In this document: positions 1 to 64,000 of the stretch, one piece after another
Layout of the letters: each line of letters starts with the position of its first letter
How positions within the stretch are numbered: the stretch's first letter is position 1
Origin: an uncultured Candidatus Binatia bacterium
GTDB taxonomy: Bacteria; Desulfobacterota; Binatia; Bin18
Length of the DNA stretch: 64,000 nt
Assembly: GCA_965214605.1 (NCBI GenBank)
Contig: OZ243961.1
Span: 553,917-617,916 of the forward strand
Direction: 5' to 3'
Notes under the pieces: generated by a model
The model's input: the letters and a program-made list of their open reading frames with translations, nothing else
Database searches by the model: none
What the model was told of the DNA's origin: nothing
Made by a program: the position numbers and the translations under genes

Positions 1-166
1 ATGCCGGCCGACCGCCTAATACCACCGGACGGTTTTCCCGCCGGACAAACCATACTTTTGCCATCCCGATTTTCCTTGCAGCGTCGCGCCTAAAGCCGTC
101 CTTCAGTTGCCAGCTTCTAGGTAAGGTGATAATGGTGGCCGGACCGAGCAGACGGAGGTTGGTGTC

Positions 167-436
167 ATGAAACAGAATACTCATCCACAAGAATACAGAC
201 CGGTTGTTTTTCAGGACGCATCGGCACGATATGCCTTTCTGACCCGGTCGTGTGTGGAAACACACGATACCATCGAATGGGAAGATGGCAAGAGCTATCC
301 CCTATATAAACTCGATATATCTAGTGCTTCCCATCCTTTCTATACCGGGAAACAGCGTATCGTTGATACCGCCGGGCGGGTCGAACGTTTCCGCCGCCGC
401 TACGGGCTCAAGCATGAAGCCCAGGCCGAAGACTAG
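167..436 (+). CDS. rpmE: 50S ribosomal protein L31
   Basis: 89 aa; HPFYTGKQR...GRVERF C-terminal motif typical of L31. Confidence 0.85.
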
Positions 437-549
437 CTCTCCCTCCGTACTCCTGCCCGACAATACACATAAGGGACCCCTCCTCCCATCACTTGTGTGT
501 ATTGCTCGTGTCCATCCTCCATCGGCCCACTAAAAACCGAGGCGTCGGT

Positions 550-1632
550 ATGAGCGAGGCAAGCAATTTAGGTCACAAATTAATCGAAGTTGAAAAGCGC
601 TATCAAACGCTTGAGCAGCAACTCAGTGCATCTGAGGTTATCGCCAACACGAACAAATACGCCAAGCTGGCCAAGGAACATGCCGACCTGGGACGGGTAG
701 TGACGTGTTTTCGCCAGTGGCGCAAAATAGACCAAGAGATACAAGGTAGCCAAGGCCTGCTCAATGATCCTGATCCAGATGTCCGAGCTCTGGCCAGAGA
801 AGAGCTCGTTACCCTGCACCAGGACTACGCCGCCCTTGAGCAACAGCTGCGCCTCTTGCTGCTTCCCAAAGATCCGCTGGATGAAAAAAATGTGCTGTTA
901 GAAATCCGGGCCGGCACCGGTGGCGAAGAGGCAAGCTTGTTTGCCGCCGACCTATGTCGGATGTATACCCGCTACGCCGAACAAAAAAACTGGCGGATGG
1001 AAGTGATGAGTTCAAACCCAACCGGTCTGGGTGGATTCAAGGAAATCGTCACCCTGATTGAGGGCGACGGAGCCTATAGTCGGCTGAAGTTTGAGGGCGG
1101 GGTCCATCGCGTCCAACGTATTCCAGAAACAGAAGCTTCGGGTCGGATTCATACCTCAGCTGTAACGGTGGCCGTTTTACCCGAGGCCGAGGATGTTGAT
1201 GTCCACATTGATGAGAAAGATTTACGTATCGACGTGTATCGGTCCTCCGGTCCGGGTGGTCAGAGCGTCAACACCACAGACTCGGCCGTCCGTATCACCC
1301 ACCTCCCCACCAACTCGGTGGTGATCTGTCAGGACGAAAAATCCCAACACAAGAACAAAGCCAAAGCGCTCAAAATCCTGCGCTCTCGACTGTTGGAAAA
1401 AGCACGCGAAGAGCAGCACCAAGAGATCGCCGCCTCGCGCCGCAGCATGGTCGGCTCGGGCGATCGCTCAGAACGGATTCGGACGTATAATTTTCCACAG
1501 TCGCGGCTGACCGATCACCGAATTAACCTGACCCTCCATACCCTTGAACGAGTTTTAGAAGGCGAGCTTGATCCGATCGTGAATGCCCTCACGACGTCCT
1601 ATCAGGCGGAGGCGCTCAAAGCCGTCAGCTAA
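550..1632 (+). CDS. prfA: peptide chain release factor 1
   Basis: GGQ-type motif [22 protein letters not shown]; RF1-type PET tripeptide region ([17 protein letters not shown]); start set at MSEASNL inside the longer ORF. Confidence 0.9.
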
Positions 1633-1651
1633 GCCGAAGACGCCCCACCTC

Positions 1652-2527
1652 ATGACAGCAACACCCTTGTGGGATTCTTCACTGGCCGCCCTTCTGTCGC
1701 AAGCGACCGCTTTCCTGGCCGGGCATCACATTCCAACCCCGCGCCTCGACGCCGAGGTGTTGCTCGTCCATGTGATAGGTGGGAGTAAAACGGAGCTGTA
1801 CGGGCGTTTGCGCACCGCGCTCGCTCCTCACCAGTGCAAGGCCTTCTGGCAGACAATCAGACGTCGCGCCCGGCGCGAGCCACTGCCGTATATTACCGGC
1901 GTTCAGGAGTTCTGGTCGCTCGAGTTCAGCGTGAACCACCACGTGCTCATTCCACGTCCCGAAACCGAGTTGGTGGTTGAGGTCGTCCTAGACGTGCTGG
2001 GCTCTTTTGCCGCGCCTCGGATCCTCGACCTGGGCACCGGCAGCGCGTGTCTTGCGGTTGCGCTTGCCACCCAGCGGCCGCAGGCTCGACTGTGGGCTTG
2101 CGATGTGTCTGCCGAGGCGCTGATGATAGCGCGCACCAATGCGCTCCATCATCGGGTGGCCGACCGGATCTCCTTTATGCAGGCTGATATGCGGGAGCGG
2201 CTTGCTAGCCCGTCGAGCTTTGACCTGATTGTCACCAATCCTCCCTATATCGCCGAGCCTGACTTCGCCACCCTCCAGGCCGAAGTCCGCGACTGGGAAC
2301 CACGCCTGGCACTCAATGGGGGGAGGGATGGGCTAGATTTTTACCGCTGCTTGCTGCAAGACTGTCCGGTACAACTGCGGCGTGGGGGATGGCTCGTAAT
2401 GGAGATCGGTGCCAGCCAGAGCGAGGCCGTCATGCATATGGCAAGAAGCCAAGACAGTCTGGGCGGCTGTAAGCTCAGCTACGACTATGCTGGCCGGCCG
2501 CGCGTTGTTACCGTTCGCCGACAATAA
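1652..2527 (+). CDS. prmC: release factor glutamine N5-methyltransferase PrmC/HemK
   Basis: directly downstream of prfA; SAM-MTase fold with NPPY motif (IVTNPPYI); start set at internal Met MTATPLW. Confidence 0.85.
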   Translation: MTATPLWDSSLAALLSQATAFLAGHHIPTPRLDAEVLLVHVIGGSKTELYGRLRTALAPHQCKAFWQTIRRRARREPLPYITGVQEFWSLEFSVNHHVLIPRPETELVVEVVLDVLGSFAAPRILDLGTGSACLAVALATQRPQARLWACDVSAEALMIARTNALHHRVADRISFMQADMRERLASPSSFDLIVTNPPYIAEPDFATLQAEVRDWEPRLALNGGRDGLDFYRCLLQDCPVQLRRGGWLVMEIGASQSEAVMHMARSQDSLGGCKLSYDYAGRPRVVTVRRQ

Positions 2528-2571
2528 GCGCTTAGACGAACCCGGTCGAGAGGCGATGATGGGGGGAGGCG

Positions 2572-3870
2572 ATGGATAAGATGATTATACGCGGAGGTCG
2601 GCCTCTCCACGGAGAGATTGAGGTCAGCGGATCGAAGAACGCAGCCCTGCCCTTTTTATTTGCCAGCCTGCTCACTGAGGAAGAGTGCCGGTTCACCAAC
2701 ATGCCCCGGGTGGTCGATATTCGGACCGCTCTGCACCTCTTGACCGAGATGGGGATCGCGGTGCAGTGGCGAGGCGACAACGAGGTTGCGCTGAGGGCTC
2801 AATCGGTTCAACACCTCGAAGCCCCGTACGAGCTGGTCAAGACTATGCGCGCCTCTTTTCTGGTCTTGGGTCCGATACTGGCGCGTTTTGGCCGGGCCAG
2901 AGTTTCAACACCCGGTGGTTGCGCCATTGGTACCCGGCCGGTTGATGTCCACCTGGCTGGTCTGCAACAGCTCGGAGCCACGATCCGTCTGCAAGAAGGC
3001 TATGTTGAGGCCACGGCCAGCCGCCTGTGTGGCGCCCGGATCAGCCTGGATTTTCCGTCTGTTGGAGCTACTGAAAATCTCATGATGGCGGCCACCCTGG
3101 CCGATGGCCCAAGCCAGATCGAAAACGCCGCCTGCGAGCCCGAAATTGTCGAATTGCAAGCTCTACTGAACGCGATGGGCGCGCGGGTCAGCGGTGCCGG
3201 AGGGCCGGTCATTCAGATTGACGGCGTGGCCTCGCTGCACGGTGCCGAGCGTGAGGTCATTCCAGACCGGGTCGAGGCCGGCACCTTCCTGATCGCTGGG
3301 GCTATGACCTCGGGCCAGGTGTTTGTCCGCGGCGCGCGGACCGATCACCTTGACGCCTTTGTCCAAAAACTCCTGGCGGCAGGGGTCGAGCTGGAGACCC
3401 AGAGGGACGGTATTGCAGTCACCGGAGTCGGCCGGCCGAGCCAGGTCGATGTCATCACCTGGCCCTACCCCGGCTTCCCAACCGACTTGCAGGCCCAGAT
3501 GATGGCCCTGCTCACGCTTGGCGATGGTCGTAGCCTGATTACCGAGACTGTATTTGAAAATCGCTTCATGCACGTCCAGGAGCTGGCCCGTTTAGGGGCG
3601 GATATCCACATTCGCCATAACACCGCGGCGGTCAACGGCGTCGCGTTCCTGAGCGGCGCGCCGGTTATGGCAACCGATCTGCGGGCCAGCGTCTCTCTTA
3701 TTCTGGCCGGCCTGGCGGCCCAGGGAAAGACTGAAGTCTCTCGCGTCTACCACCTGGACCGGGGCTATGAGCGTATTGAAGAAAAACTGTCGCAGCTAGG
3801 GGCGGATATTCGGCGGGTAGCGGCTAAAAAAGACGGGACCACGCAAGAGCTGAGACGCACAGTCCAATGA
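2572..3870 (+). CDS. murA: UDP-N-acetylglucosamine 1-carboxyvinyltransferase
   Basis: 432 aa; N-terminus MDKMIIRGG...GSKNAALP and full-length EPSP-synthase-like fold. Confidence 0.9.
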   Translation: MDKMIIRGGRPLHGEIEVSGSKNAALPFLFASLLTEEECRFTNMPRVVDIRTALHLLTEMGIAVQWRGDNEVALRAQSVQHLEAPYELVKTMRASFLVLGPILARFGRARVSTPGGCAIGTRPVDVHLAGLQQLGATIRLQEGYVEATASRLCGARISLDFPSVGATENLMMAATLADGPSQIENAACEPEIVELQALLNAMGARVSGAGGPVIQIDGVASLHGAEREVIPDRVEAGTFLIAGAMTSGQVFVRGARTDHLDAFVQKLLAAGVELETQRDGIAVTGVGRPSQVDVITWPYPGFPTDLQAQMMALLTLGDGRSLITETVFENRFMHVQELARLGADIHIRHNTAAVNGVAFLSGAPVMATDLRASVSLILAGLAAQGKTEVSRVYHLDRGYERIEEKLSQLGADIRRVAAKKDGTTQELRRTVQ

Positions 3871-5258
3871 CGGTTCCCCTACTCAACACATCTGATCCGG
3901 CCTGCGCACGCCGTCTAGACAGCCTGTTCACCAGGGGTGAACAGGCTAGCGATCGGGTTGAAGCCGAGGTCCGGGCGATTTTACAAGACGTCAAACGCCA
4001 GGGAGACCGGGCACTGATCGCCGCCACCAAAAAGTTCGATCGGGTCCGTCTACGCCGTGACACCTTGCGTGTCACCGATCGGGAACTTGACGCGGCGCTA
4101 GCTGGCCTGCCACGGTCCGAACGGACCGCCCTGCAGACCGCTGCCCGACGGATTGGCGCTTTTCACCGCAAACAGCGCCAATCCTCATGGCACTACACGG
4201 ACCGGCTGGGCGTTGGCCTGGGACAGAAAATTACCCCGCTGGAACGGGTCGGCGTGTATGTTCCGGGCGGCAAAGCCGCCTACCCGTCTTCTGTGCTGAT
4301 GAATATCATTCCGGCCAAAGTCGCTGGAGTAGAAGAAGTCGTGGTGGTCTCCCCGCCCTCAGCAGACGGCGAGCACTCAGGTCCGCAACCAGGCGTGCTG
4401 GCCGCGGCTCGTCTGGCCGGGGCCGATACGGTGTTTCGGCTGGGCGGTGCTCAGGCCATTGCCGCCTTAGCCTACGGAACCCAGAGCGTTCCCCGTGTGG
4501 ATAAGATTGTCGGGCCAGGCAATATTTTTGTCGCCACGGCCAAGCGGCTGGTCTACGGTCAGGTTGATATTGATAGCGTGGCGGGTCCAAGTGAGATTCT
4601 GGTGATTGCCGATAGCACGGCCTCAGCCAGCTATATTGCGGCCGATATGCTGTCCCAGGCCGAGCATGACGAAATGGCAGCCCCGCTGTGTCTGACCACC
4701 TCGACACGGCTAGCTGAAGCTGTCGTCGAGGCGCTGAAAGGCCAATTGGCCACGCTCGCCCGCCGTACGATTGCTGCCGCATCGCTCAAGCGCTATGGAG
4801 CGGTGATCGTCGCTCGCGATCGAGCTGAGGTCGTGCGGCTGGCCAATGCCTTAGCCCCCGAACACGTTGAGCTCTTGGTCAAAAATCCACGTTCGTGGCT
4901 GAAAGATATCCGCCACGCTGGCGCCATCTTTGTGGGTGCCTTGTCTACCGAGCCCTTTGGCGACTATATTGCTGGGCCAAACCACATCCTGCCGACTGGG
5001 GGAACGGCACGGTTTTTCTCCCCGCTCGGCGTGTACGATTTTCTCAAGCGAACCAGTATTATCGAGGCATCGGCTCCGGCGTTGCGTAAGCTTGGTCCGC
5101 ACGTTATGCGTCTGGCCGCCATGGAGGGGCTAGAGGCCCATGCTCGGGCAATTGCCTATCGTCTCAACGGAGGCCACTATGACACGGCCAGCAACACCCT
5201 ACAGCCAAGAAAGAGCACCACGCGCGACAACCCTGCATCGCGAAACAAACGAAACTGA
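3867..5258 (+). CDS. hisD: histidinol dehydrogenase
   Basis: 463 aa; SQAEHDEMAAPL and Zn/NAD-binding regions; ATGA overlap with murA stop; 3' end is ~30 aa longer than typical and overlaps hisB. Confidence 0.85.
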   Translation: MTVPLLNTSDPACARRLDSLFTRGEQASDRVEAEVRAILQDVKRQGDRALIAATKKFDRVRLRRDTLRVTDRELDAALAGLPRSERTALQTAARRIGAFHRKQRQSSWHYTDRLGVGLGQKITPLERVGVYVPGGKAAYPSSVLMNIIPAKVAGVEEVVVVSPPSADGEHSGPQPGVLAAARLAGADTVFRLGGAQAIAALAYGTQSVPRVDKIVGPGNIFVATAKRLVYGQVDIDSVAGPSEILVIADSTASASYIAADMLSQAEHDEMAAPLCLTTSTRLAEAVVEALKGQLATLARRTIAAASLKRYGAVIVARDRAEVVRLANALAPEHVELLVKNPRSWLKDIRHAGAIFVGALSTEPFGDYIAGPNHILPTGGTARFFSPLGVYDFLKRTSIIEASAPALRKLGPHVMRLAAMEGLEAHARAIAYRLNGGHYDTASNTLQPRKSTTRDNPASRNKRN

Positions 5259-5802
5259 CATTCGGCTCAGTCTTGAGCTTGATGGGAGCGGTCAGTACCA
5301 GGTCACTACCGGCGTGCCCTTTCTCAACCATATGCTGGAATTGTTCACCCGGCATGGATTTTTTGATCTCACACTCCAGGCTACGGGCGACGTCGAGATT
5401 GATGACCATCATACGGTTGAGGATATCGGACTAGCGCTAGGCGAAGCCTTTCGCATCGCGCTGGGTGACAAACGCGGTATTCGTCGCTTTGGCGAAGCCA
5501 GCGTGCCACTTGACGAAGCCCTAGTGAACTGTGTCGTCGACCTCAGCGGGCGGCCCTTCTTGGCGTATAATCTGTCCGTCCAGCAGGAACGGATTGGAAC
5601 GTTTGCGACCGAGCTGATCCACGACTTTTTTCTGGCCTTTAGCAACCAACTCGGCATGAATCTGCACTTCAACATGACCCAGGGCCGCAATCCGCACCAT
5701 ATTATCGAAGCCGCCTTTAAGGCGTTTGCGCGAGCGCTAGGCAGTGCGGTCGAGTATGACCAGCGCGTAAAAGGGGTGTTATCAACGAAAGGGGTGTTGT
5801 GA
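5179..5802 (+). CDS. hisB: imidazoleglycerol-phosphate dehydratase
   Basis: RETNETDIRLSLELDG ... LNHMLELF ... DDHHTVEDIGLALGEAF motifs; start at MTRPATPY gives 80-bp overlap with the hisD ORF. Confidence 0.8.
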   Translation: MTRPATPYSQERAPRATTLHRETNETDIRLSLELDGSGQYQVTTGVPFLNHMLELFTRHGFFDLTLQATGDVEIDDHHTVEDIGLALGEAFRIALGDKRGIRRFGEASVPLDEALVNCVVDLSGRPFLAYNLSVQQERIGTFATELIHDFFLAFSNQLGMNLHFNMTQGRNPHHIIEAAFKAFARALGSAVEYDQRVKGVLSTKGVL

Positions 5803-6039
5803 AGCAGAGTTGATGAGGAGGTCTCAGACGCGGGGCCCTAAGACTCTCTCAGCCGTAGCCTTGCTCAATTGAAGGCTGCCCGCTCCACCCTGGACCAACA
5901 GAGCAGCGCGGTTTCATATATTGAGCTGCACCAAACGGCGCGCTCTCGCGCAGAGTGCGACCGGCGGCAACTTGACGTGGGAGAAGCCCGCCGAGCCGAA
6001 CGCTCACAGAGGTCCTAACTGGACTAGTCACGCTCAGGG

Positions 6040-6081
6040 CCTCACGCCTAGGACCGGCCCAGACGTGAGGGATGTGTTTTT
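6040..6081. terminator. hairpin plus T-run between convergent hisB and LLM genes
   Basis: CCTCACG-N17-CGTGAGG followed by GATGTGTTTTT. Confidence 0.4.
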
Positions 6082-6112
6082 AACGCCTTAGAAGAGATTG
6101 CATACCCTAAGT

Positions 6113-7186
6113 TCAATCCGGAAAATTGGACATGACTTCTTCCATCAGCATGCGCTGTGAGTTTTCCCAGCCCTCTCGATTCTCCAGTTGATCAAAGGTC
6201 AGGACCAGCAAACAGCCAAACCCGCCGGTGTCTTCAACCATCGCTCCCAGCTTATCGGTAACCGTTCGGGGGGAACCGACCAGCCATACGTACTCGGCCA
6301 GGTATTCCATAGTAACATCGGAATCCGGCACTTCGGGGTGGTGTTTGAACAGGCTGAGCATGCCAAACGACTTGAAGAGTGGCAGCAAATACTCGCTGTA
6401 GACACGGGCCAGCATGCCGTTGAGGGCCTTGTCCTTGGCTTCTTTGTCGGTTTCGGCGATATACACCTCACGCGACACGCGCCAGTCGCTGCGGGAAGCT
6501 CCCCGCCCAGCAGACTCCGCCCCCTCGACAACCGCTTCCCAGTGGGTTTTGAGATAGCCATTGCTCAGCGCGACGCTCATCGGCATAAAACCGCTCGCAC
6601 CACACATCTTGAGGGTGTCCGAGCCAGGCGTCAGACCGGCAATCCCAATCGGTGGATGGGGCTGTTGAAAGGGCTTGATGTGGAACTTGAGGGTGTCCAA
6701 CATCGTGTCAATCCGGTTGACCGTCCAGTAGTTACCTTTAAATTCAAACGGCTCTTCGCTCTCCCACAGTTTGAGAATAATATCCAAAGCCTCTTTGGTC
6801 ATACGCCGGTTCTCGCCACCTGCCCCATCGACGTTGAATAGCTTCCAGTCGCTGGGCAGCCCACTCGTCCCCACCCCGAACATAAACCGTCCCTGGGCGA
6901 TGTGATCCATAAAGGCGACGCGATGGGCGAGTTCGGCCGGATGGTGATAGGGAAGCAGATGGGCACCTGGACACAGCTTGATATTCTGGGTGCGTTGCAA
7001 GCCTTGCGCAATCAGCAGATCAGGGGCGGGGTTGGGCTCCCACGGAGCAGTAAAATGCTCACCCAGCCAAGCTTCGTGGAAACCTAACTTGTCGACCAGT
7101 TCCAGATGGTCGAGATCCCACTGGTGACCGTCATAGAAACTTCTTTCGGGCGGATGCGAAGGCATCATAAACACGCCAGCTTTCAT
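6113..7186 (-). CDS. LLM-class (luciferase-like) flavin-dependent oxidoreductase
   Basis: 357 aa; TIM-barrel LLM signature regions (GFHEAWLGEHF..., NPxP, GxGxS). Confidence 0.7.
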   Translation of the reverse strand: MKAGVFMMPSHPPERSFYDGHQWDLDHLELVDKLGFHEAWLGEHFTAPWEPNPAPDLLIAQGLQRTQNIKLCPGAHLLPYHHPAELAHRVAFMDHIAQGRFMFGVGTSGLPSDWKLFNVDGAGGENRRMTKEALDIILKLWESEEPFEFKGNYWTVNRIDTMLDTLKFHIKPFQQPHPPIGIAGLTPGSDTLKMCGASGFMPMSVALSNGYLKTHWEAVVEGAESAGRGASRSDWRVSREVYIAETDKEAKDKALNGMLARVYSEYLLPLFKSFGMLSLFKHHPEVPDSDVTMEYLAEYVWLVGSPRTVTDKLGAMVEDTGGFGCLLVLTFDQLENREGWENSQRMLMEEVMSNFPD

Positions 7187-7564
7187 ACGTCCTCCTTAAG
7201 AGACACCTTATTTCTTCCTCATAACTTCATCCTGGGCGTCACGCAAGGCCTACCGGAGCCATGCCAGGAAGCTTGCACGGCGTTTAATGAGGATGCTGCG
7301 GGGGACCGGTCGCTGCTCCCCCGCAGAAGAACAGCCTCGAAGCTCGCGATTCGGAAAACAAGCCGGGGGCGCCGGACGACGAGCATATCCAGGGGTTGTG
7401 TCCGGGGAACCGGGGCGTCAATTGTGCCGGGGCGGAGGAACAGGAACTTTCACTATTACCTGACTCGCCGCTACAAGCTCTACGCTCTTTAAACTCCGCC
7501 GGTTCGCCTGCTGTGTCACTCTAGCCACCTATTGTCTTCACGTCCAAACGGAGGAAACCGTCCC

Positions 7565-8495
7565 ATGCAACGACTCCGCTTCACCATCTTGATCCTGACC
7601 TTGGCCGGGTGGGTCATTCCCCGATCGTATGGCCCGGCGGTTCACCGTGGCTCCCGGCTCCTTCATCCGGAAATATCGCCGTGTCCTACACCTAGACGGC
7701 AGACGACTACCTCCGTAAGACCTCTCCAACCAGCTCGGTCAAGACGGTCTCGACACCGGGGGCAAAAACCTCTAGCAGCACACCATCTGGTTTGATGTCA
7801 ACTATGGCTTGTTTGAGTCGGCCGCTCTTGATACACGCCTAGGATATGCAGAGAGTCATATGGTTGCCGATCCGATCAAAGAACGCAGCCCCAGCGGCCT
7901 GGCCGACGTGAGCTTCGGCGTCACCTACCGCCTGCTTGACGAGATGATTAGCGAGAACGAGCTGCTGCCAAGTGTGGTCCTGCGTCTCGGCGGGCTCATT
8001 GGCGGCGACTACGAAACGGGCGCGATCAATTCGCTTGGCGATGGCGGCGACGGGTTCGAGATTTCGGGCTTGGCCGGAAAGTTTTTCGCCGACTGCTTCG
8101 CCCTGTCCGCCGAGCTCGGTTCCCGTAACCGCAATAATGACATCCCGGACAACCTGTTTTTGAGGCTGTCCGGCGGCGTCCTGTGGAACCGCTTAGGGCT
8201 GAGCATCAACTATGAGCGTATCGACACGCCGTGGGGCAGCCTAGATATTGGCTCGGGCGAGTCCCCCGGCGTCTTTATCCCAGCCCGATTTCCTGAGGTG
8301 AAAGAAGAGCTGCAACTCCTCGGTGGCGGTCTCAGCGTCGCACTCACTGACCAGATTACCCTTGGTCTGGCCTATACTGCCGTCGTTGACGGCCGCACCA
8401 CTGCCGATTCTGACGTGTTCAGCGTGTCGCTCGGTTACTCCGTTCGACACCTTCTGAGCAGGGGTGTAACTTCAACGCTGACGTCGCCCGGATAG
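7565..8495 (+). pseudogene. outer-membrane beta-barrel protein, apparently frameshifted between signal peptide and barrel
   Basis: signal peptide MQRLRFTILILTLAGWVIP at 7565 in frame 2; beta-barrel-like body (alternating G/aromatic strands) at 7809..8495 in frame 0; C-terminus does not end in an aromatic residue. Confidence 0.35.
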
Positions 8496-8516
8496 CGGGG
8501 CTGGGGGAATCACAGG

Positions 8517-10649
8517 GTGAAAGCCACACAAGCCCTCGTATTGATCGTGCTCGTGCTGCTCATTGGCTTGTTCTTTGGCTTTGAGCTCCAGCGATTTCTG
8601 ACCATTGAGTACTTCACCGCCCAGCGGGACGCCATTACCGCCTTCCAGACGCAAGCCCCCCTGATCACCGCTGGGACGTTCTTCATCCTGTATGTTGCGG
8701 TCACAGGTTTGTCCCTGCCCGGTGCAGCCCTACTGACCCTCATCGCCGGGGCGCTCTTCGGCTTCCTGCCGGGTGTAATCCTGGTGTCATTCGCGAGTTC
8801 CTTGGGAGCGACTCTGGCGTTTTCCATGGCCCGTTATCTGTTGCGCGACACCGTACGCTCGCGGTTTGCACGCCAGCTGACCGCCATTAACCGCGGCATC
8901 GAAAAAGACGGCGCCTTCTATCTGTTCGCGCTGCGGCTCGTTCCGGCCTTCCCCTTCTTTGCCATCAACCTGGCCATGTCGGTCACACCGCTGTCAACCT
9001 GGACCTTCTACTGGGTCAGCCAAGTCGGCATGTTGGCCGGAACGGTCGTCTACGTCAACGCTGGCGCACAGCTGAGCAAAATTACATCGCTGACCGGCAT
9101 CCTCTCGCCGACACTAATCGTCTCGTTCGCCCTGCTCGGCCTCTTTCCGCTGATCGCCAAAAAGACTCTAACCGCCACCAAGTCACGCGCGGTATTGCGC
9201 CGCTTCAAGAAACCTCAACATTTCGACACCAACCTTGTCGTCATCGGGGCGGGGTCTGGGGGTTTGGTCTGCGCGCTCATCGCTGCCACGGTCAAGGCCA
9301 AGGTGACGTTGATGGAGCGACACCGCATGGGCGGCGACTGCCTGAATACCGGCTGTGTTCCCAGCAAGTCCTTACTGCGTTCGGCAAAGATATTGAGCTA
9401 TACAACAAGAGCCAGGGCATATGGTTTCAAGAACGCCAGTGTAGAGTTCGACTTTGCCGATGTCATGGAGCGGGTGCAGCGAATCATCACCACAATCGAA
9501 CCCAAGGATTCCACCGAGCGCTATACCAGCCTGGGAGTGGATTGTGTCATGGGTGACGCCACTATTGTTTCGCCTTACCGCGTCCGCGTCAACAACCAGG
9601 AGATCACCACTCGCAGCATTATCATTGCCACCGGCGGCACCCCGTTCGTGCCGCCCATCCCAGGCCTTGAGGAAGCCGGCTATTTCACATCGGACACAAT
9701 CTGGGAGCTGCGCACTCTGCCGCGCCGTCTCGTTATTCTTGGCGGCGGTCCCATCGGCTGTGAGCTGGCACAAGCCTTCTCCCGCTTTGGATCATCGGTG
9801 ACGATGGTGGAACGCAACCCGCATCTGTTGATGCGCGAAGATGCTGAAATAAGCGCCTTCGTGCAGGCCCGGTTTACCGCGGAAGGCATTCGCCTCCTCA
9901 CCAACCACACCGCCCTGCGTGTCGAGACCATGGACGGTCGCAAGCAGCTGGTCTGCGAACGCGACGGACAAGAAACAACCGTAGCGTTCGATGCCATTCT
10001 GGTCGCGGTCGGACGACGACCGACGACCGCCGGCCTCGGCCTTGAAACACTCGGCCTTGCTCTGGATAAACGGGGAGCCATTGAGGTTGACGACTACCTG
10101 CGGACCAATATCCCCACCATCTATGCCTGTGGCGATGTGGTTGGTTCCTACCAATTTACCCATACCGCGTCCCATCAGGCCTGGTACGCCACGGTGAACG
10201 CCTTGTTCAGTCCCTTTCGGCAGTTCAAGGTCGACTATTCAGTGATCCCCTGGACGACCTTCACCGACCCCGAAGTGGCGCGCGTCGGCTTGAATGAACA
10301 GGACGCTGCGCGACAGGGTACGCCGGTCGAGGTGACGCGTTACGATCTTGACGATCTCGATCGCGCTCTGGCCGACGAGGAGGGCCGGGGATTTATCAAA
10401 GTGTTGACGCCCCCGGGCAAGGATCGGATCCTCGGCGTCACTATTGTCGGCCACCACGCTGGCGAGCTTATGGCGGAGTTCATCCTAGCGATGAAGTGGG
10501 GGCTGGGACTGAAGAAGATCCTGAGCACAATCCACATCTATCCGACGCTGAGCGAAGCGAACAAATATGCGGCAGGCGTCTGGCGCAGAAACAACGCTCC
10601 TGGTAGCCTGCTCGACTGGGTGGAGAAGTTCCACCGCCTGCGCCGCTAG
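8517..10649 (+). CDS. DedA/TVP38-family membrane domain fused to class I pyridine nucleotide-disulfide oxidoreductase (mercuric reductase/dihydrolipoamide dehydrogenase-like)
   Basis: N-terminal ~230 aa polytopic membrane DedA-like; C-terminal GAGSGG...GGDCLNTGCVPSK redox-active disulfide and FAD/NAD Rossmann motifs. Confidence 0.8.
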   Translation: MKATQALVLIVLVLLIGLFFGFELQRFLTIEYFTAQRDAITAFQTQAPLITAGTFFILYVAVTGLSLPGAALLTLIAGALFGFLPGVILVSFASSLGATLAFSMARYLLRDTVRSRFARQLTAINRGIEKDGAFYLFALRLVPAFPFFAINLAMSVTPLSTWTFYWVSQVGMLAGTVVYVNAGAQLSKITSLTGILSPTLIVSFALLGLFPLIAKKTLTATKSRAVLRRFKKPQHFDTNLVVIGAGSGGLVCALIAATVKAKVTLMERHRMGGDCLNTGCVPSKSLLRSAKILSYTTRARAYGFKNASVEFDFADVMERVQRIITTIEPKDSTERYTSLGVDCVMGDATIVSPYRVRVNNQEITTRSIIIATGGTPFVPPIPGLEEAGYFTSDTIWELRTLPRRLVILGGGPIGCELAQAFSRFGSSVTMVERNPHLLMREDAEISAFVQARFTAEGIRLLTNHTALRVETMDGRKQLVCERDGQETTVAFDAILVAVGRRPTTAGLGLETLGLALDKRGAIEVDDYLRTNIPTIYACGDVVGSYQFTHTASHQAWYATVNALFSPFRQFKVDYSVIPWTTFTDPEVARVGLNEQDAARQGTPVEVTRYDLDDLDRALADEEGRGFIKVLTPPGKDRILGVTIVGHHAGELMAEFILAMKWGLGLKKILSTIHIYPTLSEANKYAAGVWRRNNAPGSLLDWVEKFHRLRR

Positions 10650-10667
10650 GGCCCGTAAGCCCGAGTC

Positions 10668-11519
10668 TCAGGGCTGGTTGAGGCTCCAGTCGTACTCATA
10701 GTCTATTGACCCGCCAAAGTCCTTGAGACGGGCGGCCAGTTCTGCCTCGGCGTACTGTATGAGGTGTTCAAGCACGCCCTTTTCACTGTCGCCGAAGTCC
10801 TCAACGTACCACTTGTAGATGCTTGATACCAGCAGGAAATCATTGTCCACAAAGTCTACACCTCGGGGATGGTTGACGTAGATGCGGGCCGCGTCCTCAA
10901 GTAGCGTCTCCGTATTGGCTGCAGTAAACGCCGTAGCCGAGAGATTGGGACAGCTATAACTGGCGCAGTTCACGGCATAGTGAATCCGGTTATCACGCCA
11001 GATGGGCCGCAGGATGCCATGCTCGATGTTGTTCAAGGTTAGGGGCTGGTCGGCGACTCTGGCCTGGACGTCATTCCAGGGACCGCTGAAGGGGAGCCAG
11101 CCCTGGTGAATTTCACGGATGGAGTCCACCGGATAAGCATCCACCACAACCTGTACGGTCAGCGCATTATAGAAGTTGATCCAGTACGCCTTCTGCTCTG
11201 CCCGGGAATAGTGTCTGGGATCAAGGGCTTGCAGGGAGGTGAGATAATCGGCCAGCTTGGCTGTATCCTCCGCAGCAGCCTTGAGCGCAGCATAGTCAAA
11301 GCGGTTGACACCCGAGGGATGAGTTTTGAGGTAGGTGTTCAGAAGGTTCTGCCAGGTGCTGTGGTCGATCTGTTCAGCGTTTGTCTCAACACTCACATTC
11401 CAACCTGATATCATCTCTGACTCGGGCGCAGCAGTGGCACTAGCGGCCGTTAGCGCCAGACCGATCAGACCTAGGATCAGCCGAGAATATATTCGTATGA
11501 ACCGGAGCCGCTCCACCAC
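10668..11519 (-). CDS. DUF547 domain protein with signal peptide
   Basis: 283 aa; N-terminal hydrophobic signal; YWINFYNALTVQ and later conserved DUF547-type blocks. Confidence 0.55.
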   Translation of the reverse strand: MVERLRFIRIYSRLILGLIGLALTAASATAAPESEMISGWNVSVETNAEQIDHSTWQNLLNTYLKTHPSGVNRFDYAALKAAAEDTAKLADYLTSLQALDPRHYSRAEQKAYWINFYNALTVQVVVDAYPVDSIREIHQGWLPFSGPWNDVQARVADQPLTLNNIEHGILRPIWRDNRIHYAVNCASYSCPNLSATAFTAANTETLLEDAARIYVNHPRGVDFVDNDFLLVSSIYKWYVEDFGDSEKGVLEHLIQYAEAELAARLKDFGGSIDYEYDWSLNQP

Positions 11520-12023
11520 ATCTCCTTTGTGTCTTATCCATAAATTGGGGAATGTGGGCCGTCAAGTGCCGGTCAGACGTCCACGCGAAGCCAACCGGCA
11601 GCGAGATCGCTGACATACCACGCTGTAACGAAGCGCTGGCCAGACCAAGGCTTGCAGCGGAGTGCTCGTCCAGGTTGTGACATACGCCATAAAGGCGATT
11701 GTGACCACCACGGTCCACTCTCAGAGGACACAGCATGGTACAGGCGAGCAGAGAGACCATAGATCGCTGATCGGTGATAGCGCCCAGCACAGGCCCTATA
11801 GCCAGCTCATCCCTACGCCGCACCTGCGGAAGGAGAGGTAGAGGTCGAACACCGGAAAACCGGTCCAGGCAACCACCATAAAGAGAAGAGGTAGGTTGGG
11901 ATCGCTGGAACGTACCAGCAGAACGAGGACGAGGCATCCCACGGTGCGCGACCGCATCCACCATCCGGCGTACGGCTATGCCGAACCTCTTCTCGGCCAC
12001 ACATAACGCCCTTGTCCGCAAGC

Positions 12024-13424
12024 TTAGCGGGGCGGCCGGCACTTCCAGTAGTAGTGGTGCATGGTCGCGCCTTCTTTGCGCCGTCGTAGGCTGAGGACGA
12101 CGCTGTCGCCGACACGCACGTCCTCGGGATCTACGTCGGTCATTTGGCTATACAGACGGCCGCCCCCGTCAAGATCAACCACACTCATAATCGTCGGAGA
12201 ATCTGCAGTGTGGTACAGATGGTCTCGGGTGAAGGTGAAGATATGGCCACTGCGGGACAGTGGGACTTCTTGTAGAGAGTCGTGATTATGGCAGGCAATG
12301 CAAATGCGAGCGATGGGATACTGCTTGGTGCCGCAGCGCGGACACTGCGAGCCGTACAGGCGGACGTTTTGTTTGTCTTCTTTGGCCAAAAAGACGTTCG
12401 ATAGCTCAGGGCCGTCCTGGTGCTCGGCGTAATACGTCCGCATCTTCTTAAAGATCTGGTAGGAAGGGTAGAGGCGCTTCTCACTCAGATGATCGGAGAC
12501 AGACTGAGCGGAAACACGCATTCTCATGTTCTCGGTCGCCCGTAACACGAAACCGTCCGCTCCGTCACCATACCCCAGTAACACCAGACGGTCTCCGGCC
12601 TGAGCGCTCTCCAGAGCGGCGGCCAACAACAAAAACGGTGCGGCACTGCCGCACGCGCCGACCTGGCTGAACAGCGGGTCTTGGATTTGTGCGTCTTGAA
12701 AGCCTAGCTTTTTAGCCGCGCCAATATGTGCCCGCCCGTCTGGGGAGGGCAGAATCAGCTTGGCACAGTCCTGAGCCTGGATATCAAGAGAGTGCAACAA
12801 CCTTGTGCCAACGGCGACGACACTGGCCTGATAGCCCCGTTCAGAGCTAAAGCGCGATGTCTGGGTTTGGATAAAATCGTCGGTATCACGCCGCCATTCG
12901 TCTAGAAAATCGTCCGACCGTGAAGCCGTGCTAAGAATTTCCGCGATCACACCTTCGCGGCCAAGCGTGACCGCACTGCCCGCGTCACCAAACCAGTCTT
13001 CTTCACCTTCACCGGGCTGTCCGTCGCGGACCTCGCCGGCGGCGATCAAAACCTGCGACAGGCGTCCGCTACCAAGAGCGTCTAGGCCAGCGCGGAGGGC
13101 GGTTGTGGCCGAACGCAGACTAGCGCCAAAATCGGCCGTTTCGCATTCCGGCCGCAGATCGCAGGCCGCGGCCAGAAAGCTGGCCGAAGAACGCTGGCGG
13201 AATGGAGCCGAGCTAGAGGCAAAGTACACTCCGTCGATACCGGTCTTGCCGCTGTCCTCAAGACAACGCTGGGCGGCTTCCACACCCAGCGTTAGCGCGT
13301 CCTCATCAAAATAAATTGCTGCACGCTCACCCCGGCCAGAATGACGCGCCCAGGCGTGGCCGACCTGCTCCCGTTCTAAGCGAAAAAAAGGGACGTGGTA
13401 CCCACAGCTGGTAATGCCGATCAT
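12024..13424 (-). CDS. archaeal-type HMG-CoA synthase-like (thiolase-fold) enzyme fused to a C-terminal DUF35 Zn-ribbon/OB-fold domain
   Basis: N-terminus IGITSCGYHVPFFRLEREQVGHAW resembles the archaeal HMGCS family; C-terminal CPRCGTKQYPIARICIACHN Zn-ribbon followed by OB-fold. Confidence 0.65.
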   Translation of the reverse strand: MIGITSCGYHVPFFRLEREQVGHAWARHSGRGERAAIYFDEDALTLGVEAAQRCLEDSGKTGIDGVYFASSSAPFRQRSSASFLAAACDLRPECETADFGASLRSATTALRAGLDALGSGRLSQVLIAAGEVRDGQPGEGEEDWFGDAGSAVTLGREGVIAEILSTASRSDDFLDEWRRDTDDFIQTQTSRFSSERGYQASVVAVGTRLLHSLDIQAQDCAKLILPSPDGRAHIGAAKKLGFQDAQIQDPLFSQVGACGSAAPFLLLAAALESAQAGDRLVLLGYGDGADGFVLRATENMRMRVSAQSVSDHLSEKRLYPSYQIFKKMRTYYAEHQDGPELSNVFLAKEDKQNVRLYGSQCPRCGTKQYPIARICIACHNHDSLQEVPLSRSGHIFTFTRDHLYHTADSPTIMSVVDLDGGGRLYSQMTDVDPEDVRVGDSVVLSLRRRKEGATMHHYYWKCRPPR

Positions 13425-13528
13425 GATCGTGCCTTACGGCGGCGTGCCATATTTAGCCCCCCGTTGGGCTCAGGTCTCAAAAGATATCGGCGCTCTCTTC
13501 CCTCCTCATGGGGAACGCCCCGATTTCT

Positions 13529-13990
13529 TCAGCTCACAGCCGCCTCTTTTTTACGCAGCATACCAGCCCGCCGACAGCGCATAACCACCTCTCCCCGTTG
13601 GTTGGTAGCCCGGTGCTCGAACATCACAACACCCCACTGCGGGCGTGACTTGGATGCGCGCTTTTCCACTACCTCGGTCTCTGCGTACAGCGTATCGCCG
13701 ATAAAGACCGGCTTGGGAAACTTCACCTCTTCGAAACCAAGATTGCCGACCGTCGTGCCCAGGGTGGTATCTCCGACCGACAGGCCAACCGTGAGGCCAA
13801 GGGTAAACAGGCTGTTGACAAGCCGCTGGCCGAACTCGGCCTTCTTGGAAAATTCCTCGTCGAGGTGCAGGGGCTGAGGGTTCATCGTCATGGTCGTAAA
13901 TAGCAGGTTGTCGGTCTCGGTAATTGTTCGTCCCGGCTGGTGGTGGAAGACATCCCCAACGTTGAGTTCCTCAAAATGTTTGCCTGCCAT
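13529..13990 (-). CDS. MaoC-family (R-specific enoyl-CoA) dehydratase
   Basis: hot-dog fold; [15 protein letters not shown]...[23 protein letters not shown]; start set at MAGKHF. Confidence 0.75.
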
Positions 13991-14046
13991 AGGGTCCTCC
14001 TTACCAGATGTGCTGGGCAATGCGGGGTCCGTGCTTGATCTGCACT

Positions 14047-15201
14047 TCAGTGGACGGACAACCGCTTCTGATACCAAATCCTTCCGTCTTTAACCGTCAG
14101 CTGGTTCACGAGCCGCTGCCGACCGATCATATGGTTTTGGTCGGTATCAACGAAATCAAACTCGCCGTCTTCTAAGCGGAACACCGCAATATCGGCGATG
14201 GCCCCGGGCTTAAGCGTCCCGATACGACCCGCCTCACCGAGCACCCGGGCCGGATTCGCCGTGGTGCGGACAATGACGTCCTCCAAGCTCATGCCCAGAT
14301 TCAAGAGCTTGGACATGGTCGTCGGCAGGTCAAACACCGGCCCTCTGGTCGCGCTGCTCAGGGTCAGGTCGGTCGCGATTGTATCGGGATAAAAGCCGGC
14401 ATCCAACACCTGTTTGACAAACGGAAAGGGAAAATGCATACGACCATGGGCGCAGTCAAAGAGAATCCCCTCTTTTTGCGCATCCCAGACTTCTCTCAAA
14501 ATCGCTTTTTTATCGGCCCCCATAATGCCGTGGGTATAGCGATGAAAACAGTGGGTGACAACATCGCCAGGTTTCATGAACGACAGGATTTGCGGAATTG
14601 GCAACAGGGCATCGGTGATATGGACCATCAGCGGTACCTCAGCCATATCGGCTGCCTGGCGGGCTAGGCGCAGCGGCTCGGTCCCTGCAGAATCGGGGAC
14701 AACGTTGTTGCTAAAGCGCAGCTTAACCCCAATGGCGAGGTCCCGATTGGCGCTGATCGTGCGTGCACAGCCCTCAGGGTCGGCATAGGCCATGTGCATG
14801 AGTTCTCCAACCTGAAGATGAATCAAGCCTAAGGCCGAGAGGTGAACAAAGCACCGCAGCCGCACCTGGCTGCGGTCTGCAACCGATTGACGTAGTCCCG
14901 GAAAAGTCGCTGAACCGGCGCTTCCCGCGTCAATAATCGTCGTCACCCCACTTGCCGAGCAGCGCTGATCAGTTGCGCTCCCCATATCATGAGCGTTGAC
15001 AAAAACGTGGGCGTGCAAATCAATCAGGCCGGGACACACTAGCCCGCCGCTGACGTCTCGAACACGCACCGCTTCGGATTCGGGAATATCCGGCTGAACG
15101 GCGGCAATCCTGCCGTTGTGAATCGCGACGTCGGCTTTCCCCCGAAACGGCCAGCCTGGATCAATGACTTGACCGCCTTTGAGTACCAAGTCGTAGGCCA
15201 T
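14047..15201 (-). CDS. amidohydrolase-family metallohydrolase (D-aminoacylase/dihydroorotase-like)
   Basis: [15 protein letters not shown]...[10 protein letters not shown] metal-binding HxH motif; start set at MAYDLV. Confidence 0.7.
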
Positions 15202-15232
15202 AGCGTCCTCTTTTTTCGGTGCTTGCACGCGG

Positions 15233-15943
15233 TTATTTTGCCTGCCAGGTGTTGTGGTGGACAAGCTTGTGGATGGGGATCTTTGGATTGGACGGTTTGC
15301 TAGGTCGCTGGGCAGGATAGCCAATCGTGATCAGGCCAACCGGCCGCACTTGATCGGGCAGGCCCAAGATTTTTGCCACTTCGACCGGGTTATAGGCTCC
15401 CACAAAACAGGCGCCTAAGCCCTGTTCCACAACGCCCAGCAAAATGAGTAACGAGGCAAACGCGGTATCGACCAGACTATAGAAGTTTCCCCGGCTACCA
15501 TAGCGTTTTCCCATGCGCTGTGTGTCGGCACAGGTCGCAATAATCAGCGGAGCGGTCGCCACCGAGGTCTGGCCGAAAGCCGCGGTAGCCAGCTGAGCAC
15601 GCACCTCGGGATCTTGGACAAGGATGAACTCCCAAGGCTGGAGATTGCCCGCACTTGGCGCCCGAACCGCATACTCAAGCAGGCGTTGTACAAGCTCTTC
15701 TGGAACCGGCTCACCCGTGTAGGCCCGAATCATCGCCCGGCGTGTAACAACCGAGGCGAAGGAGGGCGACTCAGCGGATATAGATTCAGCCGCCTCAGCT
15801 TTGGCCTGGGCCAATACAAGCGCGGCCCCGGTGCTTTGGAGCAGCTTGCGACGGGAGACTTTGAGTGGCACTGAAGCGTCCTTCTCGGGAAAACGCGGCT
15901 CGAGACGGCCGCGATACAATCGGCCTATAAGCCCTAGCGCCAC
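15233..15943 (-). CDS. nitroreductase-family flavoprotein with Tat-type signal
   Basis: SRRKLLQSTGAALVLAQAKA twin-arginine motif; nitroreductase fold; 10-bp overlap with qhpB stop. Confidence 0.6.
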   Translation of the reverse strand: MALGLIGRLYRGRLEPRFPEKDASVPLKVSRRKLLQSTGAALVLAQAKAEAAESISAESPSFASVVTRRAMIRAYTGEPVPEELVQRLLEYAVRAPSAGNLQPWEFILVQDPEVRAQLATAAFGQTSVATAPLIIATCADTQRMGKRYGSRGNFYSLVDTAFASLLILLGVVEQGLGACFVGAYNPVEVAKILGLPDQVRPVGLITIGYPAQRPSKPSNPKIPIHKLVHHNTWQAK

Positions 15944-17010
15944 ACAAATCGTAGGACATTTCCCCCACCGGTCTGGGTGGCGCCAAGCTCAATCTTGGTC
16001 AACAGTTCCAGGCTCTCGGCATCAAAAACAGCGATATCGTGCCAGTTGCTGCCGCAGTATATCTTTGTGCCCTGGGGATGGATAAAGGGCATAAAATACG
16101 TATTCGGCAGCGGGCGGCTCTTTTCGATACGACGCGTCTGGAGATCGACCCGCCACAGAGTGTTGTAGGCAAAATAGGCTTTTCTGGTCGTGGGTGACAG
16201 CGCACCGGTCAGCACGTAGGATTCTGGGCTGAAGGGCTGGAGCTCAACCACCTCGACCTCGGGCTCGTCTTGGTTGAGGTCCAAAGAGGCAATGCCGATC
16301 GTGACCTGTCGGGTAATCGTGTCGGTCACAAACGCCCCAAAAGAGATCAAGTGGCCGTGCTCTTGATACGGGTTGCCCAAGGGCAGCCCGTCAGTCCGCC
16401 CGACCCCGGTAATATTCCGATTCAGCAGCGGTAGGCTATCGACCTGCTCCCCGGTTTCGGTATCGTACACAAAGATATCCTGGCCAACACTGAAGACGTA
16501 CAGCTGTTTGCCGTCTTTGGACGAGGCCAGCGACATCACCTGGCGGGGAGCAGGAAAGGTGCGCAGGGTTTGCTGGGTGTTCAGATCAATGACTCGGATA
16601 CGGTTGTCGAGCGCCGTGTAACTGCCCGGCTCTTTTTTGAGCGGCATCTCGTGAATGAACAGCCGGTCGCCCTGAGCACTGGCGTCAATCGCCATTGTGC
16701 GGACTAGCTCGGTATCGCTAGAGAGCGAGAAGCTCGTGACCTGCTTGCCCTCATCAAGGTCGACCATGGCGACGCTCTGTGACAAATTGTTCACCACATA
16801 GGCGTACTGCGGATGAGCAGGATTGGGCGCGATGTTGAGGGCCGGACCACGGCCTTCGAGGGCAATATTTTGCACCACCTCATCGGTCTCAGTATCAATC
16901 ACAACCAGATTGTTGGGATGGACTGAGGCTAACAGATACCAGTTTGCCTGGGCCATATGGGGAAGGCCGACAAGTATGAGGCACAGCAGCAAAGCCTGAC
17001 AAAAGCGCAT
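15934..17010 (-). CDS. qhpB: quinohemoprotein amine dehydrogenase beta subunit (beta-propeller)
   Basis: signal peptide MRFCQALLLCLILVGLPHMAQA; repeated propeller blades; position directly after the gamma subunit in the qhpADCB order. Confidence 0.65.
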   Translation of the reverse strand: MRFCQALLLCLILVGLPHMAQANWYLLASVHPNNLVVIDTETDEVVQNIALEGRGPALNIAPNPAHPQYAYVVNNLSQSVAMVDLDEGKQVTSFSLSSDTELVRTMAIDASAQGDRLFIHEMPLKKEPGSYTALDNRIRVIDLNTQQTLRTFPAPRQVMSLASSKDGKQLYVFSVGQDIFVYDTETGEQVDSLPLLNRNITGVGRTDGLPLGNPYQEHGHLISFGAFVTDTITRQVTIGIASLDLNQDEPEVEVVELQPFSPESYVLTGALSPTTRKAYFAYNTLWRVDLQTRRIEKSRPLPNTYFMPFIHPQGTKIYCGSNWHDIAVFDAESLELLTKIELGATQTGGGNVLRFVWR

Positions 17011-17051
17011 CCAATTCCTTCTTCGCACGACCTCGCCCTCACCCGACCGGT

Positions 17052-17381
17052 CTAGTCGATTTTCGGAAAGACGACTTCCAGGCTCCTCCAGTCTTCCTGG
17101 GTCGAGCCTGAACAGGCTTTGGCCCACTCCGGGGTATTCTGCAAACTATCCGGCACCTGGGCCGGCCACCAACACACATTGGCACAGCTCAGCAGGTCAG
17201 CCTCAACCGGGGCACACATACTGCTTGTCCCGCCCCAGGGATTGGCCTCCCAGCCGGGGTTAAAGATCGTCGTGCAGCCGACCGGCTGGTTCATCCCAAT
17301 AACATCGTCCTGCTCTTGGGCTTGGACCGCCTCAACCCGTTCAGCCTTTTGGTTGCGTGGCTTAAGGTGTTTCATTGGCAT
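17052..17381 (-). CDS. qhpC: quinohemoprotein amine dehydrogenase gamma subunit (Cys/Trp-rich crosslinked subunit precursor)
   Basis: 109 aa; leader then Cys/Trp-rich core (GCTTIF...SMCAPVEADLLSCANVCWWP); sandwiched between the radical-SAM maturase and the beta subunit. Confidence 0.65.
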   Translation of the reverse strand: MPMKHLKPRNQKAERVEAVQAQEQDDVIGMNQPVGCTTIFNPGWEANPWGGTSSMCAPVEADLLSCANVCWWPAQVPDSLQNTPEWAKACSGSTQEDWRSLEVVFPKID

Positions 17382-17430
17382 CTCCTTACGCTTGCCCCTA
17401 GGCCTTTCCGTTCAGCTTTCAACATTCTCT

Positions 17431-18891
17431 TCACGTCAGCTCCTTAGGCGCGTCTCCCCTCCCCCGCAGCACGTAGTGCTCTACAAAGCCGGGGGTCTTG
17501 CGCTCCAACTCCATATAGACCCTGATGCCGTGCTCTGTCCAGGCTCTCAGAAAGTCACAGTAGTGCAGGTTGGGGTGTAAGGCGTCGCCAAACTGGGTCA
17601 TGGCCTCATGATAACACCCGCCACCACACAGCCCACGCACCCAGCAGGTCTGACACACCGTTTTGTTGCCCAGGTGGGCCTTGTTCACAAAGGCATTCAG
17701 CCGGTCATAGGCCAGCCCGTCTCTCACGTTGCCGTGTTTATGCTCCTCGCTGCCGGGGAAACGATGGCACAGATAGACGTCGCCATTGCCGTCCACATCC
17801 AGCAGTCCCAGCCCAGCACCACACGGGAAAAACTTGTTAGTCCCGACATGGATATCGGTCAACAGGGTGCTCAGATTAGCGAAACCAGTATAGCGGCCCT
17901 GTATGGCTCGCTCGACGTATAGGCCGCTGAGCTGTCGAAAACCGGCCAACACCTCGTGCAAGTCTGCCGGCTCTAAACCGTAGTCCGTGCCATTGGTGGA
18001 CGTAACCGGAGAAAACCCGACCTCAAAAAATCCCAAGCCAGTCAGGTGTTCGTACGTCCGCATAATATCGATCGCGTCTTTCGTCACAGTGACCCGCGCC
18101 ACCACCGGGCGGGCAGTATAGCGCTCGAACAGACGCTCCAAGCGGGGCGCCAGCACCTGGTAGGAGCCTTTGCGTTGTCCCGTGGCGGTCACAAATGAGC
18201 GCCGTTTGTCGTGCAAATCCGGCGGGCCATCAATACTGATTGTGATACCAAAGCGATAATCCTGAAAAAAATCAATGACACCATCGGTCAGCAACGTGCC
18301 GTTGGTGGTAATAGAAAAATCGACCCGTTTGTCTTCGGCCCGGGCTTTTTGCTCGGCATAGGTCACGACTTGACGCATCAGTTTGAAGTTCAGTAGGGCC
18401 TCGCCACCAAAAAAAATCAGGTTGACATCCCGACTCTGGCCCGACTTTTGGAACAGAAAATCGACGCTAGCCTGAGCCGTCGACCAGTTCATCTGGACCG
18501 GTGTGGGGCCGTATTTGGCCTCGTCCGGCTCATAACAGTAGGTACAGTGCAGGTTACATTTATTGGCAACATTGATGACCACCGAGCTGACCGGAAACCG
18601 TTCAACATCTAGCTGGGGAATCGATAGTGGTGAGGTCGGCGGATCGGTCTCAAAGATGTCCAAGCGGATAAACTCCCGGACCGTTTCGGCAATCTCCTCA
18701 GCCGAAAACCGGTCGGCCAGCGCAGCGATCAGCTGCTCAAGGCTGCACGCCGGTCGGACCTGGCCGTAGTGCAGGACTGCCTCACACACCGCATCCATCT
18801 CAAACAGAGCCATGCTCTTGGCCGCAACCAAGACGTCCCCCGACTCCGTAGCGAGGGGATAGGCGTTTTCGGGATGGAATCGCAGCTGCAT
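17431..18891 (-). CDS. qhpD: radical SAM/SPASM maturase for QHNDH gamma subunit
   Basis: CNLHCTYCY radical-SAM CxxxCxxC motif; C-terminal SPASM cysteine clusters (CQTCWVRGLCGGGCYHE); start set at MQLRFHPENAY. Confidence 0.8.
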   Translation of the reverse strand: MQLRFHPENAYPLATESGDVLVAAKSMALFEMDAVCEAVLHYGQVRPACSLEQLIAALADRFSAEEIAETVREFIRLDIFETDPPTSPLSIPQLDVERFPVSSVVINVANKCNLHCTYCYEPDEAKYGPTPVQMNWSTAQASVDFLFQKSGQSRDVNLIFFGGEALLNFKLMRQVVTYAEQKARAEDKRVDFSITTNGTLLTDGVIDFFQDYRFGITISIDGPPDLHDKRRSFVTATGQRKGSYQVLAPRLERLFERYTARPVVARVTVTKDAIDIMRTYEHLTGLGFFEVGFSPVTSTNGTDYGLEPADLHEVLAGFRQLSGLYVERAIQGRYTGFANLSTLLTDIHVGTNKFFPCGAGLGLLDVDGNGDVYLCHRFPGSEEHKHGNVRDGLAYDRLNAFVNKAHLGNKTVCQTCWVRGLCGGGCYHEAMTQFGDALHPNLHYCDFLRAWTEHGIRVYMELERKTPGFVEHYVLRGRGDAPKELT

Positions 18892-18902
18892 ACTATCCGT
18901 CC

Positions 18903-20525
18903 TTACTCGATTGGCGGAAAGAGAAACCGGGGCGGCATGACGAGTAAATGCGCCCGTGCGCCAATTGAGCGTTTTGCGTTGGTGGGCTGATACCAGGCTT
19001 CGACCCACACATCGCCGACGTTACCCTCCAACATGCGCCGATCCGGGTTCGGACCGTCCAAGGCCGGGGTGAACAGCCCGGCTTGATCAAGCGTCCCAAC
19101 AAACTTGACATCGTCGTCATTATTGCGCTTGACGTATTCTTCCAGCTGCCAGGTGACCGGCGTGATGCGGCCTAACTTCACATCATCGGCCGTGCCTTTT
19201 TTGCCATCGGCCCCGTTGGTGTAGCCGTCCACCTCAAACTGCTGGAAAATCTTTGGCGCCCGCCCCCCACCCGGACGGGCAAAGCCATGTTCCGGGGAGA
19301 GCCGAATATAGTCGACCGTCTTATACACCGCCAGCCGGAGTTTGCTGCTCACTCCTCGAACATCGACATCCCTCCGGCCCGGTTCGGCCTGCGGGTCGAC
19401 TGTCAGCTCAAGCACCAGGGTATCATCGGCCTGCTGACTCACAGATTGGACCGACACTCCAGCGCCCAAAGACACATCTTCGGCCCGCAGCCCTGGGGGC
19501 AGCTTGATGCCGAACAGCTTCAGCTTTGGCGCGCTGCCAGCCTGTAAGGCGGTCGGGATGCTCGTCAGCAACCGGGCCGGTCCAAGACTCCGATACCACG
19601 TCTCGGTCAAGGCCAGATCACCATAGGCGGTTAGCAGGCGCCGCCCCTTGATCCGTGTCCCGTCTTCGCTGGCAAAAAATATTTCTCTGTGGCTCGTCTG
19701 CGCCTCGCCTTCGCCCAGCTGAGCGAGACCGCGCCACTGAAAGCCGGTGTAGACAATCGCTGTCGTTCGGCCCGACAGCGTCAGACCGTTCGAGAGTTCA
19801 TAGCGAAAGCTCCCGCTGTACCGATCATCCTCTCCGGCTGTCAGCGTTAAACGACCCACATAAGCCCCGCCCCCGCCAGCATCGTGACCGACCACTTTCC
19901 ACTCACCAGAATAGTCAGCCTTGGGTCGGGATTGCCAGTTGGTCCACGCGTCTGTGCGAAAAGGCAGAGCCTTGACCAAATAGGGCACGGCCTGCTGCTT
20001 GGCGTAATCGTACCAAAAGGTCCGGAGCAGCCCGGCCGAGACTGTTTCGTTTTCGATATTCGGCAGCAGGGCCAGTTTCGCGTCAATCAAGCGCTCCCAC
20101 TCTTGGGCGGTTCGGCCTTGGAGGGCGGTTCGGGCGTAGGAGTGGCACTGCACACAGCCGGCTTGCAGAGCCGCTGGCACGTCCTGGCTGGTAACAGTAT
20201 GATCACGGGCCAGAATAGGCTGAAAAGGCGCGACCTCGGCTGGCGCCAGGCCATACAGATCACTCAGGTATTTGACCAGGGTACGGGCTTCGCCAGCTTG
20301 GAGTTCGACCTGGTGAGTCAACACCATGCGCGAGATGGTCATCTCCCAGCCTTCCGGGGTTTTACGCTGGAACTCAATCGCGTCAAATTTACCGTCGGAT
20401 TGGCGTGGGACATGACAGCCCGAGCAGCGGTCTTCCAAAATCGTCCGTGCAGCGTCCGCTTGACCCCAAGCCTGCAAGGGGGCCAAGAGCAGACAGCACA
20501 TGGTAATGAGGAGCGGTATTTTCAT
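18903..20525 (-). CDS. qhpA: quinohemoprotein amine dehydrogenase alpha subunit (di-haem cytochrome c)
   Basis: signal peptide MKIPLLITMCCLLLAPLQAWG; two CxxCH haem motifs (CSGCHV, CVQCHS); ~540 aa. Confidence 0.75.
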   Translation of the reverse strand: MKIPLLITMCCLLLAPLQAWGQADAARTILEDRCSGCHVPRQSDGKFDAIEFQRKTPEGWEMTISRMVLTHQVELQAGEARTLVKYLSDLYGLAPAEVAPFQPILARDHTVTSQDVPAALQAGCVQCHSYARTALQGRTAQEWERLIDAKLALLPNIENETVSAGLLRTFWYDYAKQQAVPYLVKALPFRTDAWTNWQSRPKADYSGEWKVVGHDAGGGGAYVGRLTLTAGEDDRYSGSFRYELSNGLTLSGRTTAIVYTGFQWRGLAQLGEGEAQTSHREIFFASEDGTRIKGRRLLTAYGDLALTETWYRSLGPARLLTSIPTALQAGSAPKLKLFGIKLPPGLRAEDVSLGAGVSVQSVSQQADDTLVLELTVDPQAEPGRRDVDVRGVSSKLRLAVYKTVDYIRLSPEHGFARPGGGRAPKIFQQFEVDGYTNGADGKKGTADDVKLGRITPVTWQLEEYVKRNNDDDVKFVGTLDQAGLFTPALDGPNPDRRMLEGNVGDVWVEAWYQPTNAKRSIGARAHLLVMPPRFLFPPIE

Positions 20526-20634
20526 GTCGTGAGTCTCTTTGTCACAGTTCGGACTGGTAATCTTACACCCAGCGGCCGAGCTTTGAAAGACTCTAAGACA
20601 AGGGGGGAGCAACGCGTCTTGCCGCCGCTCCGGC

Positions 20635-21390
20635 TTGTTGCTAGGACAGAAGCGACACGACGAGAAGGCGATGGGCGCAGTGGATCACAAACCTGACCTC
20701 AGCCAGGCCACCGGAGCGGGTGTTCGCGTTGCCCTGATCGACAGTGGTATTAACGCTACACACTCCCATGTGGGGTCAGTTGCCGGTGGAGTGGGCTTTT
20801 GGATAGCCGACGACGGAACGGTCCAGGAAAACGATGCCTACCCCGACCAACTTGGCCATGGGACTGCTCTGGCCGGGATTGTACGGGCCAAAGCTCCTCA
20901 GGTTGAGCTGTACGCGGTCAAGATCTTCACCCAGCGGCTTGGCGCATCCATTAGGCTGCTCGAAGCCGGCCTAGGCTGGGCCATTACCCAAAAGATCAAG
21001 ATTATTAATCTGAGCCTAGGCACCAATAATCCGCAGCATCGGGAACGGCTGAGCTCGCTCCTTGGGCTGGCTCGGGCCGCAGGATCCATCCTGGTCGCTG
21101 CCTCTCCACCAGGGCGAACCGACGTGTTGCCGGCCGCGCTGCCAGGGGTAATTGGAGTGGCCGGAGACGAACACTGCGGCTGGAACGACTATCGTTACAC
21201 AAACGACGACCCGATTCCTTTTCGTGCCCACTCCCAGCCTCGTCCGCTGCCTGGCTTACCCCAGGAGCGCAACTTCCAGGGCCATAGCTTTGCCTCCGCC
21301 CATGTTTCGGCTAGGCTGGCTTTATTCGCTCAGACCCGTCCACAGCTCAGCCCGGAGGAGGCCCGCCAGTTCTTAACGCCCAAGGGCTGA
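20635..21390 (+). CDS. qhpE: small subtilisin-like serine protease (QhpE-type)
   Basis: S8 catalytic triad blocks ALIDSGI / GHGTALAG / GHSFASAHVS; ~250 aa. Confidence 0.7.
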   Translation: MLLGQKRHDEKAMGAVDHKPDLSQATGAGVRVALIDSGINATHSHVGSVAGGVGFWIADDGTVQENDAYPDQLGHGTALAGIVRAKAPQVELYAVKIFTQRLGASIRLLEAGLGWAITQKIKIINLSLGTNNPQHRERLSSLLGLARAAGSILVAASPPGRTDVLPAALPGVIGVAGDEHCGWNDYRYTNDDPIPFRAHSQPRPLPGLPQERNFQGHSFASAHVSARLALFAQTRPQLSPEEARQFLTPKG

Positions 21391-21407
21391 GCCCAGACCA
21401 CACCCGC

Positions 21408-23159
21408 TTAGCCATCCGCTTGCAGACCTTCCTCTCGCAGGGTTGTTCGGGTTTGACTCGGCAGGGCCGCCACGTCCGTATAGCGGCCTTTCCACCTCAC
21501 CCGTCCGCGGTCCAAAACGAGCACCGGCTCACCCCGGTGTAAGGAGGATAGACGATGGGTGATACAGATGAGGGTGCGGTCTGACATAAACGCCTCTAAG
21601 GTCTCCCGTACCTCGGCCTCAGCGCTTACATCAAGACCGGACAGAGCTTCGTCCAGAACGAGCACCGTTGGCCGTTTGAGTACCGCCCGGGCCAGACCGA
21701 TGCGCTGTCTTTGTCCGGCCGACAGTCGAGTTCCACGCTCACCAACCGCAGTCTGGTAGCCGTCGGGCAGGGAGACAATGAACTCGTGTAGGCCGAGCAT
21801 AGTCGCGGCATCAACCACGTCTTTCTCCGATGCCTCGGGAGTAGCGTAACGCAAATTGTCTAGCAGCGAAGCATTAAATAACACTGGCTCGTGGTCAACC
21901 ACCAGAATATGTTTGCGCAGCCAGGAGACCTCACACGCCGACAGCGGCTGGCCGTCGAGCAGGATGGTCCCAGCCTGCGGCTCGTATAAGCGCACCAGCA
22001 GGTCGGCCAGGGTCGATTTACCGCTCCCGCTCGGCCCCAGCAGGGTGAGGCGTCCACCGGCTGGGATATGAAAACTGACCTGGTCTAAGACCGGCTCAGA
22101 CAGATTGTAGGCAAACGAGACCCTTCGAAACTCGACCTCTCCCCGCAGCCCGGCGAGCCGCTTGCCGTGTCCAAGCCGCTCGACCTGGTCGACATCCAAG
22201 AACTCAAAAATCCGATCAATCGACACCCCGGTCCGTTCAATCCGTAGATATAAATCCATTAACATCTGGAGCGGACTAAAGGCCCGAGTTTGGTAGGCCG
22301 AGAAGGCGACCAGCCCGCCGATACTCAGCTGCCCATCAATCACCAGGTAGCCGCCATATAAGGTGGTCAACGCACCGCCGAGAAACGTGGTAGCGGTCGA
22401 GGCACTGCTGGCAGCATAGCCCAGCATTTCGTAGCGCGTCACCATACTCACAAATTGTCTACCTAGTGCGCCCAACCGCCCGAGCTGCACCTGCTCGACC
22501 CCGAACAGTTTGATAAAGCGTACCGCGGACAGCGATTCGATCAGAAAGGAAGAGAGCCGGGCGTTCAGCTCCCGCACTCGCCGCGTCTCATCGACTAGCC
22601 GGGGGCGAACCTTGTTGACGCCGTACAGCTGTAGCGGCACAACTAGCAGGGCGACCACACACAGCTTCCAGTTCAGCCACACCAAAAAGCCCATGGTTGC
22701 GATCAGGACAAACACGTTCGACACAAAAGTAAAGGCCGCGTCGGTCAGCACCGCCTGGACTTCGGCAATGTCGGTGTTGAGCCGCGACAGCAGGTCACCG
22801 ACCCGATTATGGGTATGAAAACGCAGCGACAGCGCCTGGAGATGGGCAAACACATGCTGACGTAGGGAGAACAGAATATGGGCGGTTATTTGGGTGTAAT
22901 AGTAGCGGTTACAAGCCCCGATCACATAGCCGGCGGCCGTCACCAAGACCATCACTCCGCTCAACACAAACAGCAAGTGCAGATTCTTGGCTAGCAGCAC
23001 GTCGTCAATCAGAATCTTGGTAAAAATTGGCCACAGCAGACCTAGAACAGTTCCAAACAGAGACAGTCCAAAGACCATAATGAGACGCCGGACAAACGGC
23101 GTGACAAAGGGCAGCAGACGGCGGAAGCGTGATAGGGAAGTGACGACGGACGGTCTCAT
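21408..23159 (-). CDS. qhpF: ABC transporter permease/ATP-binding fusion (exporter type, QhpF-like)
   Basis: 6-TM N-domain; Walker A GPSGSGKST, signature LSAGQRQRIGLARA, Walker B LVLDEALSGLD. Confidence 0.8.
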   Translation of the reverse strand: MRPSVVTSLSRFRRLLPFVTPFVRRLIMVFGLSLFGTVLGLLWPIFTKILIDDVLLAKNLHLLFVLSGVMVLVTAAGYVIGACNRYYYTQITAHILFSLRQHVFAHLQALSLRFHTHNRVGDLLSRLNTDIAEVQAVLTDAAFTFVSNVFVLIATMGFLVWLNWKLCVVALLVVPLQLYGVNKVRPRLVDETRRVRELNARLSSFLIESLSAVRFIKLFGVEQVQLGRLGALGRQFVSMVTRYEMLGYAASSASTATTFLGGALTTLYGGYLVIDGQLSIGGLVAFSAYQTRAFSPLQMLMDLYLRIERTGVSIDRIFEFLDVDQVERLGHGKRLAGLRGEVEFRRVSFAYNLSEPVLDQVSFHIPAGGRLTLLGPSGSGKSTLADLLVRLYEPQAGTILLDGQPLSACEVSWLRKHILVVDHEPVLFNASLLDNLRYATPEASEKDVVDAATMLGLHEFIVSLPDGYQTAVGERGTRLSAGQRQRIGLARAVLKRPTVLVLDEALSGLDVSAEAEVRETLEAFMSDRTLICITHRLSSLHRGEPVLVLDRGRVRWKGRYTDVAALPSQTRTTLREEGLQADG

Positions 23160-23289
23160 AGGCGATCCAGCGCTGGACTACGGGGCATATCCGCCCGTCC
23201 TCGCCTCTGGTAGGATCGGGGGGCGCTTGCCCTGTGGCTTTTCTTAGCCGATCGTAGGCCAGTCTACCAGGGGAAGAGACCTTAAATAG

Positions 23290-24834
23290 GTGCGAGCCAT
23301 GGCTCAAACGGAGGAGTTTGCTGGGCTGCCGACGCACAGCGATGTTATCGTGGCCGGCGGCGGACCGGCCGGAGCGACGATCGCCCGCCTGTTATCGGGC
23401 TATGGCCTGCGGGTTGTGGTGCTGGAAAGACACACGTTGCCCCGTTATCAGATCGGCGAATCGCTTACCCCGCGTATTCTGCCCATTTTTGACTTTCTCA
23501 ACATTCGTGCCGAGGTTGAGCGGGCCGGCTTTTTGCCCATTGCCGGCCACACGGTGTGCTGGGGGGAGGCTCAGCCACGCACGACGTATTACAGCCCGGA
23601 CCATAGCCGGCGCGGCTTGCAGGTCTGGCGAGCGGATTTTGATGTCCTGCTCCTAGATCAGGCCCGGCAGGCCGGGGTGCAGGTCTTTGAAGGCCAGGCG
23701 GTTGAGGCGGTCAGCCTGGCCCAGGACAGCGCCGCGGTGCAGGTGCGGACCGCGTCCCAACACCGCATCATGGCAGACTTCTTTATTGACGCGACCGGTC
23801 GCAGCGGGCTGCTGGCACGCCAAGGCTTACGCCGGCGTAATCGTCGCTTTCAGACCCTGGCCCTGACCGCCTATTGGCAAAACGTGGCCGAGCCCGCAGG
23901 CATTGATCGCGGCAACACGCTGATTGAAGCCTACGCCAACGGCATGGTGTGGTCTCTAGCCTTGCATACTGGGCTGAGGAACGTCACGCTGCTGGTCGAC
24001 TGGCGGGCGGGGTCTGACATCCGACGGACTAGCGTGGCCGATTGCTACTACGCGGAGCTTGGGAAAGCCCCCTACATCTCCGGCCTGTTGGCAGGGGCCC
24101 AGATTGCCACCCCACCCCGTGCCACCGACGCCACCCTGTACACCGCGACGCAGTTTGGTGACCCTCGCTTTTTACTCGTGGGAGATGCCGGGCTGTTTAT
24201 CGATCCGCTGTCCTCTGAAGGTGTCCACAAAGCCATGGCCTCAGCCATGACCGGGGCGGTGGTGGCCAACACTCTTCTTCGGCGACCGGCCATGCGGTCC
24301 CATGCGCTCAGCTTTTACGAACGGCGTCAGCGCCAAACCTATATCTCGCACTACCATCAGTCGCTCGCCTATTATCGGCAGGAACAACGCTGGCCCAAGT
24401 CTGCCTTTTGGCGCGCCCGAGCGAGCGAAACTCCCGCCCAGGAGTTCTCGTCCCCTCCACCTGTCTCCCGTCCCCCCGCCTCCCGCAAACTGTCGCACCT
24501 CCAATGGGCACCCGGCGTGTCTGTCCAGCAGCGACCAACAATCGCGGGGACCTATGTCAGCCTGCAGGACACGGTTATCGCCCCCCACTATCCCGATGGC
24601 GTCCGCTTTCTGGATCGGTTATGCCTGCCGACCGTACTCAAAATCATGGCCCAACAGCCCGCTATCGGCGATATTATCTCCGCCTATCTGCACCATCCGG
24701 ATGGACGGGGCTGTCCGCCCGAAGCGGTTCGACAGGGTTTAGCCCGCTGCTTTCAGGAAGGGATTGTGGTCGAGGCGGGGCACGCGGCGGTTCAGCGGGC
24801 TTCGGTCGATGCTTCGGCATTCACCAAACGATAA
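23290..24834 (+). CDS. qhpG: FAD-dependent monooxygenase (QhpG-type)
   Basis: N-terminal FAD dinucleotide motif IVAGGGPAGATIARLL...VLERH; GD motif LVGDAGLFIDPLSSEG. Confidence 0.7.
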   Translation: MRAMAQTEEFAGLPTHSDVIVAGGGPAGATIARLLSGYGLRVVVLERHTLPRYQIGESLTPRILPIFDFLNIRAEVERAGFLPIAGHTVCWGEAQPRTTYYSPDHSRRGLQVWRADFDVLLLDQARQAGVQVFEGQAVEAVSLAQDSAAVQVRTASQHRIMADFFIDATGRSGLLARQGLRRRNRRFQTLALTAYWQNVAEPAGIDRGNTLIEAYANGMVWSLALHTGLRNVTLLVDWRAGSDIRRTSVADCYYAELGKAPYISGLLAGAQIATPPRATDATLYTATQFGDPRFLLVGDAGLFIDPLSSEGVHKAMASAMTGAVVANTLLRRPAMRSHALSFYERRQRQTYISHYHQSLAYYRQEQRWPKSAFWRARASETPAQEFSSPPPVSRPPASRKLSHLQWAPGVSVQQRPTIAGTYVSLQDTVIAPHYPDGVRFLDRLCLPTVLKIMAQQPAIGDIISAYLHHPDGRGCPPEAVRQGLARCFQEGIVVEAGHAAVQRASVDASAFTKR

Positions 24835-25352
24835 TCGCGGACCAAATCGTCCAACAGCACGCCCAAGGCGTCTTCAACGCTGTGGACAAAACTGTTCCGC
24901 AAGGTCAGGGCTAGTTTTCCCTCGGCCCAGGTTGGCGCCAGCATCGTCATCTGCTCGGTCCGGGTCAGGCGGACAATCTGGCGGACTTCCACATCTAGAC
25001 AGTAGGCCAATACCCTGCTCGAATGCTCAACACTGTGCAGTGACACGACCAGCACGGTCGGAAAATCACCTACCTGAAAAGCCGCCCGACGCAGCCGCTT
25101 GTTGGCGACGCCTCGGAGTCGGACACGGTCCATGCCCAGGGCGCGGGCCGTCCGACTCACCGAGCCGATCTCAAGCTGAAAGCCCCTCACGCCATACAGG
25201 GTTGTTGCGTCCGCCCCGGCGTTCAGTCCCAGGGCCGGGGACAGCACCAGCAGCAGGCTTAGTCCCAGACCCAGCACCCACAGGCCCGCCCGGTCAGGAT
25301 GGGCGGGTTCCGAGTGCGCTTCCTCAGATCGCTTCGCTCCACCCTTTTCCAT
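24792..25352 (-). CDS. hypothetical membrane-anchored protein (weak MlaD/MCE-like resemblance)
   Basis: N-terminal TM helix then ~140 aa soluble domain; no confident family assignment. Confidence 0.3.
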   Translation of the reverse strand: MEKGGAKRSEEAHSEPAHPDRAGLWVLGLGLSLLLVLSPALGLNAGADATTLYGVRGFQLEIGSVSRTARALGMDRVRLRGVANKRLRRAAFQVGDFPTVLVVSLHSVEHSSRVLAYCLDVEVRQIVRLTRTEQMTMLAPTWAEGKLALTLRNSFVHSVEDALGVLLDDLVRDYRLVNAEASTEAR

Positions 25353-25373
25353 ACTCGGCCCTCGGCCACGTCC

Positions 25374-25823
25374 TCATCTCTGTCCCCCCTGTTCCTTCTC
25401 ATACTGCAGTCGGACCGCCTTCTCAATCAAACCGAACAGCCGGTCTTGTTTTTCAGCGGAGAGAGAATGGATCGATTTTTGGATTAATTCAGCGCTCTGC
25501 TGCAAATCGCGCGCGCTCGCCTCAGCCCCTTTTTGGGAGAGAACGACAAAGGCATGGCGCTCGTGTTCGGGCAACCCCTGCAGGGCCTCGTCGTACAAAC
25601 GAGCCATCTCTTGTTGTTCGGGTGGGGACAGCAGCTGGCGGCCGAGGCGGGACAGCTCAATGCCCCGGCGGGCGGCGGGCACGCCGGGTTCTTCCAGGAT
25701 CTTGCGCCAGCCCTCTCTGGGGACCGGGCGAGAGTTCCAGGCAAAAATTATCAAGACGCTCGCCACGGCCACAAAAGCCAACACTAACCAAGAGCCGCGT
25801 TTGGATGCAGACGTGCCTGCCAT
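25374..25823 (-). CDS. hypothetical membrane-anchored protein
   Basis: single N-terminal TM (WLVLAFVAVASVLIIFAW) followed by helical soluble region. Confidence 0.35.
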   Translation of the reverse strand: MAGTSASKRGSWLVLAFVAVASVLIIFAWNSRPVPREGWRKILEEPGVPAARRGIELSRLGRQLLSPPEQQEMARLYDEALQGLPEHERHAFVVLSQKGAEASARDLQQSAELIQKSIHSLSAEKQDRLFGLIEKAVRLQYEKEQGGQR

Positions 25824-25903
25824 GACTGTTCATTAAAGGACTTTCAGCCGACCGACAAGGGCGGCTGGCCGTTCCCGAACACCCAGGCTATGCTCTCAAC
25901 ACC

Positions 25904-26524
25904 ATGACCAACCACAATGCCGATCAGCCTATTGCGCTGCCCAAGTTGCTCGGACGGGTTGGTATTTTAGGCGGGACAGAGCAGGACAAGACAAATCTGT
26001 GCCTCGCTCTGGCCCACCAGCACGCCCAGCAACACCGTCCGGTTGTATGTGTCGATGCCCGACGGTACAGGGCCACGGAAATCCAGTTTCGCCTCCTGAT
26101 GCGAGACAAGGCTTGCTATCTTCCCCTCGCCTCTCCAACCCAGCTGCCTCAAGAGGTGCTACGCAGCGTTCTGGGCGCGGTTGCTCAAGGCTTGCGACAC
26201 GGACAGCCCCCTCCCTCCCCCGCCCTCATCCTGATCGATGGTGTAGACGCCGGGGACGGCTGGGAGCGCAGCCTGGCTTTTGTTCTCAGGGCCGGAGCAA
26301 TTGTGGTGTCGTTTCTGAACTCGGCCCTAAAGGCCACCCTTGGTCGCTATGACACGCTCCTTGTCCTGCGCACAGAAGCAGAAGCTGAGGCGGTCAGCCG
26401 GGCGGTAGGTCGCAAAGTGAGCCCAGAGGCAATTGTCAGCCTGCCGTCGGGCCAGGCGTGGCTGATCCATTTGACGCGGGCCTATCGGGTCAGGCTGCCG
26501 GCCGGGCTGATGGACGAAGCCTGA
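25904..26524 (+). CDS. hypothetical protein
   Basis: 206 aa ORF with codon usage like neighbours; degenerate P-loop-like GILGGTEQDKT. Confidence 0.35.
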   Translation: MTNHNADQPIALPKLLGRVGILGGTEQDKTNLCLALAHQHAQQHRPVVCVDARRYRATEIQFRLLMRDKACYLPLASPTQLPQEVLRSVLGAVAQGLRHGQPPPSPALILIDGVDAGDGWERSLAFVLRAGAIVVSFLNSALKATLGRYDTLLVLRTEAEAEAVSRAVGRKVSPEAIVSLPSGQAWLIHLTRAYRVRLPAGLMDEA

Positions 26525-26593
26525 ACCGGGGCCTTTTCCGTTGACAAGGGTGCGCAGAGCAGGGAATAATTCTGAGGGGCAGGGAGCGAGCAT

Positions 26594-27577
26594 ATGCGCA
26601 TTGTCATACTCGGAGCAGGCGGTGTGGGTTCAGTTATCGGCGGCTATTTGGCCCGTAACGGGGCCGATGTCATTATGCTTGCCCGGCCGGGCCATGCGGC
26701 GGCGGTGCAACAGCACGGCTTGCAGGTCAGCGGCCTCGTCAACTTTCGGACTCCGGTCGCCAGCTTTGCCCAGGCCAAGCATATTCAGGAAGCCGATATC
26801 CTTCTCATTACGGTGAAAACCAAGGATATGCAGTCGGCCCTCGCCGGGGTTGCCCATATGCAGATTGGTGGAGCTGCCTCGCTCCAAAACGGCATGATCA
26901 AAAACGACCAGATTGCCCAGGTGTTCGGTCAGGAAAAAGTCATTGGAGCAACCACCATGCTTGGAGCGGCTCTGCGCCGAGACGGTGAGGTCGAATACAC
27001 CCTGGACGGTATCACCTTTTTTGGTGAACTCGACGGGCGCCTCTCAGACCGGGTCAACACGATTGTCCGGGCTTTTGTGGACGCCGAGCTTAAAGCCGGC
27101 GGAGTCACCGACATCATTGCCGTTGAGTGGACCAAACAAGCCTTTCAGAATCCGTTCGCCACGATTTCAGCCATGACCCGCCTGCCCATGCATCGGGTGT
27201 GGGCCAGCCCACAGCTGGCGACGCTGTCGGTCCACATGTTTCGCGAGGTTGCCGCGATTGCCAAGGCCAAGGACGTTGTCCTGTCCGAACAGCCGAGCTG
27301 GAGCCTGTTTAACCTTGAGGTCATGTGTCACGCTCCGTTTGACGAGGCCGTCAAACGGCTGGTCGAGGTCGGCAGGGGGATTGAGGCCGGCGGCCGGACC
27401 CGCATTATTCCGTCCATGCTCCAAGATGTCCGGGCCGGCAAAAAAACCGAGATTGATGAAACCGTCGGCTATGTGTACCAAGAAGGCCGGCGGCTCGGCA
27501 TCCCGGTCCCCTACACCGAGTTCGCCTATCGCAGCGTCAAGGCGATCGAAGAGAATTTTGACGCCCAGGTCGGCTGA
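26594..27577 (+). CDS. panE: 2-dehydropantoate 2-reductase
   Basis: MRIVILGAGGVGSVIGGYLARNGADV Rossmann N-terminus; ApbA/PanE C-domain. Confidence 0.8.
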   Translation: MRIVILGAGGVGSVIGGYLARNGADVIMLARPGHAAAVQQHGLQVSGLVNFRTPVASFAQAKHIQEADILLITVKTKDMQSALAGVAHMQIGGAASLQNGMIKNDQIAQVFGQEKVIGATTMLGAALRRDGEVEYTLDGITFFGELDGRLSDRVNTIVRAFVDAELKAGGVTDIIAVEWTKQAFQNPFATISAMTRLPMHRVWASPQLATLSVHMFREVAAIAKAKDVVLSEQPSWSLFNLEVMCHAPFDEAVKRLVEVGRGIEAGGRTRIIPSMLQDVRAGKKTEIDETVGYVYQEGRRLGIPVPYTEFAYRSVKAIEENFDAQVG

Positions 27578-27583
27578 GACGCT

Positions 27584-28840
27584 CTATGCCTGGTCTGGAA
27601 TCCGCAGAGTCCTGCCAATTCGCAGCCGCGAGTTGCCCAGTTGATTGATCTGCATCAGCGCCCGGACCGAGGTTCCATAGCGGCGAGCGAGGTGTGACAG
27701 AGTATCGCCCCGGCGGATGGTATGCAGACGCGGCTGCCGGACCACGCGCGGCTGCGTCCGGTGGTCTGGAATCCAGAGTTCCTGGCCAACCGCAATGCGC
27801 GAGGTACGCAGTCCATTGGTCCGCATCAGCGTTCGGACCGAGGTGTCGTAGCGGCGGGCGAGATGGCTCAAGGTGTCTCCAGCCCGGACCGTATAGAGTC
27901 GGCTCTTGGCCGAGTCCGCGTTCGGCCTAGGAGCAGATCGGGACCGGGAAGGCGTCCGCGCGGCAAGCTGAACGGGCGACCCCGGAGAGGAGTTCGACGG
28001 TAAAGGGATGCTGAGCCGGTGACCCGCGACAAGTTGCTGCAAATACCACAGGTCGTTGTCCTGACGCAGAGCGTCACGATCAACGCCAAAAGCGCGGGCC
28101 AGATTCAGGGTCGAGTCGCCAATCCGTGAGGTATAGGACAGCGTTGTCCCGTCCAGCTCAAAAACGGCCGGCGAATACGGATCGGGAGAGGCAAGCAGCA
28201 TACCGGCGTGCAGCTGATGGGCGGCAAGTACGGGGTTGTACAGGCGCAGCAGGATCTCTGGGACGCCTGTTGTGCGTGCTGCCGAGGGCCAGTCCTCACC
28301 CGGCCGCACCCGCCGCAGTCGCAGACGTTCGGCCTGACGCCGGATTGCGGGTTCATGCAGGCGCAACACCGATTTATACTGCTCAATCTGTATTACATCA
28401 TGGAGGACGGATAGCGGCAGAGCTGGCCGAGAGGTGAGTACCTGAGGGCCGCCGACATAGGCAGCCAACACATAGTCGTGGCGCTTCAAGCGCTCGGTAA
28501 GCTCGGCAAACCTCCGTATTCCGACTTCAAGATTGGCCTCGGCAGTATTTGCAGTTGCCTCCTCGGGGCCAGTCCGTAAATAGACGTTGCGCTGCAGTTC
28601 GCCCGAGGCGGACACAAAAGAGTCATTCCCTCCAGACTGGTACAGCATCAACGCCCGGGCCAGACGCGGATCAACCCCGTAACGGTCCGCAGCATTAAAC
28701 AGCAGGGCCTCAATCTGCATGCTTTTGCGGTACATACCGACAAAAGACGGGGACAGATCAGGTTTGGCCGACACCGCCTGAGTCCATAGCAACACGGCCA
28801 TGCTCAAAATAAGCTGGCTTCCTAGGCTGCGCTTGCCCAT
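27584..28840 (-). CDS. lytic transglycosylase-like protein with two C-terminal LysM domains
   Basis: signal peptide; SLT-like block; two LysM repeats (YTVRAGDTLSHLARRY... and HTIRRGDTLSHLARRY...). Confidence 0.65.
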   Translation of the reverse strand: MGKRSLGSQLILSMAVLLWTQAVSAKPDLSPSFVGMYRKSMQIEALLFNAADRYGVDPRLARALMLYQSGGNDSFVSASGELQRNVYLRTGPEEATANTAEANLEVGIRRFAELTERLKRHDYVLAAYVGGPQVLTSRPALPLSVLHDVIQIEQYKSVLRLHEPAIRRQAERLRLRRVRPGEDWPSAARTTGVPEILLRLYNPVLAAHQLHAGMLLASPDPYSPAVFELDGTTLSYTSRIGDSTLNLARAFGVDRDALRQDNDLWYLQQLVAGHRLSIPLPSNSSPGSPVQLAARTPSRSRSAPRPNADSAKSRLYTVRAGDTLSHLARRYDTSVRTLMRTNGLRTSRIAVGQELWIPDHRTQPRVVRQPRLHTIRRGDTLSHLARRYGTSVRALMQINQLGNSRLRIGRTLRIPDQA

Positions 28841-29085
28841 TGTCCACCTTTCCTCTCCTCAACAGCTTACGAGCTAGCGTCTGCAAAAACCCTCTGCAAA
28901 AGCTTCAATTGTCGAACTGGGGACTCCTATTATTGCTGTCAAAAGCACAGATCTCAAGCCGGACGAAGAATTTTCTTGCTCCTGCCCTTGGTCAGGTTCC
29001 ATCCACCGCCCCCCGCCATTGAGAAACCCAACTATTTTGCCTATGGTGTGCTAAAGCTGCGTCAACGCCTGTGCGAGGAGGGACA

Positions 29086-29187
29086 ATGGACAGGAGTCAA
29101 GGACAGGGACCGGCCTGGATTGTGTTTTTAGTCTGGATGCTCATTCCGCTCTTGGTTTTCTTTTTGATCGTTACGTTTACCGGCTAA
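29086..29187 (+). CDS. small hydrophobic peptide (33 aa)
   Basis: MDRSQGQGPAWIVFLVWMLIPLLVFFLIVTFTG; strong Shine-Dalgarno GAGGAGGG 5 nt upstream; below the ORF-track size cutoff. Confidence 0.3.
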   Translation: MDRSQGQGPAWIVFLVWMLIPLLVFFLIVTFTG

Positions 29188-29206
29188 GCCGGTTTCAGTA
29201 AGGAAA

Positions 29207-30238
29207 GTGGCTATGAAAACAGGCCGGTTCGTCGCTGGAGCCGTGCTCGGTTGGTTGCTGGGCTTCCCCTTCCTGGTGTTTTGCCAACAGACCGAGCCGG
29301 TCGCAAAAGCCAACGCTGTTCTGGCCACAATCGAAGGCTATTCCATCACCCAATCCGATATTGAGGAACGTACCAAGAGCGACATGCTCCGCCTCAATAA
29401 TCAGATTTACGCGGTCAAGAAACGGGCCGTTAACGCCCTGATTGATGAGCGACTGATGGAGATCGAAGCCGGCAAACATGGCCTCTCGCTCCAGGAGCTG
29501 TTAGAGCGCGAGGTCACAGACAAGGCGAAGGCGGTCACTGAAGAAGAAATCGAGGCATTCTACAAGGCCAACAAAACTCGTCTGGGCAATAAGCCACTGG
29601 ACGAGCTGAGAGACCGTATTGCCCGGCAGTTGCAGGGGGCCGCCCAGCGCGGGCGTCGACAGGCGTTCGTTCAGGAGTTGCGTAAAGCGGCCGCCATCAC
29701 CATGAACCTCAAGCCGCCAATTGTTGAGGTGGCAATTGATGGTGCCCCGACCCTGGGTCCGGCCGAGGCTCCGGTCACCGTGGTCGAGTTTGGCGACTAC
29801 GAATGCCCATACTGCGCCCGAGTTCAGCCCACCCTTCATAAAATCCGAGAGACCTATAAAGGTCAGGTCAAGTTCGTGTTTAAAGACTTCCCGCTATCCA
29901 TTCACCCCCAAGCCCAAAAAGCGGCCGAAGCAGCCCGGTGTGCGGGACAGCAGGACAAGTACTGGGACTATCACGACGTGTTGTTCCGTAATACCAAGGC
30001 CCTGCAAGTTGACAAGCTCAAACAATACGCGGCCGACCTGCAGCTCGACACGACGCGCTTCGACACCTGTTTGGACAGTGGCCAACAGGCGGACGCAGTC
30101 CGCAGGGATCTCGCCCAGGGCTCACAGCTTGGGGTCAGCGGAACCCCCACCTTTTTTATCAACGGCCGCTTTTTTTCCGGGGCACGACAGTTATCGGCCT
30201 TTCAGACAGTGATTGATGAGGTGCTAGCCGCAGACTGA
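29207..30238 (+). CDS. periplasmic thiol:disulfide oxidoreductase, DsbA-family thioredoxin domain with N-terminal helical (SurA-N-like) region
   Basis: signal peptide; VVEFGDYECPYCARV CxxC active site. Confidence 0.75.
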   Translation: MAMKTGRFVAGAVLGWLLGFPFLVFCQQTEPVAKANAVLATIEGYSITQSDIEERTKSDMLRLNNQIYAVKKRAVNALIDERLMEIEAGKHGLSLQELLEREVTDKAKAVTEEEIEAFYKANKTRLGNKPLDELRDRIARQLQGAAQRGRRQAFVQELRKAAAITMNLKPPIVEVAIDGAPTLGPAEAPVTVVEFGDYECPYCARVQPTLHKIRETYKGQVKFVFKDFPLSIHPQAQKAAEAARCAGQQDKYWDYHDVLFRNTKALQVDKLKQYAADLQLDTTRFDTCLDSGQQADAVRRDLAQGSQLGVSGTPTFFINGRFFSGARQLSAFQTVIDEVLAAD

Positions 30239-30261
30239 GTGAGGGGCGGGGAAGCGGCTCA

Positions 30262-31326
30262 TCAGGTTTGCAGCGCAGGCATGACCTGCTCGACAAACCG
30301 CCGCATGCTAGCCAAAACCTGGTTGTGGGGCACCAAGCCGCCTGGGTTAAACCAGCAGATGAGCTGATCCATCTTACACTGCCGGTGGACGGCGCGGATC
30401 TTTTCGACGCACTGCTCGGGCGGACCGTACAGCGCCATAGTATCGTCGATCAGCTCCCAGGTCACGGACTTCTGTCTCTGTCGGACTTCCTGCAAATAGT
30501 CGTAGGATGCCGCCCGACTTTGACCCCGCTCCCCAAGCTCTGCCTGGGTCGTCACCGTCCGAAAATAGTGCATGATACTCGGCTCAACCTGTTGGCGTAC
30601 CTGCAGCTGGCTATCGGCAACATACACGGGAAACAGTACTGCGCTGTCGGCCCGCTTATCCCGATGGCCGGCAGCCCGAAACGCCTGGTGGTAGCCGCCT
30701 AGATGCTGGGCGAGTTTGGGCATGGGATTAATCGGAGAGGCAACAAAGACGGGATAGCCGCGCTGGCCGGCAAAGGCGGCTGTTTCTGGGCTATTGGCCG
30801 CAATCCGCAGCGGCGGGTGCGGTTTTTGGAGCGGCTTGGGCACGACCGAGGTAGAGGGAATCTGGAAATAGCGGCCCTCAAATGCACAGGTGTCCTGGCT
30901 CCAGGCTTGCTCGATAATGGTCAGGGCTTCTTCAAAACGCTCTCGGCTCTCGTCCCTTGACACTCCCAGCCCCTGAAAATGAATGGCGATTGTGCCGCGC
31001 CCCACCCCCAATTCAAGCCGTCCGTTGCTGAGGAGATCAACGGTCGCCGCGTCCTCGGCAGTCCGTAGCGGGTGCTGCAGTGACAGCAGTGCCACGGCCA
31101 ACCCCAAGCGAATGCGCCGCGTCCGCTCGGCCAGGGCCGCCGCAACGATTAATGGCGAGGGCATAATCGAAAACGGTCGGTTAAAGTGCAACTCAGCCAG
31201 CCAGGCCGTATCGAAACCTAGTTCATCCGCGTATTGGATCTGTTCGAGTGTCTCCTGGTATCGGCTGACCTCGTTTTGACCAGGAGCGCAGGGCAGCTGG
31301 TAAAAAAGACCGAATTTCATGGGCAA
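30262..31326 (-). CDS. LLM-class flavin-dependent oxidoreductase (paralog A)
   Basis: MKFGLFYQLP...ETLEQIQYADELGFDTAWLAELHF; ~70% identical to the 47419..48474 product. Confidence 0.75.
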   Translation of the reverse strand: MPMKFGLFYQLPCAPGQNEVSRYQETLEQIQYADELGFDTAWLAELHFNRPFSIMPSPLIVAAALAERTRRIRLGLAVALLSLQHPLRTAEDAATVDLLSNGRLELGVGRGTIAIHFQGLGVSRDESRERFEEALTIIEQAWSQDTCAFEGRYFQIPSTSVVPKPLQKPHPPLRIAANSPETAAFAGQRGYPVFVASPINPMPKLAQHLGGYHQAFRAAGHRDKRADSAVLFPVYVADSQLQVRQQVEPSIMHYFRTVTTQAELGERGQSRAASYDYLQEVRQRQKSVTWELIDDTMALYGPPEQCVEKIRAVHRQCKMDQLICWFNPGGLVPHNQVLASMRRFVEQVMPALQT

Positions 31327-31404
31327 GTCCTTCCGGGCGATGCACTGCGTTTCGGCGTACCCCTCTTGGCCACTCCAAAACGACTATGGTAATTACCTCA
31401 TACT

Positions 31405-32610
31405 ATGTCAGGAAAGAAAAACAAGGCGGGACGCCGCAAGAGTGCACAAGCGGCGATCAGCCCAGCAGCCCTGCCCTTAGCAACCGGTCCGCTGATGCTG
31501 ACACGTATCCTAGCCCTTCTGGGCCTGGGGGTCAGTGCCTATCTGTCTGTGGTGCATTATCAGGCCGAGGCCGAGGATTTAGTGACCTCCCATTTTTGCC
31601 AGGCTGGGTCGGTCATCGACTGTACCTCGGTGCTCAACAGCTCATATGCCACCTTATTTGATCTCCCGGTGGCCCTCTGGGCTATTGGAGCCTACATTAT
31701 CACGCTCGTCCTGACTTTTACCCCCCAGGCGCTCGCCCTGCTTTTTGTGTGTTCATGGCTGTTTGTGTTTGGCCTGTACATGGCCGCTGTCTCGTTCTTC
31801 GCCCTCCAGTCGGTGTGTCTGTTCTGCACGGCACTGTATCTGATCAATATCGGGCTGTTTGTCAGCGCCATCATCTTGGTGCGCTCCTCTGCCGACTTCG
31901 AGCTGAGTCGGTTTGCCTTTGGCCTGCTCGGCTGCGTCATTGTAACCGCTGGGATTGGCTTGTGGCAAAACCAACAAGCTCACCTCACGCCGCTCGATTT
32001 TAGGGCGCCGAGCGCCGAACGCATGGATAGGAGTTTTGTGCAGTTTTACAACGAACAACGCGAGGTGGCGGTCCAAAACCAAGAGCGCTATGTCAAGGGC
32101 GCTCAGGACGCGTCGCTGCGCATTACCGAGTTTGTCGATTTCCGGTGCCCCAGCTGCGCCGTGGCCCATGACTACCTGACCTATCTGCGTGCGGCCAACA
32201 AGGGCGAGGTCCGCGTGGTCTTTCACCACTACCCGCTCGACCAGGCCTGTAACCCTATTGCTCAACAAGTCCATCCCTCGTCTTGCGCTGCAGCCATTGC
32301 CTCGGAGTGCGCCGGCGACCAAGACGCGTTTTGGGCCTATGCCGATCGCCTGTTCGCCAACCAAAAACGCTTCAGTCGCGCGGAGCTAGTCGATCACGCC
32401 GAGGCGCTGGATCTGGACCGTGAGCGGTTCGAGTCCTGCCTCGGAGACACTCGTATGGCAGATCGGGTGCGCCGAGATGTTGAAGAGGGACAGCGGCTTG
32501 GAATCAGCGCCACGCCGACCCTCATCATCAACGGGCGCGTGATCGAGGGACTGCCGCCGCCGAAAAAGCTGGCGACCCTGGTAACGCTGCAGCAGCAGCA
32601 GAATCGGTAA
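31405..32610 (+). CDS. vitamin K epoxide reductase (VKOR) domain fused to thioredoxin/DsbA-like domain
   Basis: VKOR 4-TM core with CxxC-loop Cys (HFCQAGSVIDCTS) and C-terminal EFVDFRCPSCAV thioredoxin CxxC. Confidence 0.75.
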   Translation: MSGKKNKAGRRKSAQAAISPAALPLATGPLMLTRILALLGLGVSAYLSVVHYQAEAEDLVTSHFCQAGSVIDCTSVLNSSYATLFDLPVALWAIGAYIITLVLTFTPQALALLFVCSWLFVFGLYMAAVSFFALQSVCLFCTALYLINIGLFVSAIILVRSSADFELSRFAFGLLGCVIVTAGIGLWQNQQAHLTPLDFRAPSAERMDRSFVQFYNEQREVAVQNQERYVKGAQDASLRITEFVDFRCPSCAVAHDYLTYLRAANKGEVRVVFHHYPLDQACNPIAQQVHPSSCAAAIASECAGDQDAFWAYADRLFANQKRFSRAELVDHAEALDLDRERFESCLGDTRMADRVRRDVEEGQRLGISATPTLIINGRVIEGLPPPKKLATLVTLQQQQNR

Positions 32611-32675
32611 AGGCAGACCTGAGTCCCTGAGTTCAGCCGCAGAGCTTATGCACTGCCCATCAGACTCTGACTCGT

Positions 32676-33350
32676 TTAGCCAACGATAATATGCTCCTTA
32701 GTAATAATCACCGGCAGCTTGCCGGCCGCGATAAAATTCGGCTCGTCAGCCCGGGTTCGCTCGTATTCGGGGGTCGTGGCCGAGAGGCGCATCGCTTGAG
32801 TGCTGTCAAACCAAGTGAGGGCCACGCCGTCGTAGATCGGCGTTTTCCCGCTCTTATAAATTGACGGCCGGGTATGACTCTGAACGTAGCGTCTAATCAC
32901 CGGAATGGCAGCCCCAAGCGGACCATGAATCTCGCGCCAGTGGGTCTGAAAGTCCTCAATCGGCATCCCCGGTTTATGGTTCACAAACTCGACGTTTTTG
33001 ACCCCATCGGCCGGAACCGGGCCGTCTTTGATGAGGTGCTCTTCGGTAATAATCGAGCCTTGGCTGTCTCCGTCCATGAAGTTCGCCTCGTCGCTCTGGA
33101 CTGCGGCAAGCTCTGATGTACCGACCTGGCGACGCATGACCTCGGTATTGTCGAACCACAGCTCGGCCATGCCGTCGTACACGGGTTCTCTCTCACGACG
33201 GTAGCCGGACAGAATGGTGTGGGACTGAACGTAACGACGAATGCCCGGCAGTTTGACCACGATATCGGCGTGGGTGGTTCGCCAGTAGGCCTGAAAGTCC
33301 TCGACCGGCATACCGGCTTTCCGTTTAAAAAAAGCGATCAGTTTGATCAT
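32676..33350 (-). CDS. tandem EthD-domain (dimeric alpha/beta barrel) protein (paralog A)
   Basis: two EthD-like halves (IAFFKRKAGMPVEDFQAYWRTTH... and VNHKPGMPIEDFQTHWREIHG...); start set at MIKLIAFF. Confidence 0.6.
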   Translation of the reverse strand: MIKLIAFFKRKAGMPVEDFQAYWRTTHADIVVKLPGIRRYVQSHTILSGYRREREPVYDGMAELWFDNTEVMRRQVGTSELAAVQSDEANFMDGDSQGSIITEEHLIKDGPVPADGVKNVEFVNHKPGMPIEDFQTHWREIHGPLGAAIPVIRRYVQSHTRPSIYKSGKTPIYDGVALTWFDSTQAMRLSATTPEYERTRADEPNFIAAGKLPVIITKEHIIVG

Positions 33351-33433
33351 ACGTCTTTTCCTCCTACGTCTAGCTATGGCATGCTGTTGGCCTGGGTCAA
33401 GGCACGCGGCGATCCCAAACAGAAGGATACGGC

Positions 33434-34624
33434 ATGGATTTTCAATATTCGTCCGAGCAAGAAGCGTTTCGGAGCGAACTGCGCGGCTGGCTAGAGGCAC
33501 ACCTCCCCAAAGAGCTGTGCGTTGAGGACGCTATGGATGAGCGGGTCGCGCCCGATCGCCCGACGTTTGAGAAACGCCGGGCCTGGCAGCGTACGATGTA
33601 TGAAGCCGGTTGGGTCGGTATTCCGTGGCCCAAAGAGTACGGAGGACGGGGGGCTGGGCTGATGGAGCAAATTGTGTTTGAGGAGGAGTATACGCGGGCC
33701 CAGGCCCCAATCCTGCCCGGTTTCTCGGGGATTGCGCTATGCGGTCCGACCCTTATGCAGTGGGGGACCGAGGCACAGAAAGAGAAGTTTTTAGCCCGTA
33801 TCCTGCGCGGTGACGACATCTGGTGTCAGGGATACTCTGAACCCGGGGCTGGTTCCGACCTGGCCAGTCTCCAGACCCGGGCGGTTGAGGACGGTGATGA
33901 GTTTGTGGTCAACGGTCAGAAGGTCTGGACCTCGGGCGCCCAGTATGCAGATTGGATCTTTATGCTGGTCCGAACCAACCCCGACGCGCCCAAACATCGG
34001 GGCATCAGCTATCTGCTGGTGAATATGAAAACCCCAGGAGTGACGGTTCGGCCCCTGGTGCTGATCAACGGTCATGCCCATTTTAACGAGATCTTTTTTG
34101 AAGACGTGCGGGTGCCCAAAGAAAACCTGGTCGGTCCGCTGAACGAGGGCTGGAAGGTGACCATCACCACCCTGATGTTTGAGCGCGGTATTGCCGGCGG
34201 CGGAAACCAGGGTGACCAGATCAACCGTTTGGCTCAGCTGTCCCGCCGCGTTGACCTCAACGGCCGGCCAGCCTGGGAGCAATCCTGGGTCCGTGACAAA
34301 CTGGTCCAGCTCCACATTGAAAATGAGAGCCTCAAATACACCCGTCTGCGCAGTCTGACCAAACAGCTCAAGGGTCAGCCACCCGGCCCCGAAGGCTCAA
34401 TGCTCAAGCTATGCAGCTCTGAGCTGGGCGTCAGAATCGCCGAGTTTGCCAGTGAATTATTGGGCCACAACGCGATTGTCGATCTGCCGTCCAAAGCCGT
34501 ACCCGATGCACCGCGTTGGGTGAATCGGGTGCTCAGCGCCCGCCAATATACAATTTCGGGCGGGACCAGCGAGATTCAGCGAAATATTATGGGAGAACGC
34601 GTCTTGGGTCTGCCCAAAGGCTAG
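33434..34624 (+). CDS. acyl-CoA dehydrogenase
   Basis: 396 aa; ACAD N/M/C domain pattern (YGGRGAG..., CQGYSEPGAGSDLASLQT). Confidence 0.8.
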   Translation: MDFQYSSEQEAFRSELRGWLEAHLPKELCVEDAMDERVAPDRPTFEKRRAWQRTMYEAGWVGIPWPKEYGGRGAGLMEQIVFEEEYTRAQAPILPGFSGIALCGPTLMQWGTEAQKEKFLARILRGDDIWCQGYSEPGAGSDLASLQTRAVEDGDEFVVNGQKVWTSGAQYADWIFMLVRTNPDAPKHRGISYLLVNMKTPGVTVRPLVLINGHAHFNEIFFEDVRVPKENLVGPLNEGWKVTITTLMFERGIAGGGNQGDQINRLAQLSRRVDLNGRPAWEQSWVRDKLVQLHIENESLKYTRLRSLTKQLKGQPPGPEGSMLKLCSSELGVRIAEFASELLGHNAIVDLPSKAVPDAPRWVNRVLSARQYTISGGTSEIQRNIMGERVLGLPKG

Positions 34625-35163
34625 CCACGTTTGCGCACCTGCCACTCGCTGCGGAGTACGGCCATCAGCAGCGTGTTATAGTAGCGGCCCTCAGCACGGC
34701 GATTTTCGCGCAGCAGCCCCTCGCGGCGGAAACCCGCCTTTTGATAGGCCCGGATACCGCGCGTGTTACGCTCGTCCACATGCAGCCAAACTCGGTTCAG
34801 GTCCAACTGACCAAAAGCATAGTCAAGCATCAGACCGCTCACCTCTACGCCGTAGCCCTTGCCCATCTCGCCGATGAGCAGGCCAAAGCTAGCTTTGCGG
34901 TTGTCCAAATCGAGTTGATGTAACTCAGTGATGCCGATTAGGCCATCGGTATCGCGGCGCACGACGCCGAGCAGCAGGTCGTGCCCAGTGCGGTATAGCC
35001 GCTCAATACCGTCGGCCACAGCCCTGATATCAACCGCTGGGAAAAAGTCGCCCAGGTGTCGGGTCAGATCCCGGCTCTGCAGCCAGGGCACGATTTGCTC
35101 AGCATCACTGCGCTCCAAAGGACGCAGATACACGCGCCCACCCGTTAGCACGGTTTCCTGCAT
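34621..35163 (-). CDS. GNAT-family N-acetyltransferase (RimJ/RimL-like)
   Basis: acetyl-CoA binding block; YLRPLERSDAEQI N-terminus; start set at internal Met. Confidence 0.65.
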   Translation of the reverse strand: MQETVLTGGRVYLRPLERSDAEQIVPWLQSRDLTRHLGDFFPAVDIRAVADGIERLYRTGHDLLLGVVRRDTDGLIGITELHQLDLDNRKASFGLLIGEMGKGYGVEVSGLMLDYAFGQLDLNRVWLHVDERNTRGIRAYQKAGFRREGLLRENRRAEGRYYNTLLMAVLRSEWQVRKRG

Positions 35164-35289
35164 CCATCCTCCATCAACGCCATTGGTGATCTCTTCCCAA
35201 CGTGGTGATCGACTATCAGCGATACTTTTTTGAACCGTCCACATCCTAGCACCGCACCGCTCTTGACGCGAAACCTGAGACCTGCCAGC

Positions 35290-35349
35290 ATGTGGAGTAT
35301 GCGTCTACAGTATTCTCTCAATCGACAGGACTGGTGGTGGCTGCCTTAG
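35290..35349 (+). CDS. trpL: trp operon leader peptide
   Basis: 19-aa ORF MWSMRLQYSLNRQDWWWLP with three consecutive Trp codons, immediately upstream of tandem terminator hairpins and trpE(G). Confidence 0.6.
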   Translation: MWSMRLQYSLNRQDWWWLP

Positions 35350-35384
35350 CAGGTGGCCCGAACCTTATAGTACTGTCTCTATAC

Positions 35385-35462
35385 GGAGCCGCCTTGACCA
35401 ACGAGGCGGCTTTTCTTTTTTCAAAGACCGTCGCCTCGGGGTTGGGTGACGGTCTTTTTTTG
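35385..35462 (+). promoter_or_regulatory. trp attenuator: two consecutive intrinsic-terminator hairpins with U-runs
   Basis: GCCGCCTTG-ACCAA-CGAGGCGGC TTTTCTTTTTT then GACCGTCgcctcggggttgggtGACGGTC TTTTTTT. Confidence 0.6.
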
Positions 35463-35506
35463 GGTCAAGACCCGGCCAACGGGGTAGGACGAAGGAGGAA
35501 GGATTC

Positions 35507-37687
35507 ATGGCCGACGTAGCTGCTCACATCCCCAGCGTGCACACCTACCGCACCCAGGGTGGGATTGATATTCGTCGCAGCATTGAAAGTATCCCACTTC
35601 AGGACGCTATCGAGCCAATCATTGACGGTCTCAATAGTCAGCGCGGCGTCCTTTTGGCGTCAAGCTATGAGTATCCGGGCCGCTATACACGCTGGGACAT
35701 CGGCTTTGTCAATCCCCCCCTATCCCTGAGCTGTCGACAACGAAAATTTCGGCTGTCGGCCCTAAACGAACGCGGCCAGATTCTCCTGCCAGGGCTAGCG
35801 CGGGCATTTGAGGCCCTGCCCGTACTCGCCTCGTCTGAGCGTAACGAGAGTCACATATCAGGCACGGTTCGGGAGGTGGAGAGCCGTTTTGCCGAAGAGC
35901 AACGCAGCAAACAGCCCTCGATCTTTTCGCTGCTCCGAGCGCTCATTGAGCTGTTTGCGTCGGATGAGGACGCCAATCTTGGGCTGTATGGCGCCTTTGG
36001 CTATGATCTGGCCTTTCAGTTCGAACCCCTGCGCCTTCACCTCACCCGCCCCGAAGAGCAACGCGACCTGGTGTTGTATATTCCCGATGAACTAATCGTG
36101 GTTGACCACCGCCGCGAACAGGCGCTGCGCTATCGCTACGATTTCGAGCTTGACGGGCGCTCCACCTACAATTTGCCCCGGGTTGGAACGAGCCAACCCT
36201 ACCAGGGAACAGGTACCGTTGCTCAGGCCTGCGACCATCAACCGGGTGAATACGCCGAAGGCGTTCGGGTGGCCCGCCAAGCATTCCAGCGCGGCGACCT
36301 GTTTGAGGTCGTGCCGGGTCAGACCTTTTTTGAGGTCTGTCCTACGCCGCCCTCAGAACTGTTTCGACGTCTGCGTGAGCGCAATCCATCCCCGTACGGA
36401 TTTCTGATCAACCTCGGCCAAGCCGAATACCTAGTTGGCGCGTCCCCCGAGATGTACGTCCGGGTGGAGGGCGACCGGGTGGAGACCTGCCCGATTTCCG
36501 GCACAATCGCCCGCGGTCGGGATCCGATCAACGATGCCAGCCAAATCTTGCGGCTGCTCAACTCCCGCAAAGACGAGTCTGAGCTGACCATGTGTACAGA
36601 TGTTGACCGCAACGATAAATCCCGGATCTGTCAACCGGGTAGCGTACGGGTGATTGGGCGGCGACAGATTGAGATGTATTCGCGACTGATTCACACGGTC
36701 GATCATGTTGAGGGTCGCCTACGGCCCGAGTTTGATGCCCTGGATGCGTTTTTGGCCCACACCTGGGCGGTGACGGTCACCGGTGCGCCAAAAGCGTGGG
36801 CCATGCAGTTTATTGAGGAGCACGAAAAATCACCCCGCGCCTGGTACGGCGGGGCCGTCGGTCTGCTCGGCTTTAATGGCAATATGAATACAGGGCTCAC
36901 CCTGCGTACGATTCGGCTCAAAGACGGCGTGGCCCAAGTCCGAGCCGGGGCCACCCTGTTATACGACTCCAACCCGGACGATGAAGAACGCGAAACCCAT
37001 ATCAAAGCGTCTGCCTTCTTGGATGCTATTCGTCGCCCGAGTGAAAGCCAAGGCGAGCGGTCGTTGGAAGTCGCTAGCCCAGGCCGGGGTAAACGGATTC
37101 TGCTAGTCGATCATCAAGACTCTTTTGTGCATACCTTGGCCAACTATTTGCGTCAGACCGGGGCCGAGGTCTTGACCCTCCGAGCCGGTTTTTCGCACCA
37201 TGAATTTGAGGCCCGGCAACCTGACCTCGTCGTCCTGTCGCCCGGTCCAGGCCAACCGTCGGATTTTGATGTTTCCGGCACTTTGGCGGCCGTACTTGAA
37301 CGCCAGCTGCCCGTTTTTGGCGTGTGTCTCGGTTTACAGGGTATTGTCGAGCACTTCGGCGGCGAACTGTCCGTGCTGCCTTACCCAATGCATGGCAAAG
37401 CGTCAGCCGTGCGGGTGGTGGGCGGACGGATTTTTGAGGGCCTCCCGCGCGAGCTCACGGCAGGCCGCTATCACTCTCTGTTCGCCCGCAAAGACCGGCT
37501 GCCCTCCCAACTCCACATCACCGCGGAGAGCGATGATGGTGTGATCATGGCGGTTGAGCACCGTGAGCTGCCGATTGCCGCTGTCCAGTTTCATCCCGAG
37601 TCTATTTTGACTCTGGATGAAGACTATGGCCTGCGCCTGATGTATAACGTGGTAGTCAGCCTATGCGCCGACGCAGGCCTTCCCTAG
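35507..37687 (+). CDS. trpE: anthranilate synthase, fused component I/II TrpE(G)
   Basis: 726 aa; N-terminus matches rhizobial-type TrpE(G) (GGIDIRRS...SYEYPGRYTRWDIGFVNPPL); C-terminal class-I glutamine amidotransferase (GVCLGLQG). Confidence 0.85.
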   Translation: MADVAAHIPSVHTYRTQGGIDIRRSIESIPLQDAIEPIIDGLNSQRGVLLASSYEYPGRYTRWDIGFVNPPLSLSCRQRKFRLSALNERGQILLPGLARAFEALPVLASSERNESHISGTVREVESRFAEEQRSKQPSIFSLLRALIELFASDEDANLGLYGAFGYDLAFQFEPLRLHLTRPEEQRDLVLYIPDELIVVDHRREQALRYRYDFELDGRSTYNLPRVGTSQPYQGTGTVAQACDHQPGEYAEGVRVARQAFQRGDLFEVVPGQTFFEVCPTPPSELFRRLRERNPSPYGFLINLGQAEYLVGASPEMYVRVEGDRVETCPISGTIARGRDPINDASQILRLLNSRKDESELTMCTDVDRNDKSRICQPGSVRVIGRRQIEMYSRLIHTVDHVEGRLRPEFDALDAFLAHTWAVTVTGAPKAWAMQFIEEHEKSPRAWYGGAVGLLGFNGNMNTGLTLRTIRLKDGVAQVRAGATLLYDSNPDDEERETHIKASAFLDAIRRPSESQGERSLEVASPGRGKRILLVDHQDSFVHTLANYLRQTGAEVLTLRAGFSHHEFEARQPDLVVLSPGPGQPSDFDVSGTLAAVLERQLPVFGVCLGLQGIVEHFGGELSVLPYPMHGKASAVRVVGGRIFEGLPRELTAGRYHSLFARKDRLPSQLHITAESDDGVIMAVEHRELPIAAVQFHPESILTLDEDYGLRLMYNVVVSLCADAGLP

Positions 37688-37808
37688 CAGACGCCCCACA
37701 GTCGCGTCGCTGGGCAGAGGCAGGCCGCACGGATTGCCAGGCGACCCGACTCACTCCGGCTCGGTCACCGGGGTCCAGGCAGCCACTCCCGGCACCGCAA
37801 CGAGCAGG
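37599..37808. repeat. direct repeat copy A (3' end of trpE(G) plus 3' end of an MFS-like frame), ~85% identical to 41678..41886
   Basis: direct sequence comparison in this window. Confidence 0.8.
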
Positions 37809-38300
37809 TCCCAGAATGCGGCTGGTTCGTCGAGGTCGAAAATCAGTGGGGGAATGCTGGGGCCGTGGCGGTGGATGTGCCACTCCAAACCGGTGGTAAA
37901 AGCGATACGGGCATCGAACCCGGTGGTTTCCCTGATGATTTGAGCCGCGTGTTTCGTGTCGCTGAGGTTGCCTGACGGCTGACACCTCAGCAGTATGGCC
38001 GGTGTGCCGCCGGAGTATAGTGTGTAACTTCCCGGGTGCTCTGGCGACGGTTCGCGATGCGCAGCGGTGAATCCAATGGCGTCCAGTATGGGATTGATGA
38101 CGGCTTCTTGGGTGATGCCTGTCGAACGTTGCAGGTTGATGTCGCGCTGAGCGGCGGCGTTCTGGGCGTCGGCGATGGTCTGAGTCAGTGCCGCGCGGTG
38201 CGCTTCGGCGCGATGCTTCGCATCGTCTTGATGGTGTGATCTTCGTGCATTGTCCCTTTTGCTCCTTCGCTTCCAGTGGACTCGTGATGTAGTAGTGACG
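37753..38300 (-). pseudogene. restriction-endonuclease-like (HsdR N-terminal/Mrr-like) domain ORF lacking a canonical start
   Basis: frame with no ATG reads ...INPILDAIGF...AILLRCQPSGNLSD...IAFTTGLEWHIH..., resembling the type I R-subunit N-terminal domain family; C-terminally in-frame with the MFS-tail copy VAVPGVAAWTPVTEPE. Confidence 0.3.
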
Positions 38301-38764
38301 CCGGCAGTCCTGCCGTATCACAGGCGCATAACGATTCGCAAAAATCCCAGGCGCCGATTCTGTGCTTGCGCTCCGATCGGCGCCGGCTTGATACCTTCCC
38401 TTGGGGTCGGCGACTCTTTGCCTTCGTCTTGCTCTTGTGCTGTTCTGAGCAGCGGAATCGCCTGATTCTATGGTTGCCGGTACCGGGGGATGGTACAGTT
38501 TTGGCCGCGGCAGGACGGGCAAGTCGAAGGCTGGGGCGGTCTGTCTGTCCTGCCGGGTCTGTCGGTTGCGCTCTCTTTGCCAATATCCGTAGCAGATCCG
38601 TCGTTGGCAGACTGCGCAGCGTGGGCCGGCTGGGTCGGCATGGTCGGCTATTGGGGCAGGTGTGGCAGATGATGATGTCGTCGGCTATATGTCCTCTCTG
38701 GTAGGGCTGTGCAAAGGCTATCCGGGTCATGCAGTGTGTGGACGAATTGAGTGCGAGCTTCGGA

Positions 38765-39935
38765 AACGGTTTTCGTTTGGCTCGCGGCGGCACGGCAGTT
38801 GCTCTGGTTTACGGAGGGCGGGATTGCGTGCTCCCGGGATGGCGTCACGCGGGGATTGCATCCCCCTCTCATCTCCAGCTAGTATCCGCAACAGGGGGGC
38901 ATCGCCCATGCCCAAGAGGTTTGAGGACACGACGAGATCCATGATCCGCCCCGTGCAGACGTCAAAATCAATGAACCTGAACTTGGTGCGCCGGCCTGTT
39001 CCGGCAACTCAACGCGCAGCAACCGCTCAGCGTTTCGCACGGCAAACAGCGCAGCAACCTGCGCGCTAGGACGGAGAGAACGACCATGAGCGCTACACTG
39101 AGCCCCGCAGAACGCGCCCGCTTTCTCCAGGCGCTGAAGGAGGACTCCGACTTCCGCGAGGCGGTACGCCAGCACCTCCTGAGCGACGCACTGCTGGAAC
39201 TGCCGGAAAAATTCGCCCAGTTCGCCGCCTACGTCAACGAATTTATCGCCAACACCAACGAATTTATCGCCAACACCAACAAATTTATCGCCGACCAAAA
39301 GGCATTCAATACCCGCACCGAAGAACGCCTGGACCGGATTGACGACCGTCTGGACCGTGTTGAAGGCCGTCTGGACCGTGTTGAAGGCCGTCTGGACCGT
39401 GTTGAAGGCCGTCTGGACCGTGTTGAAGGCCGTCTGGACCGGATTGACAACCATCTGGACCGGATTGACAACCGGCTGGACCGGATTGACGACAGCATCG
39501 GCATCCTGAAAGGCAACGCAGCGCGACGTCTGCTCAGAGATCACCTCGAAGGCGTCCTAGAACTCGTAGGCGTAGAGGATTTCGTAAGAATCCTGTCCAG
39601 CAGCGACCTGATTCGCCTGATGCGCACCTCAGGCATGGCTCGCGAGATACCCTACGGAGAACGGCGGAGTTTCTATGCCGCCGATCTGGTCATCGAAGCC
39701 GCCGACGCAACGGGTGCCCCCTGTTATATCACGGCCGAGGGGTCCTTCACCGCGGATAAGCGGGACAGCAGCCGGGCGATTCGGAATGCCGCATTCCTGA
39801 CCCGGCTTACCGGCCACCCGGCCTCCCCTGTCGTTGCCAGCATGAGGAACGACTACGAAGTGCAAGAGCTGGTCAATCAGGAAACCATCCGCTGGTTCCA
39901 GCTGGACGAGCGGGACCTCGAAGCGGATTAGGACG
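38765..39935. repeat. tandem duplication unit 1 (~1.2 kb: 320-bp leader plus repeat-protein gene)
   Basis: near-identical to 39995..41095 apart from internal 21-bp repeat copy number. Confidence 0.8.
39086..39931 (+). CDS. hypothetical protein with variable heptad (21-bp) tandem repeats and conserved C-terminal domain, copy 1
   Basis: 281 aa; (FIANTNE/K)x2 ... (RLDRVEG)x4 (RLDRIDN)x2 coiled-coil repeats; C-terminal ~150 aa identical to copy 2. Confidence 0.6.
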   Translation: MSATLSPAERARFLQALKEDSDFREAVRQHLLSDALLELPEKFAQFAAYVNEFIANTNEFIANTNKFIADQKAFNTRTEERLDRIDDRLDRVEGRLDRVEGRLDRVEGRLDRVEGRLDRIDNHLDRIDNRLDRIDDSIGILKGNAARRLLRDHLEGVLELVGVEDFVRILSSSDLIRLMRTSGMAREIPYGERRSFYAADLVIEAADATGAPCYITAEGSFTADKRDSSRAIRNAAFLTRLTGHPASPVVASMRNDYEVQELVNQETIRWFQLDERDLEAD

Positions 39936-39994
39936 TGATACGATCGCCGTGCCGCGGCCAGCCAAATTCCAGCAAGTGCTTATAGCACCGGTTC

Positions 39995-41095
39995 GCTTTG
40001 GCCAGCGGTTTTCGTTTGGCTCGCGGCGGCACGGCAGTTGCTCTGGTTTACGGAGGGCGGGATTGCGTGCTCCCGGGATGGCGTCACGCGGGGATTGCAT
40101 CCCCCTCTCATCTCCAGCTAGTATCCGCAACAGGGGGGCATCGCCCATGCCCAAGAGGTTTGAGGACACGACGAGATCCATGATCCGCCCCGTGCAGACG
40201 TCAAAATCAATGAACCTGAACTTGGTGCGCCGGCCTGTTCCGGCAACTCAACGCGCAGCAACCGCTCAGCGTTTCGCACGGCAAACAGCGCAGCAACCTG
40301 CGCGCTAGGACGGAGAGAACGACCATGAGCGCTACACTGAGCCCCGCAGAACGCGCCCGCTTTCTCCAGGCGCTGAAGGAGGACTCCGACTTCCGCGAGG
40401 CGGTACGCCAGCACCTCCTGAGCGACGCACTGCTGGAACTGCCGGAAAAATTCGCCCAGTTCGCCGCCTACGTCAACGAATTTATCGCCAACACCAACGA
40501 ATTTATCGCCAACACCAACAAATTTATCGCCAACACCAACAAATTTATCGCCAACACCAACAAATTTATCGCCAACACCAACGAATTTATCGCCGACCAA
40601 AAGGTCTTCAATGCCCGCACCGAAGAACGCCTAGACCGGATTGACGACAACATCGGCATCCTGAAAGGCAACGCAGCGCGACGTCTGCTCAGAGATCACC
40701 TCGAAGGCGTCCTAGAACTCGTAGGCGTAGAGGATTTCGTAAGAATCCTGTCCAGCAGCGACCTGATTCGCCTGATGCGCACCTCAGGCATGGCTCGCGA
40801 GATACCCTACGGAGAACGGCGGAGTTTCTATGCCGCCGATCTGGTCATCGAAGCCGCCGACGCAACGGGTGCCCCCTGTTATATCACGGCCGAGGGGTCC
40901 TTCACCGCGGATAAGCGGGACAGCAGCCGGGCGATTCGGAATGCCGCATTCCTGACCCGGCTTACCGGCCACCCGGCCTCCCCTGTCGTTGCCAGCATGA
41001 GGAACGACTACGAAGTGCAAGAGCTGGTCAATCAGGAAACCATCCGCTGGTTCCAGCTGGACGAGCGGGACCTCGAAGCGGATTAGGACGTGATA
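39995..41095. repeat. tandem duplication unit 2
   Basis: see unit 1. Confidence 0.8.
40325..41086 (+). CDS. hypothetical protein with variable heptad tandem repeats, copy 2
   Basis: 253 aa; (FIANTNE/K)x5 and no RLDRVEG block; otherwise identical to copy 1. Confidence 0.6.
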   Translation: MSATLSPAERARFLQALKEDSDFREAVRQHLLSDALLELPEKFAQFAAYVNEFIANTNEFIANTNKFIANTNKFIANTNKFIANTNEFIADQKVFNARTEERLDRIDDNIGILKGNAARRLLRDHLEGVLELVGVEDFVRILSSSDLIRLMRTSGMAREIPYGERRSFYAADLVIEAADATGAPCYITAEGSFTADKRDSSRAIRNAAFLTRLTGHPASPVVASMRNDYEVQELVNQETIRWFQLDERDLEAD

Positions 41096-41677
41096 CGACC
41101 GCCGTGCCACCGCATATTTGCCGGCTGGCGCCACCACCGGACAAGTGAGCGGTGCCAGCCGTTCCCGAAACGGCCGCGCAGTTGCCGGAACCACCCCTGC
41201 GATTTCGCGGGTGTCTCAAATAATCAGACTGAATTTCAGGAGACATCACTATTCAGCGCTGAGTCGCGAGGTCTAGCCCGTAGCGTTCCGCTGATTGTGC
41301 CGTCGGGAGACTGCTCGGCCGGGGAGGCGCTGGCGAGCTGTGGTTCGGGGAGGCTGTCGCCATCGGCGAACATCCAGACCACATCAATGGGGTAGGCGTT
41401 GTTGGTGAGTACCACGTTGCGCAACGCCGTCTTGAGGTCCTCGGGCACCATATCGCGGCGTCCGTGCTGATAGGGGCGCCGGGATGAGAGCCGGGGCCGC
41501 CTACTGTGGCGTGTGTCCTTGTTTGGGGACGACGAGGAGTGTCGGGGGGAGAGGCGTGGAGTGCCTGTGGGCAAAATCTCTCGCTTTGATGCCGGGGGGG
41601 CCGGCGGGCTGCCCCGTTTGGGTGGCTGGGGACTGCCCGCGGACTGCCGGGCCGGCGATTAGGTGATGAGCCCGCCG

Positions 41678-41886
41678 AGTCTATTGTGACTCTGGATGAA
41701 GACGATGGCCTGCGCCTGAGGTATAACGGGAGCGCTGGCCGAGGCGCCGCCGCCGGCCTTCCCCGGCAGACGGCCCCCAGGCGCATCGCCGGGCAGAGAC
41801 AGGCCACACGGATTGCCCGGCGCCCCGCCTCACTCCAACTCGGTCACCGGGGTCCAGGCAGCCACTCCCAACACCGCAACGATCAT
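41678..41886. repeat. direct repeat copy B (degraded trpE(G) 3'-end copy plus the authentic MFS 3' end)
   Basis: aligns to 37599..37808; trpE tail reads VTLDEDDGLRLRYNGSAG... instead of LTLDEDYGLRLMYNVVVSLCADAGLP*. Confidence 0.8.
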
Positions 41887-43107
41887 CAGCCCGCTGGTGG
41901 CCGCGCAGGTGAGAAGAGGGCCGAGCCAATCGACCAGGACCCCAGCCAGCGGCGCCCCGATCAGGCCGGTCGTTCCCATAAACCCGAGGGTGTAGACCGA
42001 CAGGATCCGAGCCCGGTGGGAGGGCCGCGCCTGCTCTTGGAACACCGTCCGGCCGGCGCTCATAAAAATAGAGGCGCTCGTCCCCCATACCCCCACCACT
42101 AGCAAGGCTCCCCAGAAGGGCAGGCCAAACGACAGACTGCCAATGCAGCCGGCCCCGACGACCAGTGCCGTCACTTGGGCTCGTCCCTTACGCCGGATCC
42201 CACCGCGCCACAGGATGGTCCCTGCGCCAAAGATCGTGCCTAGTGGAAAGGCCATATTGAGCGTGGCGAGCTGAGCCACGTCGCCGCCATAGAAGTCCCG
42301 GACCAGCAACGGCAGGACGACCAGATAGGGACCGATAAAGCCGACCCCGACCACCATCACCAGTAACTGGAGTGGACGTAGGACCGGCGACCCAAAGACC
42401 TCCCGAACGCCCGCAACAAGGTCGCTCAGGCGAGCCCGCGTCTGCCCTGCTGTACTGCGTAACGATGGGGGGGGAAGTTTGCGCAACGTGGGCGCTCCAG
42501 CCAGCAAAACGAGCCCATGCATACACAGGGCCGGGACAATCCCCAGCCAACGCGCGCTGCCGGCCAAGAGCGCCCCCAGTGCTTGCGATGCCCACTGCGT
42601 CAGCGTCATACCAGCAACCGCCCGGAGCATGTTCGGTCCGGCAACTTCTGACAGCAGGGCGTCACGTGCCGGCATGGCAAACGCCTGCACCGTGCCCATA
42701 CCCAGGGCATAGCCAATCAGCAGGCTCATCGACAGCCAGCCCTTGGCCACAACGGCCACCAAACACCCGGACAGGGTGGCGGCGACGAGGTGTAGCCCAA
42801 TCAATAGCGTCCGACGATCGTTGCGGTCGGCCACCATCCCGCCGAGCAGAACCAGCAGGGTCGAGGGCAGCATGAGCGCGCTCTGGGCAATACCGACCCA
42901 ATCGGCATCGGCCTGCAAAACGCCGACAACCAACCATGAAAACAACACGCCCTGCATGCCAAAGGCGGTAAACCACGAGCCAAGGCCGGCCACGAACCAC
43001 AGGTAGAAGACCGGTTGCGAAGATGAGGAGGTTATGACCCGCCGCCCGGCGAGGGCGGGATGTGCTTGTTCATCGACCGTGAGTTTAACCGGGGGTGAGC
43101 TTGGCAC
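41830..43107 (-). CDS. MFS transporter
   Basis: 12-TM pattern, 425 aa. Confidence 0.75.
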   Translation of the reverse strand: MPSSPPVKLTVDEQAHPALAGRRVITSSSSQPVFYLWFVAGLGSWFTAFGMQGVLFSWLVVGVLQADADWVGIAQSALMLPSTLLVLLGGMVADRNDRRTLLIGLHLVAATLSGCLVAVVAKGWLSMSLLIGYALGMGTVQAFAMPARDALLSEVAGPNMLRAVAGMTLTQWASQALGALLAGSARWLGIVPALCMHGLVLLAGAPTLRKLPPPSLRSTAGQTRARLSDLVAGVREVFGSPVLRPLQLLVMVVGVGFIGPYLVVLPLLVRDFYGGDVAQLATLNMAFPLGTIFGAGTILWRGGIRRKGRAQVTALVVGAGCIGSLSFGLPFWGALLVVGVWGTSASIFMSAGRTVFQEQARPSHRARILSVYTLGFMGTTGLIGAPLAGVLVDWLGPLLTCAATSGLMIVAVLGVAAWTPVTELE

Positions 43108-43128
43108 GTATCATCCTCATTCAGGGGC

Positions 43129-43914
43129 TTATTGCTCTTCGTACCACTGGATTGCGCCCCGCAGCCCACGCTCTTTTCTGACGCGCCGAATCTCGTCATT
43201 GCCCGAGCCAAAGTGAAAAATGGCATCATATTCGGCGCCCGCCAGAACCGTGCTCCGAAAGCCTTGCAGATCCATGGCGCGGTTGATCGCCAATTTCTCC
43301 AACCGCAGCTTTTCCGCCGGCACCTTGGCCACCCGCCGGGCGTACCGATAGGTTTCGGCCTCCAGAGCGTCGGCCGGAAAGGTCCGGGTGGCAAAACCCA
43401 TGGCCTCGGCCTCTTTACCGCTGATCTGACTGCCTGGCAAAAACGCCATATATTTGGTCCGGTGCGGCCCGACCATCCAGTTCCACATTGAGCTCACAAA
43501 GCCCGCCCCGGCGGGGAGCGAGGGAAAGCCGAGTCGGGCATCGTCGGCCATGAAAATGACATCCGAGCAGGCACAGATCTGACTCGCCCCGGCCAGGCAG
43601 TAGCCATGGACCATGGCAATCACCGGCTTGGGCAACTCGCGCAGGCTGAGCCAACGTTCAATCATTGTTTGGAGTTCGGTTCGGTCGCCATCAACGGTTT
43701 TCGCTCCCCCGCCGCCGGCCAGGTCATAGCCGGCCGAAAACGCCCGTCCAGCGCCCCGAATGATAAGGACTTTGATCTCCTCATCGCAACCAGCCAAGGC
43801 AATTGCCTGAGAAAATTCGTCTAACAACGCCGGGTTCATGGCGTTCAGCTTCTCGGGTCGATTGAGCGTCAGCGTTCCGATCCGGTCCTGTTTGTCCAAG
43901 AGTACCAGGTCCAT
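43129..43914 (-). CDS. enoyl-CoA hydratase/isomerase (crotonase family)
   Basis: MDLVLLDKQDRIGTLTLNRPEKLNAMN; oxyanion-hole blocks. Confidence 0.8.
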   Translation of the reverse strand: MDLVLLDKQDRIGTLTLNRPEKLNAMNPALLDEFSQAIALAGCDEEIKVLIIRGAGRAFSAGYDLAGGGGAKTVDGDRTELQTMIERWLSLRELPKPVIAMVHGYCLAGASQICACSDVIFMADDARLGFPSLPAGAGFVSSMWNWMVGPHRTKYMAFLPGSQISGKEAEAMGFATRTFPADALEAETYRYARRVAKVPAEKLRLEKLAINRAMDLQGFRSTVLAGAEYDAIFHFGSGNDEIRRVRKERGLRGAIQWYEEQ

Positions 43915-44082
43915 AAGCCCCTCCCGTGCAGACCGTCCTTTGGCTTTTCCCCGCTCTGCACTTGTCCAGCCAAGCATTCAGAACCGTCTGAGTCTAGAGG
44001 CCCCGAGGCCGGACACGCCTAGCGCGCTTGCATAACACACAAAAAACCGGACATAATCCGCCGCCAAACAGGAGGAAACACG

Positions 44083-44700
44083 ATGAGCGAATCTACACTT
44101 CCCGAAGCCTGGGTCCGTATCCCGACCGAAGCCCAAGTTCGAGCAAAACTTCCGACAGGGACAAAGACAGGGCCGTACGATTTTGGCTTTGTGCCGGCCA
44201 TGGGGCGCCTGCTGAGTAGCCACAGCCGGATCGGTCCGCACTTCATCAATCTGTACAGAGAAATTATGTTCGCACCAGGCCAGCTCAGTCGCCAGGAACG
44301 CGAGATGATTGCCGCCGTCACTGCCGTAAGCCAAGACTGCTCCTATTGAACCAACTCTCACGTAGAGTTTCTGCGTGTGGAAACCGGGAATAGTCATTTG
44401 GTTGAGGCGATTCGCGCCAAGCAATGGCGTGAGCTGTCAAGCCTAACGGCCCGGCAGCGAGCCCTGTGTAGCCTAGCCGAGAAACTGAGCGCCAGCCCGA
44501 CCCGTATGATCGAGGCAGACTGGCAGCCGCTCCGCGAGCTAGGCTTCGACGATGAGGCGTGTTTGGAAGTCGCCCATATTGTCGGCATTTTTAATTATCT
44601 GACTCGCTTAGCCGACGGTTTTGGCCTACAGCTCGACGCCAAGATCCAGCAGGCCGCGGCAACAGGCGTGGCGCTTGGCCCCCCATCCCAATCAGTCTGA
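44083..44700 (+). CDS. AhpD-like/carboxymuconolactone-decarboxylase-family protein with in-frame TGA (candidate selenocysteine) at 44347
   Basis: ORFs 44083..44349 and 44377..44700 are one reading frame; junction reads VSQDCSY-TGA-TNSHVEFL, i.e. the family's C-x-x-C-x-x-x-H core with TGA at the second Cys. Confidence 0.55.
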
Positions 44701-44721
44701 GTAGGGGACGCGAAAAAATCT

Positions 44722-45433
44722 ATGGCGGCCTATGCAATTGGCGATGCCCAGGGCTGCTTTGCCGGTCCGATGGCGCTGTCAGAGGCGATTTGTTTCAATC
44801 GGAGGCGCCATACTCTGTGGTTTACGGGCGACCTAGTCAATCGGAGGCCTGACTCGCTTGGGATCGTGCGCTTTGTCCCCGACCCCGTCCCACGGACGGG
44901 ATGGAGCCTGAGGGACCATGGCCTCCATCTGCTAGCCGTTGCCCACGGTCAGCGCAAACTGCATCCTAAGGATACGCTGAGGGATATCCTCGAAACGCCC
45001 GACCGTGATATACTGCTTGACTGGCTCCGACACAGTCCTCTGCTACACCACGACGAGGTTACCCCTGATGACCACCGATCATAGTTCACTCTGCGAAAAT
45101 CGGCGCGTCAGTCTAATCCACGCTGGTCTGCCACCGCGTTGGCCCCTAGCCGGGGTCCAACGCCACGCCCGAGCGGTCGAAACCGGTCTACAGGGACCCG
45201 ACTTGGCCGCTTGCCTGGTCGGGATCACCCACAAAACGTGCCGGACAACGCCTAGCGCTGTCCCCCCCTCGCCTTCCCCTACCACCACCTGCTTGACCCG
45301 AAGCTGCTCCTATAGTGCCGAGGGGGTGCTTGACGTAGTGTACAAGGGTCCGTTGGGGACGCAGCCCTGCCTGCCGTGGTTTGCCGCGCCATACCAGGCC
45401 CACGCCGGCCAAGAGATTATCTTTGGCCACTAG
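44722..45433 (+). pseudogene. apaH: bis(5'-nucleosyl)-tetraphosphatase (symmetrical) ApaH, frameshifted and C-terminally truncated
   Basis: N-terminal 120 aa (AIGDAQGC...LWFTGDLVNRRPDSL...LLDWLRHSPLLHHDE) in one frame, C-terminal ApaH blocks (LIHAGLPPRW..., LPWFAAP...EIIFGH) in another (45005..45433), ending prematurely. Confidence 0.6.
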
Positions 45434-45607
45434 GCCACTTTGGATGGGGAATTTATGGTCTGGACACGGCCGGTGTGTAGGACGGCCGGCTAACCGCGAT
45501 GAGTCTAGAAACCAAACGTCGAACCAGCGTTGCCTGCCGAGATATAGTGGCGTGTGGAGCCTTAGAATCCGGCTCTCCCTCGTCTCTCAGGCGTTCAGAG
45601 ATCGCAT

Positions 45608-47386
45608 ATGCCTACTGAGCTGAGCAAGGTCCTTCTCCATCGAGGGGTACTCCAACGGCTGCGTCTGGCATCCGGGAGCGTCCTGTTTTGCTATGTCGGC
45701 CTGCACCTGCTCAACCATGCGCTAGGCTTGGTTTCCCTAGCGGCAATGGAGGCCGGCCGCACCTGGTTTCTCTTTGTGTGGCGCAGCCCGGTCGGCTCGC
45801 TGCTCTTATACAGCTCGCTGAGTGCACATGTAGCTCTGGCCCTGGTCTCAGTCTACCACTACCGCCACTCCCGTCTTTCACCCCGCGAGCGGTTTCAGTT
45901 TGTGTTCGGCTTTCTCATCCCCCCGCTATTGATCCCCCATATCGTTGGTACCCGTCTGGCTCACGACTGGTACCAGATGAACGATTCATACACCTTTCTC
46001 GTTCTGCGCTACTCGGTGCTGAGCCCCGGGCTCGGCATTATGCAGTCTCTCCAACTCGTCTTGACCTGGCTACACGGCTGCATGGGTCTTTACTCCTGGC
46101 TGCGCCTCAAGCCTTGGTACCCGCGCGCGGCCATGACCCTCTACAGCCTAGCCCTACTGCTGCCGGTGCTGGCCGTGCTCGGCTTCAGTCAGGCTGGACA
46201 GGAAGTTGCCCGCCTAGCCCAGCAGCCGGGCTGGACCGAACAGCTGTTCCAGACCGTCAATACGCTAAGCCCAGCCCAAGAGGCGCTGCTGCAGCAAACC
46301 GGTTTATTGATGATCGGCGGCTATGCGCTCAGTGTGGCCGGGGTGTATCTCATCCGGGTCGTCCAGCGGCGCTATCTTCGGTCTCAGCGGGCGATCCAGA
46401 TTACCTATCCCCACGGTCAAACCCTGACCGCTCCCCAGGGTGCCAGCGTGCTGCAAATCAGCCGCCGGGCCGGCATCCAGCACGCCTCGGTCTGTGGTGG
46501 ACGCGGCCGGTGTTCAACCTGTCGGGTGCGGATCGTGCAGGGCCTTGAGTTGCTGCCAACCAGCAACGAAGCAGAGCGGCGCGTGCTGAGACGGGTCGGC
46601 GCCCCGCCAAACGTCCGCTTGGCCTGCCAGCTACGGCCGACCCACGACCTGACCGTTATTCCGCTCCTACCCGCCAGAGCCCAGGCCAGAGAGGGTTTTG
46701 CTCAGGCTGGCTATTTGGCCGGCCAGGAGAGAGAGATTGCCGTTTTATTTGCCGATTTACGCGGTTTTACCCGCATCTCCGAACATAAGCTGCCCTACGA
46801 TGTGGTGTTTCTGCTAAACCGATATTTCGAGGTCGTCGGCAATGCCATTGAGCGGGCAGGCGGTATTGCCAATCAGTTCACCGGCGACGGCGTGATGGCC
46901 CTATTCGGGGTGCAGAGCACCCCCCGAACGGCCAGCCGCCAGGCCCTAGCCGCGGCCGTGGCGATGGTCCAGGGTCTGGCCGAGCTCAGTCTGCTCCTAG
47001 CCGAGGAACTCGATGCGCCGCTCAGGCTAGGTATCGGGATTCATACCGGACCGGCCGTTGTCGGTCGTATGGGCCGGGGGGTGGCCTCGTACCTGACCGC
47101 GGTCGGTGATACCGTGCATGTTGCCAGCCGCCTCCAAGACCTGACCAAGGAGTATCAGTGTCAGATGGTGATTTCCGAACAGCTAGCCGCCTATGCCGGC
47201 CTTGATGCGACCCCCTTCCTCCGCCATGAATTGACGGTCCGTAACCGTGGCGAGCCGATTGTGATTCGGGTCATCAAAGACGTCCGTGCGGTGGAGATTC
47301 AGACGCTGGCCGACAAGATGGACGAGACAAGCGAGATGAGCAGGACAGGCAAGACCGTTCGGCCAGATCAGCATCAGGCCTCCTAG
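45608..47386 (+). CDS. membrane-anchored adenylate/guanylate cyclase with plant-type 2Fe-2S ferredoxin domain
   Basis: N-terminal 5-6 TM segments; CGGRGRCSTCRV ferredoxin cysteines; class III cyclase domain (IAVLFADLRGFT...). Confidence 0.7.
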   Translation: MPTELSKVLLHRGVLQRLRLASGSVLFCYVGLHLLNHALGLVSLAAMEAGRTWFLFVWRSPVGSLLLYSSLSAHVALALVSVYHYRHSRLSPRERFQFVFGFLIPPLLIPHIVGTRLAHDWYQMNDSYTFLVLRYSVLSPGLGIMQSLQLVLTWLHGCMGLYSWLRLKPWYPRAAMTLYSLALLLPVLAVLGFSQAGQEVARLAQQPGWTEQLFQTVNTLSPAQEALLQQTGLLMIGGYALSVAGVYLIRVVQRRYLRSQRAIQITYPHGQTLTAPQGASVLQISRRAGIQHASVCGGRGRCSTCRVRIVQGLELLPTSNEAERRVLRRVGAPPNVRLACQLRPTHDLTVIPLLPARAQAREGFAQAGYLAGQEREIAVLFADLRGFTRISEHKLPYDVVFLLNRYFEVVGNAIERAGGIANQFTGDGVMALFGVQSTPRTASRQALAAAVAMVQGLAELSLLLAEELDAPLRLGIGIHTGPAVVGRMGRGVASYLTAVGDTVHVASRLQDLTKEYQCQMVISEQLAAYAGLDATPFLRHELTVRNRGEPIVIRVIKDVRAVEIQTLADKMDETSEMSRTGKTVRPDQHQAS

Positions 47387-47418
47387 CGGTCTAACCCAAC
47401 GGGAAGGAACGTCCAAGC

Positions 47419-48474
47419 GTGAAATTTGGTCTGTTCTATCAACTGCCCTGCGCGCCTGAGCAAGACCCGTCGACCCGTTATCAGGAAACGCTCGAACAGA
47501 TTCAATACGCTGACGAACTCGGCTTTGATACGGCTTGGCTGGCAGAGCTGCATTTTAATCCTCATTTCTCGGTCATGCCCGCACCACTAGTCTTTGCCGC
47601 GGTCATTGCTCAGCATACCAAACGCATTCGTCTCGGCACAGCAGTCGCCCTGCTGCCCCTCCAGCACCCGCTACGAACCGCCGAGGAAGCGGCGGTGGTC
47701 GATGTCTTGAGCCACGGCCGCCTGGAACTCGGCGTCGGTCGGGGGGAGATTGCGATTCACTTTCAGGGCTTTGATGTGCCGCGCGAACAAGGTCGGGAGC
47801 GCTTTATCGAAGCCCTGTCGCTTATCCACCACGCCTGGACGCACGAGACGTGCAGCTTTGACGGCAAATACTTCCATGTTCCAGAGACGACCATCGTGCC
47901 TAAACCCGTCCAACATCCCCATCCGCCTATGCGGATTGCGGCCAACAGTCCTGAGACGGCCATGTTTGCCGGTCAGCAGGGCTATCCGGTGTTTGTTGCC
48001 TCTCCGATCAACCGCCACAACAAATTATCTGAACATATCGGTCGCTACCAAACAGCCCTTCGTGATGCGGGCCACGACGTGAGCAAACAAGACGTGGCGA
48101 TTACCTTCCCGGTTTTTGTGGCTGACAGTTTGGAGCAGGTCCGCCGTTGCGTCGAGCCGAGTTTCCTCAACTACTTTCGGGCCATCGGTATCCAAGCACG
48201 CCTCGGGGCACGCGACGATTCGGCCAAATATGACTACCTGCGCGCCATCGTCAAACGGACCGAATCCATGACTTGGGAGCGCATCGAGGCCAGCATGGGG
48301 CTGTACGGACCGTCGAGACGGTGTATCGACAAGATTCAGGATATCGCCACCAACTGCCGCATGGACCAGCTCATCTGTTGGTTTAATCCGGGTGGCTTAG
48401 TGCCCCATCATGAGGTCTTGACCAGCATGCGGCGGTTTGCCGAAGAGGTCATGCCCGCAGTGCGCCACCTTTAG
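47419..48474 (+). CDS. LLM-class flavin-dependent oxidoreductase (paralog B)
   Basis: MKFGLFYQLPCAPEQDP...; ~70% identical to the 30262..31326 product. Confidence 0.75.
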   Translation: MKFGLFYQLPCAPEQDPSTRYQETLEQIQYADELGFDTAWLAELHFNPHFSVMPAPLVFAAVIAQHTKRIRLGTAVALLPLQHPLRTAEEAAVVDVLSHGRLELGVGRGEIAIHFQGFDVPREQGRERFIEALSLIHHAWTHETCSFDGKYFHVPETTIVPKPVQHPHPPMRIAANSPETAMFAGQQGYPVFVASPINRHNKLSEHIGRYQTALRDAGHDVSKQDVAITFPVFVADSLEQVRRCVEPSFLNYFRAIGIQARLGARDDSAKYDYLRAIVKRTESMTWERIEASMGLYGPSRRCIDKIQDIATNCRMDQLICWFNPGGLVPHHEVLTSMRRFAEEVMPAVRHL

Positions 48475-48566
48475 GATCTTCTGCTTGCCGTGCCACCGAA
48501 ACATTCGTAGACTCTGCTCCCTTCGGGAGTTGCCCTGGGAGGAGCCTGAAACGAGGAGAGGGCGCT

Positions 48567-49250
48567 ATGCTACACCTACATTTTCTGATTCAACGCAAAG
48601 ATGGGATCAGTCGTCAGGACTTTTCAGCTCACTGGCGGAATATCCACGCTCCCCTGGCCGTCAAAATACCCGGCATCCACCGTTATGTTCAAAACCACAC
48701 CCCACCGTTTCTCAGTAGAAACCCGGCCTATGACGGGATTGTTGAAATCTGGATGGACGATGAGGCAGCGGTCAAAGCGGCGTTTGACAGTCTGGAGTAT
48801 CGCAATGGTGCCTATGTTGACGAACCCAACTTTGTTGACCTCAAGCAAGTGATCCGTCTCCGCACTCACGACGAGGTGATACTGCCCGGCGACCCGATCG
48901 GTAAAGACGCAGACCTCATCAAACGCGTCTCCTTTATCAAGCGTAAACCAGGTATGAGTCCTGAAGAGTTTTCGCGCTACTGGCGTAAGGTGCACGGCCC
49001 GCTAGCCCTAGCTCTGCCCGGTCTACGTCGCTACGTACAGTGCCACGTTGTCCCGTCGACGTATGAAAAAGGCGAGCCGGCCTATGACGGAGTGGCCCAG
49101 ATTTGGTTTGAGACGCTGGCCGACCTGCAGTACGCCATGGACTCATCAGAGTACAAACGGAGTGCTCAGGCTGACGGCCTCAAGTTTGTTGACCCCGAGC
49201 GGATCATGCATGTGCTGAGCGAAGAAAATCGGGTGATATGGCCGGAATAA
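48567..49250 (+). CDS. tandem EthD-domain protein (paralog B)
   Basis: two EthD-like halves (LIQRKDGISRQDFSAHWRNIHAP... / IKRKPGMSPEEFSRYWRKVHGP...). Confidence 0.6.
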   Translation: MLHLHFLIQRKDGISRQDFSAHWRNIHAPLAVKIPGIHRYVQNHTPPFLSRNPAYDGIVEIWMDDEAAVKAAFDSLEYRNGAYVDEPNFVDLKQVIRLRTHDEVILPGDPIGKDADLIKRVSFIKRKPGMSPEEFSRYWRKVHGPLALALPGLRRYVQCHVVPSTYEKGEPAYDGVAQIWFETLADLQYAMDSSEYKRSAQADGLKFVDPERIMHVLSEENRVIWPE

Positions 49251-49289
49251 GCAGGGAGATGCCCGTTCTCTGCCTTCGATCTCTTCCGC

Positions 49290-49795
49290 TCACGCTTGCT
49301 GCCGAACAGTCGGTGAGGCTTCTGACCTTTGCAGGGATGGCTGAGCAAACAACGCGAAAAACCGCTCCCACGTCCGCGGTCGCCCAACGGCGCTGTCCGG
49401 CCAGAGCAGCGCCGTAGCCACCCCTATCGCACAGTTCAGTCCCAATCCGCACAGCCCCGAATCAAACACCCAGATGTGGCCGACGCCGCCGAGCGTCAGT
49501 CCCCCCACTGTCAGGACTCCGACGCCAAGATCGGCCAGGGTCGCGCGGCCTGAAAACCGCGGCCAGTAGAGGCCCAGGATCAAGGGCGGATAGAGCTGCA
49601 TAACGTATTGCCGCTAAACTTGGTGGCCAACATAGCAAAAAAGAGCACGACTGGCCCGGTTGTCTTACCGCCCAGAAAATAGTCTCTGGCACTCCAGGTG
49701 CGGCCGGACCGAAAGGCCCAATAGCCGATCAGGATGTGGCTCAGCAGATACAGGCTGAGAATCAGTAACGCCTCAAACCCCAGCCCGTCGGTCAT
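49290..49795 (-). pseudogene. remnant of a sodium:solute symporter (SSF) gene
   Basis: 70-aa N-terminal SSF fragment (49580..49795) and a C-terminal TM fragment (49290..49601) in different frames; ~0.5 kb total versus ~1.5 kb expected. Confidence 0.4.
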
Positions 49796-50013
49796 GCGTC
49801 TTCCTCGCCGTCAAGGACGGAGGAGGCCAGACGCCAGTGACGTGCGCTCACACAGCCAGCAAAAATCACGACCAGGGCGGAGGCAGCCAGACAGACAAGA
49901 AACCACAGGCCCCCCCACCAGCGGTTCGTGCCTCCCGGCAAAGAAATACGGCACCGTGAAAAAGAGCAGAACGCCGGAGATCATCCAGATCTAGGCTTGC
50001 AACGGCTCTCTCA

Positions 50014-50805
50014 TCAATCCAGCCCGGTATAATCAAACTCCATCGGCGTGATATCCCCCGCCGTGATCGCTCGAATCCGCTCAGCCGACAGCGGATAGCT
50101 GAACTGCTCGTTGCGCATATGGAGGCGCTGGAGCAGGATTTTGCCGACCATGTCGACAATCTCTTGCCATTCGGTCGGAGATAGCTGCTGCTGAGCCAGG
50201 CCCACATAGCCGGCCCGCATATGTCCAATCTCGTCGTTGTAGACCTGCTCGCAGGCCCTGGCGATACGGTTATTGAGCTGGCCCGAGCCGGCCAGCCGCA
50301 TACCGGCCGAGTACATACTACAGTAGCCGCCCTCAGTAAAACGCACGGCAAAATAGCCCAAGCGACCCCGCTGCTCGCGATATTCATAGCGCAGACGGGC
50401 CAGTTCGTCGTCAGACTGCCAGCCAACCAACGCGTGCGGGTTCAGCTTCTCCCCACTCAGCCAGTCATAGATATCGGCAAACAGGCAGTAATGGGCAAAC
50501 TCCGTGCGCAGATCGTCAATAACGTCAAGCACGGTGTGGCGATCAACCTGGAGGTCGATTTTATCAAAGACCTCGCTCAGATAGGCAACCGGTCCCTGAA
50601 ACAGCCCTTTTTTCTTATCCCCAACCCCAGAGCCCCAAATCTCCTTAAAACACTGGCGGCGTAGCCACACCAGATCAGTATCGGGCGTCCGCATTGGGCT
50701 CTGAAAATACGTCCACACCACCTCGGCCTCACCCGCCCAGTAGGGCGCGGCGAGATCGACCAAACGTTTGAGCTGAGGATTAATCTGCCGTTTGGCATTC
50801 ATCAT
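50014..50805 (-). CDS. hypothetical ferritin-like/diiron-type protein with two ExxH motifs
   Basis: EFAH...EIGH spacing typical of diiron carboxylate proteins; last gene of the thiolase operon; start uncertain (50805 or 50859). Confidence 0.4.
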   Translation of the reverse strand: MMNAKRQINPQLKRLVDLAAPYWAGEAEVVWTYFQSPMRTPDTDLVWLRRQCFKEIWGSGVGDKKKGLFQGPVAYLSEVFDKIDLQVDRHTVLDVIDDLRTEFAHYCLFADIYDWLSGEKLNPHALVGWQSDDELARLRYEYREQRGRLGYFAVRFTEGGYCSMYSAGMRLAGSGQLNNRIARACEQVYNDEIGHMRAGYVGLAQQQLSPTEWQEIVDMVGKILLQRLHMRNEQFSYPLSAERIRAITAGDITPMEFDYTGLD

Positions 50806-50818
50806 TTTCTTCCGTCGT

Positions 50819-51517
50819 TCATGGCTCGGCATTCCGATCAATCTCATCTCCCAGCTCACAAATCCCCTGATAGAATAGCTTGCAGCCCGTCAGCGCCAGT
50901 TCCATCCCGTCCAGCACTTCCTGACGTTCATGCTCCGTGGCGACATGCCGGGAGATTGGCTCCCAGACCTTCCGTCCGGCGTGATCGTCATCGGCCTTGG
51001 TGTGGTAGGTAAAGAAGAACACCTGCTCATCGTTCAGATCATAGGTCTGCTTCCAGGCCTCGGCCCGAAAATTATGCGCGCCCTGCATAGCGGTGAGGAT
51101 AAACTCATCGACTGAGGTGGCTAACCAGCCAGCCACCCAGTGCCGCGTGCGGGCAAGGTGCTCCCACACACTCAGGGCCACATTGACCAGGGGAACGGGC
51201 CGGGTGGTGTCCATCTGTTCGTTGGTGAGACCGACGTTGCGGCCCATCTCCCACAGCAGTGTGGTGTGGGGCTGGGCAATCTGATCGTCATACACCAGCT
51301 CTTCACGCATCTGACCGATGGTTTTACGGACAACGGCCAGGTCTGGACAGCGACTGATCCAGGCTGGTCGAATGACTGCGCTAAACAGCCGATTGCGCAG
51401 AATATGCTGTAGGATGAAGGCCTGCCCGCGCCCGGGTGTCAAAGGCTCGACCAACCACGGGACTTGGGGAGCGGTTTCAAGGGCACGTTTGCAGATTTCG
51501 TCAACAATAGTGTTCAT
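50819..51517 (-). CDS. heme-oxygenase-like fold protein (TenA/PqqC/CADD family)
   Basis: 232 aa all-helical; conserved YHTKADDDHAG block of the TenA/PqqC-like iron-containing redox enzyme family. Confidence 0.5.
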   Translation of the reverse strand: MNTIVDEICKRALETAPQVPWLVEPLTPGRGQAFILQHILRNRLFSAVIRPAWISRCPDLAVVRKTIGQMREELVYDDQIAQPHTTLLWEMGRNVGLTNEQMDTTRPVPLVNVALSVWEHLARTRHWVAGWLATSVDEFILTAMQGAHNFRAEAWKQTYDLNDEQVFFFTYHTKADDDHAGRKVWEPISRHVATEHERQEVLDGMELALTGCKLFYQGICELGDEIDRNAEP

Positions 51518-51529
51518 ATCTCATCCTCA

Positions 51530-52696
51530 TTACGGCTGCCCCAACACCGCGACACACGACACCGCACCCGGCCCGCCAACGTTGTGGACCAAACCCAGCC
51601 TGGAATTTTGGATCTGACGCGGGCCGGCTTGGCCACGCAGCTGAGTCACAATCTCATACACCATACGGACTCCGCTAGCCCCGATGGGATGCCCAAAAGA
51701 CTTGAGGCCACCGCTTGGATTAACCGGGATATCGCCGTCCAGAGCGGTCCGCCCTTCTTCAATCAGGGTAGCCCCCCGGCCTTTGGGGACAAAACCCAAG
51801 TCTTCATAATTGGTGATTTCGGTCCAGCTAAAACAGTCGTGGACCTCGGCCACGTCGATCTCCATGAGCGGGTCGGTAATGCCGGCCATGGCGTAGGCCT
51901 GGGCCGAGGCGTGCTCAGTAGCCTGAAAGCCGAGGTAGTCATAGCTCGGGTCCATAAAGGGCCGACCGCTGCTCACCGCTAGGCCCACCCCTTTTACCAA
52001 AATATAGTCATCGCGGTATTCTTTGGCCAGATCCGACCGACACACCACAACCGCGGCCGCCCCATCGGTCGTCGGACAGCAGTCATACAGGCCGAACGGA
52101 TAGGCCACGATGGGCGCGGTCAGGACTTCTTCGGCAGAGACGGTCTTTTGCAGATGAGCCTTGGGATTCAACGAGCCGTTGTAGTGATTTTTGACCGACA
52201 CCTTGGCCAGGCTCTCACGGGTCAGTCCATAGGTGTGCATATAGCGGGTAGCAGCCAGGGCAAACAGACCCGGCGCGGTTGACCCGTCATTATAGTAGGG
52301 ATGCACGCCCTCACGCGCCAAGCCACGCCCCGGACGGTCTTTGTACTTCTCCACCCCGAGCACCAAGGCCATATCGTACAGCCCGGCCGCCACGGCTATG
52401 ACCGCGTGACGGAAGGCATCGGTTCCGGTCGCGCAAAAATTCTCGACCCGGGAGATTGGTTTATTGTACAGACGCAGCGCATCGCCCAAGGAGACCGCGG
52501 CCTTACCGTGTCCCTGGGCGGGTGAATAGGTGCCAAGCCAGGCCGCGTCAATCTCGTCAGGGGCAATCTTAGCGTCGTGAAAAGCGGCAAACGCCGCCTC
52601 AACCGCCATTTCTTCGTAACCCTGATCAACATTGTCCCCAAACTTAATGCAGCCTGCCCCAATGACAGCAACCTGATCTTTGATGGAAGCGGACAT
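51530..52696 (-). CDS. thiolase-family protein (SCP-x/archaeal-type acetyl-CoA acetyltransferase-like)
   Basis: VAVIGAGCIKFGDN N-terminal active-site Cys region; C-terminal GHPIGASGVRMVYE block. Confidence 0.75.
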   Translation of the reverse strand: MSASIKDQVAVIGAGCIKFGDNVDQGYEEMAVEAAFAAFHDAKIAPDEIDAAWLGTYSPAQGHGKAAVSLGDALRLYNKPISRVENFCATGTDAFRHAVIAVAAGLYDMALVLGVEKYKDRPGRGLAREGVHPYYNDGSTAPGLFALAATRYMHTYGLTRESLAKVSVKNHYNGSLNPKAHLQKTVSAEEVLTAPIVAYPFGLYDCCPTTDGAAAVVVCRSDLAKEYRDDYILVKGVGLAVSSGRPFMDPSYDYLGFQATEHASAQAYAMAGITDPLMEIDVAEVHDCFSWTEITNYEDLGFVPKGRGATLIEEGRTALDGDIPVNPSGGLKSFGHPIGASGVRMVYEIVTQLRGQAGPRQIQNSRLGLVHNVGGPGAVSCVAVLGQP

Positions 52697-53948
52697 GACT
52701 TCTCCCTTCTGCAACAGCTGTCGTGTTCCCCCCTACTAGCAGCTTGGACAAGAGCCATGACCAACGTCGCAATCCCTGCCCCTTGCAGCCGCAAAGCCCG
52801 CTACCACTGCGCCTTTGTGGCCGGGTGGTCATCGTCTGTCTGAGACGCTTCTCCGATAGCTCTGGCTCTGGCTTCGGCCTGACACTAGTCCATCCCGGTC
52901 TTTTACAACTCTTTGGCTCTAGTCCGTGTGTCAAAAGCCATGACTTGGCTCTCCCCTTTCCTGCCCAATATACCCCCTATTAAGGAAGAAAACAGCGGGG
53001 AAAACTTTGCTATCTCACCTTAAACACCTATAGGGAGGTATTGTCTGATTGCCAGGCATGTCAAGCCGCGGCCTGCTTGCCTCGCCCCCAGCCTCTCCCG
53101 CGCCGGGAGGGGGGAAAGCCTCCGCCTACAGCAGGTGAAATTGGCACAGTACTCTGGCCACCTCCGGATCGCTACGCTGTTCTAACGCCCAGAACACCTC
53201 TCTCAGCTCCTCCAACCGCAGGCGGTTGCCGCTGAGGTCATCTTCCAGGCTCCCCACCTGCCTGCGCAAAGGTCCAACTCATCGTTCGTCGGTTCCGCAG
53301 CACAAAGCCTCTGCTAAGCCGCCACGAGTGTGCTACAGGCACTCTAGTAGCCTCAGGGTCAACTGAAATTGGCGGGCAAACCGTGCGGCCATGTCCTCCC
53401 GCAGTTGGTGAGAACGCCTAGCCGTATCGGTCCAGAGTTGCTCATTCTGTTGGGCCCGCAGCTGGCCCATCTCCGCCGGCAACCGACCGATGTCTCCACG
53501 CAATTGCTGGGACCGCGTCCGCCAACCCCGCTTGTCGGGCTTCGAGTCGTATCAGACGCCTCGGTCAAGGTCGGGGATAGCTCTCCGGGGCGGGCAAGAA
53601 CACTATGACCAAAACCCCCGGGAGGAAGGATTAACTCATGGCGGCATTCAAGGTCGGATGCCGGAAATGTCAAGTCATGTGGAAAAGGGGATCAGCCTGA
53701 CTCGACTGACGGGGCCGTTATGGCATCCACAGCTTCTCCTCAGCAGGGGTAAGCCAAGGCGGCATAATATCGAAAGGGGCGAGCCAGCAACCGCAGCGGC
53801 TCGGTCCCCCCTCCCCTCCTCTCTCCAAGGGGAGGAAAGTGCAGACGGAGACACGACTCGCCAGCGGCTCAATTCCTGGTCTTGCTTGTTTCAAATCCCA
53901 TGTCTAGGCTGTGTTGGGAAAGCTCTTCAGCAGACGAATAGGAGAGAT

Positions 53949-56900
53949 ATGAGACGACAACATCACAGTGGTCAGAACGCTCGTGACTGGCGGCGCCAAA
54001 TAGCAGCCTCTGCGGAGAAACAACAAGAAAGCGTCTTCACATATAAGTTTGGACTGAGCATACAAGAGGGAGATTTAGACTTTGCCGCGGCCACTCGAAC
54101 CTACGACATCACCGAAGGGATTTTATGCGGGAGCTTAATCGGCTTGATATGCGCTGTGCATCTGTCCGGGTTTCGCCTATTTTCCAAGAGCGGGGAGACA
54201 CGCCAGTTCCGAAATCGAAGTCGATATCCCGAAGACGCATTCACCAAGGCGTTCCGCGCTCATACGGAAATCATAAACCCTGACATTACGATTCAGTCAA
54301 TTGAGGCTGTCTTCGCCGCACCTCCGCGAAAGAAAATAGCCTGGTCAGCGGACACCCTTGGGAAGCGGCTGTTTCAAACCTGGAACAATCGCTCCCCAAA
54401 AGACGCAGAGAGAGAGCACCCAGAATTTTTACTGGCCCAGGGAATCGCTTGCGAAGTCGCCAAACAGTTCTCCGGATGGAAGGAACTCGCCGACAATGTA
54501 AGCGGTGCACTGGCCTGCGCTGACAGATATCTGGCGACCCTGGGAGACTCCTTTCCAAAACTCAGTAACCTGCCACCCGGAACCACGATCAATCCAGACT
54601 CTTGTACGCTTGCCTACGATCCCGAATCGCCCTTCGTTGAGATGGTTGGTAACGAAGAAAACTGGCTCCATCAGGTAGTGGCGGTTTGTGCTGGCAGGCT
54701 GAAACGAGACATGCCCGATCGTGACCTATCCTCGTCTGATTTTGCAAAGCGTCTGAACGACGCTGTTGTTACTAGTCAGCACAATGGACTGTCTTGGTTA
54801 TTCGGCAACGGCCTACGCTACCTTCGGAAATCAAGCATTGAGCGGATTACCGAAAACCTTGATGTTCCACACGGGAAGCGCCAACGAGTTGAACAACTCA
54901 AAGCCTTTGCCGACGCGCTTCCTGACAATCCATTTTTCGACACCAATGGCTATGCCGAGTTTCGTACCTCCGTCGGTGGCAAGATCGCCTCATGGGTCTC
55001 GAACTACTGGAAGCGCATTTGCGAACTTGCGACGTTGCATTCTCAGCCGCCGGATATCGCTATTCCCGAAACGCTGCAAGATCCCGATAACGCCTTTCTG
55101 TTTTCTGGTCAGCACACCAACGCTGCCGGCCTCATAGACCTCTCTAATCGCATCCCTGAGCGGGTCAAAAAAGCCGGCAATGCGCTTGTTGTTCTGCGTG
55201 GAAGTTGTATTCCTGGACCGGAAGATATCGCCGTCGTTGAATCCGTTGCCGATGAGATGACCGAACTCACTGGGCAACTCTCCATGCTCGACAACCGCAT
55301 TCGGCAGGAAACCGAACGCGCCAAAGACGCCGAAAACGAAAAACGTGCCAAGGTCCTAGAATCCCTCAGGCCAAACATTCCCAAAGGTCTCAAGGATCTG
55401 CCCAAACTAAACAGCATATCAGGCGGCACCGTGGACGCTACCGGTGAGATCAAACGGCTGGAAGCCGACCTGAACTCCGTCATACGAGCACGCCGTGAGC
55501 ACTTCCGGCAACTCTCTGAATGGGCGGACAGTAACGCAGGCGGCCTTGATCCCCTGCCCATCCTTAAAGAACGCGAACAAGAGGCGCTTTCCGACCGAAA
55601 CATGGACCTCGATTGTGCAGCTGAATACGCTATCCGGCGTCTGCTTGATCGCATCGGCGTCATGTCGCATCGACTGTCGCCAAGTGTAGCCGAGCAAATC
55701 CGGACCGCCATGACGCCGCTTTTTCGCAGGAAAAAAGAGGCAAACCGCTACTTCTACAATCGCAACGGCAGGATCTATCGGCATCCCTTCAGCACCTCAC
55801 GTCACCAGGCTTATGCCATAGACGTAGAGCGTGCCCACGCAACCGATTGGCTCTTGTGGTTGGAGGAGCGGACGACAGAAATCCGTAACGCTCTGCGCGC
55901 GGATCAGACACGCCTACGCGATCTTCTGTTGATGGAAGCTTTTGTCCTGACGACACGGCTCGGCGGTCTCTCTGATCGTGTACCGGGGGATCTGGCGAAA
56001 CCGGAAAACGACTGTCTCAACATTCCTCCCCTGCTCAAAGCGCAGCTCGAGGCTAGGGAGGTTTCGCGCGATGTGGCCGTGCGCGCCTTCAATCTGTTCA
56101 ATAGTGCTATCAATGGTCTGTCGTTTCGCGCCTTCCGTGATAGTTTCATTGTTCGCGTTAAGTTTCAGCGCCAAGATCGCGAAGAAGTATTTTATGTCCC
56201 GAAGGAACGCCCCTGGCAGGCACCAGCTGACTATGATTCAGCCAAGGGTGAGATATCTAAGGGCTTGAAGCTCTCCGCAGTCGTGCGTGACCAAACCGGG
56301 GCTGTTCTGCCGCGTGAGACAGCCAAGGGCTTGAGTAAGGCGAAGTTTCCCGAGCCGGGTACGCGTGCCCTGCTGCGTCAATCGCCTCATGACTGGTTCG
56401 TCGAACTCGATGTCCGCTCTACCCAGGCTTCGGAGTTGGCAGGGCTGCCCGTCAAGAAGAACAAAGACGGACTCAAGCGCTGGAAAGTCCTGAAAAAGCC
56501 GGCCTTTCGACTAGTCGGGCCGCCCTCGTTCAAGACGCAGCTCGACCGCGCTCTGACAAGCGGAGAGGTGAAGCTCGGCGACTACACGCTCATCATTGAC
56601 CAGCTCTTCAAACAGTCCTTGTACGTCGAAGGTGAGGAGATACACCTTTTGGCTGAACCGGTAAAGATTCGGGCAGAACTGGCGGTTCCAGTAATAGACA
56701 ACCGGCCGTATCCCAAGTCTGAAACCGACTTGATATTTAACAAGATCGTTGCCATAGACCTTGGCGAGCGACGGGTCGGCTACGCGGTCTTCTCGCTCAT
56801 AGACTTCGTGGAAAACGGTTGCCAAAATCCGATCAAGGTGGGGAGCGTCGCCATTCCCGCTTTCAGGAAACTGATGGCCGCGGTCCGCCGCCACCGCGGG

Positions 56901-57734
56901 TCGCGGCAGCCCAACCAGAAGGTCGACCAAACCTACTCGAGAGCGCTGATGCAGTTCCGAGAAAACGTGGTGGGAGACGTCTGCTCTCGCATTGAGACCT
57001 TGTGCGAATACTTCGGCGGATTTCCCGTACTCGAAAGTTCGGTGGGAAATTTCGAGACAGGGGGCCGCCAGCTGGAGATGATCTATGGTTCAGTCCTGCG
57101 CCGCTACACTTTCTCCGAAGTGAAAGCCCATAAAGCCACCCGTAGCCATCATTGGTTCACAGCGGACACCTGGAAGCATCCCTACGTCTACACCTACACC
57201 TACACCTGGAATAAGAGAGAAAAGCAATATTCCGGCCCATCCAAGCCGCTGAAGATATTCCCCGGCGTCACGATCAACCCGGCCGGCACCAGCCAGACTT
57301 GCCAGCATTGTAAGCGGAATGCCCTTCAGGCGCTGCGTAACATGACGGACAAGGTCGAAGTGGGAGAAGACGGCCGCGTAGTCCTCGGAAACGGGACGAT
57401 ACGGCTTCTCGAACGAGCCGATTATCTTCCTTCCGAACGAAGAAAATTTCGTCACAACAAAGCAAGGCCGCCGCTAAACGTGCCTGCCCAGAAAGGATCC
57501 CGGCTAAGCCGCGACATCACGCGTATCGCCAGACGAAACATGCGGCAACCCCCATCTTCCACAATGTCACCCGATACCACACAGTCTCGCTTCAAATGCG
57601 TGTACGTTGACTGCGGCTATGAGGGGCATGCCGACGAAAATGCCGCAATTAACATCGGCCGGCGTTTTTTGGAACGGATCGATATGGAAACGTCGAGAGG
57701 GACGTGCCGGGACTTGACCGGGCAGCGAGAATGA
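53949..57734 (+). CDS. cas12: Cas12-family (type V) CRISPR effector, ~1261 aa
   Basis: C-terminal TnpB-like core: RuvC-I IVAIDLGERRVGYAV, RuvC-II VLESSVGNFE, Zn-finger CQHCKRN...CVYVDCGY, RuvC-III GHADENAAINIGRRF; large N-terminal REC-like region; SD GGAGAG before the ATG at 53949; upstream part of the 53490 ORF looks non-coding. Confidence 0.75.
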   Translation: MRRQHHSGQNARDWRRQIAASAEKQQESVFTYKFGLSIQEGDLDFAAATRTYDITEGILCGSLIGLICAVHLSGFRLFSKSGETRQFRNRSRYPEDAFTKAFRAHTEIINPDITIQSIEAVFAAPPRKKIAWSADTLGKRLFQTWNNRSPKDAEREHPEFLLAQGIACEVAKQFSGWKELADNVSGALACADRYLATLGDSFPKLSNLPPGTTINPDSCTLAYDPESPFVEMVGNEENWLHQVVAVCAGRLKRDMPDRDLSSSDFAKRLNDAVVTSQHNGLSWLFGNGLRYLRKSSIERITENLDVPHGKRQRVEQLKAFADALPDNPFFDTNGYAEFRTSVGGKIASWVSNYWKRICELATLHSQPPDIAIPETLQDPDNAFLFSGQHTNAAGLIDLSNRIPERVKKAGNALVVLRGSCIPGPEDIAVVESVADEMTELTGQLSMLDNRIRQETERAKDAENEKRAKVLESLRPNIPKGLKDLPKLNSISGGTVDATGEIKRLEADLNSVIRARREHFRQLSEWADSNAGGLDPLPILKEREQEALSDRNMDLDCAAEYAIRRLLDRIGVMSHRLSPSVAEQIRTAMTPLFRRKKEANRYFYNRNGRIYRHPFSTSRHQAYAIDVERAHATDWLLWLEERTTEIRNALRADQTRLRDLLLMEAFVLTTRLGGLSDRVPGDLAKPENDCLNIPPLLKAQLEAREVSRDVAVRAFNLFNSAINGLSFRAFRDSFIVRVKFQRQDREEVFYVPKERPWQAPADYDSAKGEISKGLKLSAVVRDQTGAVLPRETAKGLSKAKFPEPGTRALLRQSPHDWFVELDVRSTQASELAGLPVKKNKDGLKRWKVLKKPAFRLVGPPSFKTQLDRALTSGEVKLGDYTLIIDQLFKQSLYVEGEEIHLLAEPVKIRAELAVPVIDNRPYPKSETDLIFNKIVAIDLGERRVGYAVFSLIDFVENGCQNPIKVGSVAIPAFRKLMAAVRRHRGSRQPNQKVDQTYSRALMQFRENVVGDVCSRIETLCEYFGGFPVLESSVGNFETGGRQLEMIYGSVLRRYTFSEVKAHKATRSHHWFTADTWKHPYVYTYTYTWNKREKQYSGPSKPLKIFPGVTINPAGTSQTCQHCKRNALQALRNMTDKVEVGEDGRVVLGNGTIRLLERADYLPSERRKFRHNKARPPLNVPAQKGSRLSRDITRIARRNMRQPPSSTMSPDTTQSRFKCVYVDCGYEGHADENAAINIGRRFLERIDMETSRGTCRDLTGQRE

Positions 57735-57841
57735 GCCACCATCGTTCCTATTCTCTTCCAGGCCCAAGGACTTATCATCCATACCTCAACCTGGAAGACG
57801 TCCCCGCCTCCCCGGACGCCCTTCAAAGAGGGGAGGCATCA

Positions 57842-58897
57842 TCACCTTACCAGCTTTGAAGAGGAATGGGAGGTAAGGGGAATATCGCCTGGCAGCCGAT
57901 AGGAGACCTTTGGCGGACGCCCGCCTTTACGTTCACCCGCGGCGGGAACGATAAACCGGCGCATGTCGCCGGCCAGGTAAGCCCGCAGCGCCAACACGCT
58001 TCCATGCAACAGATTTTTACGGCGCACAAACTGGTGGGTAGCGGGAACGTAGACAACCTTCTCCATATCGTTCTTCAGCCCGGACAAAGTGGCTTTGGTC
58101 AGCGAGTCAGAGGCATTGTCCGGGGGATGGGTCCGGCAGGCCCCGGCAACGGCCTCTTCAATCATGTACCGGGCTGGCTCCATGAGATCGTAGACAAGTC
58201 CCATGTAGTCGGTCCCTTCATGCAGGAATCCGTGACTGGGCGAAAGCCGGTGGATTAACAACCAGCGCAAGAGTACCCCAGACAGGAACATGGACCCTGC
58301 ATCAAGGGCGGCTGGTAAAGGCCCCTCCCCTCTGCGAGTGATATCAGGGTATCCCATCCGAGTGAAATATCTCCGCCAATATCTGCGTGATTGCTCGGCT
58401 TCCCAGGCCCGTATCTGTCCAAGATTCCGTGTACGCGCCAGCCGTTTGTAGACAGCGCTTGGCATGGGCAGTGTGTTCTCTACCGCCCGAAAACGTTCAC
58501 GTACTAGAGTCCGCGCAATATAGGCACGTTTAGATTTATTTGTCCGGGTAACGATCTGTCTGGTCAAAATATCGTCGGCATCGACTCTGGGAGCTGGCAA
58601 GAAAATCGCTGGGCGGCTGATGTTGCGGCGGTGAACAAGGAGGGGCACTCGGCGAAAGGCAAGTTCGTCAATGAGAGCGACCGGAATCTGGCCAGTCGCG
58701 CCGTAGAACATGATGCAATCAAGCTGCGACAGCTCAGTATCGACCTCGCCTCCGTTATATGTGAACCGCCATAAGTTCTTTTTGAGCCTTGCTACCTGAG
58801 AGACGTATGGTAGCCACAAGGTCGTCTTGCTTCTCCGCTTGGTTGATTTCCATGTCCAAAGAGAATTTGGATGTTGAAATTGATCAATTTTAACCAT
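57842..58897 (-). CDS. cas1: CRISPR-associated endonuclease Cas1
   Basis: Cas1 blocks LDCIMFYGATGQIPVALIDELAFRRVPLLV and HGFLHEGTDYMGLVYDLMEPARYMIEEAV; no cas2 or cas4 adjacent. Confidence 0.85.
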   Translation of the reverse strand: MVKIDQFQHPNSLWTWKSTKRRSKTTLWLPYVSQVARLKKNLWRFTYNGGEVDTELSQLDCIMFYGATGQIPVALIDELAFRRVPLLVHRRNISRPAIFLPAPRVDADDILTRQIVTRTNKSKRAYIARTLVRERFRAVENTLPMPSAVYKRLARTRNLGQIRAWEAEQSRRYWRRYFTRMGYPDITRRGEGPLPAALDAGSMFLSGVLLRWLLIHRLSPSHGFLHEGTDYMGLVYDLMEPARYMIEEAVAGACRTHPPDNASDSLTKATLSGLKNDMEKVVYVPATHQFVRRKNLLHGSVLALRAYLAGDMRRFIVPAAGERKGGRPPKVSYRLPGDIPLTSHSSSKLVR

Positions 58898-58958
58898 ATA
58901 TGTCCTCAGTAAGAAAATCGAAAAATCATTGTAATATAAATATTTATCTGGTATACCT

Positions 58959-59623
58959 CCAGTTCTGAAGGGGAATTAGAGGCCGAAAAATATGAGTTCT
59001 GAAGGGGAATTAGAGGGTGTGGAGCATGACGCAATCCAGTTCTGAAGGGGAATTAGAGGCTGAAATACGGGCGTTCCTCCAGTTCTGAAGGGGAATTAGA
59101 GGTTCTCAACAGCATGAGGAGTCCAGTTCTGAAGGGGAATTAGAGGTTCTCAACAGCATGAGGAGTCCAGTTCTGAAGGGGAATTAGAGGTTCTCAACAG
59201 CATGAGGAGTCCAGTTCTGAAGGGGAATTAGAGGTTCTCAACAGCATGAGGAGTCCAGTTCTGAAGGGGAATTAGAGGTTCTCAACAGCATGAGGAGTCC
59301 AGTTCTGAAGGGGAATTAGAGGTTCTCAACAGCATGAGGAGTCCAGTTCTGAAGGGGAATTAGAGGTTCTCAACAGCATGAGGAGTCCAGTTCTGAAGGG
59401 GAATTAGAGGTTCTCAACAGCATGAGGAGTCCAGTTCTGAAGGGGAATTAGAGGTTCTCAACAGCATGAGGAGTCCAGCAGGGGAATTAGAGGTTCTCAA
59501 CAGCATGAGGAGTCCAGTTCTGAAGGGGAATTAGAGGCACGCGCATGACGCACCCCCCAGTTCTGAAGGGGAATTAGAGGATGGAAGGCTTCGGGCTGCC
59601 CAGTTCTGAAGGGGAATTAGAGG
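58959..59623 (+). CRISPR. CRISPR array, 16 repeats of 24 nt (CCAGTTCTGAAGGGGAATTAGAGG) with 18-20 nt spacers; AT-rich leader at 58898..58958
   Basis: period 43-44 bp; 6 distinct spacers, one present in 10 tandem copies; second repeat lacks 5' CCA; one repeat is truncated (59475..59493). Confidence 0.85.
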
Positions 59624-59644
59624 CAGGGAGGGAGGGCTGGAATC

Positions 59645-60370
59645 TCATCGCTGTCCAAGTCGAATCGCCTCGGCCAGGTCTACCGCGCCGGTGTAGAGGG
59701 CGCGGCCGATAATCAGGCCGTGTATACCGTCCGCTTTACATGGCCGCAGCCGCTCAATGTCTTCAAGACTGGCCACGCCACCAGAGGCAATAACAGGAAT
59801 CTGAATTGCCCGAGCCAAGAGCCGGGTGGCTTCGATATTCACCCCTAGGGATGTACCGTCACGGATAATATCGGTGTAGACAATCTCACCAACGCCCATA
59901 TCTTGGCACTGTTCGGCAAGTTGCGTCGCCTCAAGCTCAGTCGCTTCAGTCCAGCCTTGGACAGCGACTTTCCCGTCCCGGGCATCAATGCCAACCGTAA
60001 TCCGGCCCAAAAAGCGTCTACATGCCTCAGCTACAATCTGAGGCTGCCGATAGGCTACTGTGCCCAGAATTGCACGCTGTACCCCGAGTGAGAACATCTG
60101 CTCAATCGCCGCTAGGCTGCGCAGTCCACCGCCGAGCTGAACCGGAATATGTAAGGATTGGCAGATTTTTTCTATAGCGTCAGTGTTCACGCCTGCGCCT
60201 GACATGGCGCCGTCAAGATCAACTAGGTGGAGCCGAGCGGCTCCGGCGTCTTGCCAGCGCTGTGCCACGGCGACCGGATCGTCGGAGTAGATGGTCGCCT
60301 GAGCCATATCACCTTGGTAGAGACGCACACACTGACCGGCCTTGAGGTCGATGGCGGGGATAATCTCCAT
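59645..60370 (-). CDS. hisA: 1-(5-phosphoribosyl)-5-[(5-phosphoribosylamino)methylideneamino]imidazole-4-carboxamide isomerase
   Basis: MEIIPAIDLKAGQCVRLYQGDM...; TIM-barrel HisA blocks; start set at MEIIPAID. Confidence 0.85.
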   Translation of the reverse strand: MEIIPAIDLKAGQCVRLYQGDMAQATIYSDDPVAVAQRWQDAGAARLHLVDLDGAMSGAGVNTDAIEKICQSLHIPVQLGGGLRSLAAIEQMFSLGVQRAILGTVAYRQPQIVAEACRRFLGRITVGIDARDGKVAVQGWTEATELEATQLAEQCQDMGVGEIVYTDIIRDGTSLGVNIEATRLLARAIQIPVIASGGVASLEDIERLRPCKADGIHGLIIGRALYTGAVDLAEAIRLGQR

Positions 60371-60375
60371 AGGAA

Positions 60376-61038
60376 TCACAGAGGAGGGTGGTGGTCGGTC
60401 ACAAATTTGCCGAAGTTGGCCAAGATTTGTAGGCCGACGGCCTGGCTTTTTTCTGGGTGAAATTGGGTAGCGAAGATATTGCCTGACCAAACACTCGACG
60501 CAAAATGGATGCCGTACTCGGTGGTGGTGGCCACGATGGCCGGGTCTGTTGGGATCGGATAATAGGAGTGAACAAAATACACCGCCGCGCCCTCGGGTAT
60601 CTTGGCCAAATGGGGGGCTGGTCGCTCAATGTGGAGCTGGTTCCAGCCCATATGGGGGATTTTTTGTGGACCGTTGTCGGTTGTCAGCAGAGCAGGATCA
60701 AAGCGCTCGACCGTGCCTTTAAGGATGTCCAAACCTTGCTCCCGGCCAAACTCGTAACTTTCTGAAAACAGGATCTGCATACCGACACAAATCCCAAGCA
60801 GCGGCGTGCCGCTGTTGGCCACCCGATGGACGGTTTCGATAAGCCTACATTTAGCCAGCCCGTCCATACACGCGCTAAACGCGCCCACGCCCGGCAGTAC
60901 TACTCCCGCGGCAGCCTCAATGCGGGCAGCGTCCCTGGTGATTTCAGCCGGGTAGCCCATCTTCTCGCAGGCTTTTTGGACACTCCGCAGATTGCCCATA
61001 CCATAGTCAATAATCGCAATTGTGCCGAGAGGCATTCT
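60376..61038 (-). CDS. hisH: imidazole glycerol phosphate synthase, glutamine amidotransferase subunit
   Basis: MPLGTIAIIDYGMGNLRSV...GICVGMQ; start set at MPLGTIAI. Confidence 0.85.
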   Translation of the reverse strand, partial: RMPLGTIAIIDYGMGNLRSVQKACEKMGYPAEITRDAARIEAAAGVVLPGVGAFSACMDGLAKCRLIETVHRVANSGTPLLGICVGMQILFSESYEFGREQGLDILKGTVERFDPALLTTDNGPQKIPHMGWNQLHIERPAPHLAKIPEGAAVYFVHSYYPIPTDPAIVATTTEYGIHFASSVWSGNIFATQFHPEKSQAVGLQILANFGKFVTDHHPPL

Positions 61039-61051
61039 CTCTCCTCCGCTC

Positions 61052-61135
61052 CCTCCCTCTCCCTCTAATTCCCCTTCGGAGCTGGCCAGAGATATAGGTA
61101 TAGGGCATAGGACATCGGCTATTTCACAATCACAC
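61052..61135 (+). ncRNA. candidate tracrRNA-like element: 24-nt anti-repeat followed by an 8-bp hairpin
   Basis: CCTCTAATTCCCCTTCGGAGCTGG is the reverse complement of the CRISPR repeat except two A-to-G changes that give G-U pairs with a plus-strand crRNA; followed by GGCTATTT-N15-AAATAGCC. Confidence 0.35.
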
Positions 61136-61169
61136 TGCAAAATAGCCGTGTATTAAAGTGGCGTGTTGT

Positions 61170-61892
61170 CTATTCCGGAACCGGCCGCGCCCGCTGGTTG
61201 TAGAGCATCTTGCGCAGGCGGTCTTTCTCTTCCTGCGACAGCTTGGAGAAGTCCATGGACAGCTCGCTGCCAACGGCCATGCCTTTTTTCACCCCGTCCC
61301 GTTCCGAGAGTTCCTCAAACCAGCGTTTGAAATATTTAAACTCGTTGATGTCCTGTCCCTGGGCCTCCCAGCTGACCGTCCAGGGATAACAAATCATATC
61401 GGCGATCGTATACTCATCACCGGCCAGATAAGGCTGCCGATAGAGCTGATTATTTAAGACGCCAAACAGACGGTTGACCTCATCTGTGAAACGCCGCACT
61501 GCATATGTCTGATCACCCTGTTCATCGCCCAAGCGCCGAAAATGACCACACTCTCCGCTTTTGGGGCCTTGGTTGGCCATCTGCCACATGACCCACTGGT
61601 TGACGACGTAACGCCCCCGCACGTCTTGGGGATAGAACTTGCCGGCCTTCTCGGCAATATACATCATCATTGCTCCAGATTCAAAAATACTGATCGGCTC
61701 GCCCCCGCCCAAGGGATCGTGGTCGACCATGGCGGGCATCCGGTTGTTAGGACAGATCTGTAGAAATTCGTCCGTGAACTGATCTCCACGGCCAATGTTG
61801 CAGGGGATCATATTGTAGGCTATGTCACACTCTTCGAGCAGAATAGTCACCTTTTTGCCGTTTGGCGTGGGCCAATAGTGTAAGTCAATCAT
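61170..61892 (-). CDS. glutathione S-transferase family protein (Nu-class/YghU-like)
   Basis: 240 aa; GST N- and C-domains (MIDLHYWPTPNGKK...). Confidence 0.75.
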   Translation of the reverse strand: MIDLHYWPTPNGKKVTILLEECDIAYNMIPCNIGRGDQFTDEFLQICPNNRMPAMVDHDPLGGGEPISIFESGAMMMYIAEKAGKFYPQDVRGRYVVNQWVMWQMANQGPKSGECGHFRRLGDEQGDQTYAVRRFTDEVNRLFGVLNNQLYRQPYLAGDEYTIADMICYPWTVSWEAQGQDINEFKYFKRWFEELSERDGVKKGMAVGSELSMDFSKLSQEEKDRLRKMLYNQRARPVPE

Positions 61893-62021
61893 GCTGCGTA
61901 CCTCCTTTTTTCCGATATCGACCGACCGGACGTTATGCCACCCTACACCGATTCGACTGACTGGAACAAGCAGGTCTGGATGCGCAAGCGCCGGGATCTT
62001 GCCTGTCGCCGAGCGAACGGC

Positions 62022-62624
62022 TTACGCATCTGTCCACTCGGTATTCCAGCGTGGAAAAAAACGCGGCACCCGCCGGCAGTATGCAGCATAGGCCTGGCCA
62101 AAACGCTGGTGTAATTCCCGCTCTTCAAACACGACAATCACATACAACAGGGGCAGACTCAGTGCCGCCCATACGTATAAGATCAGATAATTGGCCACAA
62201 AGGCGAAGCCTAGCACTGATAGAAACACTTCTAGATAGCGCGGGTGTCGTATCCGGGCATAAATCCCCTCCTGTAACAAGCTGGACGGTTGGCTCTGAGA
62301 GCGCAGTTCGGGGAGACCGATCATGATACGCAGGGTCAAATATTTGCGGTGCTGGAGTGCAAGCGCGCCTGCTCCGCTCAGACACACTACGGCCAGTCCC
62401 AGACAGACGGCGTTTGTCTCGTACTTGGTGGCCAACAGCGCACCGCGAACTACAAACAGGCCTCCGCCAAGCATGCTCAGCTCGGCTCCCACCAGACCAT
62501 ACGTCCAGCCCACCCCCCGTTTACGCCAAAATTCGGCAAAAGGGTGGATGCACAGCCAGAACAACAGCCCCGGCGGGAGGCCGATCAGAAACGCGAACGC
62601 AATCCCGTAGCGCAACTCATCCAT
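62022..62624 (-). CDS. isoprenylcysteine carboxyl methyltransferase (ICMT/phospholipid methyltransferase) family membrane protein
   Basis: multi-TM; C-terminal RHPRY...VFEERELHQRFG motif; start set at MDELRYG. Confidence 0.6.
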   Translation of the reverse strand: MDELRYGIAFAFLIGLPPGLLFWLCIHPFAEFWRKRGVGWTYGLVGAELSMLGGGLFVVRGALLATKYETNAVCLGLAVVCLSGAGALALQHRKYLTLRIMIGLPELRSQSQPSSLLQEGIYARIRHPRYLEVFLSVLGFAFVANYLILYVWAALSLPLLYVIVVFEERELHQRFGQAYAAYCRRVPRFFPRWNTEWTDA

Positions 62625-62822
62625 TAGGTGCACGCCGACCCTCCGCTCCCAACCGACCGCAAGGTCCCCAACTCCATAACAGCCGATATCACCATTCCTA
62701 GGTATGAAGCACCCCCCAATCAGCCCGAGACACCAGGCGGCCTGCCTCCCTCCCCTTGTCTCTTCCCAGATCAGAATAGTACAACCGCTTAGAAGACAAC
62801 ATCTTGTTGCGGACATCCGAGA

Positions 62823-63887
62823 TTGGAGGATATGATGCTGAGGGCACTTGCAGTGTGTAGCGGAAAAGGTGGTGTAGGCAAAACGCTGTTATCGGCCAGT
62901 CTGGCCCGGATTATTCAGCAAGCAGAAAACTGCAACGTCTTGGCAGTCGATTTAGACCTAACAGTCAGTGGGCTAACCCTCTTGTCGTTTCACAATAAAC
63001 TTGAGCTTGATCAAGTCCCAATCTCACTCTTTGACTACCTGACCGGTGATGACAATGCCCAAAGTGCGCTGTTCGGAGCCTTACAGGCCGCCGTCACATC
63101 AAGGGGCGAATATCCTTCGGCCGTGCTCTACCAGCGTCTAGATCACGTTTTTGTCCTGCCCGCCTCCACAGAAAGTGAGCGTCCGGACTGGAGCCGGTCT
63201 GCCCAGATTGAACTCGACCTGGCGATTGAAAAAATTGCCCAGCTGCGACATTTTGCCGCTGAGTCGCTGGACATCGACTATCTGATTTTTGATACTCAAG
63301 CTGGCTTGGGCAGCCTCAGTCTGGCCGCGGCAACGCTCAGCGATATGACCCTTATCGTGATGGAAGAAGACGATATCAGCTGGTTCACCGCGCTGCGCAT
63401 GTTCACCGAAATTACCGAGTTGAACAGACGCCTCAAAAACCGCTCGCGCAGCTACTTCCTGGCCAACAAAGTCCAAGCTGGGCTGATGGATATGGCCAGC
63501 AAACTGAAAGCCTTTTCCTTTCTGCCACCGATCCCGTTCGATAGCTGGATGCAGCGTCTGGTGTCGAACTCGACCGCCGTTGTCCTTGAAAAAGAGTTTG
63601 AAGACAGCGACTTCTTTCGTCGTTTACAAACCCGGGTGTGGCGAGAAATGGCCAGCCTTTTTGGACTCAGCCAGAGTCCCCAAAAAAATGCCTCGTTTAG
63701 CTGGTGGCGGCAGCTCAAGGGACCGGTCGAGCCAATGCCGAAAGCCAAGCCCACAGCGTCGTCCCCCCCTCCCCGCCTCAGCCCGAATTTCCAGAACAGT
63801 CAGCCAGAAAAAACCACGCCCTCCGCCGCCAAAGCCCAGCCTGCTGACCAACCTCACCGGTTAGACGTCAAAAGTGAAGTCCGTTGA
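62823..63887 (+). CDS. ParA/MinD-family P-loop ATPase with Pro/Ser-rich C-terminal tail
   Basis: deviant Walker A AVCSGKGGVGKT; 354 aa. Confidence 0.6.
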   Translation: MEDMMLRALAVCSGKGGVGKTLLSASLARIIQQAENCNVLAVDLDLTVSGLTLLSFHNKLELDQVPISLFDYLTGDDNAQSALFGALQAAVTSRGEYPSAVLYQRLDHVFVLPASTESERPDWSRSAQIELDLAIEKIAQLRHFAAESLDIDYLIFDTQAGLGSLSLAAATLSDMTLIVMEEDDISWFTALRMFTEITELNRRLKNRSRSYFLANKVQAGLMDMASKLKAFSFLPPIPFDSWMQRLVSNSTAVVLEKEFEDSDFFRRLQTRVWREMASLFGLSQSPQKNASFSWWRQLKGPVEPMPKAKPTASSPPPRLSPNFQNSQPEKTTPSAAKAQPADQPHRLDVKSEVR

Positions 63888-63897
63888 TCTAATGTGA

Positions 63898-64000
63898 CGG
63901 AATCAGGACGACTTTCCCCGTCGTACGTCGGGCGGCCAGATAGCGATGGGCATCGGCCGCGTGGGCAAGGGGAAACGTCCGGTCCATAACAGGCCGCAGG
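63898..64000 (-). CDS. C-terminal fragment of a zinc-type alcohol dehydrogenase/quinone oxidoreductase (MDR family); gene continues beyond the window
   Basis: minus-strand frame reads ...[25 protein letters not shown]. Confidence 0.4.

Follow-up and report, generated by a model that had tools for sequence, protein, structure and literature searches.

A solitary copy of the CRISPR repeat, found in reverse complement 1438 nt beyond the last repeat of a type V-C array and separated from it by the hisA and hisH genes, is very probably the former last repeat of that array: a slightly degenerate unit from its trailer end that was flipped along with hisH and hisA. The element lies in a 64 kb stretch of DNA, the whole of which was analysed and is referred to below as the window. 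A first-pass annotation had taken it for an anti-repeat of the tracrRNA type, equipped with a hairpin of its own, and had offered, as the fallback, a repeat left over from an array that was inverted or had decayed. It is the fallback that has held up: synteny with sister genomes shows that hisH–hisA and the terminal repeat have been inverted. The anti-repeat reading has fared badly, as a canonical Cas12c tracrRNA is predicted elsewhere in the locus, ten related loci are without the element and the hairpin is an older host element.

We infer the order of events, and the exact breakpoints of the inversion, as follows. A cas12c–cas1–array module would have inserted between hisH and the thiolase gene, ~20 nt upstream of the former, giving an ancestor in which the last repeat stood directly before hisH, with hisH–hisA running in the same direction as the array, an arrangement that persists in the sister lineage. 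In the window's lineage only, a chromosomal inversion of ~1.45–1.5 kb would then have turned around a segment comprising the terminal repeat, hisH with its leader, hisA and a few bases of 3′ flank, with the outcome that the old terminal repeat came to lie, reverse-complemented, between hisH and GST. Most likely, the orphan repeat would play no part in crRNA maturation or in CRISPR function more generally.

The type V-C locus and its orphan repeat

The product of the large effector gene matches the NCBIfam Cas12c family at 1074 bits and, among proteins of known structure, Cas12c2 (PDB 7v93, E = 1e-150) and Cas12c1 (PDB 7vyx, E = 2e-122). The effector is Cas12c and the locus answers to the description of type V-C. 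Apart from cas12c, the stretch from the thiolase gene to the array holds a single cas gene, cas1; cas2 and cas4 are absent, as is usual for type V-C, whose systems lack cas2 (PMC6977970). An exact look-up of the Cas1 sequence returned no record. The current last repeat of the array (59600–59623) is a perfect match to the consensus, and the array-distal flank, considered as a possible part of the CRISPR module, is not conserved among relatives. Array and hisA are now convergent, 21 nt apart with no terminator predicted between them, an arrangement that may cause antisense transcription in both directions. When the five distinct array spacers were compared with IMG/VR, four had no match and the fifth gave a single 19-nt match (L018), flanked by GA and not extending further, that is probably due to chance. 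The coordinates of all features are collected in Table 1.

Table 1 Features of the type V-C locus and its surroundings (window coordinates)
Feature	Coordinates	Strand	Details
cas12c	53979–57734	+	ORF as listed from 53490; homology begins near 53979; 1414-aa ORF
tracrRNA promoter-like element	57714–57742		TTGACC-N17-CACCAT; overlaps cas12c stop
Canonical Cas12c tracrRNA (predicted)	57746–57848	+	Between cas12c and cas1; conservation, covariation, covariance model
tracrRNA AR1	57750–57754		AUUCU
tracrRNA stem 1	57755–57762 with 57790–57797		CUUCCAGG/CCUGGAAG; encloses small stem and dock
tracrRNA dock	57784–57787		CCUC
tracrRNA terminator-like stem	57806–57813 with 57830–57837		
tracrRNA AR3	57819–57825		CCCUUCA; within terminator-like stem
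cas1	57842–58897	−	
AT-rich leader	58898–58958		cas1 side of array
CRISPR array	58959–59623	+	24-nt repeat CCAGTTCTGAAGGGGAATTAGAGG; spacers 19–20 nt
Left arm of 42-nt inverted repeat	59596–59637	+	Last array repeat plus CAGGGAGGGAGGGC
Inverted segment (approximate)	59624–61105		hisA 3′ flank, hisA, hisH, leader, orphan and adjacent 20 nt; breakpoints uncertain by ~20–40 nt
hisA	59645–60370	−	Intact; inverted relative to neighbours
hisH	60376–61035	−	Intact; inverted relative to neighbours
hisH leader	61036–61061	−	GAGAGGGAGGGAGCGGAGGAGAGAGA
Right arm of 42-nt inverted repeat	61048–61089		Arms 79% complementary
Orphan repeat	61062–61085	− (repeat sense)	Unique minus-strand copy; 2 mismatches
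20 nt at repeat-5′ side of orphan	61086–61105	−	CCCTATACCTATATCTCTGG; possible old last spacer or mobile-element scar
Hairpin	61117–61147	−	GGCTATTT/AAATAGCC; hisA/GST intergenic, GST 3′ end

On the plus strand the orphan repeat reads CCTCTAATTCCCCTTCGGAGCTGG, the reverse complement of the 24-nt repeat with two A-to-G changes; in repeat sense, on the minus strand, it is CCAGCTCCGAAGGGGAATTAGAGG. A search of the 64 kb window for minus-strand copies of the repeat with up to three mismatches returned this one copy (61062–61085), where shuffled sequences gave an expectation of zero. Read along the hisH coding strand, the orphan precedes the hisH start codon by 26 nt. The arrangement is not an assembly artefact, because an independent short-read contig (L007; ENA ERZ21849000) is identical through the last three repeats, hisA, hisH, the orphan and GST, confirming both junctions.

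Much of what the first-pass annotation said of the sequence itself stands. There are indeed two departures from the exact complement of the repeat, both A to G, at the position given above; the distance past the array and beyond hisA–hisH, put at 1.4 kb, agrees with the measured value; and a hairpin with an 8 bp stem does follow the orphan. Co-folding bears out the proposal that a plus-strand RNA would pair with the repeat at 24/24 positions, including two G–U pairs, with an energy of −44.2 kcal/mol (a perfect complement gives −44.9), and that the opposite strand combination is the poorer, having two internal mismatches and −35.9 kcal/mol. That the changes are G–U-compatible is likewise true of both but carries little weight: the chance of two random substitutions both being wobble-compatible in the orphan's orientation is 0.04–0.21, depending on transition bias, and one of the two is inherited. 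This is the C at position 5 of the orphan in repeat sense, which is also present in the terminal repeat of the sister array, in the repeat of a further Cas12c relative (L006) and in a pseudo-repeat at 57850. The sister terminal repeat cannot be an anti-repeat, since it is in direct orientation, and the C that it has in common with the orphan is thus an old array-end variant rather than a wobble adaptation.

Several further searches of the region gave no match: Rfam families against 50000–64000 (E ≤ 1), GenBank phages against the orphan region (blastn), and the 20 nt beside the orphan (its ‘spacer’), for which there is no second site in the window at up to three mismatches and no partial match near the cas promoters. 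The plus-strand fold of the orphan region is no better than that of shuffled sequences (z = −0.8). The idea that the orphan represents an inverted leader and first repeat was also considered and rejected, as the minus-strand sequence upstream of it has no significant similarity to seven leaders.

Inversion of hisH–hisA in the window's lineage

Relatives of the host were reached by searching with HisH rather than by CRISPR similarity. In three relatives that have no CRISPR (L008, L009 and L010; HisH 82–85% identical), a minus-strand thiolase gene is followed by hisH and hisA on the plus strand, and L008 and L010 continue with GST (−), a PEMT-like gene (−) and a CbiA/ParA-like gene (+). Four sister loci (L013–L016; HisH 88% identical), reached through cluster member P0121, have the Cas12c module at the same site as the window and an array repeat identical to that of the window. 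Here the order is thiolase (−), cas12c (+), cas1 (−), array (+), a degenerate terminal repeat, hisH (+), hisA (+) and GST (−). In blastn comparison with one of these sisters, L014, window positions 59637–61026 align with L014 11385–9998 in inverted orientation at 82.5% identity, whilst 50016–52707, 53861–59629 and 61170–61972 are collinear; the hisH–hisA segment is likewise inverted, between collinear flanks, against the CRISPR-less L008, L009 and L010. These alignments show that hisH–hisA was inverted in the window's lineage and that both flanks stayed collinear. As regards the history of the module, the essential hisH–hisA genes that stand directly behind the array in the sister lineage have been flipped, in that of the window, to behind GST.

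The degenerate terminal repeat of the sister array, CCAGCTTTGAAGGGGATGGGGC (beginning CCAGCTTTGAAGGGGA, with C at position 5), is directly adjacent to the hisH ATG; mutated terminal repeats occur in L003, L004 and L005 as well. The orphan resembles degenerate terminal repeats of this kind in being a member of the repeat family with few substitutions and in having, on the proposed history, formerly adjoined the first downstream gene; it differs from them in being severed from the array and inverted together with two housekeeping genes. A trailer-end repeat is contiguous with its array and in the same orientation, whereas the orphan is now 1438 nt away and inverted, a discrepancy for which the inversion accounts: the orphan is a former, not a current, terminal repeat. 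The hisH leader is itself composite, its 3′ half resembling the ancestral hisH ribosome-binding region (GCCGAGGAAATA in L008 and L010) and its 5′ half carrying the trailer motif AGGGAGGGAG. In L014, the ancestral upstream motif GGCTTGATTC is now found in front of cas12c.

On the anti-repeat reading the element was expected in orthologous loci, and its absence from them had been named beforehand as evidence against that reading. A reverse-complement repeat, allowing up to six mismatches, was found in none of the ten related loci, that is, neither in L001–L006 (10 kb flanks, each searched with its own repeat) nor in L013–L016. A possible decayed anti-repeat between hisA and GST in the sister lineage, noticed by eye, was rejected when its alignment was compared with shuffled sequences (p ~0.3). 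Among closer Cas12c relatives sought as intermediates, the best was 72% identical and none was closer than the sister lineage; a metagenome scan for more Cas12c loci added one, L006.

The hairpin beside the orphan has a separate history. L008 and L010, which have no CRISPR, possess the same hairpin between convergent hisA and GST (GGCTATTTTGCAGCGTGCGTGCAAAATAGCC in L008), with GACAGC (in the window, GACATC) before it and the conserved 3′ end of GST after it. The hairpin is thereby shown to be an ancestral host element, older than the CRISPR insertion and no part of an anti-repeat RNA. A minus-strand RNA of this region forms a ~15 bp stem that makes use of G–U pairs, the corresponding positions being A–C mismatches on the plus strand; by the first-pass annotation's own logic, the hairpin therefore belongs to the minus strand, at the 3′ end of GST.

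A predicted tracrRNA between cas12c and cas1

Cas12c tracrRNAs, also named scoutRNAs (PMC9723637, PMC9522604; Harrington et al. 2020 as cited there), pair with the repeat via three short anti-repeats set in a stem scaffold, for example 8 + 4 + 4 bp in Cas12c1, so that the anti-repeat is discontinuous, in stretches of 4–8 nt inside the scaffold (PMC9723637, PMC9522604). The first-pass annotation had called a full-length anti-repeat unexpected if the effector were Cas12c or Cas12d; the effector is Cas12c, and the known tracrRNAs use short, discontinuous anti-repeats. In the window, a predicted tracrRNA of this type occupies the gap between cas12c and cas1. This 108-nt gap is conserved at the DNA level in 6/6 Cas12c relatives (L001–L006; 62–74% protein identity), and its sequence is kept even in L002, where cas1 is mostly deleted. 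As in the tracrRNAs of Cas12c1 and Cas12c2, a short 5′ anti-repeat is followed by a stem 1 around stem 2 and a CCUC dock, then by a stem 3/terminator with a 7-nt 3′ anti-repeat.

Across the loci compared, neither the dock nor GAGG varies, and stem 1 shows compensatory changes. The anti-repeats, for their part, change with the repeats: where the repeat has G for A at position 16 (L003, L004), AR1 has C for U, and where it has T for A at position 10 (L002, L005), AR3 has A for T. A covariance model trained on seven tracrRNA sequences, with the four sister loci left out of training, scored 117.7 bits at window 57746–57848 and 83.4 bits (E = 1e-25) at the equivalent site in each of the four untrained sister loci; in the orphan region (61000–61200) it found no match at E ≤ 10. 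The predicted tracrRNA has the published layout, the conservation and the covariation with the repeat; it is conserved in ten related loci, with a three-part anti-repeat that covaries with their repeats. Because this RNA is conserved, covarying and matched by the model, the system already has a trans-acting RNA in the usual form. The tracrRNA of this clade of Cas12c effectors is thus located, with covariation in its support, which should be useful for reconstituting them.

The orphan shares with Cas12c tracrRNAs its complementarity to the crRNA repeat. It differs from them in being a continuous 24-nt complement with no scaffold, situated outside the cas module, absent from orthologous loci and unmatched by the model of the clade. 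Scaffold, conservation and covariation, the marks of a Cas12c tracrRNA, are all absent from it, and by definition it is no short-complementarity scoutRNA.

The breakpoints and other readings of the orphan

Inversions with inverted duplications at their breakpoints, as envisaged by the staggered-break model, are known from the Drosophila inversion literature. The inverted block in the window is similarly bounded by a 42-nt imperfect inverted repeat made up of repeat and trailer motif, but its arms are only 79% alike and the left arm holds a perfect consensus repeat. The motif AGGGAGGGAG occurs in both arms, 2–4 nt past the end of the repeat (p = 0.013 unanchored, 0.0006 anchored). This sharing is a local matter rather than a genome-wide one, since GGGAGGGAG is not enriched across the window (20 matches at up to one mismatch against 24 expected). 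The shared motif suggests either an inverted duplication of repeat and trailer, of the staggered-break type, or recombination between pre-existing inverted copies. The shared AGGGAGGGAG together with a perfect last repeat is not what a clean two-break inversion would give, and this argues against the simple form of the explanation that we prefer.

A different observation concerns the outer edge of the orphan. Window positions 61081–61105 show an exact 25-nt identity to the viral sequence IMGVR_UViG_3300042294_001443 (about 279–303 of the 1879-nt stretch analysed, out of a 31.6 kb contig), which extends 5 nt (CCAGC) into the orphan and ends exactly one spacer length from the repeat. A 10-mer adjacent to the identity, ATGTCCTATG, recurs 72 nt upstream in the same viral contig. 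The junction at the orphan's edge has the palindrome CTGGCCAG; at the opposite junction, CCAGC is present again in the hisA 3′ flank. A PHROGs search with the ORFs of the 1.9 kb (1879-nt) viral stretch returned no match. The 25-nt identity may represent either the former last spacer, with 5 further nt matching by coincidence, or a scar of att type left by a mobile element. The trailer motif and the viral identity point to different forms of the event; the main conclusion is independent of both.

Three other readings of the orphan have to be set against this conclusion. The least credible is that it is a functional plus-strand anti-repeat RNA, either full-length and tracrRNA-like or an anti-crRNA, which would pair with every pre-crRNA repeat and drive or modulate its processing; we regard this as highly improbable. 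The pairing at 24/24 positions with two G–U pairs (−44.2 kcal/mol) fits such a role, but one of the wobble changes was inherited from a terminal repeat in direct orientation and two compatible changes would arise by chance with p ~0.04–0.2. A weak promoter-like site on the plus strand (60977–61004, 9/12) does lie ~55 nt upstream of the orphan, although its hexamers sit antisense to hisH codons that are conserved, and sites of this kind show no enrichment (5, where shuffled sequences give 2.4 ± 1.3); read-through from the array, with no terminator predicted before hisA, could also reach the orphan. A hairpin does follow downstream, but it is an older host element that folds better on the minus strand. 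To this must be added that the orphan region is without a scaffold, where the known Cas12c tracrRNAs are discontinuous (PMC9723637, PMC9522604), that the element is missing from ten related loci, and that a canonical, covarying Cas12c tracrRNA is present. The case calls for caution: a perfect-looking anti-repeat with wobble-only changes and a hairpin nearby can be the scar of a rearrangement, and it is comparison of orthologous loci that settles the matter.

The two remaining readings concern how the orphan arose and what it might do. The outer edge of the orphan would be an attR-like scar if an element related to IMGVR_UViG_3300042294_001443 had recombined at (G)CCAGC within CTGGCCAG; the inversion would then be owed to site-specific recombination instead of random breakage, a history that is compatible with the flipped terminal repeat and would, if true, give a mobile element a way to break an array. 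We consider this unlikely. The identity corresponds to an element arm plus CCAGC, after which the sequences diverge, and a chance 25-mer match is put at ~1e-4 (a rough figure, from the estimated size of the collection), but its end, at precisely one spacer length from the repeat, is what an ordinary spacer would give, the 5 nt within the orphan then being a coincidence. The recurring 10-mer and the second CCAGC, in the hisA 3′ flank, also speak for such an element; against this, there is a single matching contig, there is no integrase or att evidence within its 1.9 kb (PHROGs found nothing there) and no prophage remnant is seen beyond ~35 nt. It is improbable, too, that the orphan serves as the handle of a pseudo-crRNA in minus-strand transcripts of the hisH leader, where binding by Cas12c–tracrRNA would couple the level of the effector to hisH–hisA and a RuvC ‘ruler’ cut ~17–19 nt downstream would fall in the hisH ribosome-binding region. 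The orphan in repeat sense does keep every tracrRNA contact save one base pair at the AR3 end, it stands, on the coding strand, 26 nt ahead of the hisH ATG, and regulatory standalone repeat-like elements have been described for other CRISPR types (10.1101/2023.03.03.530964). History alone, however, explains the orphan; every array has a terminal repeat and then a trailer. Moreover, it is not conserved in relatives as a separate element, and its ‘spacer’ has no other target in the window at up to three mismatches. It would surprise us if the relic were not inert, whether through a pseudo-crRNA tie to histidine biosynthesis or through a repeat-integrating mobile element at (G)CCAGC that caused the inversion.

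The preferred reading, that of a former terminal repeat carried off by an inversion, has parallels. Standalone repeat units and repeat-like cr-like RNAs have been reported in CRISPR–cas loci, among them remnants of lost arrays in Francisella V-A loci (Shmakov et al., bioRxiv 10.1101/2023.03.03.530964). Like these, the orphan is solitary, repeat-like and near a CRISPR–cas locus, and some such units are read as array remnants; unlike the regulatory elements of this class (cr-like RNA/SRU), in which a conserved solitary repeat adjoins a guide-like segment with a partial match to a regulatory target, it is not conserved, has no partial target near the cas promoters and is in the opposite orientation. 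Solitary repeats from rearranged or lost arrays have thus already been described (10.1101/2023.03.03.530964), and the orphan is a real feature with an ordinary explanation. If it is transcribed at all, its position suggests that the RNA would likeliest be a minus-strand one in which the orphan, in repeat sense, forms part of the hisH–hisA leader, made by read-through from GST or from another promoter.

Insertion upstream of hisH and the edge of the orphan repeat

The CRISPR module has been inserted approximately 20 nt 5′ of the hisH start codon, the insertion point being located in the window itself and in the sister locus L014, and the equivalent site in the CRISPR-less relative L008 (see table). 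The ancestral hisH upstream motif GGCTTGATTC is now found before cas12c. In the sister lineage, the array is followed directly by hisH-hisA and a truncated terminal repeat provides the sequence immediately 5′ of the ATG. The intergenic gap between the thiolase gene and hisH differs between relatives, its contents in two CRISPR-less relatives (L009 and L010) and in the window's lineage being listed in the table, and it looks like a recurrent site of insertion.

The window also carries approximately 1.15 kb of DNA (52708-53860) between the thiolase gene and cas12c; the sister loci lack this segment and have only approximately 130 nt between the two genes. No homologue of this segment was found in any of the loci compared, and it is without a convincing ORF. 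A long ORF at 53490-57734 was rejected as an artefactual N-terminal extension of cas12c.

On the far side of the array, the motif AGGGAGGGAG occurs 3′ of the array's final repeat and again 3′ of the orphan repeat (the solitary reverse-complement copy beyond hisA and hisH), the two copies being mutually inverted. This suggests that a repeat and its trailer were duplicated in the course of the inversion. The palindrome CTGGCCAG is located at the orphan-edge junction, and the orphan edge is crossed by an exact 25-nt identity between the 61081-61115 region and the viral contig IMGVR_UViG_3300042294_001443 (198-303 of the stretch L017), in which a collinear 10-mer sits 72 nt off. The 25-nt identity marks a former spacer or else an att-like scar.

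Coordinates of features (in the window unless another locus is named)
Feature	Locus	Coordinates	Strand	Remark
Canonical Cas12c tracrRNA	window	57746-57848	+	between cas12c and cas1
30-nt insertion	window	57845-57874	+	overlaps cas1 3′ end; this genome only
Motif AGGGAGGGAG, array copy	window	59625-59634	+	
Motif AGGGAGGGAG, orphan copy	window	61049-61058	-	
Insertion point of module	window	~53845-53870		
Insertion point of module	L014	~4020-4045		
Insertion point of module	L008	9960-10000 (equivalent site, no CRISPR)		
Thiolase-hisH gap	L010	1679-2014		HicB-like antitoxin gene
Thiolase-hisH gap	L009	9746-10000		255-nt spacer
Thiolase-hisH gap	window's lineage			CRISPR module

The tracrRNA and a second solitary repeat

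A promoter-like element of the tracrRNA (TTGACC-N17-GAYCAT) is conserved and overlaps the cas12c stop codon, and comparison of seven loci shows covariation between the anti-repeat segments of the tracrRNA and the repeats. The 30-nt insertion, which lengthens Cas1 by approximately 10 residues, holds a second solitary repeat-like sequence, CCAGCTTTGAAGAGGAATGGGAGG, that is identical to the repeat at 19 of 24 positions, retains all tracrRNA contacts except one and lies directly 3′ of the tracrRNA in the same orientation as the array. Transcription running past the tracrRNA into CCAGCTTTGAAGAGGAATGGGAGG would generate a tracrRNA-repeat fusion.

Array irregularities and a viral match

The array is irregular at its leader-proximal end (58983-59016): the first spacer measures only approximately 10-12 nt, and the 5′ end of the second repeat (TGAGTT...) carries two mismatches. 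Further along, the spacer TTCTCAACAGCATGAGGAGT is present ten times consecutively (59103-59513), with one repeat within the run (CCAGCAGGGGAATTAGAGG, ~59475-59493) being 5 nt short. A repeat-spacer unit may have been duplicated in tandem here, or the run may be an effect of long-read assembly; the independent short-read contig L007 (ENA ERZ21849000) terminates within the run. Spacer 3 (CTGAAATACGGGCGTTCCT, 59060-59078) matches IMGVR_UViG_3300033121_000912 exactly at a single 19-nt site (2261-2279 of the stretch L018), where the 5′ flank is GA, not TN, and there is no extension beyond 19 nt. The match is probably due to chance.

Apparent decay in relatives, and tandem repeats elsewhere

In one sister genome (L013 4560-9358, on a 3.6 Mb contig), cas12c is called in two pieces of 817 and 365 amino acids and cas1 as short fragments, with 13 repeats still present, and the system appears to be decaying. 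In the Cas12c relative L002, cas1 is also largely deleted and the tracrRNA region retained.

Elsewhere in the window, several 21-nt tandem-repeat arrays (39235-40594; units CAACGAATTTATCGCCAACAC and GAAGACCGTCTGGACCGGATT, 2.8-8.3 copies) probably encode heptad-like protein repeats.
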